Shown here one piece after another: positions 1 to 64,000 of a stretch of DNA of 64,000 nucleotides. The notes under the pieces were generated by a model. That model was given only the letters and a program-made list of their open reading frames with translations, was not told the origin of the DNA and made no database searches. Position 1 is the stretch's first letter. Every line of letters starts with the position of its first letter. Source of the stretch: Antedon mediterranea (taxonomy: Eukaryota; Animalia; Echinodermata). The stretch spans positions 20,953,648 through 21,017,647 of the forward strand of contig NC_092673.1 in the NCBI RefSeq assembly GCF_964355755.1, in the 5' to 3' direction. The position numbers were made by a program, and so were the translations under genes.

Positions 1-677
1 TGAATATCTAAAGTCCTTGGTTCTCATGTACTAAGTAAACGATAAAATGATAGTTGTGCCATTGAATTAAATAAGCTACAATTTCAATCCATTAAGTGTT
101 TGTTTTCATAATATGTTCCACATATACGAAGATTATACAACGTTAAATACATACGGGTTTTTTTCTACGGAAGTGATTAACTTTATTAAAACTACAAAAT
201 AACCTATTCAAAGTCTGATTTAATTAATCTTCATTTTTTATGTTTTTGGAGGACAATACATCTTTAAACATTAAATGTTTAACTAACACTCTAGTATGAA
301 TGTTTTAGTAGAAGGCATTTACTTTTTATATTACCAGTATTATTGACATACAAAGTATTATTTCTTCAGGCCTTAATTAATGTCTATAAAATAAACCAAT
401 AACACAGTCCAGAATTATATAAACCATGGTATCTAATATGGAATGATTTAAGTCAATCCTTTCTAAATTATAATAACTTAAATACATTCAAGTATAATTA
501 TAAACAATTCCTTTTATCACAATTACAGATCCCATTAATTAAACTTTTTTTCACTTCATGCAAATAAATATGATAGTACATGTATTACACCTTACCTTAC
601 GTTTGTCCTCGTGTTGTGTTTGGGTTTTCTGTAGCGTAATTGTGTGTTTTTTTAATATATATTTTTATATTGATTGA

Positions 678-984
678 TTGAAATATATATTTATACTGGG
701 TAACCTCTTCAGTCAAAGACTGGTCTCCCAGAGGGCCCAGTTGGTGATCAGTGGCTGTGATGTACTAATACACCGGGGTAACCCCCTACTCGTCTCGAAA
801 GATGTACTAGGTTCTTTAAAGTGCACACGAGCAAGTTGTGTACACTGGACCTACGGTTTATAGTCCTTATCCGAGAAGACTCGTTCTACCACCAGAACCA
901 TGGAGTGAGTGAGCCTCGAACCCCTGCCGATGTTATGGCTACGTGATTACGGTTCCACTGTCTTAACCGCTCGGCCACTCACCC
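678..984 (-). mobile_element. tRNA-derived SINE, family A
   Basis: Reverse strand starts gagtggccgagcggttaag (A box) ... ggttcgaggctcac (B box), then a body containing ggataaggactataaaccgtaggtcc and an AT/(CAAT)n tail. Near-identical to 35545-35860. Confidence 0.85.
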
Positions 985-3379
985 ACGATATCATTACTAT
1001 ACTACTTGTCTGATCTTAAGTTAAGATGAAGATTTAAGTATTGTTTATTTTTATTTGATACAATTATTATTAGTAGTTATTTTGTTATGTTAAAGCCAGG
1101 CTTAAAGCTCTCTTTTCCATACTTTGCGTCTTTATTTAATACTTTAAATTATTCTGTAACAACTTATCAAGTGTGATGCAATGTGAAATAAAACGAACGA
1201 ACGAAAATTTGTAAACTAGAGGCTACATATATTATGTAAAGACATTTTTCAGCTTCCACAGAAAATGGTTTATTCTTTTGAGTTCGTTCGGCTTGATTAG
1301 ACCGTGTGCATGGCGGAGTTTTCATTTACGTTTACTAAAAACGGAATATTCTTTACATGTGAATCGATTGTATTTTGATGTACGCGTGTACATGAATTAA
1401 TATAATTATTAATTTAACCATGGATAAATAACTTAATTTGCCATGTTTTAGCATAAAGATGAAATAAAAACATGGTTCTTTTGATAAAGTAGGCCTAAAT
1501 GTAAATATAAATACATTTATTTTACAGTTTGATATTAGACGGTATAACATTAAAGGGTACGGTAGCTCCACGAAAAGCAGCTTGTTGTTCCCACTAGGAC
1601 GCAGCGAAGGACGTAAGCGCAACGCAAGTGATTTGATCAATCACAAGAGATGGATTATTCGAACTGTCGCTTGCCATTGGTCAACTAGCTTACGTTGCGT
1701 CACATCCTCGCGCTGCGGCCTGGTGGGAACGGTATAACATTATAGGGTACGGTGGCTCTGCGGAAAGCAGCCTCGTTGTTCCCACTAGGACGCAACGAAG
1801 GACGTAAGCGCAGCGCAAGTGATTTGATCAATCACAAGCGATGGATTATTCAAACTGTCGCTTGCCATTGGTCAACTCGCTAAAGCATGGTTCCCACTAG
1901 AACGCAACGCAGTGACGTATTGACGCAAAGTGATGTATTGCGTAATCACAAGTGGTAACCGACGACGCAATGACGCGGCATAAATCGCAGGTTTGATCTC
2001 ACGCAGGCGGGGGCAAAGACAATGATTGGAAGGGCATTTTCTTACGTTGCGTCGTTTGCGTTACGTTACGTCGCTAGTGGGAACCACTCTTTACGTTGCG
2101 TCACGTCCTCGTGCTGCGTCCTTGTGGGAACGAACCAAGCCTTATTAAAGCTCTGTCTACACTATAAAACTTTATGTGGCAAAAATGTGATGTTTCCATA
2201 TATGGACATGATGATGTCATATCACTACCATATTTAGGCACATCACACTTGTTTGTCAAACTAGTTTGATAGTGTAGACAGATCTTATGCACTTTTCGCA
2301 TCGTATCTTAACGTGGCGTACGTGTGCATATTTAAGTTATAGTTTTAACATAACAATACATGACTTAGGCCATAATAATTACATTGAATGCTTTGTATGT
2401 TCGTAATGAACGTTCATAACCTTTTACTCATATACATTAATTTAAATTATCTTATTTCTTAGTCTTAATATTTAACCTACATTAAATTCCCCAAGTAGTA
2501 GTAGTATTAAACGCTATATGTGCCAAAATATTTATCTTTTTTAATAATATTAAGTCAAAAACTCCTTCTGGAACCCAAACTAGTATTTCGCGTGCGTAGC
2601 AATGTATTTGCTTTTCGCTCAATTTATAACCGCTCCAAGATTCGTCTAAATCATTTTTTTTATAACTTAGACAGTTTAACTGACAGATTACACTATTAAA
2701 GAAGCGTTTCAAGTTGTGACAATGTATATTATGACATATGCGTTTGGTGTTGTCACGTTATCAAGTAGTGTTTGAATTACTAATTAAATTACTAATTGTT
2801 ATTAAGCGGCCGTCCATTATTATGCGGCGTTTGCCGTCAGTTTGTACTTGTAACAGATATTCATCGATGTGCTTATATTTGCAAATTTTAGGCCCTGTCT
2901 ACACTATCAAACTAGTTTGATAAAAGCAGTTTAATGTGCCCAAATATGGTATTAATATGACATCATGTCCATATATGGGCACATCACATCACGTTTTTGT
3001 CACATACAGTTTGATCAATCAATCAATCAAATAAACATTTATTTCTTTAAAAATCAGAATAACGATAAGAAACTTTTTTTCAATTTACAAATAAATTATG
3101 AGATTAAAACATTTAAAAGAAAGAAGTGTCTAAAAAAAATGCTAATAAATTTCTTTAAGTTATGAAAGTGGCAAAGTCCCAAAAAGTAAAATCAAATGGT
3201 AAAACCAAGCGAAACTAGTGTACGGAAGGCCATAAGTAAAGTTAATAATATTTCTAATATTATTATTACACAACATAAACAAGCAAGACACACAAACAGA
3301 ACACACGACGAAAACAGAAAGGTCAAAACAAAGGCAGCTGATCAAACTGTAATGAGTAGGCCTAGAGGGTTTTTTTTCT

Positions 3380-4255
3380 TTTCCTTTTATTATAGAACGT
3401 AAGTTGAAATAATATGGCGTTTCAAATTATATGAAAAAGCTTTTCTTCGTTGTTGAATTCTTGATGGTGATGGGTAAATTATTCCAAATTTTGGGACCAC
3501 TGAATCTGATGTTGACTTGGAATGATTGTTTTCTTATGCTGGGGAATATGCAAGTTGGTTGCGGCTCTAGTATGGTAAGTATGGTAATAAGAATTAGAAT
3601 GGAATAAATTACAGAATTGAGAAGGGTATAAGCCGGTGGTTGAAGAATAAGAAAATTGCTTTGTTGGAGTATATTAAAATCTTTTAAAGTAAATTAAGAG
3701 ATGAGAATAATTGGTAAGTGTGGGCTAAAGGTGGAGCGCCAGTGATAATGTGAACCGCCTTCTTTTGCTTAACAATTTGTGTTTGTATGGTCATAGGTGT
3801 TTCACCATACAATATTGCAGTAATTAAGATATGGAAGGATTAGGCTACATAGTAGAGGGTACGGAGGATATGGTATGGAATAAAGAAAGAAAGTCTAAAA
3901 ATAATACCAATGTTTTTGGAGATCTTATTCTCGATTTCCTTGATATGCGGTTTCCATGTAAGACCTGAATCGATGTTAACGCTAAAAAATTTGGTATTAC
4001 AATAGGAATTTTAAATTTGTTAATTTCAATCTGTCCGTGCACAACCAAAGGAATATGGCTTGTTTGGATTCAGAAATAGAATTGCACAGCATTTTGGTAT
4101 TAACTGAAAGCTAATTTGCTGAAAAATAATTTAAAACATTGATAAGTTCTTGATTAACAGTTTCAAGTGATTGGAAGTTCTTATTGGTATAAAAGGGCGG
4201 TGGTATCATCAGCGTAAAGGAAAAAGAAAGTTTATTAGAGGATGCGTTAATATCA
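3380..4255 (-). mobile_element. Degenerate LINE reverse-transcriptase fragment
   Basis: Reverse strand at about 4195-4228 reads FFFLYADDTTALL (RT YADD motif). Further downstream are LPYLNYCNIV and FSGPKIWNNLP, typical of CR1/L2 ORF2, interrupted by stops and frameshifts. Confidence 0.75.
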
Positions 4256-7200
4256 CTATAGTGTAGAAAGAGCTATATACCGAACAAATTTATGTCAAAG
4301 TAAGCATATATTTTTTATGCGATTCTATTCGTGGACGCCTACGTGTTAGTTATTTCTCCACAATGCATGTGCAAATTACTGTCTATACCTTTGTGACTTG
4401 TACATCATGAGATTGTTTTTTTATAAGCAATTATTCTTGCAGGTCGGAGTGTCTAAGGATTATGGAATAACCCCTTTCTAATGAACCCCACAAATTAATC
4501 GAATCCCCGTTTTCAAATAAATGTCTTATCACATAAAATTTTATAGTGTAGACAGAGCTTTATACCGAACAAATGTATGTAAAAGTAATTCGTATAATCA
4601 ATAAAAATATTACCTAGGAGGCCTAAAAACTCCCACCCCTCGCTGGGGAAGGGGGAGTCGGGGCGGGGGGTCATCATACATACAACAGAGGTATTGTCGA
4701 CTAAAAATATGATAAACCTGCTATTCTGGTTGCAGGTGCATTTGATATTATTATAACGTTTTGTCTCTAGATAGGAACCTAATTACAGATGTATCGTGTA
4801 TTAAAAGTACTTGATACAGTTAGATAGGTATCTGGTAGACTGGCAACAGTCTTCCACAGAGAGTCTACTGACAGCCACAGAATCGGGTGATTCATGCGTG
4901 GACGCCTACGTGTTAGTTATTCCACACAGTGCATATGCATATCAATTTATTTATTTATTTATTTCTTTATTCGAATTCACAAAAACACAACATATAAAAT
5001 ACAAAGAATGAATTCAGGGTAACACAAAAAAGTAACCAAAGGTCTAACTTATTTCCATTGTTTTGTCTACCTTTTTGAATACTGTATTTTCATGTACGGT
5101 ACATTATGAGCATATTGTTTTTTTATAAGCAAATATTCTTGCAAAGATTCTGGAAATCACCCGTTTTCCAATGAACCCCTAACACATTAATCGAATCCCT
5201 GTTTTCAAATAACACCGTTGTGTGATCGAACTGTTTATTTTAACGATCAGATTAATTGGACCAGCACCACGCTAGTACTATAATACACTGGTTATTAAAT
5301 ACTTTCCTCAGCAAGTCTAATTACAATATTTCAGTTTCCACCATTTGGAATCATAACGTTATTGAAACAACCCTCTCTATAGTCTAAGGTAATTCATCAT
5401 GTTTACCTCATGTTTTAACCTATCCCTGGATCAAACCCACCCCAGATCCTTCGCACCACTTGTGATCGCAGTCCGGTAACTCAACAAACAATATTTTGAT
5501 TTAGTCTTCGTCATTTGTCTAATTCTTGGTTCCAACTAGAGACGCAACACAAAGACGTAACGTAACGTAAGGTAGTTTTACAACCGATGAATCATTCGAA
5601 CTGTCGCTTGTCATTCTTCAACACGCTTGCGTTGCGTTTACGTCTTTGCGTTACGTCCTATTGGGAACAAAGCTTCATTAACAATCCTGACTATTTTTAT
5701 CTGATTTTTAAGTAGAAAATTGGACTCGACTCGTTATTTAATCAAACTCGCATGCGAATACAGGCTTCACGTAGTTCGCATTCTTAACATGAAATTGAAT
5801 ATAACTTTGTTGCGTGTACATCGTCGTTGCGTCTATCTTCCTCGTTGCGTCTGTCGTCATTGCGTTGCGTGTCGTCCTTTCGTTGCGTTCTAGATGGAGA
5901 AAACAAGACGACGGGTATTAAAGTATATTAATGCATTAGGATAAGAAAAGAAACTGTTTCTGACATTCAATTGACAAGCTAGCTACGAATGATGTCGAAC
6001 TAACCTAGTCACATAACAGTCTATGCATTTCACATAATGACAATACAATGCATATTAGTCTATACAATATGTCAAATATGACATAATGTACAGTAGTCAT
6101 GTTGTCCCCGCTGGTTCCAATTCCTGTAAGGTAATTAACGTCAAGGGATTAATGTTGATAGGTCGTTTGTAGCTTGCATGCTGCTTCACGCGTCCATTTC
6201 GTGTTGACACGCGCAGTTTGTATCTTAACATAGGCCTATTACACTAACATTATAATGTAATAAAGTATGTTAATGCCATGTCACTTAATGAACATGCCTG
6301 AATGATAAATTCATTGTAATTATTTGAAGTACTGTTACCCATGGAGAGTGAACGAATCAATTTTGGTTTTACTTGTCTAATTGTGATTGGTTTTCTGTAA
6401 TTTCAAGACGATGTGAGATTACGAAATCAATCAATCGATTGTCTGTTCTTTTAAAACCACGTACACGCGCGTAATAAATTGTTTTCAACAGGGGCGCATT
6501 TATGATGTGTGACAGCTCATGGGATAAATTGAACTGTGTATTGGGTAAAACATTAATAAAACCACTAAATATAATGACGATACTGACTAGAACTAGGTAA
6601 TCTAGAACAAGCTATTGCTATTGGTGTGAGGGGCTTAGACTTAACTTATTAATCAAGAAATGCATGTTCGTGACTCATTCAGATTAATTTTAAATTATTT
6701 CATGATTGTCTATCCAGTCAACAAATACTTGTCATGGTATAAACAACCTTTACACAGCTTTATTAAACTTATTTTTTTGTGTAGAATTACGTTAATTGAA
6801 AATTGAAAAATCAAAAAAATAGCTCTGCGTGTTATGTTTGCGAGTTTTATATTTCAATATAATGAATGTATTCTTTTCGTCACCGTTAGAAATATTACCG
6901 TATGTGTTCTGCAAACTTATCAAATGGCATTTTGCCCCCGGATGTATGACTTTAGGAAAAAATAAATAGGTCTGTTTATGGTATGTAAGGCGGGCCAATT
7001 CTACATTTGCAATCATCTGACAGAATCGAGATGTCAGTTTGGAACGTCTGTCTGCGCATACTGATGGAAATGTACACTTCCGCTTTATAGAGAAACACCA
7101 CAATACGACTACGGACAAACATGATACGACATTTTGATCATTAAATGATACGACAATGTGTTCATTAAAATGATATTGTTTACCTTCTGTTTACAATGAT

Positions 7201-7799
7201 TGTTGCCCGGTTTTTGTTTAGTATTGATGAATTAGATATGTTTGCACATACTGAGGGTTTGTATTGCGCACAACACAACAAGTTTAAAAACTGTAACTTT
7301 AAATAATATGAATACCAAGACATGTGCCGCAACACGTGCATTTATAATAGGCCTACGCATCATCGACACCGCTTGTATTAAGTTTATTTTGACATCTTTG
7401 TCAAATTAACGTCACTCAAACAGTGTTTGATTTCATACGGCTGGACACCTTGTCCGACAATTGCCGCTGGTCACATCAAAGGGCGATGATGCGATGAGAA
7501 AATGTGGGTGACTAATGGTCAACTTTTTACAGAACATTGTATGCCTCACCAGGGGATTCAGAGAGACACTGACACGGTTAACTAAGAATAAAATAATAAT
7601 TTATTTATTAGACTTTATTATATTATATTATTTATATTATTTATCATATTATTATATTATTATATTTTTAACATATTATCTGTTTTCGTCATTTTATCTA
7701 ATAATCGCTAGTTAAAAAATGCAGAATTAGGTATTTTCTTTTATTTTATTTTATTCAATCGAAACCAACAGCGATAATTACCGCCACTAACAGGTTTGA

Positions 7800-8006
7800 C
7801 AAACAAAGCCAGGACGGTTTAAACATTGATCAAGGGCTTCTCTTCTCCAGTGCACACCTTGCACAGAGGAAAGGCATAAGCCAATACGTCTAAGGCAGAT
7901 AGTAGATGCAGGGGGAAGCAGTGCTGATTTCAAATGCCTAACGGGACCCCAGCTCAAAAAACAGCACACAATATTTCCGAATGGTCTCCCATCCAAGCTC
8001 TAACCA
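7800..8006 (-). mobile_element. 5S rRNA-derived SINE, 5'-truncated second copy
   Basis: Reverse strand ggttagagcttggatgggagacc..gtgtgctgt..gagctggggtccc..tgccttagacgtattggcttatgcc..gtgcactggagaagagaagccc is collinear with 55315-55525. Confidence 0.7.
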
Positions 8007-8793
8007 TTGTGTCCAAGATACAAGGTCTGCTTTATTCAACATCCCTTCTAAAGTAAAACCAGTAGGCCTAAATACATTAAAAAAACGTTATTATCATTGG
8101 AAAAGATGAAGCATTGAAATACACTATAATAGTTTTCAATTTACCAAATCAGTAGGCCTAACTTGTAAATAAATAAGACTATAATACGCGTGTGAAAAGG
8201 CTTAACGCCTCGACGTATAAATATACCGTCAATTTTACACGTGTAATCGCGTGTTAAATTGATTTAAAGAATCCAAATCGCACTCGACTGAATAACAGTA
8301 CGCCAAACAGTCAATAACAAGTATTTGTAACTGTCTAAGTTAGCAATGTGGAATTAAATAGATTAGGCCTACTCAGGAGTGTGACAATTGATCATATATT
8401 TATTATTATCGTTGTACGGTCGTAAATCAACCATTAAACTTAATAATAATAGATTTAGGAATTTTAACCATTATTAAATAAATAATGTTTGTCTAGGATA
8501 ACAATAAATATGAAGGGTACTTCATAATGTTAATGTAACTACAATCAATGTCGTTGATGGTATACCAGTATTTGTAGTTCCGAATGGAAATTTTTAACCC
8601 TGTTCCTTTTTAAAGCCTTGGTAATTGTCCTATAGGCCTATTGCTAAGTCGCTTGAATTTTAAATTTCAAAAGAGAATAACAAATTAAAAACTTAATTGA
8701 GGAATGACTGGCGGAGCAAAATTATACTGTAGGCACTGGTACAATCGACGATACTAATTAATATCTGCAAACCTAGGCTCTTCAGCTTCTTTA

Positions 8794-8921
8794 AGCCGAT
8801 TTTCCACTAAACGAATTTATACGCGCGAAACGAAAGCATCAGCTTATACGCATGCGTAGAGAGGGATTTTGAAGATGGAAACACGAATTCGCATGCGTAT
8901 AAACTGACTGGAAAATCGGCT
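8794..8921. mobile_element. Small MITE
   Basis: ttaagccgattttcca ... tggaaaatcggcttaa, with an internal inverted tatacgcatgcg / cgcatgcgtata pair. Confidence 0.7.
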
Positions 8922-9891
8922 TAACTAGTGAGAATGGATCGCTTGTGTAGATTTATACTGTAAGGAAGATTTAGGTAAATCAATAATTAAACTTCATCGA
9001 TTCGAATGCTAATTGAATTTTAAAATAATTGGATAACTATCTGATCTGCCCGGGGTCACAATCGAAACAATTGACTGAAGAACACTCGTCAGTTTCCCGC
9101 TTCAATGCAAACGACGTAAAGCGAATTCACAATAGTCTTATGCGTACTTTCATTACTTACAATTAGTTACAATTTTCATAGCATAGATTAATTTTCTCAT
9201 TTTGTAATTTAGATAAAGTGAATTGAGAGTGAACGATCTTTAACAATTACAAATAAACATTTGTCATCATCCTGTGTTTCAAAGACACGACAGGTATACG
9301 TAGGCTGTTCTATTAATGAATGTACGGATTTGAGTTGATTCGTGACAATTAAACTGCCTTCTTTATACGTTTAATTATTTGTGTGCTGTTTAAAACATCT
9401 GCTAAAGCGTCAATCGTACCGTAGTAACCACAGTGTCTCGTCAACGCGTGGGCACTCTTTTTTATAGTTTGTTTAGTATGGTTCTATTTCGATAAGTTAC
9501 AATCTATCACCCGAAATGCATATAATTTAGTGTACATTGTAAATCTATTATTTTCTAATGCACTTTGGTTTTTATGGATAAGGAAATCTTGTTCTGTTAT
9601 CATGCGTTACCGATCGAAACTTTGTCGACGTTGTGTGATGTATAAATGCGTTGATGATCGATGAGTTGCGTTTATTACACGATTACCTTTATCGATACGG
9701 CTACAAACGTGTTCAAATTGCGTTACCGATCAATAGGCTGCAGAAATATTGCGTTACAAATGTGCAATAAAGTACGTTATCTATGATTGACGGGTTTTGC
9801 ATATTTTGTTTTTAACGCATTTTAGGTTATCATACCACACGGCATATTCTGAATCCGTTTATCGATGCAGCAACCATACACTTTTTAGCTA

Positions 9892-10071
9892 AAGCGTGGT
9901 TCCCACTAGCGACGCAACGCAAGGACGTAACGCAACGCAAGTGAATTGACCAATCACAAGCGATGGCTTATTCGCTTGTGATTGCTAACTGTCTATAACT
10001 TCGGTGGCATTGGTTAAAACGCTTGCGTTGCGTTAACGTCCTTGCGTTACGTTCTAGTGGGAACCAAGCTT
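9892..10071. mobile_element. MITE family C, representative palindromic copy
   Basis: TIRs aagc(g/t)tggttcccactag..gacgcaacgcaaggacgtaacgcaacgcaag / cttgcgttgcgtt..cgtccttgcgtt..ctagtgggaaccaagctt. Other copies at about 1580-1730, 1776-2142, 5524-5674, 11345-11555, 20270-20365, 20841-20969 and 21042-21198. Confidence 0.9.
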
Positions 10072-10766
10072 TAGTTTCCACGCAAGGACGTAAGCGCGTG
10101 GCAACGTAGGTTAATTGGTCAACTTCCGTTGCGCGTGCGTCGTCCAAGTGTTACGAATTATGAACCGTTCCTGATTGGTGAATTTTTCCTACTACACTTC
10201 CTCCGATTTTCAATATAATAATATTGTACATAATAATAAGTTTGCCTTCGCATTGCCTAGCTACTCGACCGTTTATATAATATATAACTATCTTTGCTTA
10301 TATGTGCTTTGATACAACAAACTTAGAGGTCGTCCTTTCCTGATGAATAGGCATATAGAGTATTATTACTCAATATTCCTACTTTGTGTTTTTTCACGCT
10401 GCTGCTCTAGCCCGCTACGTCACACGAGATGACTCATTCATTAGATGAAATCAAGCAGCTACACTTTGACATATTTGTTAAAATGGAAACTCGACTATAA
10501 TTTATAGTAACCACCTGTTGAATACAAAAAAACGTCTGGGAAAAGAGTCTAACGACAAATCCCAAAGCATTTCTGGTATTTATGAGTCCCATAATATTAC
10601 TATAATTCGCTGTCAGATAATCATTGAATTATTATCAAAACAGTCCATTGAAGTTTTTGTTTGTAATAGGATACTTGAAGTATCTAGGCGTGATGAAGTG
10701 ACCCCCAGACTTGACCTTAGCAATAACAATAAGCGAGCAGCGTTTTTTGTAAGAAATATTCTTGTT

Positions 10767-11160
10767 TAATCTCCCATTGTCATTTTATCCTCATTCCACT
10801 TTGGCTCGGTACAAGACAACTTTACAGCATTGTTGTTTTTTAAAAGTCATTTAAATTTGAATTAAAATTGAAGGGTATAATGATCGGTCTCACCAGGATT
10901 ACAAGATCACAATTTGTGAAGTGAAATAATGTTATAAAGGTAGATATAATGACTATTAATCGTTGTGAATAAGAACCATCAACAGTTTTTCTATTTCGAC
11001 TTAACCTCGCTTTTTTAATCTCCCATTGTCATTTTATCCTCATTCCACTTTGGCTCGGTACAAGACACCTTTACAGCATTGTTGTTTTTTAAAAGTCATT
11101 TAAATTTGAATTAAAATTGAGGGTATAATGATCGGTCTCACCAGGGTTACAAGACCACAA
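10767..11160. repeat. About 145-bp direct duplication (10767-10911 and 11016-11160)
   Basis: ttaatctcccattgtcattttatcctcattccactttggctcggtacaagac...gatcggtctcaccagg occurs twice. Confidence 0.85.
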
Positions 11161-12086
11161 TACCCAACACAAACCCCCTCCCCATACCCTCTCACCCACC
11201 ACCATGCAAATATACCAGAGAAAATACCTCACTATATATATTATTTTGTGGATCAGATGTGTTAACACGATTCGCTCGGAACTCCCACTTATAGAATGTC
11301 GACTGGTCTTTTGTGGTAATTGTTATTTCAGTCACGTTCGTTAAAGCTTGGTTGCCACTAGCGACGCAACGTAATGCAATCTACGCAACGTATATGCAAA
11401 TGCCCTTCTAGTAATTATGTTTTACCCCGCCTGCGTGAAATCAAACCTGCGATGTTTGCAGCACTATTGCGTCGTCGGTTCCCATTGTGATTACGCAATA
11501 CAATGCTTTGCGTCGATATGTCGCTGCGTTGCGTTCTAGTGGGAAACCACGCTTTATAGCTGTATCGAATCGACTGAAAGTAAGTATTGGATTCCGATGT
11601 AACATTTGTGTACTAGTGTATAACGTACTACAGTTTTTTTCTCTTTTGCGAGGCTTCACTCACCTTTCATTTCAAAACATTTTGATCAATAAACAATTTT
11701 ATTATGTTTGTGTATTTTATTTTTTTATATAAATATTTTTCATTCATAATATAATTAAGTTTCCCCTAACATCTTAAACATCTCTGCAGGAGATCATTCA
11801 TACATTTACATATAAAGTGGAATAATATCAATATAGAGAATCGTACTACTACAGTTATAGTAATTTCCTAGGTATAACTTTTATAGTGTAGGAAATAACT
11901 TGTCAATTTAACGATTATACATAAACTGTTGATATTGTTTAGCCCATACACGTGAGTATTTTTTCACAGTTTTTAGACATATGAATAGGCGTTGGAGTGA
12001 TAAAACTACGCCTGTGCTACCTGCCACTGCCCTTCCTATTTTCAATTGTCACGTTGGTTATAAATTAATCAAGAAATATAGACTCT

Positions 12087-12447
12087 TAAAGATGCATTGT
12101 CCCCTCCCCCCCCCCCCCCTCCCCTGAAAAATAATGTTTACATTTTTTGTTGTTGAATATGCCATGTTAATGTCACATAATTATCCACTTTGACCAAAAA
12201 TTGGATCTAAACTAAATTTATGTACCTAAAAAAATGTAATTTAAAGCAAAAATGGTCAAATTGGCTTCCAGCCAATGGTTGAATTTAACCATATATTATG
12301 TTATTTTATAAATGAAAACATTATATTTATTTTCTAAATTTTTTCTGTGAAAGTGATTAACTTTAGTAAAACCAAAAAATAATCTTTTCAAAGTCTGATT
12401 TAATTAATCTTCATTTCTCATGTTTTTGGGGGACAATACATCTTTAA
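12087..12447. mobile_element. Non-autonomous DNA element flanked by TTAA (Kolobok-like)
   Basis: ttaaagatgcattgtcccc ... ggggacaatacatctttaa. Related partial copies at about 90-268, 55663-55750, 60520-60790 and 63294-63560. Confidence 0.7.
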
Positions 12448-12967
12448 TGGATTTTTTGGTCATACTTTCCTACTGAAACCTTCTTATAAATTATTGCACA
12501 CAGTTAATAAATCTGTCTACACACCTATTAATAACACACTTCAATCAAATCCGATATAATATGTATGGCAGGTAATTTAGTCGACGTGTAATTTCGGCAT
12601 CAATTGCGTCATTTGTTACCGTAATTTTCACTTTTCTCGAAATGCTTGCGTCTAAATATTATTCCATTCTCATATTCTAAATTAAGATGATGACAAAATG
12701 GACATCGACGGTTTCTATTTATGACTTGTACAAAAACAAAATCATTATTTGACGATAGATTTGTTTCTTTTTATAACGAATGAAAAAAATCAAATGCATT
12801 AAAAGCTATGCCCATCGTTATACAACCTCTACGCTCATTTTAACCCGCTGTTTCAATAAAATAACTTAGGTTGAATATAGGACTAGTGATAGGAGTCACA
12901 GTTTATAGGTCGGACTTGAAAGTGGTCTTTAGCGAAGGTAGCGTTCTCATTCTCTCTCATTCTTTAT

Positions 12968-13230
12968 GCGAGTGAGTGGCCGCGATGTTAAGACAGTAGC
13001 CATAACAAGGATTCGAGGCTCACTCGCTCCATGGTTCTGGTGGTAGAACGATCCTTCTCAGATAATATAAGGACTATAAACCGTAGGTCCACATCTGGCT
13101 CATGTGCACTTTTAACGAACCTAGTACATCTTTCGAGACGAGTAGGGGGTAACCCCTGTGTACTAGTTATGAAATAGGGCCTACTAGTACTTAGACTGAA
13201 GATGCTACCCAGTAATATAAAGAATAAATA
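12968..13230 (+). mobile_element. tRNA-derived SINE, family A (diverged)
   Basis: gcgagtgagtggccgcgatgttaag...ttcgaggctcactcgc...aaggactataaaccgtaggtcc...acccagtaatataa, collinear with the other copies. Confidence 0.8.
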
Positions 13231-15191
13231 ATAATAGGGCCTAATAATAATAATTCTGTTGAAGGGCAACACAATAACAACATGAGCAAGGTGCCTTTAG
13301 TTTGATGTTATATGCCCTATTAGAACGGTCTTCTCTAGATTTTCCCCAAGTCTGTAGTTTTTTCGAAGCTTTTCGATGTTTGTCTGAAATACAAGCCCAA
13401 GTAGTACACGTATGAAACGCCATGTGTGCCAAAATATTAAGTCAAAACTCCGGACTAGTTCTTCCCATGGAATATTCGTCTATGCGAAAGAATGATTTTA
13501 ATGATGGAAGATGGAATTAGAAAATATAATATTATATGTGCATAACTGGAAGTGAGAAATGCAATTAATGGTCTGAACAATATTAAAAATATTATGTATA
13601 ATAAACATGAGATTTTGATTAGGAAATTTTAAGTAATTACGAATACATTATATTACAATCTTAAATAATAATTAATCACTTTATTCATCTTAAATCTAAG
13701 GACTACCTTAATATTATCCAGACTATCTGATGATAGAAAGCTATTTGCGAACTGATCTAAGATTAAATTTTCATTAACTAGCCTTTTTGAACGAAAAAAT
13801 ATAATTTTATAAATTTATACTCTGGAGATTTGTTTGGCATTTATAGATGTTATGAATCGGTTTCCAAGGCATACTTAACCGAGTTGACTTTTTGCAAGGA
13901 GGGTGAAAACAACTTTCATAAAGTAGTTTAATAAATTACTACCGAGAATTCTGAAATAGCTTTTTATTAATATTAATTGTACATTCGTTGTAAATCTCAG
14001 AGATGTTGTTTATTTTTCAAATAGAGAAATGATTTCGTATGATCCAATGCAGAGAGAAGGAATCAGTTGAATGAGTATTAGCAGTTTAGATCGGCTATTG
14101 TATGCAACATACGTAAATCAGGCTATTAAATCTCTTTTACATTCTCAGATGAGATATTTGTGTTTCTTTTTTCTCTCAACATTGTTCGATAGAATAGTTA
14201 ATGATCAGAAAAGTGAAATTAAATACAATATCATACACCTTTTCCAGTTATAGGGGAAATGGCAAATTCAGCACTGTAATCAAGAGTTGTCTGATTATCT
14301 GATAAAAATCCTAGAAAGTAGTAAACCTTTGCCATTTTCCCCCTGACTGTGTCATTTATTCTGCATACCTAAACGTACCTAACTTCTAAGACAACACAAC
14401 ATTCTTAATCGTGTATTTTTTTTCAGTTAATAGATGATAAGAGGTGAAATGTCAAAGAAAATGTAAAATAAAGTCATAAACATTTGCCCTTAAGTATAAA
14501 GTCTAAATATCTAAACATTAAGCACGATGTTAATATTCTATTTAGCCTAAGATCGTTCAGTTTCTATTGGTAAACGTTTAATAAGCCGTGGATAAACTGG
14601 TTAAGTGCTCCTATTAAATATAAGTTGAGTAATTGAGATGATGTTAAGTAGTAGTGATGGATGATTGCTGGTAGCAATATTACAAGTGTTGTAATTAGTA
14701 CCATGAACGCATTAATAGAAAAATCCTCCTACTCACTGACAGATTAAAAAGACTTTATAAACTATACTATTTAGTTAGCACAATTTGTTTAGCAGAGATA
14801 CAATTAAACCGAAGATTTGAACGACTTTAGATGGATTAGTATTTGCTTATTTATTGCCGATAAAAAACTACAACAAGTAGCAGATGCTGAACTTAACTGT
14901 ATTCAGGATATAGAAAAATATAAAAGCTTAAAAAATAATAATTTAAAACAACTGCGCACGTACAAAGTTGATCTGATTATAATGCAATAATCTGTGTAAC
15001 GTAATTTAATTTCTCTCTCTCTCCCCCGCCCCCTTTTTTCTTTCCTTTTTCAAGGTGCAATATCAGAAGAATTCGGCTGAGATGTCTCAATTTTGTCATT
15101 TGCAATTTTGTTAACAACTCAACTTCCATTTTAATCCTTATTTCTGCAAAAGTTAGCCATGAATGAAAAGTGTGTTTCCTTCTTTCTCACT

Positions 15192-15362
15192 ATCTCATCA
15201 CCACATCATCTCATCATCTCATCATCTCATCACCACATCATCTCATCACCACATCATCTCATCATCTCATCATCTCATCACCACATCATCTCATCATCTC
15301 ATCATCTCATCATCTCATCACCACATCATCTCATCACCACATCATCTCATCACCACATCATT
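15192..15362. repeat. Compound 8-mer microsatellite (catcatct / catcacca)
   Basis: Directly visible; it explains the three overlapping His/Ser/Ile-rich ORFs. Confidence 0.9.
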
Positions 15363-15719
15363 ATCCTCCAGTTCATATTGTGTGCATAATCAGCTCAGAG
15401 TTCAACTGACAGCTTTGCCAGTTTATATTTAATTTGGCTGAAGTAAACATATTTTGTATTAACAATATCATTTTATTTGGTTAGCTTAAGCTCCATCCAC
15501 ACTATCAAACTTTATGTGACATCAAAATGTGATGTGACCATATATGGACACGATGATGTCCTATCACTGCCATATTTGGGCATATCACTAATATTTTTGT
15601 CAAACTAGTTTGATAGTGCAGATAAGCATTCAAATATTTATTTTCTTATTTTCGATATTGTATAAACATCGATAAAGATTGCGAACCTTTTTTATTTATT
15701 TTATTTATTTATTTTATTT

Positions 15720-16020
15720 TTTATTTAAAACATATTTAGGCAGGATAACATAATTCAGAAAAGAAAAGATCACAACATTTCTGTTTTTTCAATATGGTCC
15801 TGCAATAACTATAAACAAATATAACAATCAGTAAATATAGAACGTTAATAAATTATTTTTTTAAGAAATGCTTTTTATAATTAATTTTAAAACTATTTAC
15901 AGACAAACTTTCTTGAATTTTTACAGGGATCTTATTCCAAGCTTTTGCTCCTGCAATCTTTAGCGATCCGTTCATTAATACATTTGTACTTTCAATAATC
16001 AGTACAGATTTAGGCCTACA
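15720..16020 (-). mobile_element. Short 3' LINE remnant
   Basis: GAKAWNKIPVKIQESLSVNSFKINYKKHFL is the usual C-terminal ORF2 motif, followed by an A-rich (taaaa)n tail. Confidence 0.6.
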
Positions 16021-17040
16021 TAGAAAAAAAAACAACGTTCATTTGAACTATATATTGGATTATTTGTATGCATAATATTATTTCAGAAAGACTTACGTCT
16101 GTCGTTGTAAATTATAGGCTACGTTCAAATTGGACAATAACATCGCGCGTTTTTTATTATCATTATATTGCCATGAGTTGACAAATCGTCTAAAGTGCCT
16201 TTAAATTTGTAGTTAACGTAACCGGTATTTGTGACAATAATTTGTAAAGAACAATTATAATTAATCTCTTAAAATTGATTGATTATTTCTCATCAAGTTT
16301 GTTTCCAAGAATTTGGGTAGTTAAATCACAAGTTGAGCACTTTCAGGATGGGTGAAATTCATCAATAAACAATTAAAATGTCGTTTCTAAGATTCACATG
16401 CAATTCACATGATTTGCCCATCCGGTGGACATGAAGTGCATGGCTATTTAAATACAACGACTGAAATCATACCACTGTCACCCTATAACTTATTAACAAA
16501 ACACTCATCTCCGCCGCTCGAGTTTGAGGGTGTTTTTTGCAATTCAATTATTTTCTATGCAACTAAATCAACTAAATGTATTAATGTGATGACGATATTT
16601 GTAAAAAAAAAACCGCATTCCTCATCCCATCCGGAAATCCTGTATTTACGACTAATTAATAATCATTTAAAACTGTCATTAAACATATTAACAACACGAA
16701 ATTTATCTTCGCTCGAGATTTTTCTATTTCTTAATCTTTATAAACTAAATTTATTGATGTGATGACGCTATTTCTACAGTAATAAATTGCTTTCGAATTC
16801 GTTGATTGCTTTGTGAGAGGCAATAGTCTATATATCATGCTGTACATATTCTATGAATATGTGAAATTAACTCATGATACAACTTCATTTTAATCGTGAC
16901 GTCATTTTACATTCAATACACTCCATGTTTGGCTTGAGATGGTTAAATTTAGACGTACCCGTTGTTAGCTTTGTTCAATGTTGTAATAATAATAAAAAAG
17001 TAGGTACTTTTATGCCGTGAGCAGGGGTTTTATCTGTCAA

Positions 17041-17554
17041 TAGGGAGGTTTCTCAACCTTACGAATACGATAACGAAAACGGATACGTCATACATTTGTG
17101 AAACTCTTGAGCTGATCCCCATTTCATATTCGTATAGCGTATTCGTGTTGATTGACGAACATCACCAGTCATATTCGTAACTACAAAATGAGTCTAGTTT
17201 TTGATCTATTTTGCACATTTTGCATTTGAATCAGGAATGATTCATGATTATAATATAATTATAGATTTATTGAAAGTAATTTACTAAAGTAATTTACTTA
17301 AATGCCAAGTAAATTTTGATAAATAGCAGTTTTTAAAGTCCTCACTCGCTTTGATGTTACGCTAGGCCTAGACAGCCAAGCACCAAGCAACACGTACATG
17401 CGCTTCGCTCAAATTTACCGCAGTCATATTTTGGACGCGCCTCAATATTTCGTTGCCATGCGAAACAGATTTTTTTATGACTTACGAAAACGAATACGTA
17501 TGCGTGACGTATCCGTTTTCGTTATCGTATTCGTAAGATTGCGAAACCTCCCTA
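17041..17554. mobile_element. Non-autonomous DNA transposon with about 50-bp TIRs (PIF/Harbinger-like)
   Basis: tagggaggtttctcaaccttacgaatacgataacgaaaacggatacgtca ... tgacgtatccgttttcgttatcgtattcgtaagattgcgaaacctcccta. Confidence 0.8.
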
Positions 17555-19312
17555 ATATGGAATTTAACCAATTAACAAAAGTAGAAGCGAAACCAGGGAT
17601 AGAGCGCGCACTAACCTCTTTGACAGTTAAATCATTCTTACACACTATTATTGTACATGATATGACCCTTAGGGGAGCAGAATGTTGTTAAAATGGTGTA
17701 ACATCTAAGTCCACAGTGCTCTGATCTTCATGAAATAGCGCTATATAAATGTCGCATTATATTACATAATCTAAAACTTATTGTCAATGGCTACAAGATG
17801 TCTATATGTGGACAGTTATTTAACCAGTATACCAGTAATTAATATATGTGTTAATCATGGATCCACCCCTGCCTGTAAAGAATCTAAGATATCTGATTTA
17901 ATCAAACTTAAAGAATGCCTCATCAGACGCATGCCATAAAGTTCACGTGCGTTTTCATCTTCATGTAATTTCGCCAAAAAATGTACACGTATAGTATACA
18001 TTATTTTGGGCTAGGTTGGTGCGTTCTTTTTTTTTTTCAAAATGTGTAATTCACTTTTTATACAAATTCACTGTTCGTGTCTAATCTATTGCAAGTAAGT
18101 TTGATTTTAGAGCTTGCGATTATATCATAGTGATGTAATGGATGAATTCCTTTTAAGATATAAATATCAATAATTGACATTGCTGAGCCACGTCGACCTG
18201 TTATGATGAACGGTGTGCTCATTACACTTGTCTTAGCAGATGTTTTGCACACACGTATGGCAACAAGTAATATAAAATTTCGATTACGACTGAATAATCA
18301 ACCTTTAGGTCTTATGTCAAGAAGGTTTTTAAAATACCCTTGAAAGGGAAGATTGTTTTGTTATTCTAGTCATGTATTGTACAGTTTCGTCTTTCCTCTC
18401 GTCATACGTTTCGAGATTTTCAACTTGAATATTACAAATTGAAAAGGTTGAGGAATTGATTTCAAGACCGTTCCATTACCGAACCAGAAATTAAGAAATA
18501 TAGTCGATAAAGCTAAATTATTGTCAGAATGAAATTGTATAATGTTTTAAAAAAGATTATCTGAAAGTACTAAAAGATCTTTCTACTTAAAAGATAATAA
18601 AAGCAATAAATCGGAGGCCAGACATCAACATTAAAATATCCGTATAATATATTAATGATAATATTTGTGAGGGTGAAAATGAAGGGTAATTCATTGTCCG
18701 TAACCTGATATACGCCATCCATTGTTTGCCTTAAACATGATTAAACATAAAAAAGCATTATCGATTTCGGTTATTAAGCATTTATTTGTTACAATACATT
18801 ATGTTGCGCGAACCAGCTTCTTAAATACATAGCAATGATACTGAGAATCAATACATTGATTGCAACATTAACCAAGTGCTTTTAGAAAGTTATATTAGCC
18901 CTACTAGTCAATAATATCATTTTTGCTCCATAGGTACGTTTGTTTTCCATGATATTGATTCCTTACCCCTGATAGTCGTCCTAGTTTTTAGCTCGAACGA
19001 CACAATTTAATGTCTAACGGCTAATTTACATATACGAGCAGTAACGGTTAGTGGAAAACCGCCCGTCCGTCCGCTCAGCGTTTTGTGTAAATGGTTATAA
19101 AGAATAAAATAGATTATATTTAAACTGTACACCATTATACGTGCGTGAGATACGTTTAATTTTATGTGGTCTTATTTTTAGTTCAGAAATGTTCTAATGT
19201 ATCTTATTTATGTTCATTTTTAGAAAAATATCGAATCCCGTCACAATATAGCCTATAGAAATTTATGAGATTTTGTCCAAACATTTCTGACAATTTTCTT
19301 TTTCTTTAAAAG

Positions 19313-20251
19313 GTTGTTGGAACATGGAATCTTGGAATAAGTATATGCTTAACCTATCTGACATTAGATGTGTTACTGTGTACAGCTTCAATTTTACATT
19401 TGTGCGCTATTGCTGTTAACCGCTATCTAGCCGTTACCTTTCCGTTACTCTATTCAAGAGACAGAGTGAACTCTCGTTCCCGTATACTAGGAACTATAAT
19501 CCCAGTATGGATTGTATCACTGGGAATTTCATTACCTCTGTTTGTTCAGGGGGCTCTCAATCCACAGAACGTTCTTCGAGAAAATGTGTGCGGTTACTTT
19601 GATCGAGCATTTGTTATATATTCTTCAATGTGTTCTTTCTATCTACCGTTAGCCATCATGGTCGTCGTAGACGTTCGTGCCGTACGTAAACTACGTGGAC
19701 GTAATCTACGTCTGTCTTTAAAATTAGCGGCCCGATCGACTAGCGCTCAACCGATGCTTGACGGTAAAGGAGAAGCGGGTTCTTCAAATTCCAACGGTTA
19801 CAATTACACAATGCGCCGAGCCACGCGTGCAAGTATAAGCGCAAGTAAGTTAAGTTCAGGACGGAATTCTGCGATAAGTGGCGAGTCTGAAAAACGCAAT
19901 ATGAAAGTTTTAACGAGTAAACGTGAACGCAGAGCAGCGAAAACATTAGTCTTGGTATTCGTATTTTTTGTGGTGCTTTGGTTGCCGTTTTTTGTGATGC
20001 ATCTAACGACAGCGATATGTGGCACGTCTTGTAACCCACCAGAGGAACTCTTCATTATCTTTACGTGGTTAGGTTACGTATCGTCAGCCATTAATCCTTG
20101 CATATACACCATGTTAAATATGGATTTTAGACACGCGTTCCTGCGCATATTGTGCTCCAAGCGCAGTCCACATTATCCTCGACAGACCGAGACTTCAACT
20201 AGCGTTATGTATACGTTAAAGGCAAGTTTCCGTTTCCGAGACAGTGGATAA
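19313..20251 (+). CDS. Terminal coding exon of a class A aminergic GPCR, most similar to D2-like dopamine receptors; TM1-TM2 exon(s) not found in the window
   Basis: Acceptor ttttctttaaaag|GTT at 19313 is in frame with the 19370 ORF and gives VVGTWNLGISICLTYLTLDVLLCTASILHLCAIAVNRY (D3.32 present). TM5 FVIYSSMCSFYLP has three catechol-type serines, IL3 ends KRERRAAKTL, TM6 LWLPFFVMH has H6.55 as in D2, TM7 is WLGYVSSAINPCIY, helix 8 is DFRHAF, stop TAA ends 20251. Confidence 0.9.
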   Translation, partial: VVGTWNLGISICLTYLTLDVLLCTASILHLCAIAVNRYLAVTFPLLYSRDRVNSRSRILGTIIPVWIVSLGISLPLFVQGALNPQNVLRENVCGYFDRAFVIYSSMCSFYLPLAIMVVVDVRAVRKLRGRNLRLSLKLAARSTSAQPMLDGKGEAGSSNSNGYNYTMRRATRASISASKLSSGRNSAISGESEKRNMKVLTSKRERRAAKTLVLVFVFFVVLWLPFFVMHLTTAICGTSCNPPEELFIIFTWLGYVSSAINPCIYTMLNMDFRHAFLRILCSKRSPHYPRQTETSTSVMYTLKASFRFRDSG

Positions 20252-23117
20252 AATACGCGAGGGCGTGCGTAAGCGCAACGCGGTCACTTAACCAATCACA
20301 AGCGATTCGAGCTGTCGCTTGTCATTGGTTTAATAGCTTGTTTTGCATCACTGGGGAACGACGCTTAATATAACGTTTGCATTTGTATCTGTTGTGCACA
20401 CGTGCTGATACGGCACGTACACGCGCGAGTGTGTGAAACGTAGGCCTATGTGTGAAATACTGTATTGTGATAAGTGCGCGTTTTTGCCTAGACGAAAATG
20501 ATTATGCATTATGGAACTAGATACAACATAGACAACGCGAAATCACCATTGGGAACATACTTATTGACAATTGTCATTACCATCATTCAATTCAATAATA
20601 GAAGACGTTTTATCCTTATTACCGAGTAAAATGCGTACTACGATGACGTCAGATGTGTACATAAGATTACATTCAGTACATTTAGTGGATAGTTTTAGTG
20701 TACTGAAAAATGAGTTTGTTAGCAATCATTGGATATAGTATACTGCATAAAAAAAAAACGTGCATCTTTCGTGGATCAAAACAGTACAATGTAAAACAAA
20801 AGCATTGAATATAGCCTACTATGAATCCCTTTGTTTGTTTAAGCTTGCTTCCTACTAGGACGTAACGCAACGCAAGCGAGTTGACCAATCACACGCGACT
20901 GTTTTGATTGGTCAAATCACTTTGAGTTGCGTTACGTCCTTGCGTTGCGTCCTAGTGGGAACCAAGCTTGAGACAATTATTTTGCATAATTATAACTTTT
21001 GATTTACGTCGTTAATTTGTATTTAAAGATTATGAAATCTAAAGCTTGGTTCCCACTTGGACGCAACGTAAGGACGTACACGCAACGCAAGAGATTTGAC
21101 AAGCGACGACAGTTCGAATACTCCATCGCTTGTGATTGGTCAAATCCCTTACGTTGCGTTACATCATTGTATTGCGTCTCTAGTGGGAACCACGCTTTAG
21201 TAGTAGATGTATATAAAAATAATGTCTAAATTATTACTGTATATGTGACGTTATAATAGCAAAATAGCAATGATGTTTCATGTAACCCCAATAGACCGCC
21301 GGCATACACGATTAAGACAGCCTCAAATAGAGACCGACCATTACAGACCGCCTACATCTACTAATTGCAAGACCAACTGCCAATGCTATTCGCACTGATT
21401 TACAGACATACGACTTTCCTTTAATGACAGAAAATAAAAAATAACATAAATGACATGGACTTAGTTCTAATATATCGACAGACCAATTGAACAAGACATG
21501 TGGACTTGAACGCTTGAACATGGTGGACAATGATATACATTTCAGGCAACCCCGACCAACGGACTGACGGATTTACCAGTGCACTTGGGTAATGACATAC
21601 TGCCTGACCGATGACTGAGAGAATTAGTTATTGTTTAAGCCTAGACTACACTAGCAAACTTTTCCATTGTTTTCTTTGTAAATTCAGAGTGCTGAAGTTT
21701 GCAAACAAAGTTTGCTATGTGTGGACTAGGCTTCGATAACTGTGATTTCGTAGTATTCAATATCGCTTAAAATATTAATTTTCTTCCATTATTAATAATG
21801 TCTTCTGTATAGGCTAAATATAATATAAGCCTTTTGGTAGTAAACACCAGTCACAAATTTACGATTAAAAATGAATTACTGGTTTACTATTATTTTGGAA
21901 CGCCAACATAATATAATGTTATATGGTCACCCAGGACAGAAAAAAAACAGGTACTGTAGAAAAATTCAAACGCATGTTTAGTTTGCGTTGGCACGCCGCA
22001 CTCGTCGTACTGTCGTTGTAACCAATTGTGAACGCGTGTACTTTAGCAAGAATGATGACGCACATTTTTGCGCCATTAGTGGTTGTGTTAACTGTGTGTT
22101 ATAATACTATATATGTGTAAAGACAAAACTTAACCGTATATTATACTATCGATCAATTAAGTGCTTTTATCGTTTCCGTAATAACTGCTAAATATGGTTG
22201 TGTTGCATTGAAATTGTTCATTTAATGACAATTAAGGAGTGATCAATACGTTTTATAATTGTAGCTTTTTAAAAATTCAATGATGGAATAATAAACTGAA
22301 ACGTGATTTGTGATTGTTTGCAGCAGCGCGTATCGTCTGCTAGTCAGCTGCAGGTTACGCATCCAATCAATGGCTTTTGTTAAAAGATTGATGCTTCAAT
22401 TTTGAACACAATTATAATAGTATGTGAAATGTGTAAAAATAGATGAATTTTATTCAAGTGAACTATTGGTATACCTTCAAGATTTTATGAATTATTAGTT
22501 CATAGTTTTTCGTTTAGTGTCTCTTTGATTGGTTGATTTTATTCCACGTATAGGCCTAACGTATAACCAATTACAAATTGACAATTACGATAATCCGTCG
22601 ACTGTTATTGGTCAAATTACGTGCGGCCTAGAGGTTTATTTGGCCTTTTGAGCATAAACTACTAGGTGTGTAGGCCTATCTAAACTTGGTTTCGATTTAA
22701 AAAAAAATGAAATGAGGAGTATTCAATGTGAATGGTGCTAGGTGTGAAGAGGGGGATTATTAGCATTTTTTGTTCATGTTTATATTTTTTTATGATTTAA
22801 TGGGATTTATTTATTACTAACGGAAACCTTTCATTTAATACTGAAACTTTAAAAATGATAAATTTAATATATAAGTTATATTATACAATATTATATAATA
22901 TCTATTTATTGAAGATGTTGTTATATAAGTATTTTTTTGTAAATTGATGATATATAAGTTATGTGGTGTATTGTAGAAGTTAAATCGAAGAAAACATTCA
23001 GAAGTGTTTGTTAAAAATCTGGGAAGATGTTTTTGTGTAAAGCTTAATTCACACACTAGTACGTAATGCAAAAAAATATAATTGCGCAACGCAACAATCA
23101 CGATGTCGTTGCGTCTT

Positions 23118-23282
23118 AAGCTCTGTCTACACTATCAAACTTTGTGACAAAAAAATGTGATGTACCCATATATAGACATGATGATGTCATATCACTACCA
23201 TATTTAAGCATATCACTACCATATTTGGGCGCGCTCATCAAACTTTTGTTGTCAAACTAGTTTGATAGTGTAGACAGAGCTT
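23118..23282. mobile_element. MITE family B, representative copy (about 140-165 bp)
   Basis: TIRs aagctctgtctacactatcaaact...agtttgatagtgtagacagagctt with TTA/TAA flanks. Other copies at about 2148-2287, 2890-3016, 15488-15628, 30226-30330, 32620, 34780-34888, 35211-35372, 36564-36690, 40994-41138, 52554-52689, 54895-55033, 57268-57402 and 58530-58676. Confidence 0.9.
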
Positions 23283-23830
23283 AGTGGAAGCTTAAAAGCC
23301 AAATCAAAGGTTTATACTTAATATGTCTATTGGAGAAAACAATGTTGTATAGGCCTATTGCTATAATTTTAAAATTGTTAAAACACTTATAATTTTATAC
23401 TGAATGGTTATCACTATGTGAATATTGTACAATGGCTTTTATTATTTGCTTGTGAAAACACCCACCGTTGTTTATAATGAATGTCTTTCAATCAGATGGT
23501 TTCTGAATCTTTCTCTTTGTGCGCATGTCTAACAATATAAGGTGAAACCAATAAGCTGCGTAGTATGAAGCGCCGTAAGCAACAAGCGTTTGTTGAATAC
23601 AAATGAGAAATCGATGAGAAGACAGGACACATTGGCGAAAACATCAATCCAAATCACAAGAAAATGATACTTTTACTACGTAATTGCGCCCAGTACCGGT
23701 ACGAGTTCTATTGAAAATGTACATTTTTAATTTCTTTTTATTATGGCATTTCTTTGTTACTACATACGAGGTGGGTGCAACGCGACAACGTAGGCGCGTC
23801 GCAAGTATAGTTTGACCAATTATTTCAGTT

Positions 23831-23992
23831 CAGTGGGCGTAATGTCTAAACCTAGGGCCCCTGAGCTTATCGGCGGAAGAGCAGCACCACGAGAAAAAAA
23901 CAAAATATGCCGAAAAGGCTAAAAACGCCCGATGCCTCCAGCGTTGTATGGTTCCTAAACCAGGGGCCTCGGGCATCTGCGTTACGCCACTG
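23831..23992. mobile_element. Short dispersed element with cagtg(g)gcgtaa / ttacgccactg termini; copies at about 37095-37254 (reverse) and 53300-53480
   Basis: All three share ggttcctaaacca(g)gggcctc and aaaaggctaaaaac motifs. Confidence 0.65.
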
Positions 23993-24896
23993 TCTTAGTT
24001 GAGTTCTACGCCGTTGCGGTCCTCTATATCAACTTTTAATTATACCATCATTACATCATTGATCTCCAGATTACAAACCAATATCGTGACTATGATATAT
24101 CACCTAATGTATTAAATAGTGTACAGTGTAGAATTGTTATTCAGCAGTTGGTTGCACATTTACTTAATGTATTGGTTAAATTAGCAGGTGGATTTAACCA
24201 ACAAACATGGCTGCAACCCTCGGGCAAGTTCACGTTATTGAGTTATACAACACGATCAAGACGTATTATAGAAATATAAATTCGAAATTTATCCCTTTTT
24301 TTAAACCAGTATAGCTCGGGCAGCACTTTGCAGAATTATTATGCGCTAACATGTGCTCGTATATTGCGTTATCATATTAATTTGTCCTCACTCATGAGGA
24401 CGATCAAAGCATTGATCAAAACGTAGACAAAACTCAACAGTTCTTTTCAGAACTTATATTCGTGGTGGACCGCAAACTTTATATAAACATATTCATTTTG
24501 ATCCAAATGTTGGCCTACAAATGAGACTCAGACTCAAACTTTAGATCAATGTTTTCAATTGATAGATAGTACCTGGCATAAGAAGTTATAGTACCGCATC
24601 CATAGGAATCTTTACATCCAGCTGGATATGCAATGTCCACGGACATATATTACCCTTTCATCTTATTTGTATGGCACCCCGCTCTCTCCTTTGAAGGCCC
24701 TGTATCGAGTTTATTACGTTTATTGTTCCTTTTGAGTAGGCCTACAACTTACCAATTACAATACCTTCAATTTGCTGAAACATAGAGTGATAGCTATAAT
24801 ACATGATCTTGATTGTATTATACCTAAGGCCTGTTAGAGAATTTCATTTAACGAAATTCAATATCTTTCGTGTGTATTTTACAGTTCCCTGCGAGT

Positions 24897-26030
24897 TTAA
24901 ACGAATTATTCATTACAACAAAATTACAGCCAAAGGAAAATAAACATTAATTGGTTGATGAGATCAAGGGTAGCTCTAGCTATCTATCAAATTAGAAAGT
25001 AAATATTCAAAGTAGTGGGGAGGGGTGAGCTTCTGGTCATGTACGTAGGGTGTAGGTTGTGATGAAGGATCATACAACGATAATGAATAGGACAAAGATG
25101 GTGATGATAATCAAGGCATCATGTGATGATTATGACGATTAAGATTACGTCGACAAAGACGACGAGAAGGAGGACAAAGATAGTATGATGGCGATGATAA
25201 TCGATCAGGGCAAAGATAATCATGTGATGATGATTATGACGATTACCTCGACAACGACGAGAAGGAGGACAAATATAATATGATTATGATGATGATGATA
25301 ATCAATGCAAGTATAATCATGTGATGATAATTATGACGTCGACAAAGACGACGAGAAGGAGGACAAAGATAGTATGATGGCGATGATAATCGATCAGGGC
25401 AAAGATAATCATGTGATGATGATTATGACGATGACGTCGACGAAGACGACGAGAAGGAGGACAAAGACGAAGAGAAGGACAAAGATAGTATGATGACGAT
25501 GTTAAACGAATTATTAATTACAACAAAATTACAGCCAAAGGATAATAAACATTAATTGGTTGATGAGATCAAGGGTAGCTCTAGCTATCTATCAAATTAG
25601 AAAGTAAATATTCAAAGTAGTGGGGAGGGGTGAGCTTCTGGTCATGTACGTAGGGTGTAGGTTGTGATGAAGGATCATACAACGATAATGAATAGGACAA
25701 AGATGGTGATGAAAATCAAGGCATCATGTGATGATTATGACGATTAAGATTACGTCGACAAAGACGACGAGAAGGAGGACAAAGATAGTATGATGGCGAT
25801 GATAATCGATCAGGGCAAAGATAATCATGTGATGATGATTATGATGATGACGTCGACGAAGACGACGAGAAGGAGGACAAAGACAAAGAGAAGGACAAAG
25901 ATAGTATGATGGCGATGCGGATGATAATCAGGGCAAAGATAATCATGTGATGATGATTATGACGATTACGTCGACAAAGAAGACGACGAGAAGTAGGACA
26001 AAGATAGTAACCGTAAATGATGACGATATG
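24897..26030. repeat. About 605-bp tandem duplication containing a degenerate GAT/GAC-rich simple repeat
   Basis: ttaaacgaattatt..attacaacaaaattacagccaaagga starts at 24897 and again at 25502, and the following sequence is nearly identical. Confidence 0.9.
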
Positions 26031-27831
26031 ATTAGCATGACAAAAAAAACTCATTTAAAACATCATGAAGAGAACTTTTAGTATTACAAATAAACACGGT
26101 TTTCATATCTCTTCTAGCACGTTTTAAGGGTGGAGACTAAACAGTTTGGTAATTGCCACATTCTTCGTTTAATTCATTGCGCTACTATTACAGAATATTA
26201 TACCAGTACGTCTCTGAAATAACATTCTTGTCGGAAAAAGAAAATAACTAATGACTAGCGATAGAGAACAACAAGCACCAACTTAAAATGTCTAGACTTT
26301 TGTACAATGACTCGTCGTTCGTCTATTCTTCTATAACACACCAAATAAATTGAACGGGTTGATTTAATTGAAATCGAAAACACATCGTTTGTTTTATAAT
26401 TAGCAATTATAGGATCCGTGTGCGTATCATTTATTGTATATAAATCATGCACAGCCATGAACCAATGTATACTTTTGTTTCTTTATTATCAATGTTATCT
26501 AAATTCAGTGATTTGTAGGTTAATTATCAACAAAATAATATGCAGTTATTTTGTAGGATAAAATGTTTTGATTAAAATGCTTAATGAGCTGCTGTTATCT
26601 GGTCCTACTCATTCCCTAAAGATTACGAGATTAGCATGTATAAAGGCAAATTTACACATACGAGCGGTACTAAGGTAAGTGGAAAACCACGTAGCTTGTC
26701 CCACGTAGATTCTGTATCTATCCTGAGCGGAAACGGCCGGTCCATTCTATTTGTATTACCGGTTACCGCTCGTTGGTGTAAATACATCAGACTACAAATT
26801 GTTCCTTTGTAAGGACACGACAGGCTATTGCTTTTGTTACTAAACTTGATATGAAACGAAGATATTCCTTCTGTGCTTTTCTAAATACCCGTATGCGAGA
26901 AGTTTATGTATGAAATAAATCAATAGTTACTTAAACTTGTAATTTGATTTCTTGGAATTCAATAAATGTTAACAAAGTGTCTCCTACGGCCTCGATTACA
27001 TTAAATGATTGTAATTATTCCATTCAATTATTGTAATTATTCTATTCAATTCAATGGATACCGATATTATACAATCATTGCTATTTCAATATCAGACAAG
27101 ACCAAATTTAATTAATGTCTTTTGATTTGCAATGGATTAATAAATCATTAACATAAGATGTGGTATGTCGTAGGCCTACTACCTCGGGGGTGTGGTTGTT
27201 CTAGTGAGGAAAATGTCTGGGTGGTAGCTGTCTTAGAATGTAGACGTTTGGGCTGTTTTTTGTCAAGGGGATTTCCGAGGCTAGTTGTCTAGAAGGTAGA
27301 CGTCCGGGTGGTAGTAACTTGTCTGGGAGATGGGGGTAGTTGTCCCGGGGGTACAGTAGATGTCCAGGTAGTACTCGTTGCGTGGGGATAGTTTCCGGAG
27401 GTAGTTGTCAAGGTGATAGTACTATGGGGTAGAGATGTTCTAGTCGGTAGATTGTCCGGTGATTGTCCGATGATGAAAGGTTATTTTTCAACGAGGCGAA
27501 GCCGCGTTTTAATATAACCTTTCATCATTCACCGAATTTTTGTAAATATATTGTTTTTTTATAATATATTAAATATTATTTATATTTATTAGGATTTTAT
27601 AAACACACCGTACCATGTGTTATTTATGTCAACAAACAATCCTTGGCCTAGCTAGGCTAAAGCGCCTAGGGCCTGGATATGCTAGAAATGCAGCGATACC
27701 ATCCGAAAATTCGACAGCAAAATGAAACTGATCTAATTCTGTTTTTTTCCAACGATTCCACATCTGGTAGAGATGTTCCCATAATAAAATTATACAAACA
27801 ATCTAAAGCTAACTTTTTTTGTCTTCATTAG

Positions 27832-28897
27832 CAGGGCCGTAGCCAGGATCTGTCAAGGGGGGGTTCGGACACTAAATATTTGGGTCAACCCCCCCCCCCC
27901 CCCCCCCCCTCCCCCAGCCTGATGCGAAGCGAATTTTGTTAAATGACACCCCTAGATGGCCGGAAAAGGCACTCTCGCGCAGCATGCTATATAACCAATG
28001 AGCAAAAAGATCGTACTTTTTTCCTCCTCCTCAAACACGTCGATAATTTAAATGACCATAACTATTTGTTGCCGTATGTTAGATGCGCATGCTCTGTGCG
28101 GAACCGCCGATTGTTTGATCATTTACTCCGTATTTTGTTTTGCGTTCAAGTTCAATGCGAACATATATCTAGGAGCAGCCCCGAAAAAAGCACACTGGGT
28201 GAAGGCAAATGCTATTTGCTAGCTCTATCTATAATATTTATTTACAGCAATTTGTTGAGGAATATAAATATGTAAATAGGTGATATTGATACATTTTAGT
28301 ACGTATCGGCTGGTGGTCTAGAAAAAAATAATCGGATGCCATAATGTGAACTACAGTACTTGATACCATAGATATTATAGTGTAAAATATTAATATTCAC
28401 TATAATCCTCTATGATACATTATACTTCATAGTCAACCATAAATACTGATGTACGTCGGAAGGCTATATACTTTATGCATGCTGCCTGACTGCCAGTGAT
28501 CTAAACAATTATAGGTACGCAGTTGTCTGGCGGTGTCCTTTGTACGAATCGTTCGTGCGCCAGCTCGCTATGAGACGCGTCAATATCATGTTACATGCAG
28601 GGACCAAACATTTATTTTTCAGGTTAAAATCGGCAATTCATTTGCAGCTTTTAGAAATTTACAGACACGTATCACCAGTTGACGCTCATACAGAGAAGAA
28701 GGTTCACGAACAAGTTTACGAATTTTTCAATTTACAAACAACTTTTTGTACTGTGGGGCACGTATTTGGAGGATTTTTGGAGATGAGGGTGAGGTATTGG
28801 GCATGTCGGGGATGGGGGGTTCGCAGTTGGTTAAGGGGGGTTCGCTGTAAAGGGGGGGTTCGCCCGAACCATAAAACCCCCCCTGGCTACGGGCCTG
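27832..28897. mobile_element. 1.07-kb non-autonomous DNA transposon with a 5-bp target-site duplication
   Basis: Termini cagggccgtagccagg ... cctggctacgggcctg, flanked on both sides by attag, with subterminal ggggggttcg repeats. Confidence 0.8.
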
Positions 28898-29010
28898 ATT
28901 AGTACATATATCTCTCTTCAGAAATGTACTTCCGTCGCGATACGAGTATCACACTCATATCATCGCGGTGGAAGTACAAAATAGGCGGCGATGTTGGATT
29001 TCAAAAGTAA

Positions 29011-29410
29011 AGGCCCATTTACACTAGGACGATAACGATCGACGATAAATAGATAAGCATGCATTTTTCTTATATAAAACAAAATAATTTAGAAAGTTTT
29101 TCGTTCTAGAATTATAGAATACTCATTTATTCTGTCTTTGATAAAATAATATTTTTTTTAAAATCCAATCAAATGACGTCATGATAAATAAACAAAAAAA
29201 TATCGTTGTATTGTCACGATATTATTACTCTTACTAATCATGACGTCATTTGATTGGACGTCTGAAAATATCATTTTCATCAAAGGAAGCATAGATGGTT
29301 CCTAAATAGTCCTAGAATAAATACTTTTTAGATTTCTTTTGTTTTATGGATGAGCAATGCATATTTGTTTATTTATCGTCGATTGTTATCGTCCTAGTGT
29401 AAATGGCCCT
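29011..29410. mobile_element. 400-bp foldback MITE with TAA flanks (PIF/Harbinger-like)
   Basis: aggcccatttacactaggacgataacgatcgacgataaat ... atttatcgtcgattgttatcgtcctagtgtaaatggccct. The imperfect palindrome extends inward to ccaatcaaatgacgtcatgat / atcatgacgtcatttgattgg. Confidence 0.85.
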
Positions 29411-30488
29411 TAATGGTCTTAAAAAAATACTTTCCGTACGCGAAAAGATTTTTTTTTCGTACACAAAAAAAAGTACCATTTAACGATCGTTAAATAGTGC
29501 GTACTATTGCACGCCATGACTCCATAATCGTCCAATCAAATGACAGGCATTTATTTAGGTGTTACTGTATATTATACAAATAATGAATGTTTATGAGTGC
29601 AATGGTACAAATAATGGCACGAGGTGAATGATGAAAGGTTATATCAACGAGGCAAAGCCGAGTTGATATAACCTTTCATCATTCACCAAGTGCCATTATT
29701 TGTACCATTACACGAATACAAAACATTCATTATTTGTTTTATATAACATCTAGACGTTTTTTTTCGTACACAAAAATGTTTCAAAAAGTACTATTTAACA
29801 ATCGTTGAATAGTGCGTACTATTGCACGCCATGTGACCCACATTCGTCCAATCAAATGACAGGAATTTATATAGGTGTTATATAAAAACGTATATATTAT
29901 CATATAATTATATTGATACAGTAAAAATAGTAATATGCAATCAATTGCAATGTGGGCCATTCAGCAATTCAATTCTGCACAATCTCTTATTGGTAGATCT
30001 TATTCAAGAGTTCGTAACGTATGTTATATAATCCTACATTTATTCATTATGTTGTAATCTACATAATACATTGACTTGTTTCATTTAATAAGCGGTGAAT
30101 GATGTTCAATGTTTATCCTTGTTTATTCTCAAGGGAACATTATTCATTAATAAGAATTACATTATTATTTGGTTCAGAGGCAATTTTGTATTACAGTATA
30201 AATAATAATAATAATGGTAGTCTTTAGCTCTGTCTACACTATCAAACTTTATGTGACAAAAAAATGTGATTTACCCATTTATGGACACGATGACGTCATA
30301 TCACTACCATGATTGATTACATCACATCTTTTTTATAGCGCCTAATACAATGTTTCTAAGTGCTTTACACACAAAAATGATCCATAAAATGAAGAAAAGC
30401 AGAGAAACCATCTACACCGGTCCGTTCTCCAGCACTTTGAAGCTCCCATATGAGAGCTAGCCGGAACAGTATTCACAGTAGCTCGAGT

Positions 30489-30650
30489 AAAGGCCAATTT
30501 ACACAGACGAGCAGTAACGATAAGCGGAATCTGTATCTATCCTGAGTGAAAACCGCCTGTCCGTTCTGTGTTATGTGTAAATGGTCATAGGAATAACATA
30601 GGTTCTATATTTTTACTACCGTTACCGCTCGTCTGTGTAAATTGGCCTTA
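30489..30650. mobile_element. MITE
   Basis: aaggccaatttacacagacgagcagtaacg ... cgttaccgctcgtctgtgtaaattggcctt. Related pieces at about 19018-19100 and 26643-26785. Confidence 0.75.
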
Positions 30651-32433
30651 AAAAAAGAACCAAGATGTTTTAAAGTAAATATTATGTATCAAAAAATCAG
30701 ACAATATACAGTAAATGATACACTAATCCACATCAGATGCACTAATCGACATCATATGCGTTTGCATTTAGTGCAGCTTCCTCAGCTTGTGCGCACAGCT
30801 TTATACTGTGAACAACCAATAACTGTGCATGCTGCACTAAACGCAAAAACATCATGTTGATAATTAAGTATACTACAAAATTAGTATACAACCAACTGGC
30901 AAAGAAGGCTATATACACAGAGATGATGAGTTCTCTGTTTATTGCTTTAATAATTTGATGTTAATTGCAATTTTGGAAATTGGTTGCAATTGACTAATGA
31001 TTCTAACATAAAAATTAGTCGTTATTAAACATAATGTTAACTAGTTCACAATTGAATGCCTTTTAGTATCCTTCTATTGTTTACATATATGCCTCTTTAA
31101 ATACCTAATGTAAAATTGATCTTCTAACCAATTGCTACTATCCCTACGGGAATATGGTAATATTGGTTATTGTTAAGTCTGCATACTAATGAAATTTAAC
31201 CTCATTACAAAGATGATAAGTATATAAATCCAAAGGCAAATTACTGTAAAATAATGAAAATGCTGTGGGTATCAGTGGCTGGATCTCAATGGAGATACAA
31301 AAAAGAAGCGACAAGCTAAATCAAAACGATAAAGTAAAACAGCCAGAAAGGTAGCAGAGCTTTCGGGCAACACTAGCTGTTCATCAGTGCAAGTGAGCAT
31401 ACTATATATGTTATTGTTCTTTATTATTTCATAAGATAAAAAGGTATAGAGGAGTATCATACATAAACAGTAAAAACCCTGTTCATTATTAGACAAGTAG
31501 GGGGTACCCCGGTGAACTGGTTCACAAAATCTAAACCTATCTGATAGTACAGTAATTCATTTACTATTGGTAATCCTTGGCCACATCCAGTCCTCAATTG
31601 GAACCATGGATAATGAGGCAAATATAAAATTATTAATCTTACAATTTACTTCAATGTTTGTATTTGTTTTAGCATACTAAGTTGTAACTAGCTCAAAGGT
31701 CAGCTACATGTGGGTTACAGTAGGTACTATATGTGGGCAAGGTGTACAATAGATGGTCTGTACAGTAGGTAGGTGAGGTTTGAGCCAAACTTTATTTCTG
31801 CTAGTCTCAAGCGGTGTTTCTGCAGCCAATTTTTTACCCAATCAAGATATTAAATTAATACAAAAATATATGCCGCTTGATCAGACATAACTGAACCAAG
31901 TAGCCAACGCAATAATCTGTTCTTCAGGTCAAACATTATCCGATACTTAATCTGATTTTAATGAGATAATTATCGGTTAATTTTTCTCTTGAGCAGTATC
32001 GATTAAACCTTGTTTCAACAAGACTTTTAATGCTTAATTTGTAACAGTTAATTATCGGTTAATTTTTGGCTGCAGAAGCACAGACTTTGGCTACTACATC
32101 AATTTAATTTCGACTAGTATATCACTTTTTTGGTCAACCTTTCATATTATGTATGTTTGTTATTATTTAACATAATATGAAAAATAAACTGAAAAATTAA
32201 ACTCCATGTATTCTTAATTTTCCTTTAAGAGATGCTATGACTAAAAATTCTTAATTATAATACTGTAAAAGTCATTTAGCATTTATACTATATAAATATA
32301 ATTATATAAATTTTCTTTTCAAATACCATAGTGTGAAAATGGTCAACAGTACAATAATTAAAGAATTTGTTGTGGAAAGTTTGCTGTACAAGATAAAACC
32401 AAGAGAGCAGACTATTTCTTGAAGTAAGATACA

Positions 32434-35400
32434 TCACCTAGTTACATTGTCAGCCTTGCCGAGTTTTTGTCCAAAGAGTGATTTATAGAGTTCTGTTCTG
32501 AAAATATATAAAATTACAAATAATTAATGTGCTGCAAATCACATTATGCAAAGAATGTCATAATAAACATACCAGTTTTCTACATAAAATCAGTGATTGT
32601 TTCACGGCTTGCTGGAATAAAGCTCTGTCTACACTATCAATCTAGTTTCACAAAAAATAAGTGTGATGTGCCCAAATATGGTAGTGATATATATGGGCAC
32701 AACACATAAAGTACAGTAGGTTGTCTTACACATGTCATGCATTATTTTAAATAAGTGTGATGTGCCCAAATATGGTAGTGATATATATGGGCACATCACA
32801 TAAAGTACAGTAGGTTGTCTTACACATGTCATGCATTATTTTAAATAAGTGTGATGTGCCCAAATATGGTAGTGATATATATGGGCACATCACATAAAGT
32901 ACAGTAGGTTGTCTTACACATGTCATGCATTATTTTAAATAAGTGTGATGTGCCCAAATATGGTAGTGATATATATGGGCACAACACATAAAGTACAGTA
33001 GGTTGTCTTACACATGTCATGCATTATTTTAAATAAGTGTGATGTGCCCAAATATGGTAGTGATATATATGGGCACAACACATAAAGTACAGTAGGTTGT
33101 CTTACACATGTCATGCATTATTTTAAATAAGTGTGATGTGCCCAAATATGGTAGTGATATATATGGGCACAACACATAAAGTACAGTAGGTTGTCTTACA
33201 CATGTCATGCATTATTTTAAATAAGTGTGATGTGCCCAAATATGGTAGTGATATATATGGGCACATCACATACAGTACAGTAGGTTGTCTTACACATGTC
33301 ATGCATTATTTTAAATAAGTGTGATGTGCCCAAATATGGTAGTAATATATATGGGCACATCACATAAAGTACAGTAGGTTGTCTTACACATGTCATGCAT
33401 TATTTTAAATAAGTGTGATGTGCCCAAATATGGTAGTGATATATATGGGCACATCACATAAAGTACAGTAGGTTGTCTTACACATGTCATGCATTATTTT
33501 AAATAAGTGTGATGTGCCCAAATATGGTAGTGATATATATGGGCACATCACATAAAGTACAGTAGGTTGTCTTACACATGTCATGCATTATTTTAAATAA
33601 GTGTGATGTGCCCAAATATGGTAGTGATATATATGGGCACATCACATAAAGTACAGTAGGTTGTCTTACACATGTCATGCATTATTTTAAATAAGTGTGA
33701 TGTGCCCAAATATGGTAGTGATATATATGGGCACATCACATAAAGTACAGTAGGTTGTCTTACACATGTCATGCATTATTTTAAATAAGTGTGATGTGCC
33801 CAAATATGGTAGTGATATATATGGGCACATCACATAAAGTACAGTAGGTTGTCTTACACATGTCATGCATTATTTTAAATAAGTGTGATGTGCCCAAATA
33901 TGGTAGTGATATATATGGGCACATCACATAAAGTACAGTAGGTTGTCTTACACATGTCATGCATTATTTTCTCCCATTTTAACTATTAAAGGTACTATTG
34001 CACAATCAGTTTGTTGCGACTGAATTAAATTTTAATATAGGTGTAACAGTAGGTGTGTTATAATATAATAACTTTATTGACAAACAATTTTGGATCAGTA
34101 GCAACACACTTAATAGCGGTGCAGTCAACTTAAACAACATACAAATTTAAAAACAAACAAAAATATTTACAATAAAATAATAATAAAATAAAAGTGTTAT
34201 AAACCAAATAATTGTTTTGTAATTATTGAATGGGGAGATGTTTTGTTGAAAGAGCAGTTGTGTTTCACTTCACTCATTCACTAACCACGTTTCACTATTA
34301 TGAAATGAATGATAATATTCACCTCGATTCGTGAGACAAAGAACATGTTTCATCTGCGGCCATGAAACTCACTAATTTCTGATGAACATCATATCTGAAA
34401 GATATCAATGGATTAGATGTTAAAGTCTAGACTACAATAGATTTGTCACATCGAATAAGAAGCACAAACCACAACGTTTACTAATATATTCTTTTTCAGT
34501 TTTGCTTCACAGAAATCAATAACAATGTAAAGGTTACCTGAACTTATGTCAATTAACTTTAATATCAATGTACAGGTATACATATAATTGCAAATCGTTT
34601 AAAGAATGACGGTATTTTGGTCTCTTGAGAGCAAGACCGAATTTGCAAGAAAGATCAAGGAAACAATATACAGTAGTCTAATAGAATTAAGCATAATTAA
34701 ATGCGAATTTATTTAAGTATAAAATGTTCAAGTATTTAGTATGGTGATCACAATGTTGTGGAAATCAACAGATGAATAAAGCTCTGTCTACACTATCAAA
34801 CTAGTTTGACAAAAAGAGTGTGATGTGCCCAAATATGGTAGTGATATGACATTATCGTGTCCATATATAGCCACATCACATACAGTGTGACAGTGTATTC
34901 AGAGCTTACCCCATACCTATATAAATAAGGAGTTATTTCTTTGTTCTCTGTCTTCACATTTCAACATTACGATGTTTGACTTACCGTATCTTTCTACCTT
35001 TGCTGGCCTTTGTGTCAACTTTCTTGCGGACTTTGCTACGTAGTTTTTGTACTTCTAACCATTGTCTAAAAAAAAAATTGTTTTCAAGACATGTATACAA
35101 TTTCAGATTTTTTACAATTTTTAAACTGCCTTAAAAAACCAAGTTGAATATTAATTGTACATTGGAATTTTTGAATAGTCTTTAATTTACAACTCAATAA
35201 AATTAGGACTTAAGCCCTGTCTACACTATCAAACTTTATTTGACAAAAAAGTGATTTGCCCATATATGAACATGATGATGTCATATCACTACCATATTTG
35301 AGCATATCACTATCATATTTGGGCAAATCACACTTTTTTTGTCAAACAAATTAGATAGTGTAGACAGAGCTTTAGTTGTACCAAATGAGAGCAGTTAAGA

Positions 35401-38400
35401 CACATAATCGTCCCATTTGTGTCAATAAAACATAGACAATGTTAAGCTATGAAACATTCATAGAAAAAAGAACAACAAACAAACGTCACTAAACATAGAT
35501 TTGACTTTAAAACTAATTCCTAGTACATTCACGGTAAAGCCTTTGATTGAATTGATTGAAATATATATTTATACTGGGTGACCTCTTCAGTCAAAGACTG
35601 GTCTCCCAGAGGGCCCAGTTATGATCAGTGGCTGTGATGTACTAATACACCTCGGTAACCCCCTACTCGCCTCGAAAGATGTACTAGGTTCTTTAAAGTG
35701 CACACGAGCTAGATGTGTACACTGGACCTACGGTTTATAGTCCTTATCCGAGAAGACTCGTTCTACCTGCCACCAGAACCATGGAGTGAGCCTCGAACCC
35801 CTGCCGATGTTATGGCTACGTAATTACGGTTCCACTGTCTTAACCGCTTGGCCACTAACTCATTTAATTCATCCAGTATGAGTTATTGCTTTACGATAAT
35901 TATAGCATTTTGTTAAACCAGGAATTGTGTGCGTCAAAGACTAAAACTAAATTGGATTGAAATTAAGAAAAGTGTAATAAGAAAAAAAATAAACAGAGGT
36001 TGGCAGCCGGCGACAATTTTACTCTTCATATCGGTTTTGTTCAGGTCGCCAGGAGCGATAATACTTGTAAAAACCAGTTTTCACTTAAATTTGTTGTTAA
36101 CCCACATAAATACGTCATAGAGCGTCGCAATTTCAAGGGGTAGTGCTGAAATAGTGCACCTAGACAATAATGTGAATCTGTTTTGTATTGTAGATAGTAT
36201 TAAAATCGTATATTGTTTTTATTAACTTGCTCTGGTGTACATGACAAAACCTTTAAAAATGGTCTGGCAGTCAATAATATTAATACACATGACCACACAA
36301 AGATTTTGTATCTTTATCTTAATTTTCATTCAAAAACAATACACCTTATTGAATAATCATTCATTAATCAGCTATGTGTAATAACTGCGGCCTTCAATAG
36401 AAGCGACTACGGACCTCACTAGATAAATAATTAGATAAATCCTCAAACATTAAGATATGCTTCAATGTTTTGATCTATATTGATTAAAAAATAATCTTCT
36501 AGATGATTTAATAAAGATTGATTGTTTAAGCAGATTTCCCCGCCATATATGGAATTTTATATTAAGCTCTGTCTAAACTTTCAAACTGTATGTGACAAAG
36601 AATGTGATGAACAAGACGTCATATCGCTACCATATTGGATACATCACACTTTTGTTGTCAGACTAGTTTGATAGTGTAGACTGTAGCTTTAAACAATTTT
36701 TGGAATACCTTGTTAGTTGTGTAGGGTCTGTAGAGCCGGCTGTACGTTTTTCAATCAACTCACGAAGAAGCTAGAAAATAAATAAACATTTATTCCTTGA
36801 TTTAAACAGCTTTACATAAATTGATTGAAAAAAATCTGTTCTTGTATTTCGTTTGTGCATAATCGTTCAACTAGTCATATATTCGTAATCCCAAGATATT
36901 TTAATACGATACAATCTTTAAGGCTTCAAGGCAAAAGAAATTTTCGATATTCTAAAGATGGTTTGCATATATAAACTTTGAAAATCAAAAAGACTAGTAT
37001 TATAACCATTGGCAATTTGTTATTATTGTAATTAAATATTAAAATATTGAGTTAAGTCCTAAGGATATGATTGAATGAAAAGAGTTGTGTACCGCAGAGG
37101 CCCCTGGTTTAGGAACCCTAAGTCGCCCTCCAATGCTGGACCCCATGTCGTTTTTAGCCTTTTTGACATATTATAATGTCTTTTTTCATCTGGCCCCTAT
37201 AAGCTCCGGGCCACTGGGTTTAGCCAGTGAGCACTCATAGCCGTTACTACACTGTTTACTAATAGCCATACTTAATGTGAATGTAAAGTTTTATCTCAGT
37301 TACTCTTAAAAAACATTCATGTTACATAACTTTATTTTTGTGAGAACTGAATGACTGACTTACCTGATGGTAGAAATCATCATCATCAAATATCTCAACA
37401 TCATAATCTTTTAAGTGCTGGTTTTGCTGAACTGGAATATCCTAAAATAATAATTTAATATTATACAATGTAATATATATTATTATTATTCTACAAAAGA
37501 AAGATGAGGGCGTATCAATTTGATCTCTGTTGCGCGTGTGTACAACTGAGGACTAGTGCTGTTCCGCCGTAGCACGCCGAGAATGTTAAAGAGTCGCTAT
37601 CACATTTCCACATTTATTCCACATTTATTTAGTCATCAATTACAGTACATCATAATTACAGTACAACTGAGAACAGGGATCCTGCATAAAAAAGCTGTAG
37701 CTTCGTTTTTTTGTAGGACCCTTTTACATAAGAACAAGTATATAGAACTTAAATAAACAAAGGTGTTGTTAATCAGCATATAGTGATAAAAAGTATTTTT
37801 TAACCTGTTTTTTTATACATTTAGTTTGTTTCTTTAAGATAACCGGTTTATTACCACCATTACAAGTGAATTCTTTCCACAATTTTGGTCCATATATGTG
37901 TATAAACTGTTGACTGCAAGTTAGTCTTATGAGTAGGCCTAATACTGTAACAGTAATTAAAAATATTTAAAATGTGATGTGGTAATTCATTGAATTTTAC
38001 GTTTGCCATAAATCCTATGACATTTACTTTGTAAATATCATAAACGTTTAATATTTTTAGTTTCTTAAACAGTGGCTCTGAGGCTTGTCTGGATTTAGAG
38101 AAGGTAATGCATTTTACAGCTCTCTTTTGGAGTTTTAGTATTACTTCTAACGTGCTCTTGTATGTATTTCCCCATATTAAGTTACCATACTGAAGGTGAG
38201 GTAATACTAAGGTGTTATAAAGACTAATACGGACTTTATGTGGAAAGAATTCTCTTACTTTTAAAAGTATACCAATTGCCCTAGACATTTTTTTCCTAAT
38301 AAGCTGTATGTGATGTTTCCAGTTAAGATTTTCGTTTAAAATTACACCTAGAAATGTCACATTTTCTTTTCTATGTAATAACACATTATTCATTTTTATT

Positions 38401-41400
38401 TTAAACTGGTTTTTGTCAAAGTTCTTTTGGCTAGTTCTAAAAACAACGTAATCACCGGGTATCCAATCGAGTTTGAACAATACCATGAAAGCCCCAATGG
38501 TCTAATGGTTAGGGCAACTGCATATCAAGCAGACGGTCCGACTTCGAGTATCGGTTGGGGCGACTTTTTCTCATTCTCAAAGATTTCCTCATCTTTATCG
38601 TTTCAAATTAATTAATTAAATTTCAGTATATCACCGGGCGGTTTAGAATTAATGTTCTTTGCCCAATGTGATTATTATTATTCTACAGGTGCATAACCAA
38701 AATGTTTACGTTTTATATGTAACTAAAACTAATTCAATTGTACATAGATGATATGGTCTTGTTCATAAAAGTGCAAAAAACATTGCCCTTTGTCACTTTT
38801 GGTCATAGAGATAATACAAGCCAGAGGCTAGAGGGCGGACTAGGTGGTCGTGAAGAAGGATCATATGGAGAAGTCCTCTACGAGATGGCCGCCAGGCTTG
38901 TTTGACAATTTCTAAACAGATTAATAATAATTGATACGAGTTTGTAAAGAACCATATAAAAACAAGGGTTTAAATGCATATATATAAACATCACAGGCAC
39001 AGAATAAATTCTAAATCGCCCAGTGATATACTGAAATTTAATTTGAAACTATAAAAGTGAGGAAATCGGCCCAACCAAAATTCAAACCCAGAACCGTCTG
39101 CTTGATATGCATATTTTCTAACCATTAGACATCTGGGGCTTCATAGTATTGTTCAAATTTGATTGGAAAGCGACCCTTTAACACTCTTGGCGTAATACAG
39201 CGAAACAGTACTAGTCCCTCAATTGTATGCATGCGCACCAGAAATTAAATTGATATGCCCTCATCTTTCATTGTATTAAATCACAAATCTCAAGATACTT
39301 TTACATATATAAAACAAACAAAGGCCCAGAATAAATTCTAAACCCCCGGACAATGGGAATAATAATTTATAGAACCAAATACTTTATAATTTGTATACGA
39401 GGATCGTTTTAGAAAATATACGCGTGGTGATTACGCTCTCTCAGGCAAAGTATAAATTGTTTTCAGTGGCCGGTGGTTGATTTGCAGCAGTCATCTTTGA
39501 GAGTACCTCTCCACAGATAGACACATAAACATCAATTTTATATCTATGGTGGTGGTATACATACTTCATTGTTTTTCTCTTCCTCCATTTCATTTTCTTC
39601 CTCTTCTTTCTTTGCAATCACATTATACATTGTCCTTTTCAACTGTGTTCTTTTCACTAATCGATCTTGATCCACTAAAATCTCATCAATTTGCTTCAAC
39701 ACTGACCGATCAAATGAACTAAATGACTATAAAAAAAAACAAACATGTTATTCCAATTGTATAAAAACATATCTGCATTTCATGTACACTGATAAACTAT
39801 CTGTCATTCCTATGCAGGAGATTTTGATATTTATTAATGATAGTATGAGATGCCAAGATTAAATAAATATAGTACAAGGTTTATAGAGTTTATATAAAGT
39901 TTATCTTAAAGTAGCGTTTGATAGTGTTTAGTAATATACCGTAAAGCCTCGAAAAGAAGCCCATCTATTCGGTCCACTGGGCTTATATTTATATTCAAGA
40001 TAAAATGGGCTTCTTTTCTAGATAGACTATTTGAATATCAAAAGAACAAGGTGATTTACTACCAGATGACTTGTGATAGATATAACGTATATGATCAAGT
40101 TATCATACTTTTATTTTAGTTTAAAATGCTATTTTGATCACATTACGTAAAATTGTTCAATAATGTCTCAAAAATTCTGTTATTGTATTTCCAATTCACC
40201 TCCCCCACCCCCAACTTAAGTTTGCAAAAGTAATTTCGAAAAGAAGCCCACCCAATAGGACTTACTACAAAAAGAAGAAACCCATGGGCTTCCATACTAT
40301 AGAAAGTATATGGGATGGGACAGCCAAACCTGGAATACAGAGAATTGGAGACACATCTCAAATTGATAATTATTGATTTATGGTATTGTACTTATAGCAA
40401 TAAAACATGGTATAAACATGAATGAAATTGATGCATTTTTATCACATACTTTACTGTTTAATTTCCCTGATGAAACTTTTGTTTTATCGTGCCATTTCTG
40501 CAATGTTTGATTTCTGTACTCAGTAAAGTTTTTATGTCTTTTTGCTAAAATGTCTTCATAGTCTTGAAGTCTACGTTTCTTGCTTGTAGATGAAGCAGGT
40601 TTTGTTGTCTCTTCTTCCTCCTCGTCGTCATGGATATCCTTTTTAGAAGGCAACCTTTTTTCATCATCACTTGGAATCTCATCATCACTTGGAATCTCCT
40701 CATGACTTGTGATTTCTTCATCTTCGTCACTTAAGAAAGTTGTATAAATTATTTACAATATTTATTTTCTGCTTCAACAAATGTAAATCACTTTGAAGAT
40801 GCTTTGTGGAATTCTTTGTGCCTACATAGGCAGTAACAATGTGCCACATTTACTTGCAGTTATAACAGAACCCCAACTATTAGTTGTCTACTTTCTTTAG
40901 TTAAAAGATTCACTCTGTAGATCCATCCATTAAAGTAAAGGGTAGGTCTGCTCGAGGTCCGAGCGATGACAAGTAAACTGCTATATATTTATAAAGCCTT
41001 GTCTACACTATCAAACTTTATGTGACAAAAAAACATGATGTTCCCATATATGGACACAATGATGTCATATCACTACCATATATAAGAATATAACTATACC
41101 ATATTTGGGCTACTAGTTTGATAGCGTAGACAGTGCTTTAATAGAAAATTCTTACTTTTCTATGGGTTTAGGTTTTCCACCTTGAATAACATGTTTTGTC
41201 TCTGGATTTTGTAGCAAAAGTGCCTCCTGAAGGTTGATAAGCATGTCTAACAAACTTGATAGTTCTTGTTTAGCTTGTAAGAAAAAGCAAAAACAATTAA
41301 CAATAGAGTGGACTTCCAAAGAAAACACTCTACAATACAATATTATAATAAGTACTACACTACTACAGGCTCATATTAGTATTAAAGTACACTGTAAAAT

Positions 41401-44400
41401 GACCCCGCTAATCTTAAAATAGTTCATACGCCTTACACAAGACCACTTAATGTCCCATTCAAAGGACAACATAACAAATATACTATCATCATAAATACTA
41501 TCATGCCAAATAAACTGAAAAAATATTAAAAAATTTTAAAAGATACCTTTGTTTTGTATTTGAATTAATTCTTTGCCCGCAACTGCTTTGATTTGTGGGA
41601 AGCTATCATTCTGAGGCATCTGATTGGACATTGAAAGTGCTTTCTGTACCTTGATACGGATTTCCATAAAGTTATCCCATAAGCCTGTTTTTCACAAACA
41701 TAAAATAAAGTTATATTTCAAGCTATTATAATGATCTTTTCTCTTCTACTTAGCACAAGTGAATAATCTAGTATTGTATACCATATGTTTCTTCTAACCA
41801 ATTGGCAATGTAGAAAAGCCTTTAAGTTAGTAAGTGGTAGAGTGGTTAAGACAGTTAACTAGCCATAAATCGCACTTGCTCCATAGTTCTGGTGGTAAAA
41901 CGAGACTTCTCGGATAAGGACTATAAACCGTAGGTCTAGTGTACACATTTAGCTCATGTGCAATTTAAAGAACTTAGTACATCTTTCGAGACGAGTAGGG
42001 GGTTACTCCGGTGTATTAGTACACACACAGCCACTGTCACACTCATCATAACTGGGCCATCTGACAGACCAGTCTATGACTGAAGAGGTCACCCAGTATA
42101 AAGAAATAATAAATAAAAAAGTTTACTATGAAATGCTGAAATGAAATAAAGCCAGCACGCAAATAAATTATACTAACCCAGCTGTGCTTTAGCTGCATTG
42201 CCTTTCTGAATTTCTTCATTTAAATCTTGATTAGAAAATGGCTTCAACATTTCATCCTCCTCTTCTTCCACCCCTAAACTGTTATCCTCTTCTGAACTTT
42301 CATCTCCTTCTTCATCTGAACCTATTACAAGAACAACAGATATATATTATTGAATATAATTTGTTACAACATGGGTTCAATAATGTAGTAATGTGCACTC
42401 TTTATTTTTTCACTATAATGCACTGGAGTGCAAAAAGTGCGCCGCAAAAAATTAAACAGCACTCTGCGTGTACTGTAAATCGTATTGCAGATTATCGATC
42501 AAGCTGGAATTCCTGCACGATTTACAAGTACGAACCAGGTTGTCTACACCGTGGCCCCATAAAAATAAAAAAAACATACACCACGCCATGGTAGGCCTAG
42601 CTTTTTTCTAGCCTAGGCATATTCACCAAAAAAGGTATAAGTGAAAATAGTTCATAGATGCATGTTATAAAACAAATACTGCACAAGTCTAAATTGGAGC
42701 ATTCAAAGGTATTTACAATGTTGCGACATGCATGAGGTGCAGCCAAGTGCATCTTGCATGACATTGTGAATACCTCCACTAATGCACTCTGACTTTGTCT
42801 TTATTCTTTGGTCCATTCTACCAGGAATATTCATTGGTGGTTTTAAAAAAGCAACCAAGTTTTACTCTCATTTTGTCATTGCTATACCTTCAGATTCATC
42901 ATTTTCTTCGTTGCTGTGTTCTTCTTCATCCGTCCCCTCTTCCTCATAATTATCAACTTCATCTTCCTCCTCACTGCCTTCTGCTATCAATTCTTGTTTA
43001 CACTTGATAGATGATATTGTGTTATCTTCCGTAAACTCAATGTCAATTGGGTCAAGTAACAATTCAGTATCTGTTGGTAAAAATATAATATATATTTAAA
43101 GTTTCATCACTGAAATTTATTAGCAAAATAGGTTTATCGTTACATTATAGTATTACGGTGGCAACGTCAGAATACTATGTGACATCACTTGTTACTCGGC
43201 AATGACACAAGCGTTCAATGACTTTTTTCTGGTCTACGATTCAATGGTATCTTTTTGTTAACAGGCACTGTACATCATTTTAAACTGATCGTTACTTCCA
43301 AATCTTCATTATTTTCCAAACTTTTAGCTTGTAAATAAAAGTTAGTCACTTAAGGTACACCAGATATTAAAAGATATGTACACAAATAAGGCCACTCTAG
43401 TTCAACTGTGGTTCGCTTGGCTAGAAAGTTTCACCATTGTATTGCAGACCGGAAAAAAAGTAATTAAACACTGGGGTCGTTGCCAAGTAAAAAGTGGTAT
43501 TGTGACATAAAAGTGATACTCTTTAAGGTAGAATTGGAACCAAAATTATTTTTTGGAAACAACACTACAATATTCAAAACTTCTGAATAGGAACCTATGA
43601 TACATCATCTGTTTCCCGAATAAAAATCATATACGGTCTGTACGGAGTAATATATACAGAATTCATAAACTTCAAAAAACATAATTAGACCGATCAAAAT
43701 GGCATGTTACTATTATTAACTCAATTTTGTTTTATTCCCTACTCACTCCCCTTAATGCCACTTAATTGAAATTAGCCAAATATACAGCCCACCAAAAAAC
43801 ACCAACAATATAACTTTTTTGTTACCATCTAGTGAGTCACCATCTAGGGAGTCATCAGAATCAATCTGCAATTCTTTCCGTGAAACTGTTTTTCCAGAGT
43901 ATTTCTTGTCGGTTGATTCTAACAGACTTGCATTCCTCTGTCGTAAAGAGCTTGGTTGTGAAAGATCTTTGTCATCATCCTCATCATACTGATCATCTAA
44001 CTGTGCTCTTGAATCTAACAAAAAAAATGGAATTTCTAGCACCTGTACAACATATAAAAGAAGGCAGAGATACAGCGATTCATTGATAACTATTTTTTTG
44101 TTTTGTGGCAAAAAATAAGTGGACGATGGATTGTTTTAGAATGAAAAGTATATACTGTATTTTTACTTGTTTCTGGGAAGAAAAGTATAGGCCTAATAAA
44201 ATATTTTTTGTATCATATATGACAAATGACAAGGACAACTTCGACAAAATTAACATTTATAATTACAAAACTGATTTAAACAAAGAAAAGGGGAAAATTC
44301 TTGAAGCAGATGCTTATAAAAGAAAAAAACCCATTTAAATATAAAATTCATTAATAAATGTAAATCAGCTCAAAATTATAATTTCAAAGAAGTTTTCCAA

Positions 44401-46828
44401 CAAAATACTACATTAATACTAAGCAAACAATTTAGTTTTTATTTTTGATTTATAAAAGAATCGGTTTACGAATTACTTTCTGAAATCAAATGCATAAGAA
44501 TGGGTTTACTAATTACTTTCTGAAATCAAATGCATACAGTAGGCATGGGTTTACTAATTACTTTCTGAAATCAAATGCATAGGCATGGGTTTACTAATTA
44601 CTTTCTGAAATCAAATGCATAGGCATGGGTTTACTAATTACTTTCTGAAATCAAATGCATAGGCATGGGTTTACTGATTACTTTCTGAAATCAAATGCAT
44701 AGGCATGGGTTTACTAATTACTTTCTGAAATCAAATGCATAGGCATGGGTTTACTAATTACTTTCTGAAATCAAATGCATAGGCATGGGTTTACTAATTA
44801 TTTTCTGAAATCAAATGCATAGGCATGGGTTTACTAATTACTTTCTGAAATCAAATGCATAGGCATGGGTTTACTAATTACTTTCTGAAATCAAATGCAT
44901 AGGCATGGGTTTACTAATTACTTTCTGAAATCAAATGCATAGGCATGGGTTTACTAATTACTTTCTGAAATCAAATGCATAGGCATGGGTTTACTAATTA
45001 CTTTCTGAAATCAAATGCATAGGCATGGGTTTACTAATTACTTTCTGAAATCAAATGCATAGGCATGGGTTTACTAATTACTTTCTGAAATCAAATGCAT
45101 AGGCATGGGTTTACTAATTACTTTCTAAAATCAAATGCATAGGCATGGGTTTACTAATTACTTTCTGAAATCAAATGCATAGGCATCGGTTTACTAATTA
45201 CTTTCTGAAATCAAATGCATAGGCATCGGTTTACTAATTACTTTCTGAAATCAAATGCATAGGCATGGGTTTACTAATTACTTTCTGAAATCAAATGCAT
45301 AGGCATGGGTTTACTAATTACTTTCTGAAATCAAATGTATAGGCATGGGTTTACTAATTACTTTCTGAAATCAAATGTATAGGCATGGGTTTACTAATTA
45401 CTTTCTGAAATCAAATGCATAGGCATGGGTTTACTAATTACTTTCTGAAATCAAATGCATAGGCATACTAATTACTTTCTGAAATCAAATGTATAGGCAT
45501 GGGTTTACTAATTACTTTATCATATTATATAATTCTTATAGACATTTTTTGTACAGTTTTCTATTACATGAACATTTGTGGAGTATTGAAGACACTACAA
45601 TTTGTGACGTTTTTTTAAAAATAATACATACATTACTTTAAAAACATTAAACCAGGTCATTCCTTGTCTTAAATGTACGTTTTATGGTAATTTATGATAA
45701 AAAGTCAGAAACAATGTACTACCTAAGTAGCTTGCGACGAGGCTTAGTTTTGTAGGCCTAGGTGGTAAACATCAGTAACGTACGAACATCGTACGCTAGC
45801 TATATACCTAGTCTGACGTTGTATAGTTGCTGCATTACTTGTCTTTCTATTTTTGCCAGATTCCGTTGATACAAATTGAGGAAAACCCGTTATTTTCGCT
45901 GAAAAGTTAGGAGTCTTCCATTTGTTTTGATCAAAAAGTGGGTGAATTACATAAGAAAAAAGAAATATCAATGTGCGCGCAATGCATTTTGGGATTTATA
46001 GCGGGTCGCTATAATTATTACAATCAACTTATTTTTCACATTTTTAACCATTTAAAGACGAAAAAGGTTATCGCAATAGGACCATATATAGTATTATTTT
46101 TACATTAAATATAGTTTGTGATCTTAAAATAGATCTAAAAACGTAGGAAAGGTGTCTTTAAATACAACGGAGAGTTTATTCCATATTAAAATTCCTTTAT
46201 TTGAATGATAAACACATTTGTTTTAACGTAGTTTTCCTTAAATTGATATGAAAATGTTCATGCTGTCTGGTATTATACTTATAGTTATGGATATCTTTAT
46301 TTTGTTTAAAATATTACCGATGGATTATATATAGGCCTAGGCCTAGCCTATATTATATAATAAATTAATATATTCCTATATAAAACTTGGATCATCCTAA
46401 AACTCTACCGACCGGGGGTAGGCCTAGTAGTATGGCCTATTATGGCTAGTTTAGAGAGGATTAGAATGGAGGCCAACTGGCGCTACTTTACTGTACTTTC
46501 GCACCTAACTAGGCATAATACTTCACGGCGGTTACTCGGCATCCGGTTACTCACCCTCACCGCCGCGCAGCGAGATTCATACCAGCGACTAGCCTAGGCT
46601 AGGGTCGGCTAGGCTAGCTAGAGTAGTAGTACTAGGAGTAGGCTAGAGCCTAGAGGGCATCTAGACTAGGCCTACCATTTTAGGCTACTAGTATTGAGCA
46701 TGGCTTACACATATACCCAGCAACTTACAAGAAAAATCTTCGTCTTCAGGGTCTTCAAATTGTGGTGTCGGGTTGCTTAAAATAGCGAACTGTTCTGCAA
46801 TATTATCAGACTTTTTACTTGTCGACAT
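32434..46828 (-). CDS. AATF: AATF / BFR2 / Che-1 (nucleolar SSU processome factor), 13 coding exons, about 556 aa
   Basis: Phase-consistent GT-AG exons: 46828-46729, 44014-43826, 43070-42888, 42321-42178, 41684-41547, 41273-41156, 40729-40450, 39726-39565, 37441-37364, 36770-36709, 35065-34985, 34394-34323, 32497-32434 (1671 nt). Diagnostic peptides: [124 protein letters not shown]. Confidence 0.96.
32657..33970. repeat. 94-bp tandem array, about 14 near-identical units, in the last AATF intron
   Basis: Unit ataagtgtgatgtgcccaaatatggtagtgatatatatgggcacatcacataaagtacagtaggttgtcttacacatgtcatgcattattttaa, with starts 94 bp apart (32661, 32755, 32849...). Confidence 0.95.
35545..35860 (-). mobile_element. 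tRNA-derived SINE, family A (AATF intron)
   Basis: Near-identical to 678-984 over about 300 bp. Confidence 0.85.
37602..38459 (-). mobile_element. 3' fragment of a LINE (CR1/L2-clade-like ORF2 C-terminus plus 3' tail)
   Basis: ORF 37860-38486 contains [42 protein letters not shown], the typical post-RT region of CR1/L2/Crack LINEs. The tail has (aaatgtgg/aaat) repeats. Confidence 0.85.
38491..38562 (+). pseudogene. tRNA-like cloverleaf (ATC anticodon, Asp-like) inside a dispersed repeat; a diverged inverted copy lies at about 39068-39140
   Basis: Acceptor stem gccccaa/ttggggc, A box tggtctaatggtt, anticodon arm ctgc-atatcaa-gcag, T arm ccgac-ttcgagt-atcgg (one mismatch), followed by TTTTT at 38565-38569. 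Confidence 0.55.
41830..42118 (+). mobile_element. tRNA-derived SINE, family A (AATF intron)
   Basis: gtggtagagtggttaagacag...cggataaggactataaaccgtagg...cacccagtataaagaaataataaat. Confidence 0.8.
44462..45519. repeat. 40-bp minisatellite, about 26 units, in AATF intron 1
   Basis: Unit aggcatgggtttactaattactttctgaaatcaaatgcat, head-to-tail with rare point variants. Confidence 0.95.
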
Positions 46829-46879
46829 TTTGTCTTCCTCGACGATCCATGTGTTTTTCGCGAGTCGCGACCCATGGGA

Positions 46880-46950
46880 ATCAATGACCCGGAACGATGA
46901 TGGCCAATCAGATTAGTGTTTTTTAGTCGCGGTTTATGATTGGTTAAATG
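46880..46950 (-). promoter_or_regulatory. Probable AATF proximal promoter with two CCAAT boxes
   Basis: GGCCAATCAG at about 46902 and GATTGG at about 46938, in a locally CpG-richer stretch 70-120 bp upstream of the AATF ATG at 46828. Confidence 0.4.
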
Positions 46951-48584
46951 TTTTTTTTATTTCACACACGGGGGACGGCGGATTTTTATTCTCATTATAG
47001 AATGAAGGAACCGTGTTACTGTAACTGCAAATGAATCAAGTAGTTTTCAAATTCATTAAGTAAAATGTATATTTATTTTCAAATAAAATAAAAAATAAAA
47101 TGATAAATTCAATAATACTTTTTGTTATAAATCGTTGGCTTTCTATTTTAATTTTGAGACTTAAACAGAAAAAGGTAGATATATTGTAGGAATTTGCTGG
47201 GCAATGTTAAACAGTTTTTTTAATTAGGAAAAAGGTAATGTGTGCGCAAATATGAAGCATCTTAAAAAGTATTCAAGTGAAACATATACTTTAGGTTAAA
47301 AGTTTTAAAATGTTCTAAAAGATCCATGCTCAATAAAAAACTTATAAAAACCTAATTTATATATAAAATCTTTGTATGATAAAAAGAAAGGTAACTAGCT
47401 ATAAACATTTGATTTTGTAATAATTCTTCTGTTTATAAATCAATTTATACATTTAAATGTGACTATAACGTAACTATATACAAAGAACAAATTATTTTTT
47501 AAAGCTTTAAAATTAGCAAACATAAAATAAAAATATGAGAAATTAAATTAAATGGAAGACGATACAGAGCTTTTAAAATAAACAGAAATCCAAGCAGCAT
47601 TATAAATCGTAGTTCATACATACAATCGAATATTACAATATATTACCTCACATAAAACATTTAAAATTTAACAAAATCAACTTATTTGTATAGAAAAGTA
47701 TAACCTTAAATTCTAAATCATAATTTGACACTTAAAACTTACATAGAAATATTTAGTAATACATTTAACAATACAAAGTATATAAATAATACTGTATTAA
47801 CGAAAGAAACATATTCAAACATATCAACTTTTAAGCTTTAGTTGACAGCAGCCACCACAGCCTGACATAAATAATTACCATACTGACTTGGTTATAAGCT
47901 AAAGAATTTGTATGATAAACTGTATAAAACGCTATACATTTGCCCTGTATCTCCACACAAGTCATCAAGTAGATAACTTGGACACAGACTTGTTCATCAT
48001 TTATATATCGTTTTATAATGAAATAGCTACACTTCACATGACAGAGCTACAGTACACTTTCACTTTCATGTATATCACTATTATTTGCACATAAACTTTT
48101 CTTTTTTATTTATATTTTATTTTATAAGTAAGAATAACATCGTTACACTTCACAATTTCACAAAACAAATGATTCAAATAGTAAACAAGCACATTTTTAT
48201 GACACAAGGTCACCACATATTTTTTTAATTTGTCAACAATGATTCTCAAATGGTAAAAAATTTTGGGTTTATCAATTTATTATGGACAAAAAACATGATC
48301 GTTTATGGGAAGATACAAGAAGTTTGGCAAGTGGGGACTAAACACGGGATATGAGATTCTCCCACAAACCAATTATTTCTATTAAGTCATTTTCCTTGCT
48401 TTTCACATTGAGTTCATTCAGTCCTACGGTATTAGAAATTTAGATTTAATGTAACAAAGAATTAAAAAAACAAAAAATTTGTTTTAAGAAAAAAATGTTG
48501 TTTTAATGTTCTCTAATGTCAAAAAAGGTGTTCATTTTACCTGAAACATATTAAGTAGATGGAATGTAAGTAAAGTAATGTAAA

Positions 48585-49062
48585 TATAGGAAACAGATCA
48601 AGGCTAGCAATACTGTTATCTTTTTAGGGCATTGAGAGGACTGAAACCCCATGAAACTGATCAAGGCTAGCAAAACTGTTTTCATAGGGCATTGAGAGGA
48701 CTGAAACCCCATGAAACTGATCAAGGCTAGCAAAACTGTTTTCATAGGGCATTAAGGGGACTGAAACCCCAGGAAACTGATCAAAGGTAACAACACTGTT
48801 TCCTTAGTGTATTGAGAGGACTGAAGCCCCAGCAGACAGATCAGGGCTAGCAACACTGTATTCTTAGGGCACTGAGAGGACTGAAACCTTCGGAAACAGA
48901 TCAAAGGTACAACACTGTTTCCTTAGTGTATTGAGAGGACTGACAGCAGACAGATCACGGCTAGCAACACTTTTTTCTTAGGGCATTGAGAGGACTGAAA
49001 CCCTAGGAAACAGATCAAGGCTAGCAACACCGATTTCTTAGGGCCTTGGGAGGACTGGGACG
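48585..49062. repeat. About 60-bp degenerate tandem repeat (about 8 units) just 3' of the TIR-SLOG stop codon
   Basis: Unit tagggcattgagaggactgaaaccccatgaaactgatcaaggctagcaaaactgttttca. Confidence 0.85.
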
Positions 49063-49076
49063 TTATAGGGAACACA

Positions 49077-52000
49077 TTAATCAAGACTTGGCCTAATTTC
49101 ATCATCAACACTAATCGCTTTCATTTTACAAAAGCTAGCTTTTCGGCTGGCTTGTAACACTGATGTGTTTGTTGACTCTTTCTTCTTCTGTAATGCTACA
49201 ACTATCCTAGCAACAGCGTCTCCTATTTCATCAATTCCGGCATTTTTATCCCCTAGCAACTCCCAGTCATCTGAACTTACACCATCTGGTACCTGTAAAT
49301 AAATCATACAAAACTTTTTTCAGTCTCAAAAATAATAGTAACGTATAATAATAGTGATTAGTTTCTATTATAATGTGCCATATGATACTTTATAATTTTT
49401 GATTCATAAAGTTTTAAAAAACAAAGAAATATGTTGGAATTACAGGAAACCATAATATGTAAATTGTGAACCTTAAGAATTTTCAGGTTTCATAAGAACT
49501 TTTAGGCTTCTAGTGATTTTATTTATGAAGATTTGTTTTTTTCTTACCTTGAATATTTTTTCAGGAACATTAAACTTTCCGCCAGCTGCTCCACCAGTGC
49601 ACTTGACTGGAATGACAACATGCTCACTCCATGCAAACTGCTCGGCTTCGTGTGCTGCACCTGGACCTCCTAAAAACATACATTTATATTGTAATCATGA
49701 ATACATAAATTGCGAGTGAGGGGTCGAGCGGATAAGACAGTGGAACCATAATTACGTAGCCATAACATCGGCAAAGGTTCAAAGCTCACTCGCTCTGGTG
49801 GTAGAATGAGTCTTCTCGGATAAGGACTATGAACCGTAGGTCCAGTGTACACATCTAGCTTATTTGCACTTTAAAGAACCTAGTACATCTTTTGAGACAT
49901 GTAGGGGGTTACTCTGGTGTATTAGTACACACACAGTCTCTATCACACATGGCCAATGATCATAATTGAGGTCAGTCAGTCAGTCAGTAATAAATAAATA
50001 AGCGATTATATGCATTTAATTTTAAAATATTATTTTTACAAAAAACAACCTTTAAGACGCTGAACTTACCCTCAATAAGGATACAGATGTCAAATACTTG
50101 TGATACAATGTTCTCACGGTCTCGCACACTCTCACCGTGAAACAATGTTTCACCAAAATTCACACTGCGAAATGTCTTGTCTTCGTTTTGACTACCCTGT
50201 TTACTGCGGTCCTGTTTATAATTACAAAACAAAGCTTATATAATTTAAATATAAAAATTGTATTTTTTTTTGTCAGATAATATGCTAACTTCTTATAGCC
50301 TACTGGGCACATAAGTTATTTAAGAGTTTTTAGTCAACATTGTACACTAGGATTGTACTAATCCAATTTTGTTATCATACAAGTGTAGACCTGTGGCCAT
50401 ACTCATCATTCACACTTAGGGAAAACATTTTCCATTAAAATTTTAAAAAATCTCCTGTCTTAGTAAATACAGTTTAAGGGAAGTACTTACAAATTTATTG
50501 AGTGAAATATTTAGGTAAAACATCTCACTTAAGTGTGATTGGTGAATACGCGGAAACTGTGCAAAGCTTAAATGCATGCATTTATTTATTTTTATTTCTC
50601 CACAAACATTATTCGCGCAAACAAGTTCACCTAGGCTTTATGCAACTTACTTCATAATCTTTGATTGGTAGTATATGCCATGTATTTGCTGGTTTCTTGA
50701 GCTGTATTCTGGTGTCATAGAAACTCCTAGAGACTAGTTTACCAACGCCAAAGAAACCGCCTGTTGCCAAACCAATGTAATCTATTTTTGCTAATGATTT
50801 ACCTATAGCTCTTCACAAGGTAAAAACAATAATAAGGTCAGTTGTAGTAGTAATTATAATGTCAAAACGGTCTTAAATGTTAAATGTATTTATTCATCCT
50901 CAAGCTTAACGGGAAACTAAGGAAATTTGGATTAGGCCCTCTACAGACCCACGATATTATCATTACACCATCACTCTCTGTTATATACATCACCTGCCAC
51001 TATTTCTATATGGTTTCCCGTCCATAACGCAACGTGATCTGACAAGAACCGGTGTTTTAACGCAGTATGCCTTGTAGGATAAAACTAAAGAATGTAATGG
51101 TGATACAAGCTATCGTGTTTAAAGAAAGTTTATACTAATAAATTTTAAATATTGACTCTCTCTGCTTATACCCGTGTAAATGAAGTTCAAAGTCTATAAC
51201 TCAAGGACCACAATTGATATACAGTATTAATTATTATTTGAAATATGTAGCAGATAACTTTACAAACTTACCGGCAGATCTGTTCACTTTTATCATAAAA
51301 AAAGCGTGTTCCTCCAGAGATGTAAACACATTTTTTCAAGGGAAGTGAGCATTTTAAGTCGTGCACCTGAAACATTTAGTAAATAATAATGAAGCTCTTT
51401 ATACATGAAATGGTTAGATTCAAGTCATGGTTAGGCTTTCAGCACCATATTCTCATCAGGGAATGTAATATGTACTATCATCTAGTGTTAAAGACCCATT
51501 CTCTACAATTGTTGACGTTTTGTAAAAATAATGCATATATATTACCGTAAAAACATTAAACCAGGGTATTCCTTGTCTTGGATGTACGTTTTATGGTAAA
51601 TTATGATTAAAAGAGAGAAACAATGCACTACCTAAGTAGCTCGCGGTGAATGTCGTCTCACGGACGGTCTTTAGGCCTAGCCTAGCTAGGCTTAGTTTTG
51701 TAGGCCTAGCTGGTAAACAATAGTAACGTACGAACATCGTACACTAGCTATAGGTCTAACCTGACCTTGTCTAGTTGCTGCATTGATTGTCTTTCTGAAT
51801 CCGTAATACCAATCGGGGGAAACCTAGTATTTTCGCTGAAAAGTTACGATTCTTTCATTTATTTTAGCCTTAACGATCGATCGAAAGTAGGTGAATCACA
51901 GAATAAAAACTAAAATATCAATCCATGCGCAATGCATGTTGGGATTTATAGCAGACCGCTAAAATTATTAGAATCAACTTATTTTTCACATTTTGAACCG

Positions 52001-55000
52001 TTCATAGACAAAAGTTTATTGCGATAAAAGTTATCGCAATAGGACCATGTAGTATTCATTTTTACATTAAATGTAAGTTGTGACCTTAAATTGGATCTAA
52101 AAAACGTAGGGAATGGGATTTTAATGGTTGATGGTCCTTTAATTATCAACCATTGATCTATCTCTAAATGTATAATAACACTATTCAAGTTTTACTTACA
52201 AACTGTAAGTGACTATAACTGAATCTGGTAGAAGAATATTTTAATTTATTGGACCTCTGTGTTTTGTCTTTGTTCTTTGACATTGTAACTGTTTGTTTGT
52301 CTGGGCCTTCTTGGAAGATTTATGTTTAAAACTGTAACTAAACTAAAATAAGGTTACTCACATGATTATCAAATTCTGCCTCTTTAGTAGCCTCCGCTTC
52401 AAACTCCTTGGGATCAAATGCTTTCTTAACTCGACTCAAGAGGGAGTCTTTATACCCTGTACGCTGCACATCCTAATTACCAAATAGAACAAAATGTAAA
52501 TAATTTTGTTATATTTATTAATTTCAGCAAACAAGAGATAAAAACAATGAGTAAAGCTCTGTCTACACTATCAAACTCTATGTGACAACAAAATGTCCAT
52601 ATATGGACATGATGATGCCATATCACTACCATATTTGGGCAAATAACACTTTTGTTGTCAAACTAGTTTGATAGTGTAGACAGAGCTTTACGTGTTGAAA
52701 AGATTCATAGGATTTTATTTATAAATTTATAATCAAATGTAAATGATGTTTAAACTGGAAAGGTATTTATCATCATTCTCAAGCTTAACTGGATTTGTAT
52801 TAGGCCAATAGAGTAGCGCCTACCAGATCAGCACACTGGGAGATGATCGATTAGTGGGTACTGGCGTAATCATATGCAATATGTAAACTGACCTCAAATG
52901 TACTTGTTCCTATTAACATGGACATCCATCCAGGCATTTCAAAGTGTTCGTAATTCAAAGGTACAACACGTTTACGATGTTCGCAATAAAACACCTACAT
53001 TATAAAAAAAAAAAAAATTACCTATATTATACAGCAGAACACAATTGAGGTACTTTAAATCCATTTTACTCACAAACTATTTTGTAAGATGCAATAAGAA
53101 GTTTAATGTGTTCATACATCAAATCCCATTTTAGACACAGACACAGCTGCCAATCAAATTCAGTGCGACCATTGCTTGAACTAATCAACATTGTTTTATC
53201 ATTGCATTCATTATTGTTTTAAGAAAATTCACCTGGTGAGCATGTGCAGAAAGGTTAAAAAAAAGGTCAATCACTGATTATCAAGACAGGATTAAAGACA
53301 GTGCGTAATGGCTATTAGCACTCACTGGCTAAACCCAGAGCTTATGGGGGTCCTGAGCAGTGCCCAGAGAAAAAAAACAGGCATTAAAATATTTCAAAAA
53401 AGGCTAAAAACATCCAGCGTTGGAGAGCCAATAATAGGGTTCCTAAACCAAAAGCCTCAGGCCTCTATGTTACGCTACTCATGATATAAAGCCTTCCTTT
53501 TGAACTATATACTATGTTTATTTTTCATACTTTACCTGTTGTTTGCAAGTCTTTGATTCAGCAAAAGCCTTTGAAAGAACAAATAACACTATACCAGATT
53601 CATCCACTCTCTGCTGAAACATGACCTTTGACCGACTCTCAGCTGACATGTCTTGTGTGCAGATTACAGGTATAGTTGAATCTAATAAAACAAAGTGTTT
53701 ACTCTTTGATTTTATTTATGTTTTTATTTATTTTATTTTTGTTTGTTTTACTGTTGCGGTCAGTAAATAGTCGTTTGGTCTGTAGGTAGTCTGTTGGTCA
53801 TTAAGTAGTCTGTTGGTCAGTAAATAGTCATTTGGTCAGTAAATAGTCGTTTGGTCTGTAAATAGTCGTTTGGTCTGTAAGTAGTCTTTTGGTCAGTATA
53901 GTAGTCTGTTGGTCAGTTCAGCTCCTAAATGAATCATCTGTGTTATTGTTTTTTCTTTGTCTTAATTCTTTACTATATTGTATCTTTACCTGATGATTGT
54001 GAAGACCCTTGTGTAGCACTGAAGTCACTGAACTCCATTAGTTCTGTTGTACACCATACCTCATATCCCTCACCTTCAAACAATTTTTTAATTTCATCCG
54101 CCTAAAAAATAAATTTTGTTTAGTCTAGTGAGTAGAACCTCTTATTCAGAGGACACCTCAATTAAGGGATCACTTTATTGGCTGCCCATATATAGGTTAT
54201 ACTATATTTATTTAATATTATTATTATTAAACTTACGAAATATGCTTGCTTTGGATGTACACCAATGACAACCAATGGTTTTCCTTCTCTGCTCTCCATG
54301 GTAACAAATGAGCTCCTACTAGCACTATTTGGGAGAACTGAACCATAACTCTTCAACATTGTGGCCTGAAAAAAACCAAAACATTCTACCAATGTTAACT
54401 AACAATAGTATAAATATAGCAGTAATAATTACCATTTTTCATCAAATTTATTTCAAAATATTTACAATTTCAGGTCAATTAGTGGAAATTAATGGTTCTC
54501 AGCTATAATATTTAATGCTGAAACAATTAATTTGAAGTTAAAAAAATGTTAAATATAAGTGATCACATGATAACATACCCTCCTTGTCAGTCCATTCTCT
54601 GTCTGTTTGTCCCTCAAATCTTTAAACCTTTCAGCAACTTCTCCAGATACATATTGTATATCAGTCATGTCCCATGAATACGTTTTCTCTCCATTGCCTG
54701 ACTGGCCTACAGTGATTAGTAAAGCAAAAACGATCAGGTTAAAGGTTAACTAATTATTGTAACAACATGAAATAGTTTGATCTGATTGGTATGTTCATGA
54801 CCTCTAATCTCCGGGTGTCCCATGTGCTCACGGTCACTACAAAGAGGTTAGATATAATTAAGATTGAAGAAGAAAATTCAGCAAAAGATTACTAAAGCTC
54901 TGTCTACACTATCAAACTTAATGTTACAACAAATATGATGTACGTATATATGGACATGATGATATCATGTCACTACCTATTTGGAAACATCACACTTTTT

Positions 55001-58000
55001 TGTCAAACTAGTTTGATAGTGTAGACAGAGCTTAACACTATAAGCATGCAATCATAGAAACATTACCATAGATAAAAATACTACTATACCTTAGAATCCC
55101 ACATATTATTTGATATTAGTAGCTAATACTACAAAAAAAGAAAAACAGGCGAATGCAGGCTACATTGATATTAGTACTGTGGTATTACGAGGAACAGGCG
55201 AATGCAGGCTACATTGATATTAGTACTGTGGTATTACTAAGAACAAGTGAATATTGGCTGTATTAATACTTGGGGATAAAGTACACTTTAGGGTATTATG
55301 ACAATGATATTATCTAACGGCCTTACCACGTTAATCACCAAAGTTAAGCAACGTTGGGCCCGGTTAGAGCTTGGATGGGAGTATTGGGTGCTGTATATGA
55401 AGCTGGGGACTCTTATGGCAACTGCATCTAGTTTATGCCTCAGACGTATTAGCTTATGCCTCTCCTCTGGCTAAGGTGGGCACTGGACAAGAGAAGCCCA
55501 TATTAAACAGTCCTGGCTTATTCATTATTCAGATGAATATAAGACTAATTGGCACTGTCGTTTACAACAGAAGTCAGCCATCAACAAAAAAATTATCTAA
55601 CAATACACATTTATTCAACATTTTAAGAAACCAAAGAGATAACCCAAGAAAAATGATAAAAGATATATTGTCCCCCTAAACAATTTCTTTTGTTGAATGT
55701 GTCATTTTTATTAATCTTTATTGTGAAGTTTTTGGAGGACAATACATCATGAATGTTTAGAAGCATGGTTTTCACAATGACAGTTATCTCTCCTGAAAGA
55801 TTTTTGTTAGTTGGTTCAGTTTTTAAATAAAATGTAGTTAATGTTATTATTAATATTGTGTAATGTATAATTTTATTTATGTTAAATGATAAATAATAAT
55901 AAAAAAACAAAAAAACTGATTATATTGTATAAAATAGAGTTCTGCGGTGTGACGTCACAACGATAGATGGCGCTGCATGGTTGCTAGCCAACTAAAAAAT
56001 GCGTTCAACGCAATGACTACTTCAATAAGCCTATTCCAAACCATTGGTGACCTTGGAGTCACTCAGCCAGGCTGAACGCATTTTTGGTTGGCTAGCAACC
56101 ACGCAGCGCCACCTACCGTTGTGACATCAGCACCATAGAACTCTATAAAGGATTTTTGACATTTTGTTTAAAATCAACAAGACACAAGGGACTACAAATA
56201 ACCAATGCTATCAGATATTTTACATAATTGTATTTTGACTTTCTTCTCGTTTAATTTGATGTTAATAGCTTTATGGATAATCATCGCAAAAAAGTTTTGA
56301 TTTAATTGTTCATAAATCCCCGTTATTTACCTGATATAACTTTCCCATGAAAGGAAGACATCAGAATTTTTGTAGTCCTTGTCTCTGAAATAAAATTTCT
56401 CCAACATTTTCAAAACAATAAAAAAAGATTTTTTTTTAATATCCGATATATGATAAATAAATAAATATTTATACTACAGTTTGGAAATATGATGTTAGAT
56501 TAATCTTGAACATTTCAAATAAAGAAAGTTATTCATCAGAATACAGGAGTTTATTCCAAATAAACAAGGCAGATATAGTGAGTATTTGCTTTCCCATAAC
56601 TATGAAGTTCTAACTGGGCCTAAAAACCCAATGATTTCACAAATTCAAGGAAATGAGTGAGACATTTGTTTGTTTATTATTTATTTTACCAGATATTCTA
56701 CAAGTTCACATGGTTATAGGTATCATCAATATAACAAGGATTTTTAAAGGGTTTCATTTTTCATAGGGACAAAAATTGACAGAGCTAGGCAATAGTAGTT
56801 GAATATATCATCACTTCTTCTTTGGAAAGGTGTAAAAATGTGTCGAAAAAAAAACAATAATGCTTTCACAACAAATTGATAAATGTTGATTTTAGTGTAT
56901 ATTTCTGTGTGGACCATTATACTAACTGTAATAACTGAGGATAATTTGCCATTTTATGTAGGCAAAAATATATTCATAAATGTTGATTTTAGTGTGTATA
57001 TGTGTATGGCACCATTATACTAATACCTGGTGGAGGAGTATTTTGTAATTTTACATGACAACAAAATTAATAAATGTTAATTGATTTTTAGTGTATATTT
57101 CTGTGTGGAACCATTATACTATACCTGAGGAGTATTTTGCCATTTTCCCAAATGCGCTGTTGTCTGATAGTGGTTTCTTAGACTTAACTGTTGGCAAGAT
57201 TTCACACAGTTAGCAGAAAATGACTAATAACTACAAACAGAATATTGAAAGGTCACTGAACAGTCTTAAGCTCTTTCTTCACTACCAAACTAGTTTGACA
57301 AAAAAAGTGTGATGTGCCCAAATATGGTAGTGATATGACATGTCCATATGGGTATATCACATATTCATGACACATTTAAGTTTGATAGTGTAGACAGAGC
57401 TTTATCTTGCTAATAAAGGCATATTTTAAGCTGTATTTATTATTTCATAGAAGCTTAGAACTATCTTTTAGACAGATGATACATACATTCTATACTACAG
57501 AATATTGTTTTATGGTAAAATGGTAAATTCCATGGCAACAAATTTTTATTGGCTTTTCAGTATGATAACTTTACTTAATTAGAGAGATTCTATCCTAAAT
57601 AGTTTTGGAATTTAGCAAGCAAAAGATTTATAGCATAGAATTACAAAGCTCACACACAACAACAAAGCAAAACATAGCTAAAAATAATAACAAAACACAT
57701 TCAAGTCTACATATTATGATGGATAAAACTCAGGACCAATGTAACATGCAATATGACAATTGACAGCCTACCGTTAGAAAGATCAGGCCTTTTCCATGCA
57801 ATGAACTGCGTGGTTGCAAACTGAATAGCAAGACACCCAGGAGGCCACGTGTCTAGAAAGTTTACTGGAACTATAAACTTCCCGAGTACATCTGCTAATT
57901 TGATCTTCAAAGCACAAAATGAAAACCATTTTAATAACAATACAGATATTTTATTTATAAGATATAATTTTAGTGATTTAAATCACTAAAAAGATCAATT

Positions 58001-61000
58001 TCTTTTCTGAAGATGAACACACATTCATGAAATAATATTCGTAATAATATAAGTAAAGCTCTGGACTACCTCTAGGATTTAGTCCTGGACTATCCTAAAA
58101 AGATATTTATGAATGTGGTTTTATACGCCTATCCACCACATTACGTTGATTTATTGCTATTCATTAATATCAATATTAATATTGTAAATTAGCTTTATAA
58201 CCTTATGCATCACATTATTATGTTAATTGTACTGTGTCAGTATGGATTCAACATATGCTTTGGGTCTACAAATGTATTTATTGAACGATACAAAATGAAA
58301 ATTTTTCTTTTACCTCTCTATTTGTCCATTGTGTTTGACCATAAGCTGGAGTTAGGAGTGGAAGAAATACTTCACAATTACTAACAGCAAAGTTTAAACT
58401 GTCTTGCCAGTCTGTTCCACATCGTATCTCATGTACATCCTACAGGACATAATGTAAAAAGGATATTAGAAATGCACTGGACAAGGACTAGCAGTATAAG
58501 AAGAGTAAAATCATAGCATACATAAACCTAGAGTCTACACTATCAAACTTTATGCGACAAAAAAATGTGATGTGCCCATATATGGTAGTGATATGTCCAA
58601 GTATGGTTGTGATATGATATCATCATGTCCATATAGGCACATCACATTTTTCTGTCACCTAAAGTTTGATAGTGTCTGTTACTAAACATTTGAGGAAGCC
58701 AATCAGTCAAGGGTTTAGGAGGCGAGAGACTGATCATTTTCGAAACAAGAGGTAAACTTTGATCTGGCTGAGATCAACGTCCTGTTGTTAGATTGCCTTG
58801 TTTATAGCATTTAAATGTCCGATTTTTGTCCATGAACAGAGTCATTGTGAGTTATTCATGTCAATTTAAACACATATAATAAATCATGTACACACGCCTG
58901 AAGAGATACAGATGATTCACTGATACTATAACTTATTTTTATATAAAAAGTAATTTTATTGGTTGAGGGAATTTAGAATAAATTTTGCTTTTAAATATCA
59001 CCAAGTTGCATAACTAATTAACTTCATAATTTACTATTAATCTAAACATTTTAATTAAGACACCTTCTTCCATCATCTGTCTTCTCACACATTTTACAAA
59101 CAGTTTTGCGAATGTACACACTCAATGCAAAAACATAACATATAACATCCTTTTACAAAAAAGAAATAAAAAAGAATCAAGTATTGATATATACTGTGCT
59201 TGACTGATACTTCATGAGATTGATATTTCATGTGATTGATATATCATGTGATTGATATATCATGTGATTGATATATCATGTGATTGAAATATCATGTAAT
59301 TTGTATAATTTGATTGACTGATATACCATGTCATGTGACAAACATATTACAAACATGCCAAAATCTGAATTTTTTTTAAATGGGAGGTGGTGTTTTTTAT
59401 AGGTCAACAGCACCTTCTATTTATTATTGACACCAGGAGAAATAAGGAGTGCAGTGTTTGACGTGACATATCCATGTGGTGAATATGTAATGAAAATCCC
59501 CTTCCGATGTGAGGAAAATCGGTTTAAAAAAAAATTATGACAGTAGATGTTCGTAGAATGGCTTAAATTTCGTAAATTTGCTTGTGTATAAGCTTTTTTG
59601 TTATATTTAATGCACAAACAACACATACATCAAGTTCAGTTATCTTTGTAATCTGGGAGAAAATATGGAAAACCAAGAGCACAATGTAAGGCCAGGATAC
59701 GAGTCTAACATATGGCAGTCTCTCCGCCAAAACGGGAGTGTTGGCTTGTATATATTTTGGTATATTTATCCACATATAAATCAATACAAAAATACATACA
59801 TTATTACTAATGCAGCCCAACGAGCTGAATTGCAGAAATAATATATTAGCCTAAATTGATTGATTGACATCAGAAAAGCTACGAGAAAGTTACGAAAAAC
59901 ACACAGTACGGGGAAAAAAAACCGTAGTCAGGCACAAATTTTGTGGTCAATGTATATATTTAGATATGTAATAAGTGAATGTTTTAAGGTTTTTTATTCA
60001 TGTATGTTTTTAATTGTATGGTACAATATCTAATTTTATTAAGATATTTCTATTTTTATAGCAATTTTAACTAATTTTTAGTCATTTGTAATACATTCAT
60101 TTCAGTCCTTGACTGTTGTTTTGTAATATATTTTTATATACCGAATAAATAAAAAATTAAAAAAATATCAAACAATTGCAACAAAATTGCACGTATGATA
60201 TCATGTGATTGGTTGATATTCCACCAGAAAAGATTTATTATCAAATTAATAATTCAGACACTTACTAGATAAACACTGAACCCCTCTTCTTCTAAACCTT
60301 CTTTCAAATCCAAAGCACATTGTGTTGCCTCTGCTCTAACGTAACTAATCACAACTTCCTTGGCTAGTTGCTCATTTTCAAATGGCACAGGTGAGTTTGG
60401 TTGTGTTCGTGGCAAAGAAGGGGATTTTGAAGCAGAATGATTGACAACAGTTAGAGAAGAAGTTGATGGTTGATGACTATGACTATGTACACGTGTCGGT
60501 GTTCTAAAGAAAAAATGTTTAAGATGTAAAACCAAACCAAAAACATGAAAAATTAAGATTAATAAAATCAGACTTTAAATAGGCCATTTAACAGTTTTAA
60601 TCAAGTTATTAACTTCTGTAAAAAAATATATAATTATTTCACTTAAAAAACGATAAAAGAAATGTTTAATTTTAAACAAAAACCATTGTCTGACAGTGAC
60701 AGACATATTTTTTGCTTTAAATTACATTTTTTCAGGCAAATAATTTTGTTTTCAATCCAGTTTTTGGTCAAAGTGAATAAATATTAAGTGTAATTCTGTT
60801 CATTTGAATTTGTTATTTCATTCCAGCTTTATTCAGGATTTACATTAATATAATAAAATATAACTAGTACAAATATGGTATAATCGAGAAACTCCCTATA
60901 GTCAAATGATTATGATAATGCCTTGAAAGAGGTGTACACTTCATATAGACGCATACATAACTTCTGTTTAAGAAAGCAAGAGAACATACTGTACCTTGCT

Positions 61001-64000
61001 ATTGTGATCACTACTTATTGTAATTGCTTCTCTCCTCAGAGGGAAAAAGGGCTATTTTGGTTTATTCAGAAAGCTAGGCATAAAATAGCCAACTGGAGGA
61101 ATTAGCAATGCTCGAGCAAAGTCTATCAAATGTAATTGATGTTTGGAACCAATTTAATAATGGAACAACAGACCAAAAATTATGTATGTTCTTGGTTCTT
61201 CCTACAAATATTGAAGTTGTATTCGATAGATTTGGTAAAGGTTTCACCAAATGGGCATGGAAAAGTAGAAGGGAAAGCAACAATAAAAATGCTATAGTTC
61301 TTTGCTTTTTAAATCCTGTATTACTTTTGTTTATGTTATTTCCTTGTAAATGGGCCTATTGTTATTTTTTTATTTTTTTATTTTACTTACTCTGTGCCAC
61401 GTGTTTCAAAAGTGTAGCTTTCAAAATAAATTATTATTATTATTATATTCAACACTTACGGTTTAAGCACCTTCTGTGGAGGCGAGTCTGAAGAGTCTAT
61501 TTCTTCCATTGGCTCAACAACCTCCTCTCGTCTGTCGGCACCAGCACCAAATACATAAACACTAGCACCAGATATGATATCAAGAACTGATAAAGAAGAT
61601 TCTTGTGATGGGCAGATTGGCCATTGGTTACGATCTAAGAAGATTATATCTGTAGTACATGACCATGACCTGCCACCAAGCTGAAAGTTTCAATATACAT
61701 GTAAAGTCAATGTTTGTCCCATTACAGGGCTTGACATTTATCCTAGTAGGTCCTTTTTCTGCTGCCCAAAAATAATGGATGGTTAATAACTGTGTGAATA
61801 AATTAACCCCAATTTCTTGGCAGCAGAAACAGGACAAATTGTCAATAACCTGTTAAATGGCAGCCTGAAAATAACAGTTAAAAACAGCCAATCGATTTGG
61901 TGTTAGATTATTTGATTGACAGCCTTTGACTTGAGTCAACTACACTGCAGTTTGAACTGACTGCCAGTGCCAATTGCATTTTGGGTACTGATTCTGTCTG
62001 CGATCATACGGTCTATATAAAAATTATAATTTTGAAATAAATTGTTTATTTAGCGCTATGGAGAAGAAACACCTAGTAAACTAGCAAAAGATTTTTATAA
62101 TTGCTAGCTAGTTAAAAATGTCAAAACTTGCTACAACAAATTTGCTAGTTACAGTAGATATTTACAACTAACAAAACAAAAAATATTGATATTAGTTAAT
62201 TTACCAATAAAATGTATAGTAATTTCAACTTCAATATAATTTTGAATATAATTTAAAGTATTATAGATACGGGAAATCAACAGAAAACATTAAAACAGTA
62301 GAAACTTAAAATTATACATGATATTACCAGGGTTGTTATTACTATTTGAACTAGTTATGAATAGAAAGAGGAAGTGAGCGATGATCACATGCTGTGAACT
62401 CTTGACCTTATAGTTGTATTAGAAAAAAAATCAAGCTCATATGTTTATGCAGCTCACCAAAATGGATTGTGATTTATAGGAGGAATTCCAAAGTACATTA
62501 CAGCTATCTTAAGCTGTGTTTTATACAACAACCTAAATTTGAACACTTCTTTAATTTTTAATATGCAAAACAAGCAAAATTAAGACAAGTAGCCTTTTTC
62601 ACAATTATAATCACCTTAAAACAGAATCTCTACAATGAAATGATGACGCTACTACGTTGGATGGCTCCCTCTTGAGGGCGTGGTTACGGATGCGTGCATT
62701 ATCCGATAGGGGTGCTATGTTATATATACACAGATTTTTCTTTTTCGTAAATTGTATCCTCTCTTCGGAGAGAGAGGCTATATTGTCGGTTTATCCAGGT
62801 AAGCAGGCACGAAATAGACTCTACAATGTTATACGCCACACTTCTTGTAGGCGTGTTGAATGCATGTAATATTAATAGCATGTTGTATAAACGCACCCTA
62901 AGTTGGAGTTGCGAATCAATATAAAGAATATAAAATACTATAATGTTAATTAAATATCTCATTTTTGTGATATTAAAAAAAAGTAATAATGTAAAGTGAT
63001 AGGTTGATGAGAAAATAACATTTTTTTAAATTATCTACAGTACAATCTTGTAATTTATGGTAATTTAATCTCATTATATAATAAAAGAATAAATTAATTA
63101 CCTGAGAGGCTACAGCTCGTCTGAGATCAGAAACCATTAATGTTAAGCTGGAGACAAATACAAAGCCTAAGGCAGTTCCATCTTTCGTAATAATTCCAAC
63201 TCTAGGCCGATCTACTGACAGAGATGATAATAATTAGATAAATATTTAATTACCATCTTTAATGAGGGTGGCCTAACAGTTCCATAAGATATTAAAGATG
63301 TATTTCCCAAAAAAACATGAAAAATGAAGATTAATAAAATCAGATTTTGAATAATGTAGGTCATTTTGCAGTTTATTCCTCTTTCCATAGAAAAAAAAAC
63401 AAAAATAATAATTTCAGTTATAAAAAGACATAAAATTGGTTAAATTAAAGAACTCATTGTCTGACAGGCAATGGGATTCCGTTTTAAATTATGATATATA
63501 TATATATATTTTTTTTAATCTAATTTTTACAAAAAAAAATCTTTTTTCAGGGGGGAAAATATGAAAAGGCAATCAGTCCATCACAACTAAATAAAATGCA
63601 TTTGTATAAGAAAGTAGGAGTTGTAGTTACAGTATATCTTAGTATTTCTTGGTAAATTATCATGAACTAAATTAGCAAAGAATCACTAAATAGTTTAAGT
63701 TAATATAAAACAAACCAAGGCAAGCCATTTCAATAAATAATATGTCCAATGGTTTCATTTCTGTATCAATGAATTGATAAACTATGGTTATACTAGCAAA
63801 CAAAGTATCACTGATATATAATGTTTGATTTAAAGTTTGATGAAAATAATACTAATTACTGTATTAAAAGTCTTGCAGGACCTCAAAAACAAAAACATTT
63901 ACTTACCAAATCCAGGCTGAATTTTAATGACGCCGTTTTCATTGATAAGATGTTGAATTTTAATTAGAGCTTCTTGTATTGATGCTACAGGCCATCTGAT
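49077..64000 (-). CDS. Multi-exon gene (5' end beyond the window) encoding putative ubiquitin-like repeats - TIR - TIR - SLOG protein, >795 aa
   Basis: Phase-consistent GT-AG exons: >64000-63907, 63214-63102, 61680-61460, 60503-60266, 58439-58314, 57904-57772, 54706-54579, 54365-54237, 54101-53990, 53681-53536, 52994-52893, 52472-52362, 51366-51272, 50810-50651, 50211-50070, 49669-49548, 49292-49077 (2388 nt, open to TAA). TIR1: EVVISYVRAE..LEEEGFSVYLDVHEIRCGTDWQDSLNFAVSNCEVFLPLLTPAYGQTQWTNREIKLADVLGKFIVPVNF. TIR2: LVVIGVHPKQ..FEGEGYEVWC..VDESGIVLFVLSKAFAESKTCKQQVFYC..RVVPLNY. SLOG: CVYISGG..CRAIGKSLA..LATGGFFGVG..RDRENIV..CILIEGGPGAAHE..VVIPVKCTGGAA. Confidence 0.88.
49712..50000 (+). mobile_element. 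tRNA-derived SINE, family A (TIR-SLOG gene intron)
   Basis: gcgagtgaggggtcgagcggataagacagtggaacc...ggttcaaagctcactcgc...cggataaggactatgaaccgtaggtcc. Confidence 0.8.
51488..52124. mobile_element. About 630-bp non-autonomous DNA element flanked by TTAA; second copy at about 45588-46160
   Basis: ttaaagacccattctctac ... gtagggaatgggattttaa. The interior (aaaacattaaaccagg..ccttgtctt..atgtacgttttatggtaa..gttatcgcaataggacc) is collinear with 45588-46160. Confidence 0.75.
53755..53918. repeat. About 19-bp tandem repeat (ggtcagtaaatagtcgttt)
   Basis: About 8 degenerate units in an intron of the TIR-SLOG gene. Confidence 0.75.
55315..55525 (+). mobile_element. 5S rRNA-derived SINE (SINE3-type)
   Basis: Head acggccttaccacgtt..atcaccaaagttaagcaacgttgggcccggttagagcttggatggg..tattgggtgctgta matches 5S rRNA (A and C boxes) with deletions. 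The non-5S body is shared with 7800-8006. Confidence 0.75.
55935..56146. mobile_element. MITE with about 70-bp TIRs
   Basis: tagagttctgcggtgtgacgtcacaacgatagatggcgctgcatggttgctagccaac.. / ..gttggctagcaaccacgcagcgccacctaccgttgtgacatcagcaccatagaactcta. Confidence 0.8.

What the first reader, a model, noticed from the sequence alone, without database searches (positions are those of the whole stretch)
49077..64000. Intron-rich animal gene fusing TIR domains to a SLOG domain: a Thoeris-like nucleotide-signalling module in one polypeptide
Seen: 17 phase-compatible GT-AG exons, only fragmentarily visible in the ORF track, splice into one >795-aa frame with two TIR domains and a C-terminal Rossmannoid domain carrying SLOG hallmarks (VYISGG, TGGFFGVG, RDRE, EGGPGAAHE, VIPVKCTGGAA). 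Established: in bacterial type I Thoeris, ThsB TIR converts NAD+ to a glycocyclic ADPR that is sensed by the SLOG domain of ThsA. The STALD SLOG family associates with TIR and Sir2. The well-known animal SLOG is the ADPR-binding N-terminus of TRPM channels. Inference: this could be an invertebrate innate-immune NAD+/ADPR-isomer signalling protein that makes and senses the messenger, or a SLOG-gated TIR NADase. I do not recognise a named animal gene with this architecture, but cannot exclude uncharacterised database orthologues.
Basis: partly seen in the sequence, partly recalled or inferred. Interest (0 to 1): 0.93.

Follow-up and report, generated by a model that had tools for sequence, protein, structure and literature searches.

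The report
Ancient animal TIR-SLOG signalling protein
This feather-star gene is a real, spliced member of a family found from sponges to starfish that joins a likely NAD-cutting enzyme domain to a fold that binds nucleotide alarm signals in bacterial antiviral defence, so it likely makes a nucleotide messenger and is likely tuned by one.

Summary
Observation confirmed. Seventeen GT-AG exons give a 795-codon frame matching RefSeq isoform X4 of an uncharacterised Antedon mediterranea protein. One RNA-like contig splices the TIR2 exons to the first SLOG exon (38).

92 of 99 homologues, sponges to echinoderms, have all five domains.

The family is already named: its Trichoplax orthologue is labelled ecTIR-DC 15, drawn with TIR only. 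A 2026 preprint's figure legend lists SLOG among architectures of cADPR-making eukaryotic TIR proteins; I could not see which protein. This scan reported the family twice before in octopus.

It is not Thoeris: there is no effector domain, and 20 of 126 homologues lose a SLOG pocket residue while keeping the TIR Glu. Best reading: a likely SLOG-tuned TIR NADase/cyclase. No activity, ligand or immune role is shown.

The parts
49077..63995 (-). 3' part of an intron-rich gene (RefSeq XP_071947691-694, Antedon mediterranea; family ecTIR-DC 15): Ubl-Ubl-TIR1-TIR2-SLOG; about 79 N-terminal residues lie beyond the window end
63907..63995 (-). exon 1 in window: end of ubiquitin-like repeat 1
63102..63214 (-). 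exon 2 (alternative acceptor 3 nt apart, isoforms X1/X2): start of ubiquitin-like repeat 2
61460..61680 (-). exon 3: end of ubiquitin-like repeat 2 and start of disordered linker; joined to exon 4 on an X1 contig
60266..60503 (-). exon 4: linker and start of TIR1 (ISY motif)
58314..58439 (-). exon 5: TIR1 core; W336 at 58328-58326 and likely catalytic E340 at 58316-58314 (WxxxE, aligned to SARM1 W638/E642)
57772..57904 (-). exon 6: TIR1 C-terminal strands (WPP motif)
57125..57187 (-). cassette exon (isoforms X1-X3), poorly conserved loop
56331..56384 (-). cassette exon (isoforms X1, X2), poorly conserved loop
54579..54706 (-). exon 7: long helix after TIR1 (likely its last helix)
52362..54365 (-). 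exons 8-12 (54365-54237, 54101-53990, 53681-53536, 52994-52893, 52472-52362): TIR2, with Gln595 (53538-53536) at the catalytic position, and the helix leading into SLOG; all on one spliced X1 contig
49185..51366 (-). exons 13-17 (51366-51272, 50810-50651, 50211-50070, 49669-49548, 49292-49077): SLOG domain; G684 at 51315-51313, R783 at 50118-50116, G802 at 49661-49659, E806 at 49649-49647
47147..49076 (-). likely 3' untranslated region, containing a 60-bp tandem array (48588-49057); covered by X1 contigs at 47147-48641 and from 49001
   Evidence: UTR assignment is inference

Best explanation
The gene encodes a five-domain protein (two ubiquitin-like repeats, TIR1, TIR2, SLOG) that likely works as a self-regulated NAD-cleaving enzyme: TIR1 likely cuts NAD+ into ADP-ribose or a cyclic form, and the SLOG domain likely binds such a nucleotide and tunes TIR1 rather than switching on a separate killer domain. 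Shown: the gene, its splicing from TIR2 into SLOG, the folds, and the conservation pattern. [quoted passage not shown]
For: TIR1 aligns to SARM1 with Y568, D594, W638 and E642 kept (that E642 is catalytic is recalled). Glu is kept in 129 of 133 homologues (3 gaps, 1 Lys) and the Trp in 123 of 133; this Trp is needed for ADPR cyclisation in bacterial TIRs (10.1101/2022.05.07.491051, passages). TIR1 is the best conserved domain (62% mean identity, linkers 15% and 25%). It also hits Thoeris TIR models (PADLOC ThsB E 1e-12, NCBIfam ThcB4 E 1e-17, far below that model's cut-off). TIR2 has Gln in 108 of 133, Glu in 11. SLOG model pLDDT 95.5; TM1055 Z 17.9 (rmsd 2.6, 157 aligned) and BcThsA-3'cADPR Z 17.7 (rmsd 3.0, 172 aligned) are tied at the top, and the first 18 rows are SLOG-superfamily entries (family labels recalled). 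Pocket positions R783 and E806 are kept in 124 and 113 of 133. ThsA G399 aligns to G802, so E403 matches E806 if there is no gap (ThsA residues). The same SLOG subfamily is fused elsewhere to Macro domains, ion channels, response regulators, EF-hands and phosphatases, as expected of a portable sensor. Helix 650-673 joins TIR2 to SLOG in the model. Most active animal TIRs tested made cADPR (10.64898/2026.04.20.719644).
Against: No activity or binding was measured. Only 12 of 61 animal TIRs with the Glu were active in the preprint, so the Glu does not guarantee catalysis. In 21 of 126 homologues R783 or E806 is lost, and 20 of these keep the TIR1 Glu (related lineages, not independent), so the pocket is dispensable in some animals. 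In Antedon the two phosphate-binding hydroxyls of LOG (S19, T119) read G685 and A803, and TRPM2's M215 and R358 read G721 and G825. R783 and E806 are also the catalytic pair of LOG hydrolases, so they do not separate sensor from enzyme. The mapping to ThsA G289, S290 and R371 rests on motif analogy, not on a residue-level alignment.
Confidence: 0.45

Rival explanations
1. SLOG is a second enzyme, a LOG-type nucleosidase that destroys or converts the TIR1 product, making the protein a writer plus eraser or a two-step synthase.
For: R783 and E806 align to the LOG catalytic Arg and final Glu of PGGxGTxxE. LOG, PpnN and related hydrolases are among the fold matches. The best ESM Atlas hit is a Cap17-like nucleosidase N-terminal cluster (0.88, lead only). 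A review proposes that viral SLOGs degrade cADPR-type signals (PMC9503650, passage).
Against: ThsA also uses an Arg and a Glu to bind its ligand without being described as a hydrolase. The motif's Thr is Ala in 106 of 133 and the Pro is Glu. LOGs score lower (Z 13-15) than ThsA and TM1055. Fusions to ion channels and response regulators look like sensing.
Confidence: 0.2
2. A make-and-sense circuit in the Thoeris sense: SLOG is the dedicated receptor of a glycocyclic ADPR made by TIR1, and ligand binding exposes TIR2 as an adaptor that recruits downstream immune proteins.
For: BcThsA SLOG has the best query TM-score (0.68) and ties for best Z. TIR1 hits ThsB and ThcB4 models. TIR2 is conserved (45%) yet lacks the Glu.
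Against: No partner or effector is known. The pocket is lost in 21 of 126 homologues while the TIR1 Glu stays in 20 of them. Most active animal TIRs made canonical cADPR, which does not activate ThsA. The STALD cut-off is reached by 1 of 23 homologues.
Confidence: 0.17
3. TIR1 is a plain NADase or a non-catalytic adaptor in Toll-type signalling, and SLOG is a structural or vestigial domain, as was guessed for ecTIR-DC proteins in general.
For: ecTIR-DC proteins were hypothesised to be adaptors or regulators (PMC6321704, passage). 49 of 61 animal TIRs with the Glu were silent in the preprint. The pocket is eroded in some lineages.
Against: SLOG is the second best conserved domain (53%), and its Gly loops and R783 rank among the most conserved columns (R783 rank 18 of 203). 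The full WxxxE set is kept from sponges to echinoderms.
Confidence: 0.18

Closest known systems
ecTIR-DC family 15 (Gerdol et al. 2017; seen only through PMC6321704, supplementary Fig. S1)
   Same: Trichoplax H2 TrispH2_005040 (865 aa), labelled ecTIR-DC 15, is 43% identical over 849 aligned residues and has the same five domains.
   Different: That figure draws one TIR only; SLOG, the second TIR and the ubiquitin-like pair are not shown. I could not read the paper that defines the family.
Type I Thoeris (ThsB TIR; ThsA SIR2-SLOG)
   Same: TIR with catalytic Glu; SLOG fold at Z 17.7 to the 3'cADPR receptor; G399/E403 equivalents kept.
   Different: One animal polypeptide; no SIR2 or other effector; an added dead TIR and ubiquitin-like pair; S290 equivalent is Gly in Antedon; product and ligand unknown.
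SARM1 / TIR-1
   Same: Best PDB sequence and fold match of TIR1, WxxxE kept; likely the same logic of a metabolite-gated NADase.
   Different: No ARM or SAM domains; the regulatory site would be a SLOG; a second TIR is present.
TRPM2 MHR1/2 (animal SLOG that binds ADPR)
   Same: Shares the SLOG fold and the GG, TGG and EGGPG loops (Z 8.4-11.8).
   Different: No channel; M215 and R358 not kept; Glu where TRPM2 has T339; a compact domain without the MHR insertions.
LDcluster4 / TM1055 and LOG phosphoribohydrolases
   Same: TM1055 is the top fold and sequence match; the LOG Arg and Glu are kept.
   Different: Antedon is below the LDcluster4 cut-off; the LOG phosphate-binding Ser and Thr are replaced; the animal form has an extra insertion absent from the stand-alone relatives.
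SLOG-bearing cADPR-making eukaryotic TIR protein in Fig. 3A of 10.64898/2026.04.20.719644
   Same: The legend lists SLOG among the architectures of cADPR-producing TIR proteins, whose animal sources include an echinoderm, a mollusc and rotifers.
   Different: The figure and Table S4 were not visible, so whether it belongs to this family is unknown; the passages that mention SLOG do not discuss a TIR-SLOG fusion.

Membership tests
ecTIR-DC 15 | orthology to a protein labelled ecTIR-DC 15 in print | tested here: met
   TrispH2_005040: 43% over 849 residues, same domain order
ecTIR-DC 15 | the original definition by Gerdol et al. 2017 | not tested
   paper not looked up by id and not listed by the ecTIR-DC search; known only through PMC6321704
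SLOG superfamily | SLOG Rossmannoid fold | tested here: met
   pLDDT 95.5; Z 17.9 TM1055, 17.7 ThsA, 16.9 Moco carrier; TIR domains reach only Z 9.5
SLOG superfamily | Gly loop after strand 1, TGG loop, conserved Arg, GGxGxxxE motif | tested here: met
   G684 130/133, G716 131/133, R783 124/133, E806 113/133
LDcluster4 (PF18306) | Pfam gathering score 26.3 | tested here: inconclusive
   Antedon 21.1; 8 of 23 homologues reach the cut-off
STALD (PF18185) | Pfam gathering score 24 | tested here: not met
   Antedon 18.2; 1 of 23 homologues reaches it
Type I Thoeris | TIR with catalytic Glu | tested here: met
   E340, 129 of 133; TIR2 does not have it
Type I Thoeris | SLOG pocket for 3'cADPR (G289, S290, L326, Q359, R371, K388, G399, E403) | tested here: inconclusive
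   G399 and E403 matched by HMM start; G289, S290 and R371 by motif only, with Gly at the S290 place; L326, Q359 and K388 not mapped
Type I Thoeris | effector domain (SIR2) joined to SLOG | tested here: not met
   the 910-aa protein is accounted for by Ubl-Ubl-TIR-TIR-SLOG and low-confidence linkers
Type I Thoeris | production of 3'cADPR and protection from infection | not testable with these tools
   needs LC-MS and infection assays
SARM1 family | TIR with WxxxE | tested here: met
SARM1 family | ARM and tandem SAM domains | tested here: not met
   N-terminal region folds as two beta-grasp repeats matching USP7 Ubl, talin head and ISG15; no ARM or SAM hit
LOG phosphoribohydrolase | catalytic Arg and final Glu of PGGxGTxxE | tested here: met
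   R783, E806
LOG phosphoribohydrolase | full PGGxGTxxE motif and phosphate-binding Ser and Thr | tested here: not met
   reads EGGPGAAHE; G685 and A803 in Antedon
TRPM channels | MHR1/2 ADPR residues (M215, Y295, R302, R358) and channel domain | tested here: not met
   M215 and R358 align to Gly; Y295 and R302 not mapped; no channel domain

The most novel reading that the evidence does not exclude
An animal second-messenger module in one chain, present since the last common ancestor of animals and related to stand-alone microbial-looking SLOGs: TIR1 makes a cyclic ADP-ribose isomer that its own SLOG binds with ThsA-like selectivity, making this a dedicated soluble animal receptor for a TIR-made signal and a feedback switch in invertebrate immunity.
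Probability: 0.22. Interest if true: 0.88.

Novelty: new variant of a known kind. Interest (0 to 1): 0.62.

Why it matters
Plant and bacterial TIR domains make nucleotide signals, and animal TIRs were recently shown to make cADPR in E. coli (10.64898/2026.04.20.719644). The open question is what reads such a signal in animals. This family carries a likely active TIR and a candidate reader in one soluble protein, kept from sponges to echinoderms and molluscs. Two cheap assays (TIR1 products by LC-MS, SLOG ligand binding) would test directly whether an animal TIR signal has a matched receptor. It also gives a likely mechanism to a family named in 2017 without one. Limits: the family is already named, the fusion may already be drawn in that preprint, and this scan has reported it before.

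Tried and rejected
No whole genome is held for this window. Single-exon Pfam scans found TIR in 2 of 17 exons and no SLOG: exons are too short. No run is on record as RNA; X1 is RNA by guess only. The first read laying was swamped by repeats, so the second used a smaller stretch at 98%. The exon 13-14 joint has only 29 letters on its short side, below the tool's 31-letter rule, so I do not count it as a bridge. A pattern scan of prokaryote genomes gave 2 loci, both chance matches antisense to unrelated genes. No SLOG relative was found in plasmids, viral contigs or 401 genomes of one phylum, so the stand-alone relatives have no genomic context or taxonomy and 'bacterial' is only my guess from their size. 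Two single-sequence PDB searches did not give a ThsA alignment. The complex predictor was not available, so domain contacts and dimers are untested. ESM Atlas hits were all below 0.9: leads only. No named cnidarian, chordate, insect, nematode or choanoflagellate hit appeared, but many hits are unnamed, so this is not absence. Burroughs 2015 and Burroughs and Aravind 2020 are not held and could describe the fusion. Considered and rejected: splicing artefact (single uninterrupted ORFs exist in L003 and L004); two separate genes (92 of 99 full-length homologues); ecTIR-DC 8 (a different, 1,082-aa Trichoplax protein); Rfam microRNA hits (all far below gathering score and lying on inverted repeats). 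In one search I first cut exon 11 three bases short; corrected. The 'ok False' line came from a mistyped cassette coordinate of the same length and does not affect the codon positions listed.

Full report
GENE. The region holds the 3' part of a minus-strand gene. Seventeen exons from 63995 to 49077, all with GT-AG introns, give 795 codons and a stop. One exon used as a query found a single protein, 100% identical: RefSeq XP_071947692.1, uncharacterised, Antedon mediterranea, 910 aa. Its cluster has four isoforms (911, 910, 893, 872 aa). About 79 N-terminal residues lie outside the window. Residue numbers below are those of the 910-aa form.

SPLICING. No run is on record as RNA, but run X1 behaves like RNA. 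One 824-nt contig carries exons 8-13 with CT..AC joints of 308, 541, 420 and 995 nt; the last joins the TIR2 side to the exon with the first SLOG strand, with 92 letters on the short side. Another contig joins exons 3 and 4, and a contig of run X2 reads through introns 7-9 as DNA. The exon 6-7 joint (TIR1 to TIR2) was not seen. The whole architecture also occurs as one uninterrupted ORF in loci L003 and L004, and an 860-aa homologue lies on a 2,874-nt contig.

ANATOMY. AlphaFold2 on 84 of the 99 homologues gave mean pLDDT 79 and pTM 0.67. Residues 19-105 and 110-188 are two related repeats (HHalign 99.3%) that match tandem ubiquitin-like domains of USP7, the talin head and ISG15. TIR1 (about 266-382, plus a helix at 437-461) is closest in the PDB to SARM1 and aligns W336/E340 to W638/E642. 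TIR2 (495-648) has Gln595 at that position. A helix at 650-673 leads into the last domain. Modelled alone, that domain has pLDDT 95.5. Foldseek ranks TM1055, BcThsA SLOG with 3'cADPR (TM 0.68) and TRPM2 first. The independent aligner gives TM1055 Z 17.9 and BcThsA Z 17.7, tied, out of 48,161 chains. Pfam gives LDcluster4 21.1 and STALD 18.2 bits, both under cut-off; 8 of 23 and 1 of 23 homologues pass.

FAMILY. A SLOG-region search gave 99 proteins among 2,659 candidates. Named sources are sponges, a placozoan, all five echinoderm classes (the holothurians), hemichordates, molluscs, annelids, nemerteans and chelicerates. 92 of 99 carry all five domains, 4 carry TIR2+SLOG, 2 carry TIR1+TIR2+SLOG and 1 SLOG only (profiles were built from 84 of these, so the count is partly circular). 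Mean identity to Antedon: TIR1 62%, SLOG 53%, TIR2 45%, Ubl 36% and 28%, linkers 25% and 15%. A quick tree of 44 rows that I chose (27 named, 17 unnamed) recovers echinoderm classes, hemichordates and lophotrochozoans as expected from descent; 15 unnamed rows group with the sponge Dysidea. Genomic fragments from other animals break at the same residues as the Antedon exons, for example near 299, 341, 596, 698, 750, 799 and 840.

ACTIVE SITES. Of 231 proteins have TIR1, TIR2 and SLOG. TIR1 Glu: 129, with 3 gaps and 1 Lys. Trp: 123. TIR2 position: Gln 108, Glu 11. SLOG: G684 130, R783 124, G802 97, E806 113. Of the 126 rows filled at all three key places, 105 keep TIR Glu, Arg and Glu; 21 lose R783 or E806, and 20 of those keep the TIR Glu. 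These rows are related, so they are not 21 events. The Trp is tied to ADPR cyclisation, and ThsA binds 3'cADPR through G289, S290, L326, Q359, R371, K388, G399 and E403 (10.1101/2022.05.07.491051, passages). A profile of SLOG relatives starts its ThsA match at G399 = G802, which puts E403 on E806. R783 and E806 also match the LOG catalytic Arg99 and Glu122, while LOG's Ser19 and Thr119 read Gly and Ala here (PMC4979012, passages). Of the TRPM2 ADPR residues (PMC6759353 and 10.64898/2026.03.30.715250, passages), M215 and R358 align to Gly. The pocket is therefore kept in outline but is not a copy of any known one.

RELATIVES OF THE SLOG. A profile search of 1.84 billion representatives gave 809 hits at E 0.001, of which the best 150 were listed. 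Besides the animal family they include many unnamed proteins of about 200 aa with SLOG alone. Among 41 that I scanned, fusions were to Macro plus response regulator, ion channel, EF-hand, dual-specificity phosphatase and others. I could not place the stand-alone forms in genomes.

MECHANISM. The only enzyme-like output in the chain is TIR1, so SLOG has no effector to switch on as it does in ThsA. The simplest reading is SARM1-like logic with a different sensor: TIR1 likely cleaves NAD+ on assembly, TIR2 is a likely dead spacer or partner, and SLOG likely binds an ADPR-type nucleotide and shifts the assembly. Loss of the pocket in some lineages with TIR1 intact fits a modulator better than an obligatory receptor. 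Confidence 0.45. Rivals: SLOG as hydrolase 0.2, strict make-and-sense with TIR2 as output 0.17, adaptor or vestigial SLOG 0.18. An immune role is not shown.

WHAT IS KNOWN. The Trichoplax H2 orthologue TrispH2_005040 (43% over 849 residues) is labelled ecTIR-DC 15 and drawn with one TIR in PMC6321704 (passages and supplementary file 1 read). In 10.64898/2026.04.20.719644 (parts 1-3 of 6 and passages read; figures and tables not seen), the Fig. 3 legend lists SLOG among domains of cADPR-producing eukaryotic TIR proteins, and 12 of 61 animal TIRs were active. That protein may belong to this family. Searches for SLOG + TIR domain + invertebrate, ecTIR-DC, SLOG + nucleotide-centric systems, TIR-SLOG, SLOG/TIR/Thoeris/metazoa, LDcluster4 (93) and Thoeris type III (100, 105) listed no paper that describes this architecture, judged from listings and the passages read. 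Those passages: PMC9503650, 10.1101/2024.09.18.613514 (85), PMC5549309, PMC6836662, 10.64898/2026.01.22.701046 (104). Gerdol 2017, Burroughs 2015 and Burroughs and Aravind 2020 were not seen and may mention it. This scan noted the same family twice in octopus.

VERDICT. A real, ancient, already named but unexplained animal family; a new arrangement of known parts. It works like a likely nucleotide-gated TIR NADase and is not a member of Thoeris. Interest 0.62.

Noticed in passing
window about 40380-46900, minus strand: The next gene downstream is an AATF/Che-1 homologue: two exons pass the Pfam cut-off. Ordinary neighbour.
   Followed up: partly
window 52551-52691, 54893-55036, about 57262-57404, about 58514-58675: Four copies of a roughly 140-bp MITE-like element with 26-27-bp terminal inverted repeats sit in introns; very high read depth there points to a high-copy family.
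   Followed up: partly
window 55950-56129: A second inverted-repeat element with 49-bp arms, 90% complementary; its Rfam microRNA hit is far below the gathering score.
   Followed up: no
window about 45628-46141 and 51537-52103: A roughly 550-bp interspersed repeat present once in intron 12 and once near the AATF gene, 82-90% alike in blocks.
   Followed up: no
window 48588-49057 and 45000-45518: Tandem arrays of 60 bp (7.9 copies, in the likely 3' UTR) and 40 bp (at least 13 copies, 96% matches; cut by the scan start).
   Followed up: no
window about 55320-55385: A short stretch that resembles part of 5S rRNA by eye (recalled resemblance); Rfam did not list it.
   Followed up: no
L001, L003, L004 and unnamed proteins grouping with Dysidea: Intronless copies in gene-poor contigs; pairs such as P0069/P0072 and P0071/P0077 share a contig length, hinting at tandem paralogues. 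One branch (P0049, P0085, P0090, P0091) has Cys for R783 and a TIR1 that also scores as DUF4062.
   Followed up: partly
P0246, P0247: Unnamed 1,300-aa proteins join an ion-transport domain to this SLOG subfamily: candidate nucleotide-gated channels with a C-terminal SLOG, unlike TRPM.
   Followed up: no
P0290, P0320, P0102: SLOG of this subfamily fused to Macro domains, two of them with a response-regulator receiver.
   Followed up: no
P0092 (mite, 1,274 aa): Carries two TIR1-type domains before TIR2 and SLOG; a duplication or a gene-model artefact.
   Followed up: no

Follow-up and report, generated by a model that had tools for sequence, protein, structure and literature searches.

The window analysed here comprises 64,000 nucleotides of AT-rich eukaryotic DNA (GC 0.29-0.39). 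On its minus strand lies an Antedon mediterranea gene whose product, XP_071947692.1 (910 aa), is annotated as "uncharacterized". The protein has four isoforms, which all share the last 250 residues. Residues 80-910 map by tblastn to window positions 63994-49080. Residues 1-79 were not found in the 64-kb window; the gene runs past the window end and the exon or exons for these residues presumably lie beyond it. The C-terminus of the protein is a SLOG domain, encoded by five exons which form a single open frame identical to residues 667-910, with AG at five of five acceptors and GT at four of four internal donors (Table 1). The sequence-only reading had placed this domain at 49548..51366. The seven motifs it quoted are all present on the minus strand in the order given, and the four exons that carry them lie inside these limits, whereas a fifth exon (49292-49077) with the last helices and the stop codon lies outside.

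In one sequencing run, whose RNA nature is a guess only, a contig joins 60265-60503 directly to 61460-61680, which corresponds to the splice of two upstream exons. A second contig of this putative RNA run appears to span the last SLOG exons, judging from one depth value that recurs at 49032-50744. A bacterial contaminant or a recent transfer was rejected in view of the AG/GT introns and of orthologs across phyla.

Table 1. Parts of the XP_071947692.1 gene in the window, listed from the SLOG exons to the upstream domains.
Feature	Positions	Strand	Basis
SLOG exon 1: strand 1 (CVYISGG) and start of helix 1; aa 667-698	51272..51366	-	AG/GT ends, protein identity
SLOG exon 2: strand 2 with TGG-x-x-GVG loop, strand 3 (WHILP)	50651..50810	-	
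SLOG exon 3: insertion, helix with Arg783 (LOG catalytic Arg position), strand 4	50070..50211	-	
SLOG exon 4: GGPGAAHE loop, Glu806 (ThsA E403 / LOG catalytic Glu position), IPxxxTGG motif	49548..49669	-	
Last coding exon: C-terminal SLOG helices, stop codon at frame end 49077	49077..49292	-	
Five exons: TIR2 (aa about 495-650; Gln595 at catalytic Glu position) and linker helix	52350..54368	-	limits by tblastn
Three small exons: TIR1-TIR2 linker, mostly low model confidence	54579..57197	-	limits by tblastn
Three exons: disordered linker and TIR1 (aa 268-376), WTNRE with catalytic-site Glu340	57773..60502	-	limits by tblastn
Three exons: tandem ubiquitin-like (beta-grasp) domains, aa 80-219	61459..63994	-	

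The domain order of XP_071947692.1 is two ubiquitin-like folds, TIR1, TIR2 and the C-terminal SLOG. A Pfam scan of the full protein reveals two TIR_2 stretches (E 1e-23), together with LDcluster4 and STALD matches below threshold. The full-length AlphaFold model contains two beta-rich N-terminal folds, two TIRs and the SLOG; because its pLDDT is 75 and its pTM 0.55, the domain arrangement is unsure. Foldseek matches of this model include the SARM1 TIR, TM1055, ThsA, TRPM2 and the ubiquitin-like domains of USP7. No Pfam match to SIR2 was found in the protein, and both TIRs are located on the SLOG's own chain. The sequence-only reading does not contain this Ubl-Ubl-TIR-TIR-SLOG context.

In the PDB, the full protein matches the SARM1 TIR best, both by sequence and by fold. 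The WTNRE motif of TIR1 aligns with WVHKE of SARM1, the Glu of which is the SARM1 catalytic Glu, and Glu340 is found in 88 of 90 filled homolog rows. TIR1 is likely, as far as its sequence indicates, a SARM1-like NAD-cleaving enzyme. TIR2 has Gln595 at this place in 79 of the 90 rows and Glu in three. A Glu five residues further on is kept in 87 of 90. A TIR Glu is no guarantee of activity, since 12 of 61 tested animal TIRs were active according to the available part of bioRxiv 10.64898/2026.04.20.719644.

A search with the whole protein identified at least 92 proteins at E<=0.001 (query included) among 7991 scored candidates, and most of these matches cover more than 80% of the query. The named matches listed come from a sponge, Trichoplax, nemerteans, molluscs, annelids, a priapulid, a tardigrade, chelicerates, hemichordates and echinoderms; a second sponge match was obtained in a separate search. 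None of the named matches listed is from a vertebrate, insect, nematode or cnidarian, which is no proof of loss as many rows are nameless. Many homologs are already labelled PF13676 and PF18306 in the databases. The gene is an old, intron-containing animal gene, present from sponges to feather stars.

The SLOG assignment is not a chance similarity, given the at least 92 matches at E<=0.001, a domain model with a pLDDT of 95 and best structural matches that are all SLOG. The top 50 entries of the VIA comparison all have the SLOG fold (best Z 18.0), and Glu806 is present in 70 of 85 rows. For the placement within the SLOG superfamily, reference sequences of STALD (10), LOG (12), TIGR00725 (12), LD3 (6), LD2 (2), prokaryotic LSDAT (3) and DprA (6) were used. 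The sequence-only reading considered the domain closer to the ThsA/STALD type than to LOG enzymes, and this holds modestly. The hhalign probability of the animal SLOG set is 97.1 for STALD (E 6e-11), 92 for TIGR00725 and 90 for LOG, and below 2 for each of LSDAT (three prokaryotic sequences), LD2, LD3 and DprA. Foldseek places the BcThsA SLOG-3'cADPR structure first, with a TM of 0.67 versus about 0.49 for LOG. The VIA Z values of TM1055 (18.0), ThsA (17.8) and Moco carriers (17.0-17.2; carriers according to the entry titles) amount to a tie, followed by PpnN (15.6), LOG (14.2-14.9), DprA (13.3-14.6) and TRPM (12-13). The nearest named family is STALD/ThsA by profile; by structure it is tied with TM1055 and the Moco carriers.

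Scanned one by one, 16 animal domains match the Pfam families LDcluster4 (15 of 16) and STALD (13 of 16), and no match was found in them to the Pfam families LOG (at E<=1), DprA or LSDAT. The NCBIfam model TIGR00725 matches all 16. The Antedon domain itself does not reach any of these cut-offs: it scores 25.7 bits for LDcluster4 (cut-off 26.3; some homologs are labelled PF18306), 23.3 bits as a domain and 18.2 within the full protein for STALD PF18185 (cut-off 24), and 17.8 bits for TIGR00725 (cut-off 106.9). LDcluster4 was rejected as a family assignment, since its unspecific model also gave matches in 13 of 14 control genomes. When PDB sequences were searched with the SLOG profile, only weak matches were obtained (TM1055, E 0.04; TRPM2, E 0.2) besides short-chain dehydrogenase noise. 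The first clusters from the ESM Atlas are Cap17-like_N, LD_cluster3, LD_cluster2 and STALD, all below 0.9 and to be taken as leads only.

We also searched 1.84 billion representatives by profile, which revealed 775 sequences at E<=0.001, of which 528 reach E<=1e-10; the animal-to-kin profile match has an E of 1e-59. Kin among the best 150 of the 775 include standalone proteins of about 200 aa. In 42 scanned kin, the domain is fused to Macro, TIR and ion channel domains (two each) and furthermore to a dual-specificity phosphatase, EF-hand, ankyrin, CAP-Gly and response regulator domains, or occurs in tandem SLOG repeats. A scan of genome contigs with the kin alignment confirmed 24 loci among 79 pattern matches, which belong to Planctomycetota, Verrucomicrobia, Eisenbacteria and others, and none of the 16 pattern matches obtained on genome contigs with the animal SLOG alignment was confirmed. 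The SLOG clade defined by these sequences is unnamed and comprises, besides the animal domains, protist TIR-SLOG, channel-SLOG and Macro-SLOG fusions and standalone bacterial proteins. In the literature searched, there is apparently no measured ligand for it. This clade, together with the TIR-TIR-SLOG chain, is a stronger finding than the one put forward by the sequence-only reading.

Trees were calculated from 154 columns, with LG+G4 on 48 rows and with a mixture model on 40 rows, both taken from 94; every tree is without YpsA, cpYpsA, YAcAr, TPALS/Cap17-like_N and eukaryotic TRPM. The animal proteins and their kin group together in a single clade (98/96 under LG+G4, 96/93 under the mixture model), in which a Tetraselmis TIR-SLOG protein, an MMETSP TIR-SLOG protein and a channel-SLOG protein are sisters of the animal clade (93/88; 100/94). 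TIGR00725 is a clade of its own (100/100). The next branch joins animals and kin with STALD and a TIR-fused bacterial SLOG under LG+G4 (90/98), and with STALD, LD2 and LD3 under the mixture model (86/75), in both cases below the threshold for a firm branch. A phylogeny had been proposed as a check, and its outcome is mixed. The vicinity of STALD stands, and a grouping of animals and kin with LOG and TIGR00725 is disfavoured, not rejected, by the AU test (p-AU 0.067), whereas a clade of the animal domains with STALD only is rejected (p-AU 0.00096). A grouping of animals and kin with LSDAT is not rejected either (p-AU 0.086, a value from three prokaryotic LSDAT rows and no TRPM sequences). The SLOG domain is not a STALD member.

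The TIRs of both protist TIR-SLOG proteins have a Glu at the matching helix position. The MMETSP protein possesses a single TIR, which scores 40 bits to TIR2 versus 22 to TIR1. From this we infer that the TIR-SLOG pair predates animals and that TIR2 lost its Glu later. The MMETSP protein also contains a weak ubiquitin-like match of 14 bits.

A bacterial-defence ancestry, ancient or horizontally acquired, was part of the sequence-only reading, and a recent transfer from a defence system is unsupported. None of 64 ORFs flanking the bacterial kin matches TIR or SIR2 at E<=1e-6, no common neighbour family was found there, and none of five kin-bearing genomes contains STALD; a defence-island origin is therefore unsupported. 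Accordingly poor is the case for a true STALD/ThsA domain which was transferred horizontally from a Thoeris operon and senses 3'cADPR. The first rank of the BcThsA SLOG-3'cADPR structure in Foldseek and the PADLOC ThsA models, which weakly match 12 of 16 members (best E 2e-5), would fit such a transfer, but the AU test largely refutes the membership, the Antedon domain stays under the STALD cut-off and the family spans sponges to echinoderms as well as protists. With the absence of STALD from the five kin-bearing genomes and the ThsA residues missing from the pocket (F357, K388 and Q359, and R371 by register), we consider this explanation highly improbable.

For the comparison of the pockets, a B. 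cereus ThsA reference sequence was used which reproduces the published residue numbering. The 3'cADPR contacts in ThsA are E403, S290, R371, K388, G289, G399, L326 and Q359 (bioRxiv 10.1101/2022.05.07.491051, available part), and S288, F357, R371 and E403 are described as STALD-typical in the accessible text of PMC7272460. Matched in the Antedon SLOG are G289 (G684), G399 (G802), E403 (E806) and S288 (S683), the last one with Ser in only 38 of 90 animal homolog rows, so that the ISG motif cannot serve as the sign of ThsA it had been taken for. Changed are S290 (G685; Ser in 39 of 90), L326 (F718), F357 (L745) and Q359 (I747), and the RPF strand of ThsA reads HIL. K388 has no counterpart, as all 14 animal rows and all 28 kin rows have a gap there. 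R371 is placed opposite Glu784 by MAFFT, one residue away from Arg783, and hhalign uses a different register in that stretch. The IPVxxTGGAA-type motif was rightly regarded as ThsA-like: IPxxxTG and a Gly at BcThsA position 329 are common to the animal SLOG and STALD and are absent from the 12 LOG and 12 TIGR00725 sequences.

The same pocket can be read as that of a LOG enzyme, in which Arg99 and Glu122 are catalytic and Thr119 binds the monophosphate (PMC4979012, available part). Arg783 and Glu806 align with this Arg and Glu, and the pair is kept in 63 of 82 animal rows; ThsA has a Tyr at the Arg position. The LOG motif PGGxGTxxE is EGGPGAAHE in Antedon, Thr occurs in 2 of 82 animal rows, and the position of LOG Lys100 is a Glu in animals. 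Bacterial kin carry Arg, Glu, Ser and often Thr in their pocket. As 16 of the 28 closest kin possess the LOG Thr, its loss is not an inheritance from ThsA, as had been supposed. The main alternative to the sensor reading preferred below is that the SLOG domain could be a LOG-like N-glycosidase which cleaves adenine from the ADPR or cADPR made by TIR1 (or from AMP) and thereby ends or converts the signal; such an activity on ADPR derivatives was proposed for viral SLOGs in the accessible part of PMC9503650. The Arg/Glu pair is however not diagnostic, as TIGR00725 proteins carry both residues and the top structural matches include the Moco carriers, which are not enzymes, and the lost Thr, the Glu in place of Lys100 and the LOG profile mean of only 9.5 bits on the animal domains make a hydrolase rather unlikely. 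Fifteen rows with a residue at the Glu806 position lack Glu there and nevertheless keep Glu340 in TIR1, which suggests that some lineages can do without the pocket or have altered it; many of these rows are oysters, scallops and mussels.

A third explanation is that some other small molecule, such as AMP, NMN, a pterin cofactor or a further metabolite, is the ligand of the SLOG domain, which would signal the metabolic state to TIR1 with no link to the TIR product. The domain would then resemble the NMN-sensing ARM domain of SARM1, and this explanation would account for the structural tie with TM1055 and Moco-binding proteins, for several ThsA side-chain contacts that are not kept, and for standalone bacterial kin in varied, mostly non-defence neighbourhoods. 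We regard it as unlikely, because the clade is repeatedly fused to TIR and Macro domains and because the STALD-type IPxxxTG and Gly329 are absent from TIGR00725.

The reading we prefer, to which we give about even chances, is that the SLOG pocket binds an ADP-ribose-type nucleotide and thereby gates the predicted TIR NADase of the same protein. A pocket for ADPR-like molecules was already part of the sequence-only reading; it is plausible because a TIR with a catalytic Glu is located on the same chain, and the conserved LOG Arg and Glu fit a hydrolase equally well. The fusion of kin domains to what appear to be ADPR-related or signalling partners is in its favour. Against it speak the ThsA contacts that differ, the fifteen rows without Glu806, the tie of TM1055 and the Moco carriers with ThsA, the preference of Pfam and NCBIfam for LDcluster4 and TIGR00725 over STALD, and bacterial kin without a defence neighbourhood. 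The ligand is probably not specifically 3'cADPR. TIR1 would cleave NAD+ to ADPR or cADPR, as the alignment of WTNRE with the SARM1 motif suggests, and TIR2 with its Gln at the catalytic place may be a scaffold. The ribose and the diphosphate would be held by Glu806 and by the main chain at Gly684 and Gly802, as they are by E403, G289 and G399 in ThsA. Ligand binding could then re-pose SLOG dimers, so that the TIR active sites assemble or disassemble as in ThsA, for which a SLOG dimer change that shifts the assembly is described in the available part of bioRxiv 10.64898/2026.03.01.708072. Since the chain contains no SIR2 effector, the output would be the TIR1 activity itself or partners recruited via the ubiquitin-like folds. 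As to the direction of control, a feed-forward activation of TIR1 is only slightly favoured over damping.

Of the known systems, type I Thoeris, which consists of ThsB (TIR) and ThsA (SIR2-STALD), likewise pairs a catalytic-Glu TIR with a SLOG. ThsA shares the SLOG fold with the Antedon domain (rmsd 2.8 A over 170 residues to 7UXS) as well as Gly289, Gly399, Glu403 and IPxxxTG. In contrast to Thoeris, the Antedon protein is one chain without SIR2, with two TIRs and two ubiquitin-like folds, and is encoded by an intron-rich animal gene, and its SLOG is found outside the STALD clade. The protein may work like a fused Thoeris pair, and animals may thus have in a single protein an equivalent of this bacterial anti-phage alarm. 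SARM1, the best solved match of TIR1, is a TIR NADase of animals that carries its own nucleotide sensor, as is predicted here; its NMN/ARM switch is described in the accessible part of bioRxiv 10.1101/2022.05.07.491051. Unlike in SARM1, the Antedon sensor would be a SLOG instead of an ARM domain, SAM is missing and a second, Gln-bearing TIR is present. TRPM channels have an animal SLOG as well (LSDAT, MHR1/2), which is reported to bind ADPR (PMC13143021, available part), and TRPM2 also has EGGPG. They differ by the lower Z of 12-13, by a profile probability below 2% to the three prokaryotic LSDAT sequences and by their channel domain, which the Antedon protein lacks. LOG and the TIGR00725/LDcluster4 proteins (TM1055, Moco carriers) resemble the Antedon SLOG in fold and in the catalytic Arg and Glu positions, TM1055 shares the best Z and LDcluster4 is the best Pfam label; the animal SLOG differs by EGGPGAxxE in place of the Thr-containing LOG motif, by a Gly for Met after strand 2 and by IPxxxTG, and in both trees the families branch as distinct clades.

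Burroughs et al. 2015 (NAR) reportedly defined the SLOG families, and may list the present architecture. Full-text literature searches found no paper devoted to a TIR-TIR-SLOG family. Animal TIRs are reported to make cADPR in the available part of bioRxiv 10.64898/2026.04.20.719644, where, according to the legend of Fig. 3, the domains of the eukaryotic proteins with cADPR-producing TIRs include SLOG. That work may thus already depict the Antedon-type family and include a test of its TIR. The four mentions of SLOG in its available text do not discuss an animal SLOG receptor, and none is proposed in the Discussion; the accessible part of PMC7075850 does not mention SLOG.

It is possible, though doubtful, that most sampled invertebrate lineages and some protists possess a single-chain Thoeris-like circuit, in which the TIR makes cyclic ADP-ribose and the unnamed SLOG clade reads it. 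If so, animals would possess in this SLOG domain a dedicated receptor for the cADPR isomers that TIRs make. It would be separate from the TRPM SLOG, would predate animals and would apparently have disappeared from vertebrates and insects. With a catalytic-site-Glu TIR and a ThsA-like pocket on one chain since sponges, the protein offers a test of whether invertebrates write and read TIR nucleotide signals. The significance of the clade with its 775 representatives (E<=0.001) extends further, as its domain recurs in fusions with ion channels, Macro domains and phosphatases.

TIR- and SLOG-bearing vWA proteins occur in the MoxR-vWA conflict systems (PMC7159879, available part). One such protein from Burkholderia resembles the Antedon arrangement: reading the ORFs by eye, a TIR-like region lies next to a SLOG region, and the neighbouring gene encodes a MoxR-like ATPase. 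It differs in being a single, long-branch example without the Arg and in a bacterial operon. On the animal profile this Burkholderia protein scores 27 bits, whereas three further SLOG-family loci on its replicon stay below 4.

In the oyster, scallop and mussel orthologs of the Antedon TIR-TIR-SLOG protein (P0073, P0075-P0077 and P0079-P0082) the pocket glutamate of the SLOG domain (Glu806 in Antedon) is replaced by leucine, while the TIR1 glutamate (Glu340, putatively catalytic) is retained. These bivalve proteins are a natural control for the putative function of the SLOG domain.

The unnamed clade to which this SLOG belongs occurs in further architectures. P0173 and P0174 are eukaryote-like ion channels, each roughly 1300 aa long, in which the SLOG domain is placed C-terminal to the pore. 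P0173 clusters with the animal SLOG clade (support 100/94 in the mixture-model tree), and the fusion of SLOG to a channel apparently arose here independently of TRPM. At least two tandem copies of the clade's SLOG are found in each of P0150, P0153, P0156, P0160 and P0163, one of which contains EF-hands. P0211 is a fusion of the order Macro-SLOG-GUN4-pentapeptide-response-regulator, which sets an ADPR-binding Macro domain beside the SLOG.

In Burkholderia stagnalis an unannotated gene for a MoxR-like ATPase is followed by one for a 1069-aa protein, which bears TIR-like and SLOG regions.

Several repeats lie in and around the Antedon gene. The short intronic element resembles a high-copy MITE; three of its four copies display 24-45 bp terminal inverted repeats, and contig depth is very high across all four. 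The tandem array probably lies in the 3' UTR, and one dispersed-repeat copy sits in the intron that precedes the first SLOG exon. The Asp- and Ser-rich open frame in the same window suggests an exon of an adjacent gene.

Coordinates of the repeats, the open frame and the Burkholderia locus
Feature	Position	Remark
Intronic element, ~140 bp	window 52551-52691, 54893-55036, 57262-57404, 58537-58675	introns of TIR-TIR-SLOG gene
Tandem array, ~seven 60-bp units	window 48565-49098	directly downstream of stop codon
Dispersed repeat, ~500 bp	window 45628-46141, 51537-52103	copies 82-90% alike
Asp/Ser-rich open frame	window 43752-44135	minus strand
Genes for MoxR-like ATPase and for protein with TIR-like and SLOG regions	L001 44-4083	B. 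stagnalis replicon

Follow-up and report, generated by a model that had tools for sequence, protein, structure and literature searches.

A minus-strand gene in the DNA of Antedon mediterranea analysed here (64,000 nucleotides, hereafter the window) encodes a protein with two adjacent TIR domains, of which the first (TIR1) likely cleaves NAD and the second (TIR2) is likely dead, because TIR1 retains a catalytic Glu of the SARM1 type together with the Trp and the BB-loop Asp, and TIR2 has lost all three. The gene corresponds to residues 80-910 of the RefSeq protein XP_071947692.1 (P0001, 910 residues), in which Pfam and the AlphaFold model give the domain order Ubl-Ubl-TIR1-TIR2-SLOG.

All coordinates below refer to the minus strand. 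Within the window the gene body spans 49077..63994 with 19 coding exons; the 5' end lies beyond position 64000 and residues 1-79 are encoded there, so that the DNA read here covers residues 80-910. The spliced translation of the 19 exons is identical to P0001 from residue 80 to the end, and GT-AG borders are found at 18 of the 18 introns. The isoform P0083 is matched equally well by these exons if an alternative acceptor is used. One contig of run X1, which is presumed to be RNA, joins exons 61680-61460 and 60503-60265 without an intron; the splicing of the TIR2 exons is that of the RefSeq annotation. Two small TIR1 exons located between betaE and alphaE (57187-57125 and 56384-56331) are skipped in the RefSeq isoforms X3 and X4, and region 387-428 of TIR1 has a pLDDT <50 in the AlphaFold model. 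The span 52893..60370 given in an initial annotation of this DNA does contain its three motifs, all of which fall within the spliced protein, but it leaves the SLOG and Ubl domains outside. The end of the first ubiquitin-like (Ubl) domain and the complete second one (residues 80-189) lie at 61549..63994. These repeats are homologous to each other (hhalign 99.3%) and match in fold ISG15, di-ubiquitin and the Ubl domains of USP7; a Pfam search gave no family for the pair, and the sequence and fold comparisons pointed to no particular subfamily.

TIR1 (residues 266-455, 54612..60364) displays a complete SARM1-like catalytic pocket. The Pfam TIR_2 family is detected in the whole protein (E 1e-23), and among solved TIR structures that of SARM1 comes nearest to TIR1 both by sequence (E 3.6e-5) and by fold (Z 16.8, rmsd 2.1, 126 aligned residues, 29% identity). 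As the initial annotation had expected, a Glu of TIR1 stands at the position of SARM1 E642 in the alignment: it is E340, whose GAG codon (58316-58314) is the last of its exon. The Trp of the WxxxE motif, W336 (58326..58328), is aligned with SARM1 W638, and W309, L313 and W360 with SARM1 F603, L607 and W662, which are ligand contacts according to the available text of bioRxiv 10.1101/2024.11.19.624255. The phosphate-binding Arg of SARM1, R569, is aligned with V274, an Arg/His being found one residue later; this Arg is a SARM1 feature that may not be general among NADase TIRs. Conservation of the domain is high, with 58 positions conserved at 85% or more. The catalytic Glu is kept in 178 of the 179 homologues having both helices (140/142 in a smaller alignment, where W336 is found in 141, the BB-loop residues D299 in 142 and G306 in 141). 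On this basis, we consider that TIR1 is probably active as an NAD-cleaving enzyme, and likely an NADase or cyclase resembling SARM1. Cyclisation has been associated with the Trp of the WxxxE motif (bioRxiv 10.1101/2022.05.07.491051, in the part available).

TIR2 (residues 495-650, 52410..54281) retains the TIR fold (Z 14.5, rmsd 2.4, 127 residues aligned to 4c6t chain D) and forms the second Pfam TIR_2 stretch of the protein; a sequence search of the PDB with a TIR2 fragment returned 0 matches. Its catalytic site is degenerate. The proposal that Gln replaces the catalytic Glu in TIR2 held in four checks of the register, which all place Q595 (codon CAG, 53538-53536, the last of its exon) opposite E340. 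Both residues fall at position 71 of the Pfam TIR_2 profile, with both exons matched without net gaps; profile-profile alignment couples 340 with 595 and 345 with 600; the AlphaFold model has the end of betaC at 327/582 and the first residue of alphaC at 335/590, a common offset of 255; and a phase-0 intron directly follows E340 as well as Q595, a coincidence with a chance of about 0.02-0.05. No substitute Glu was found when looked for at the catalytic position of TIR2. E600, a conserved residue considered as an alternative catalytic Glu, was ruled out, as it corresponds to D345. Position 595 is Gln in 153/179 homologues (129/142 in the smaller alignment; 92% of ungapped rows) and Glu in 5/179; the 26 rows of 179 with a residue other than Gln carry H, E, L, R, K, S, F, A or V. 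TIR2 also lacks the Trp of the WxxxE motif (T591 here; Trp in 2/201 homologues), the BB-loop Asp (position 527 is Ser in 101/142 and Thr in 35/142) and the betaA Tyr, and 12 of its 117 columns paired with TIR1 remain at least 95% conserved. Altogether, TIR2 is very probably inactive, and its description as a pseudo-enzyme appears well founded at the level of sequence.

A Ser-rich insert (residues ~530-559, 53644..54041, across one intron) replaces the BB loop of TIR2. It lies between betaB and alphaB, where it had originally been placed, and residues 540-557 have a pLDDT <50. The segment 525-572 that contains it counts 48 residues in A. mediterranea and 17-183 among homologues (the truncated P0078 excluded). 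A role of this insert as a conserved regulatory motif was ruled out, since it varies in both length and sequence.

A long helix (residues 650-673, 51346..52412; DSSP, pLDDT ~90) links TIR2 to the SLOG domain (residues 676-880, 49170..51339). The best fold match of the latter is PpnN (Z 17.5, rmsd 3.0, 198 aligned), and it also resembles the SLOG of ThsA bound to 3'cADPR (Z 16.6, rmsd 2.8, 170 aligned). In Pfam, P0001 matches LDcluster4 (E 2.5e-4) with 21.1 bits, below the curated cut-off of 26.3 bits that 5/11 family members pass. Among 130 SLOG-bearing rows, R783 (50118-50116) is Arg in 122 and E806 (49649-49647) is Glu in 123, and their spacing of 23 equals that of R241 and E264 in PpnN. Of the PGGxGTxxE motif the final Glu remains, but Pro and Thr are missing, the former position being Glu in 120/142 and the latter Ala in 104/142. 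The 3'cADPR pocket of ThsA comprises R371, E403, K388 and L326 (available text of bioRxiv 10.1101/2022.05.07.491051), of which R783 and E806 are candidate counterparts, the structural aligner giving ranges and not residue pairs. The best reading of this domain is that of an optional nucleotide sensor.

The live/dead TIR pattern is present from sponges to echinoderms, including starfish, and the Ubl-Ubl-TIR1-TIR2-SLOG family is an old invertebrate family; the named rows of the matches listed (120 of 197 in one case) included no species of cnidarian, chordate, insect or nematode. Several variants depart from the full architecture. Six clam proteins have no SLOG (4-10 of 52 SLOG residues kept) and retain 58/58 residues of the TIR1 core and 16-17/18 of the TIR2 core; the six form one clade with a single loss event. 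In five oyster proteins the SLOG has decayed, with E806 changed to Leu, and 15/18 TIR2 core residues are kept. In 18/122 proteins TIR1 is intact although matches to TIR2, Ubl and SLOG are all missing, which means that TIR2 is not required in every case. One homologue, P0174, carries both Trp and Glu in TIR2.

We propose, as a working model that we hold with slightly less than even confidence, that TIR1 likely cleaves NAD and that TIR2 is a likely dead partner that would pack on the front half of the protein, where it would hold TIR1 off or in place. That TIR2 acts on TIR1 itself seems to us only slightly more likely than not, and by analogy it is likely an RRS1-like pseudo-enzyme. TIR1 would contain both halves of the composite site, with W309, L313, W336 and E340 on the nicotinamide side and W360 on the adenine side; for this reason it would function through assembly with the TIR1 of other copies, the product being probably ADPR or a cyclic ADPR. 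TIR2, having neither a BB loop nor an equivalent of W662, would not extend the TIR1 strand and would serve as a cap or a side buttress, as RRS1 does for RPS4. Where intact, the SLOG domain would modulate the switch by binding either this product or a different nucleotide. The AlphaFold pTM values are 0.65 for P0001 and 0.59 for the SLOG-less P0055, against ceilings of 0.48 and 0.49, respectively, calculated with a rough model for any two modules. The models thus suggest that TIR2 is docked in a fixed position on the Ubl-TIR1 half, even when SLOG is missing; inferred roughly from pTM, this contact could be made with TIR1 or with the Ubl pair. A predicted complex of TIR1 (264-462), TIR2 (492-675) and NAD, run without alignment, scored 0.00 twice and speaks neither for nor against a contact. 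Against the model weigh the mismatch at SARM1 R569, the proteins that have TIR1 alone, the low share of active Glu-bearing animal TIRs in the E. coli screen cited below, and the fact that the clam loss of SLOG counts as one event.

Other explanations have to be weighed against this model. TIR2 could be a nucleotide sensor that does not cleave, its Gln preserving the ribose contacts; the domain would then bind NAD, ADPR or a cyclised product, and TIR1 or SLOG would receive the signal. Indeed, Q595 ranks 14th of the 117 paired columns in conservation, F568 (at the position of SARM1 F603), Q569, A575 and S583 are 93-96% conserved, and the single-TIR relative described below has Glu at this position, which would make Gln a chosen, isosteric replacement. 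The Gln itself, kept in 92% of ungapped rows, is more conserved than would be expected from simple decay, which is also compatible with a binding pocket. However, the pocket-lining Trp and Tyr and the BB-loop Asp are lost, the BB loop has become the variable segment of 17-183 residues and position 595 is not constant; we thus regard a sensor as rather unlikely. The conserved residues of TIR2 cluster on alphaB, alphaC and alphaD, a surface that mediates inter-strand contacts in the MAL, MyD88 and AbTir assemblies (bioRxiv 10.1101/2022.05.07.491051, in the part available), and TIR2 outlasts the loss of SLOG. One could therefore see in TIR2 an adaptor for other TIR proteins, in the style of MyD88 or TLR and independent of TIR1 catalysis. 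Among the rows examined, though, no full-length animal protein has TIR2 without TIR1, and the pTM values suggest that TIR2 packs within its own chain, which leaves this role unlikely.

The initial annotation had proposed three roles for TIR2, as scaffold, autoinhibitor or allosteric link between SLOG and TIR1. The observations fit the first two alike. A link of this kind would relay ligand binding by SLOG to TIR1, in a Thoeris-like loop within one gene. It agrees with the conservation of R783 and E806 in most SLOG rows and with the age of the TIR2-helix-SLOG unit, which is collinear with a protist protein. It cannot be the full role of TIR2, which is unchanged in the six SLOG-less clam proteins and largely kept in the oysters with a decayed SLOG; as a whole explanation we find it quite improbable, and it is tenable solely as a further function in proteins with an intact SLOG. 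Both TIRs might otherwise form one composite active site in cis, TIR2 giving substrate contacts as in Drosophila Raw, which according to the available text of PMC13455253 requires its two TIRs, one region providing Glu residues and another an Arg. In favour of this, R602, K603, Y598 and W618 of TIR2 are near-invariant, but the adenine-side W360 and Q373 are already in TIR1 and the 18 TIR1-only proteins keep the whole residue set, making such a site very improbable. Finally, neither TIR may be an enzyme, both being scaffolds with a structural Glu. In an E. coli screen, 12 of 61 animal TIRs bearing the Glu were active and the other 49 gave no product, some Glu-bearing TIRs being inactive (bioRxiv 10.64898/2026.04.20.719644), and in many TIRs the Glu is conserved beyond catalysis (PMC7075850, in the part available). 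We give this possibility hardly any credit, for the entire TIR1 pocket is near-invariant and 53 of the 117 paired columns are at least 95% conserved in TIR1.

Some insight into the origin of the pair comes from a marine-protist transcript, P0247, in which a single TIR2-like domain with Glu is fused to SLOG. The TIR2-helix-SLOG part of the Antedon protein is collinear with it over 343 columns (probability 100, E 2.4e-42). A search for relatives retrieved only P0247 itself among 7996 candidates; being word-limited, it also missed known animal relatives and is uninformative as to range. The domain arrangement of P0247 suggests that TIR2 likely lost catalysis after the arrival of TIR1. A bolder and rather doubtful scenario starts from a Thoeris-like TIR-SLOG module, encoded by one gene, that animals would have received from a protist ancestor. 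A second TIR would then have been added, and the original domain would have become a conserved pseudo-enzyme controlling the newcomer in cis. The result would be a counterpart of the RRS1/RPS4 switch able to make and sense its own cyclic ADPR, kept since the ancestor of sponges and bilaterians.

A parallel can be drawn with the plant TIR-NLRs RPS4 and RRS1, in which an enzyme TIR is likewise paired with a TIR missing the Glu and the BB-loop Asp; RRS1 represses RPS4 (PMC13732033, in the part available). The plant pair is made of two genes, whereas the Antedon TIRs belong to a single chain in which NB-ARC and LRR domains are missing; the likeness lies in the sequence pattern, and repression via an AE interface is hypothetical for the Antedon protein. 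The available text of the same PNAS 2026 paper presents heteromeric NADase TIR pairs as without prior example beyond the plant pair studied there, and an intramolecular animal pair, if true, would extend them beyond plants. The family bears on whether animal TIRs make nucleotide signals and on what reads such signals. One conserved chain here unites a probable producer (TIR1), its dead twin (TIR2) and SLOG, a known class of sensors of ADPR signals, and producer, brake and reader could therefore be tested in one construct. The SLOG-less clam and SLOG-decayed oyster proteins, the TIR1-only proteins, the few TIR2 copies with Glu and the single-TIR protist form offer natural controls.

As to other known systems, TIR1 has equivalents of the Glu, Trp, Asp, Gly and W662 of SARM1/TIR-1. 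The Antedon protein is nevertheless not a SARM1 orthologue, as it has no ARM or SAM, carries tandem Ubl ahead and TIR2 and SLOG behind, and leaves R569 unmatched. Type I Thoeris (ThsB TIR with ThsA SIR2-SLOG) similarly brings TIR and SLOG together, with a SLOG fold like that of 3'cADPR-bound ThsA. In contrast, neither SIR2 nor any further recognisable effector is present in the Antedon protein (every ordered part of the model is Ubl, TIR or SLOG), which comes from one intron-rich animal gene, in a family where one clade of clams has lost its SLOG and the SLOG of oysters has decayed. Bacterial clusters of TIR and LDcluster4 in the Atlas score <0.9 and are leads only. The LOG/PpnN nucleosidases provide the best fold match of the Antedon SLOG and have the same R-E spacing, but differ in the Pro and Thr of the PGGxGTxxE motif, which the Antedon SLOG lacks. 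Raw/Olrn-1, a two-TIR cADPR hydrolase, is also a two-TIR invertebrate protein; the available description (PMC13455253) sets it apart as a separate TIR family without NAD cleavage and mentions neither Ubl nor SLOG.

A literature search on the Ubl-Ubl-TIR-TIR-SLOG architecture or family found no paper. The present family is probably among the ecTIR-DC families of Gerdol et al. 2017, which are invertebrate-wide, absent from vertebrates and of unknown function (as cited in the available text of PMC6321704); the InterPro drawings available from that source include no SLOG, and a motif search of its supplements found no sequence. A 2026 preprint assayed an unnamed SLOG-containing eukaryotic TIR, a producer of cADPR (bioRxiv 10.64898/2026.04.20.719644), which may be a member of the TIR1-TIR2-SLOG family.

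The initial annotation had placed the catalytic Glu in TIR1 and a Gln in TIR2, and four register checks as well as family-wide counts bear this out. In P0001 (a protein of the feather star Antedon mediterranea, RefSeq XP_071947692.1, whose residue numbering is used here), alignment with SARM1, whose numbers were derived by counting along the listed chain ranges, sets E642 on E340 and W638 on W336. In TIR2, Q595 occupies the same place as E340 by Pfam profile position, is also set against it by profile-profile alignment, and stands opposite to it by secondary-structure offset in the model. Furthermore, a phase-0 intron lies immediately after both E340 and Q595, a coincidence with a chance of 0.02-0.05. 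E600, the sole near-invariant Glu close to Q595, was discarded as the TIR2 catalytic residue because it pairs with D345, where the helix ends.

We first counted 142 of 167 proteins, leaving out 3 Antedon isoforms and 22 sequences shorter than 480 residues. At position 340, 140 of these carry Glu (Lys 1, gap 1); at 595, 129 carry Gln (His 4, Glu 2, Arg 2, Lys 2, Leu 1, gap 2). A representative search added 122 further proteins, and both helices are present in 179 of the resulting 264; the conservation of Glu versus Gln was found again, with Glu in 178/179 TIR1 and Gln in 153/179 TIR2 domains, the latter position being otherwise His (9), Glu (5) or another residue (12). As judged from these alignments, the asymmetry is genuine, exceeds chance by far and holds across the family. 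Named members range over sponges, Trichoplax, echinoderms, hemichordates, molluscs, annelids, nemerteans, a priapulid, chelicerates and a tardigrade, and the Atlas cluster of the family (244 members) is eukaryotic throughout. Since the family tree roughly tracks animal groups, the asymmetry probably dates back to the origin of animals.

TIR2 had also been claimed to be a pseudo-enzyme, and further losses at the catalytic site support this claim. Trp is found at position 591 in only 2/201 proteins, the BB-loop Asp position is occupied by Ser or Thr, the betaA Tyr has no equivalent, and the BB loop is replaced by a variable segment. Trp is not the common residue at 614 or 615, and W618 is near-invariant. 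Conservation reaches 95% or more in 12 of the 117 paired columns for TIR2 and in 53 for TIR1. TIR2 is thus very likely a pseudo-enzyme which, to judge by its residues, is retained for a purpose other than catalysis.

In an AlphaFold2 model built on a 128-sequence alignment (mean pLDDT 79, pTM 0.65), two ubiquitin-like domains (residues 19-189) are followed by a disordered linker and then by TIR1 (266-455) and TIR2 (495-650); a long helix leads on to a SLOG domain (676-880). The N-terminal pair matches the folds of USP7 Ubl domains, ISG15 and di-ubiquitin. TIR1 matches SARM1 (Z 16.8, rmsd 2.1, 126 aligned), TIR2 a chain of an RPS4/RRS1 TIR heterodimer entry (Z 14.5, rmsd 2.4, 127 aligned), and SLOG both PpnN (Z 17.5) and the ThsA SLOG with 3'cADPR (Z 16.6).

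Natural deletions bear on the role of TIR2, which had been envisaged as a scaffold, an autoinhibitor or an allosteric link between SLOG and TIR1. A clade of six proteins, including those of Mercenaria, Ruditapes, Mactra and Mya, gave no match in a search for SLOG; they end with a low-complexity tail closing with a motif shared with other molluscs. They retain 58/58 TIR1 core residues, 16-17/18 of the TIR2 core and 4-10/52 of SLOG, the means over 123 reference rows being 57.0/58 and 17.1/18 for the TIR cores. Because the TIR2 core is kept in these clams, TIR2 does not need SLOG, although the loss there is a single event. The pseudo-enzyme part of the earlier proposal stands, the link to SLOG is weakened, and the function of TIR2 is more probably tied to TIR1 or to the Ubl pair than to SLOG. 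Five oyster proteins retain 29-31/52 SLOG residues and have Leu in place of E806. A short basic then hydrophobic motif, which could serve in targeting or binding, is seen at the C-termini of mollusc and crinoid homologues and is kept in the SLOG-less clams.

Among the 122 added proteins, 18 match TIR1 only and form one clade with the homologue P0251 (support 0.925). As all 18 keep the full residue set (Y273, D299, W309, W336, E340, W360 and Q373), TIR1 is the core. This TIR1-only clade includes P0230, P0232, P0245 and 15 others, and its tree neighbours include the mite protein P0233.

In known TIR NADases, the active site is formed between two TIRs (bioRxiv 10.1101/2022.05.07.491051). TIR1 has equivalents of SARM1 F603, L607, W638, E642 and W662, and would assemble with itself since both halves of this composite site are present. 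On the other hand, V274 replaces SARM1 R569, which counts against this reading. TIR2 would not extend the TIR strand because both its BB loop and the W662 equivalent are missing; a side contact would fit its conserved alphaB, alphaC and alphaD residues. The pTM values of P0001 (0.65) and of the SLOG-less clam homologue P0055 (0.59) exceed two-module ceilings of 0.48 and 0.49, which come from a rough model, and thus suggest that TIR2 packs against the protein's front half. The closest working precedent is RRS1, whose TIR lacks the Glu and the BB-loop Asp and represses RPS4 (PMC13732033). SLOG retains R783 and E806, with the same spacing as PpnN R241 and E264 (bioRxiv 10.1101/2025.04.13.648610); though these are kept, the full LOG motif is absent, so that nucleotide binding is likelier than cleavage. 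We give slightly less than an even chance to the full reading, in which a predicted NAD-cleaving TIR1 would be restrained or positioned by a dead TIR2 packed against the front half.

Regarding the origin of the pair, P0247, a 674-residue MMETSP transcript product, has the helix and SLOG together with a single Ubl and a single TIR, and its alignment to TIR2-helix-SLOG spans 343 columns (probability 100, E 2.4e-42). Its TIR resembles TIR2 (99.0%, E 2.4e-18) more closely than TIR1 (89.2%, E 2.2e-6); Glu occupies the place of Q595 and the betaA Ser-Tyr is present, and the Trp and the BB-loop Asp are absent. Since this TIR2-like domain has Glu and adjoins SLOG, one cluster with two transcripts suggests that SLOG was paired with TIR2 from the start and that the Glu of TIR2 disappeared once TIR1 had joined. 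Two land-snail paralogues also have Glu at 595, as do four proteins of a clade adjoining the named sponges; this may reflect retention or reversion. In the sponge-side P0174, TIR2 has both Trp and Glu, and this protein may be a two-enzyme form. Position 595 is labile in that clade (P0174, P0180, P0182, P0192, P0210). In non-family proteins (P0247, P0271, P0275, P0279 and P0281, two from MMETSP), related SLOG domains stand by themselves, are doubled or are joined to an EF-hand.

Our literature searches found no paper on this Ubl-Ubl-TIR-TIR-SLOG family. In bioRxiv 10.64898/2026.04.20.719644, cADPR is made by 12/61 Glu-bearing animal TIRs, including one mollusc and one echinoderm protein; because its Fig. 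3A legend includes SLOG among the architectures, a family member may already have been assayed. Trichoplax ecTIR-DC proteins are listed without SLOG in the accessible part of PMC6321704. The individual domains are all of known kinds; an animal protein that unites them in a single chain, live/dead TIR pair included, appears not to have been described.

The window is animal DNA, AT-rich and rich in introns. Its 42-residue exon with the TIR1 helix retrieved P0001 at 100%, and residues 80-910 are the exact translation of 19 exons on the minus strand (63994 to 49077), with 18/18 GT-AG introns. In one contig of sequencing run X1, possibly an RNA run, two of these exons follow each other directly, with the intron missing. 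Two small exons (56331-57187, minus strand) in the TIR1 betaE-alphaE interval are omitted from RefSeq isoforms X3 and X4. They fall in the EE-loop region used by SARM1 for two-stranded assembly, so their splicing might tune TIR1 assembly. One short interspersed repeat, probably a MITE-like element, occurs in both orientations in introns (about 52550-52690, 54890-55035, 57300-57400 and 58530-58660), its copies having very high contig depth. Elsewhere, a 208-residue open frame (37860-38486, minus strand) had no match in a Pfam search, and a rhodopsin-family GPCR frame lies at 19370-20251 on the plus strand (Pfam 7tm_1, E 5e-37). The next gene downstream resembles AATF/Che-1 (about 40378-46830, minus strand, Pfam E 1.1e-6), and units of about 40 bp are repeated in tandem within it, near 44500-45500.
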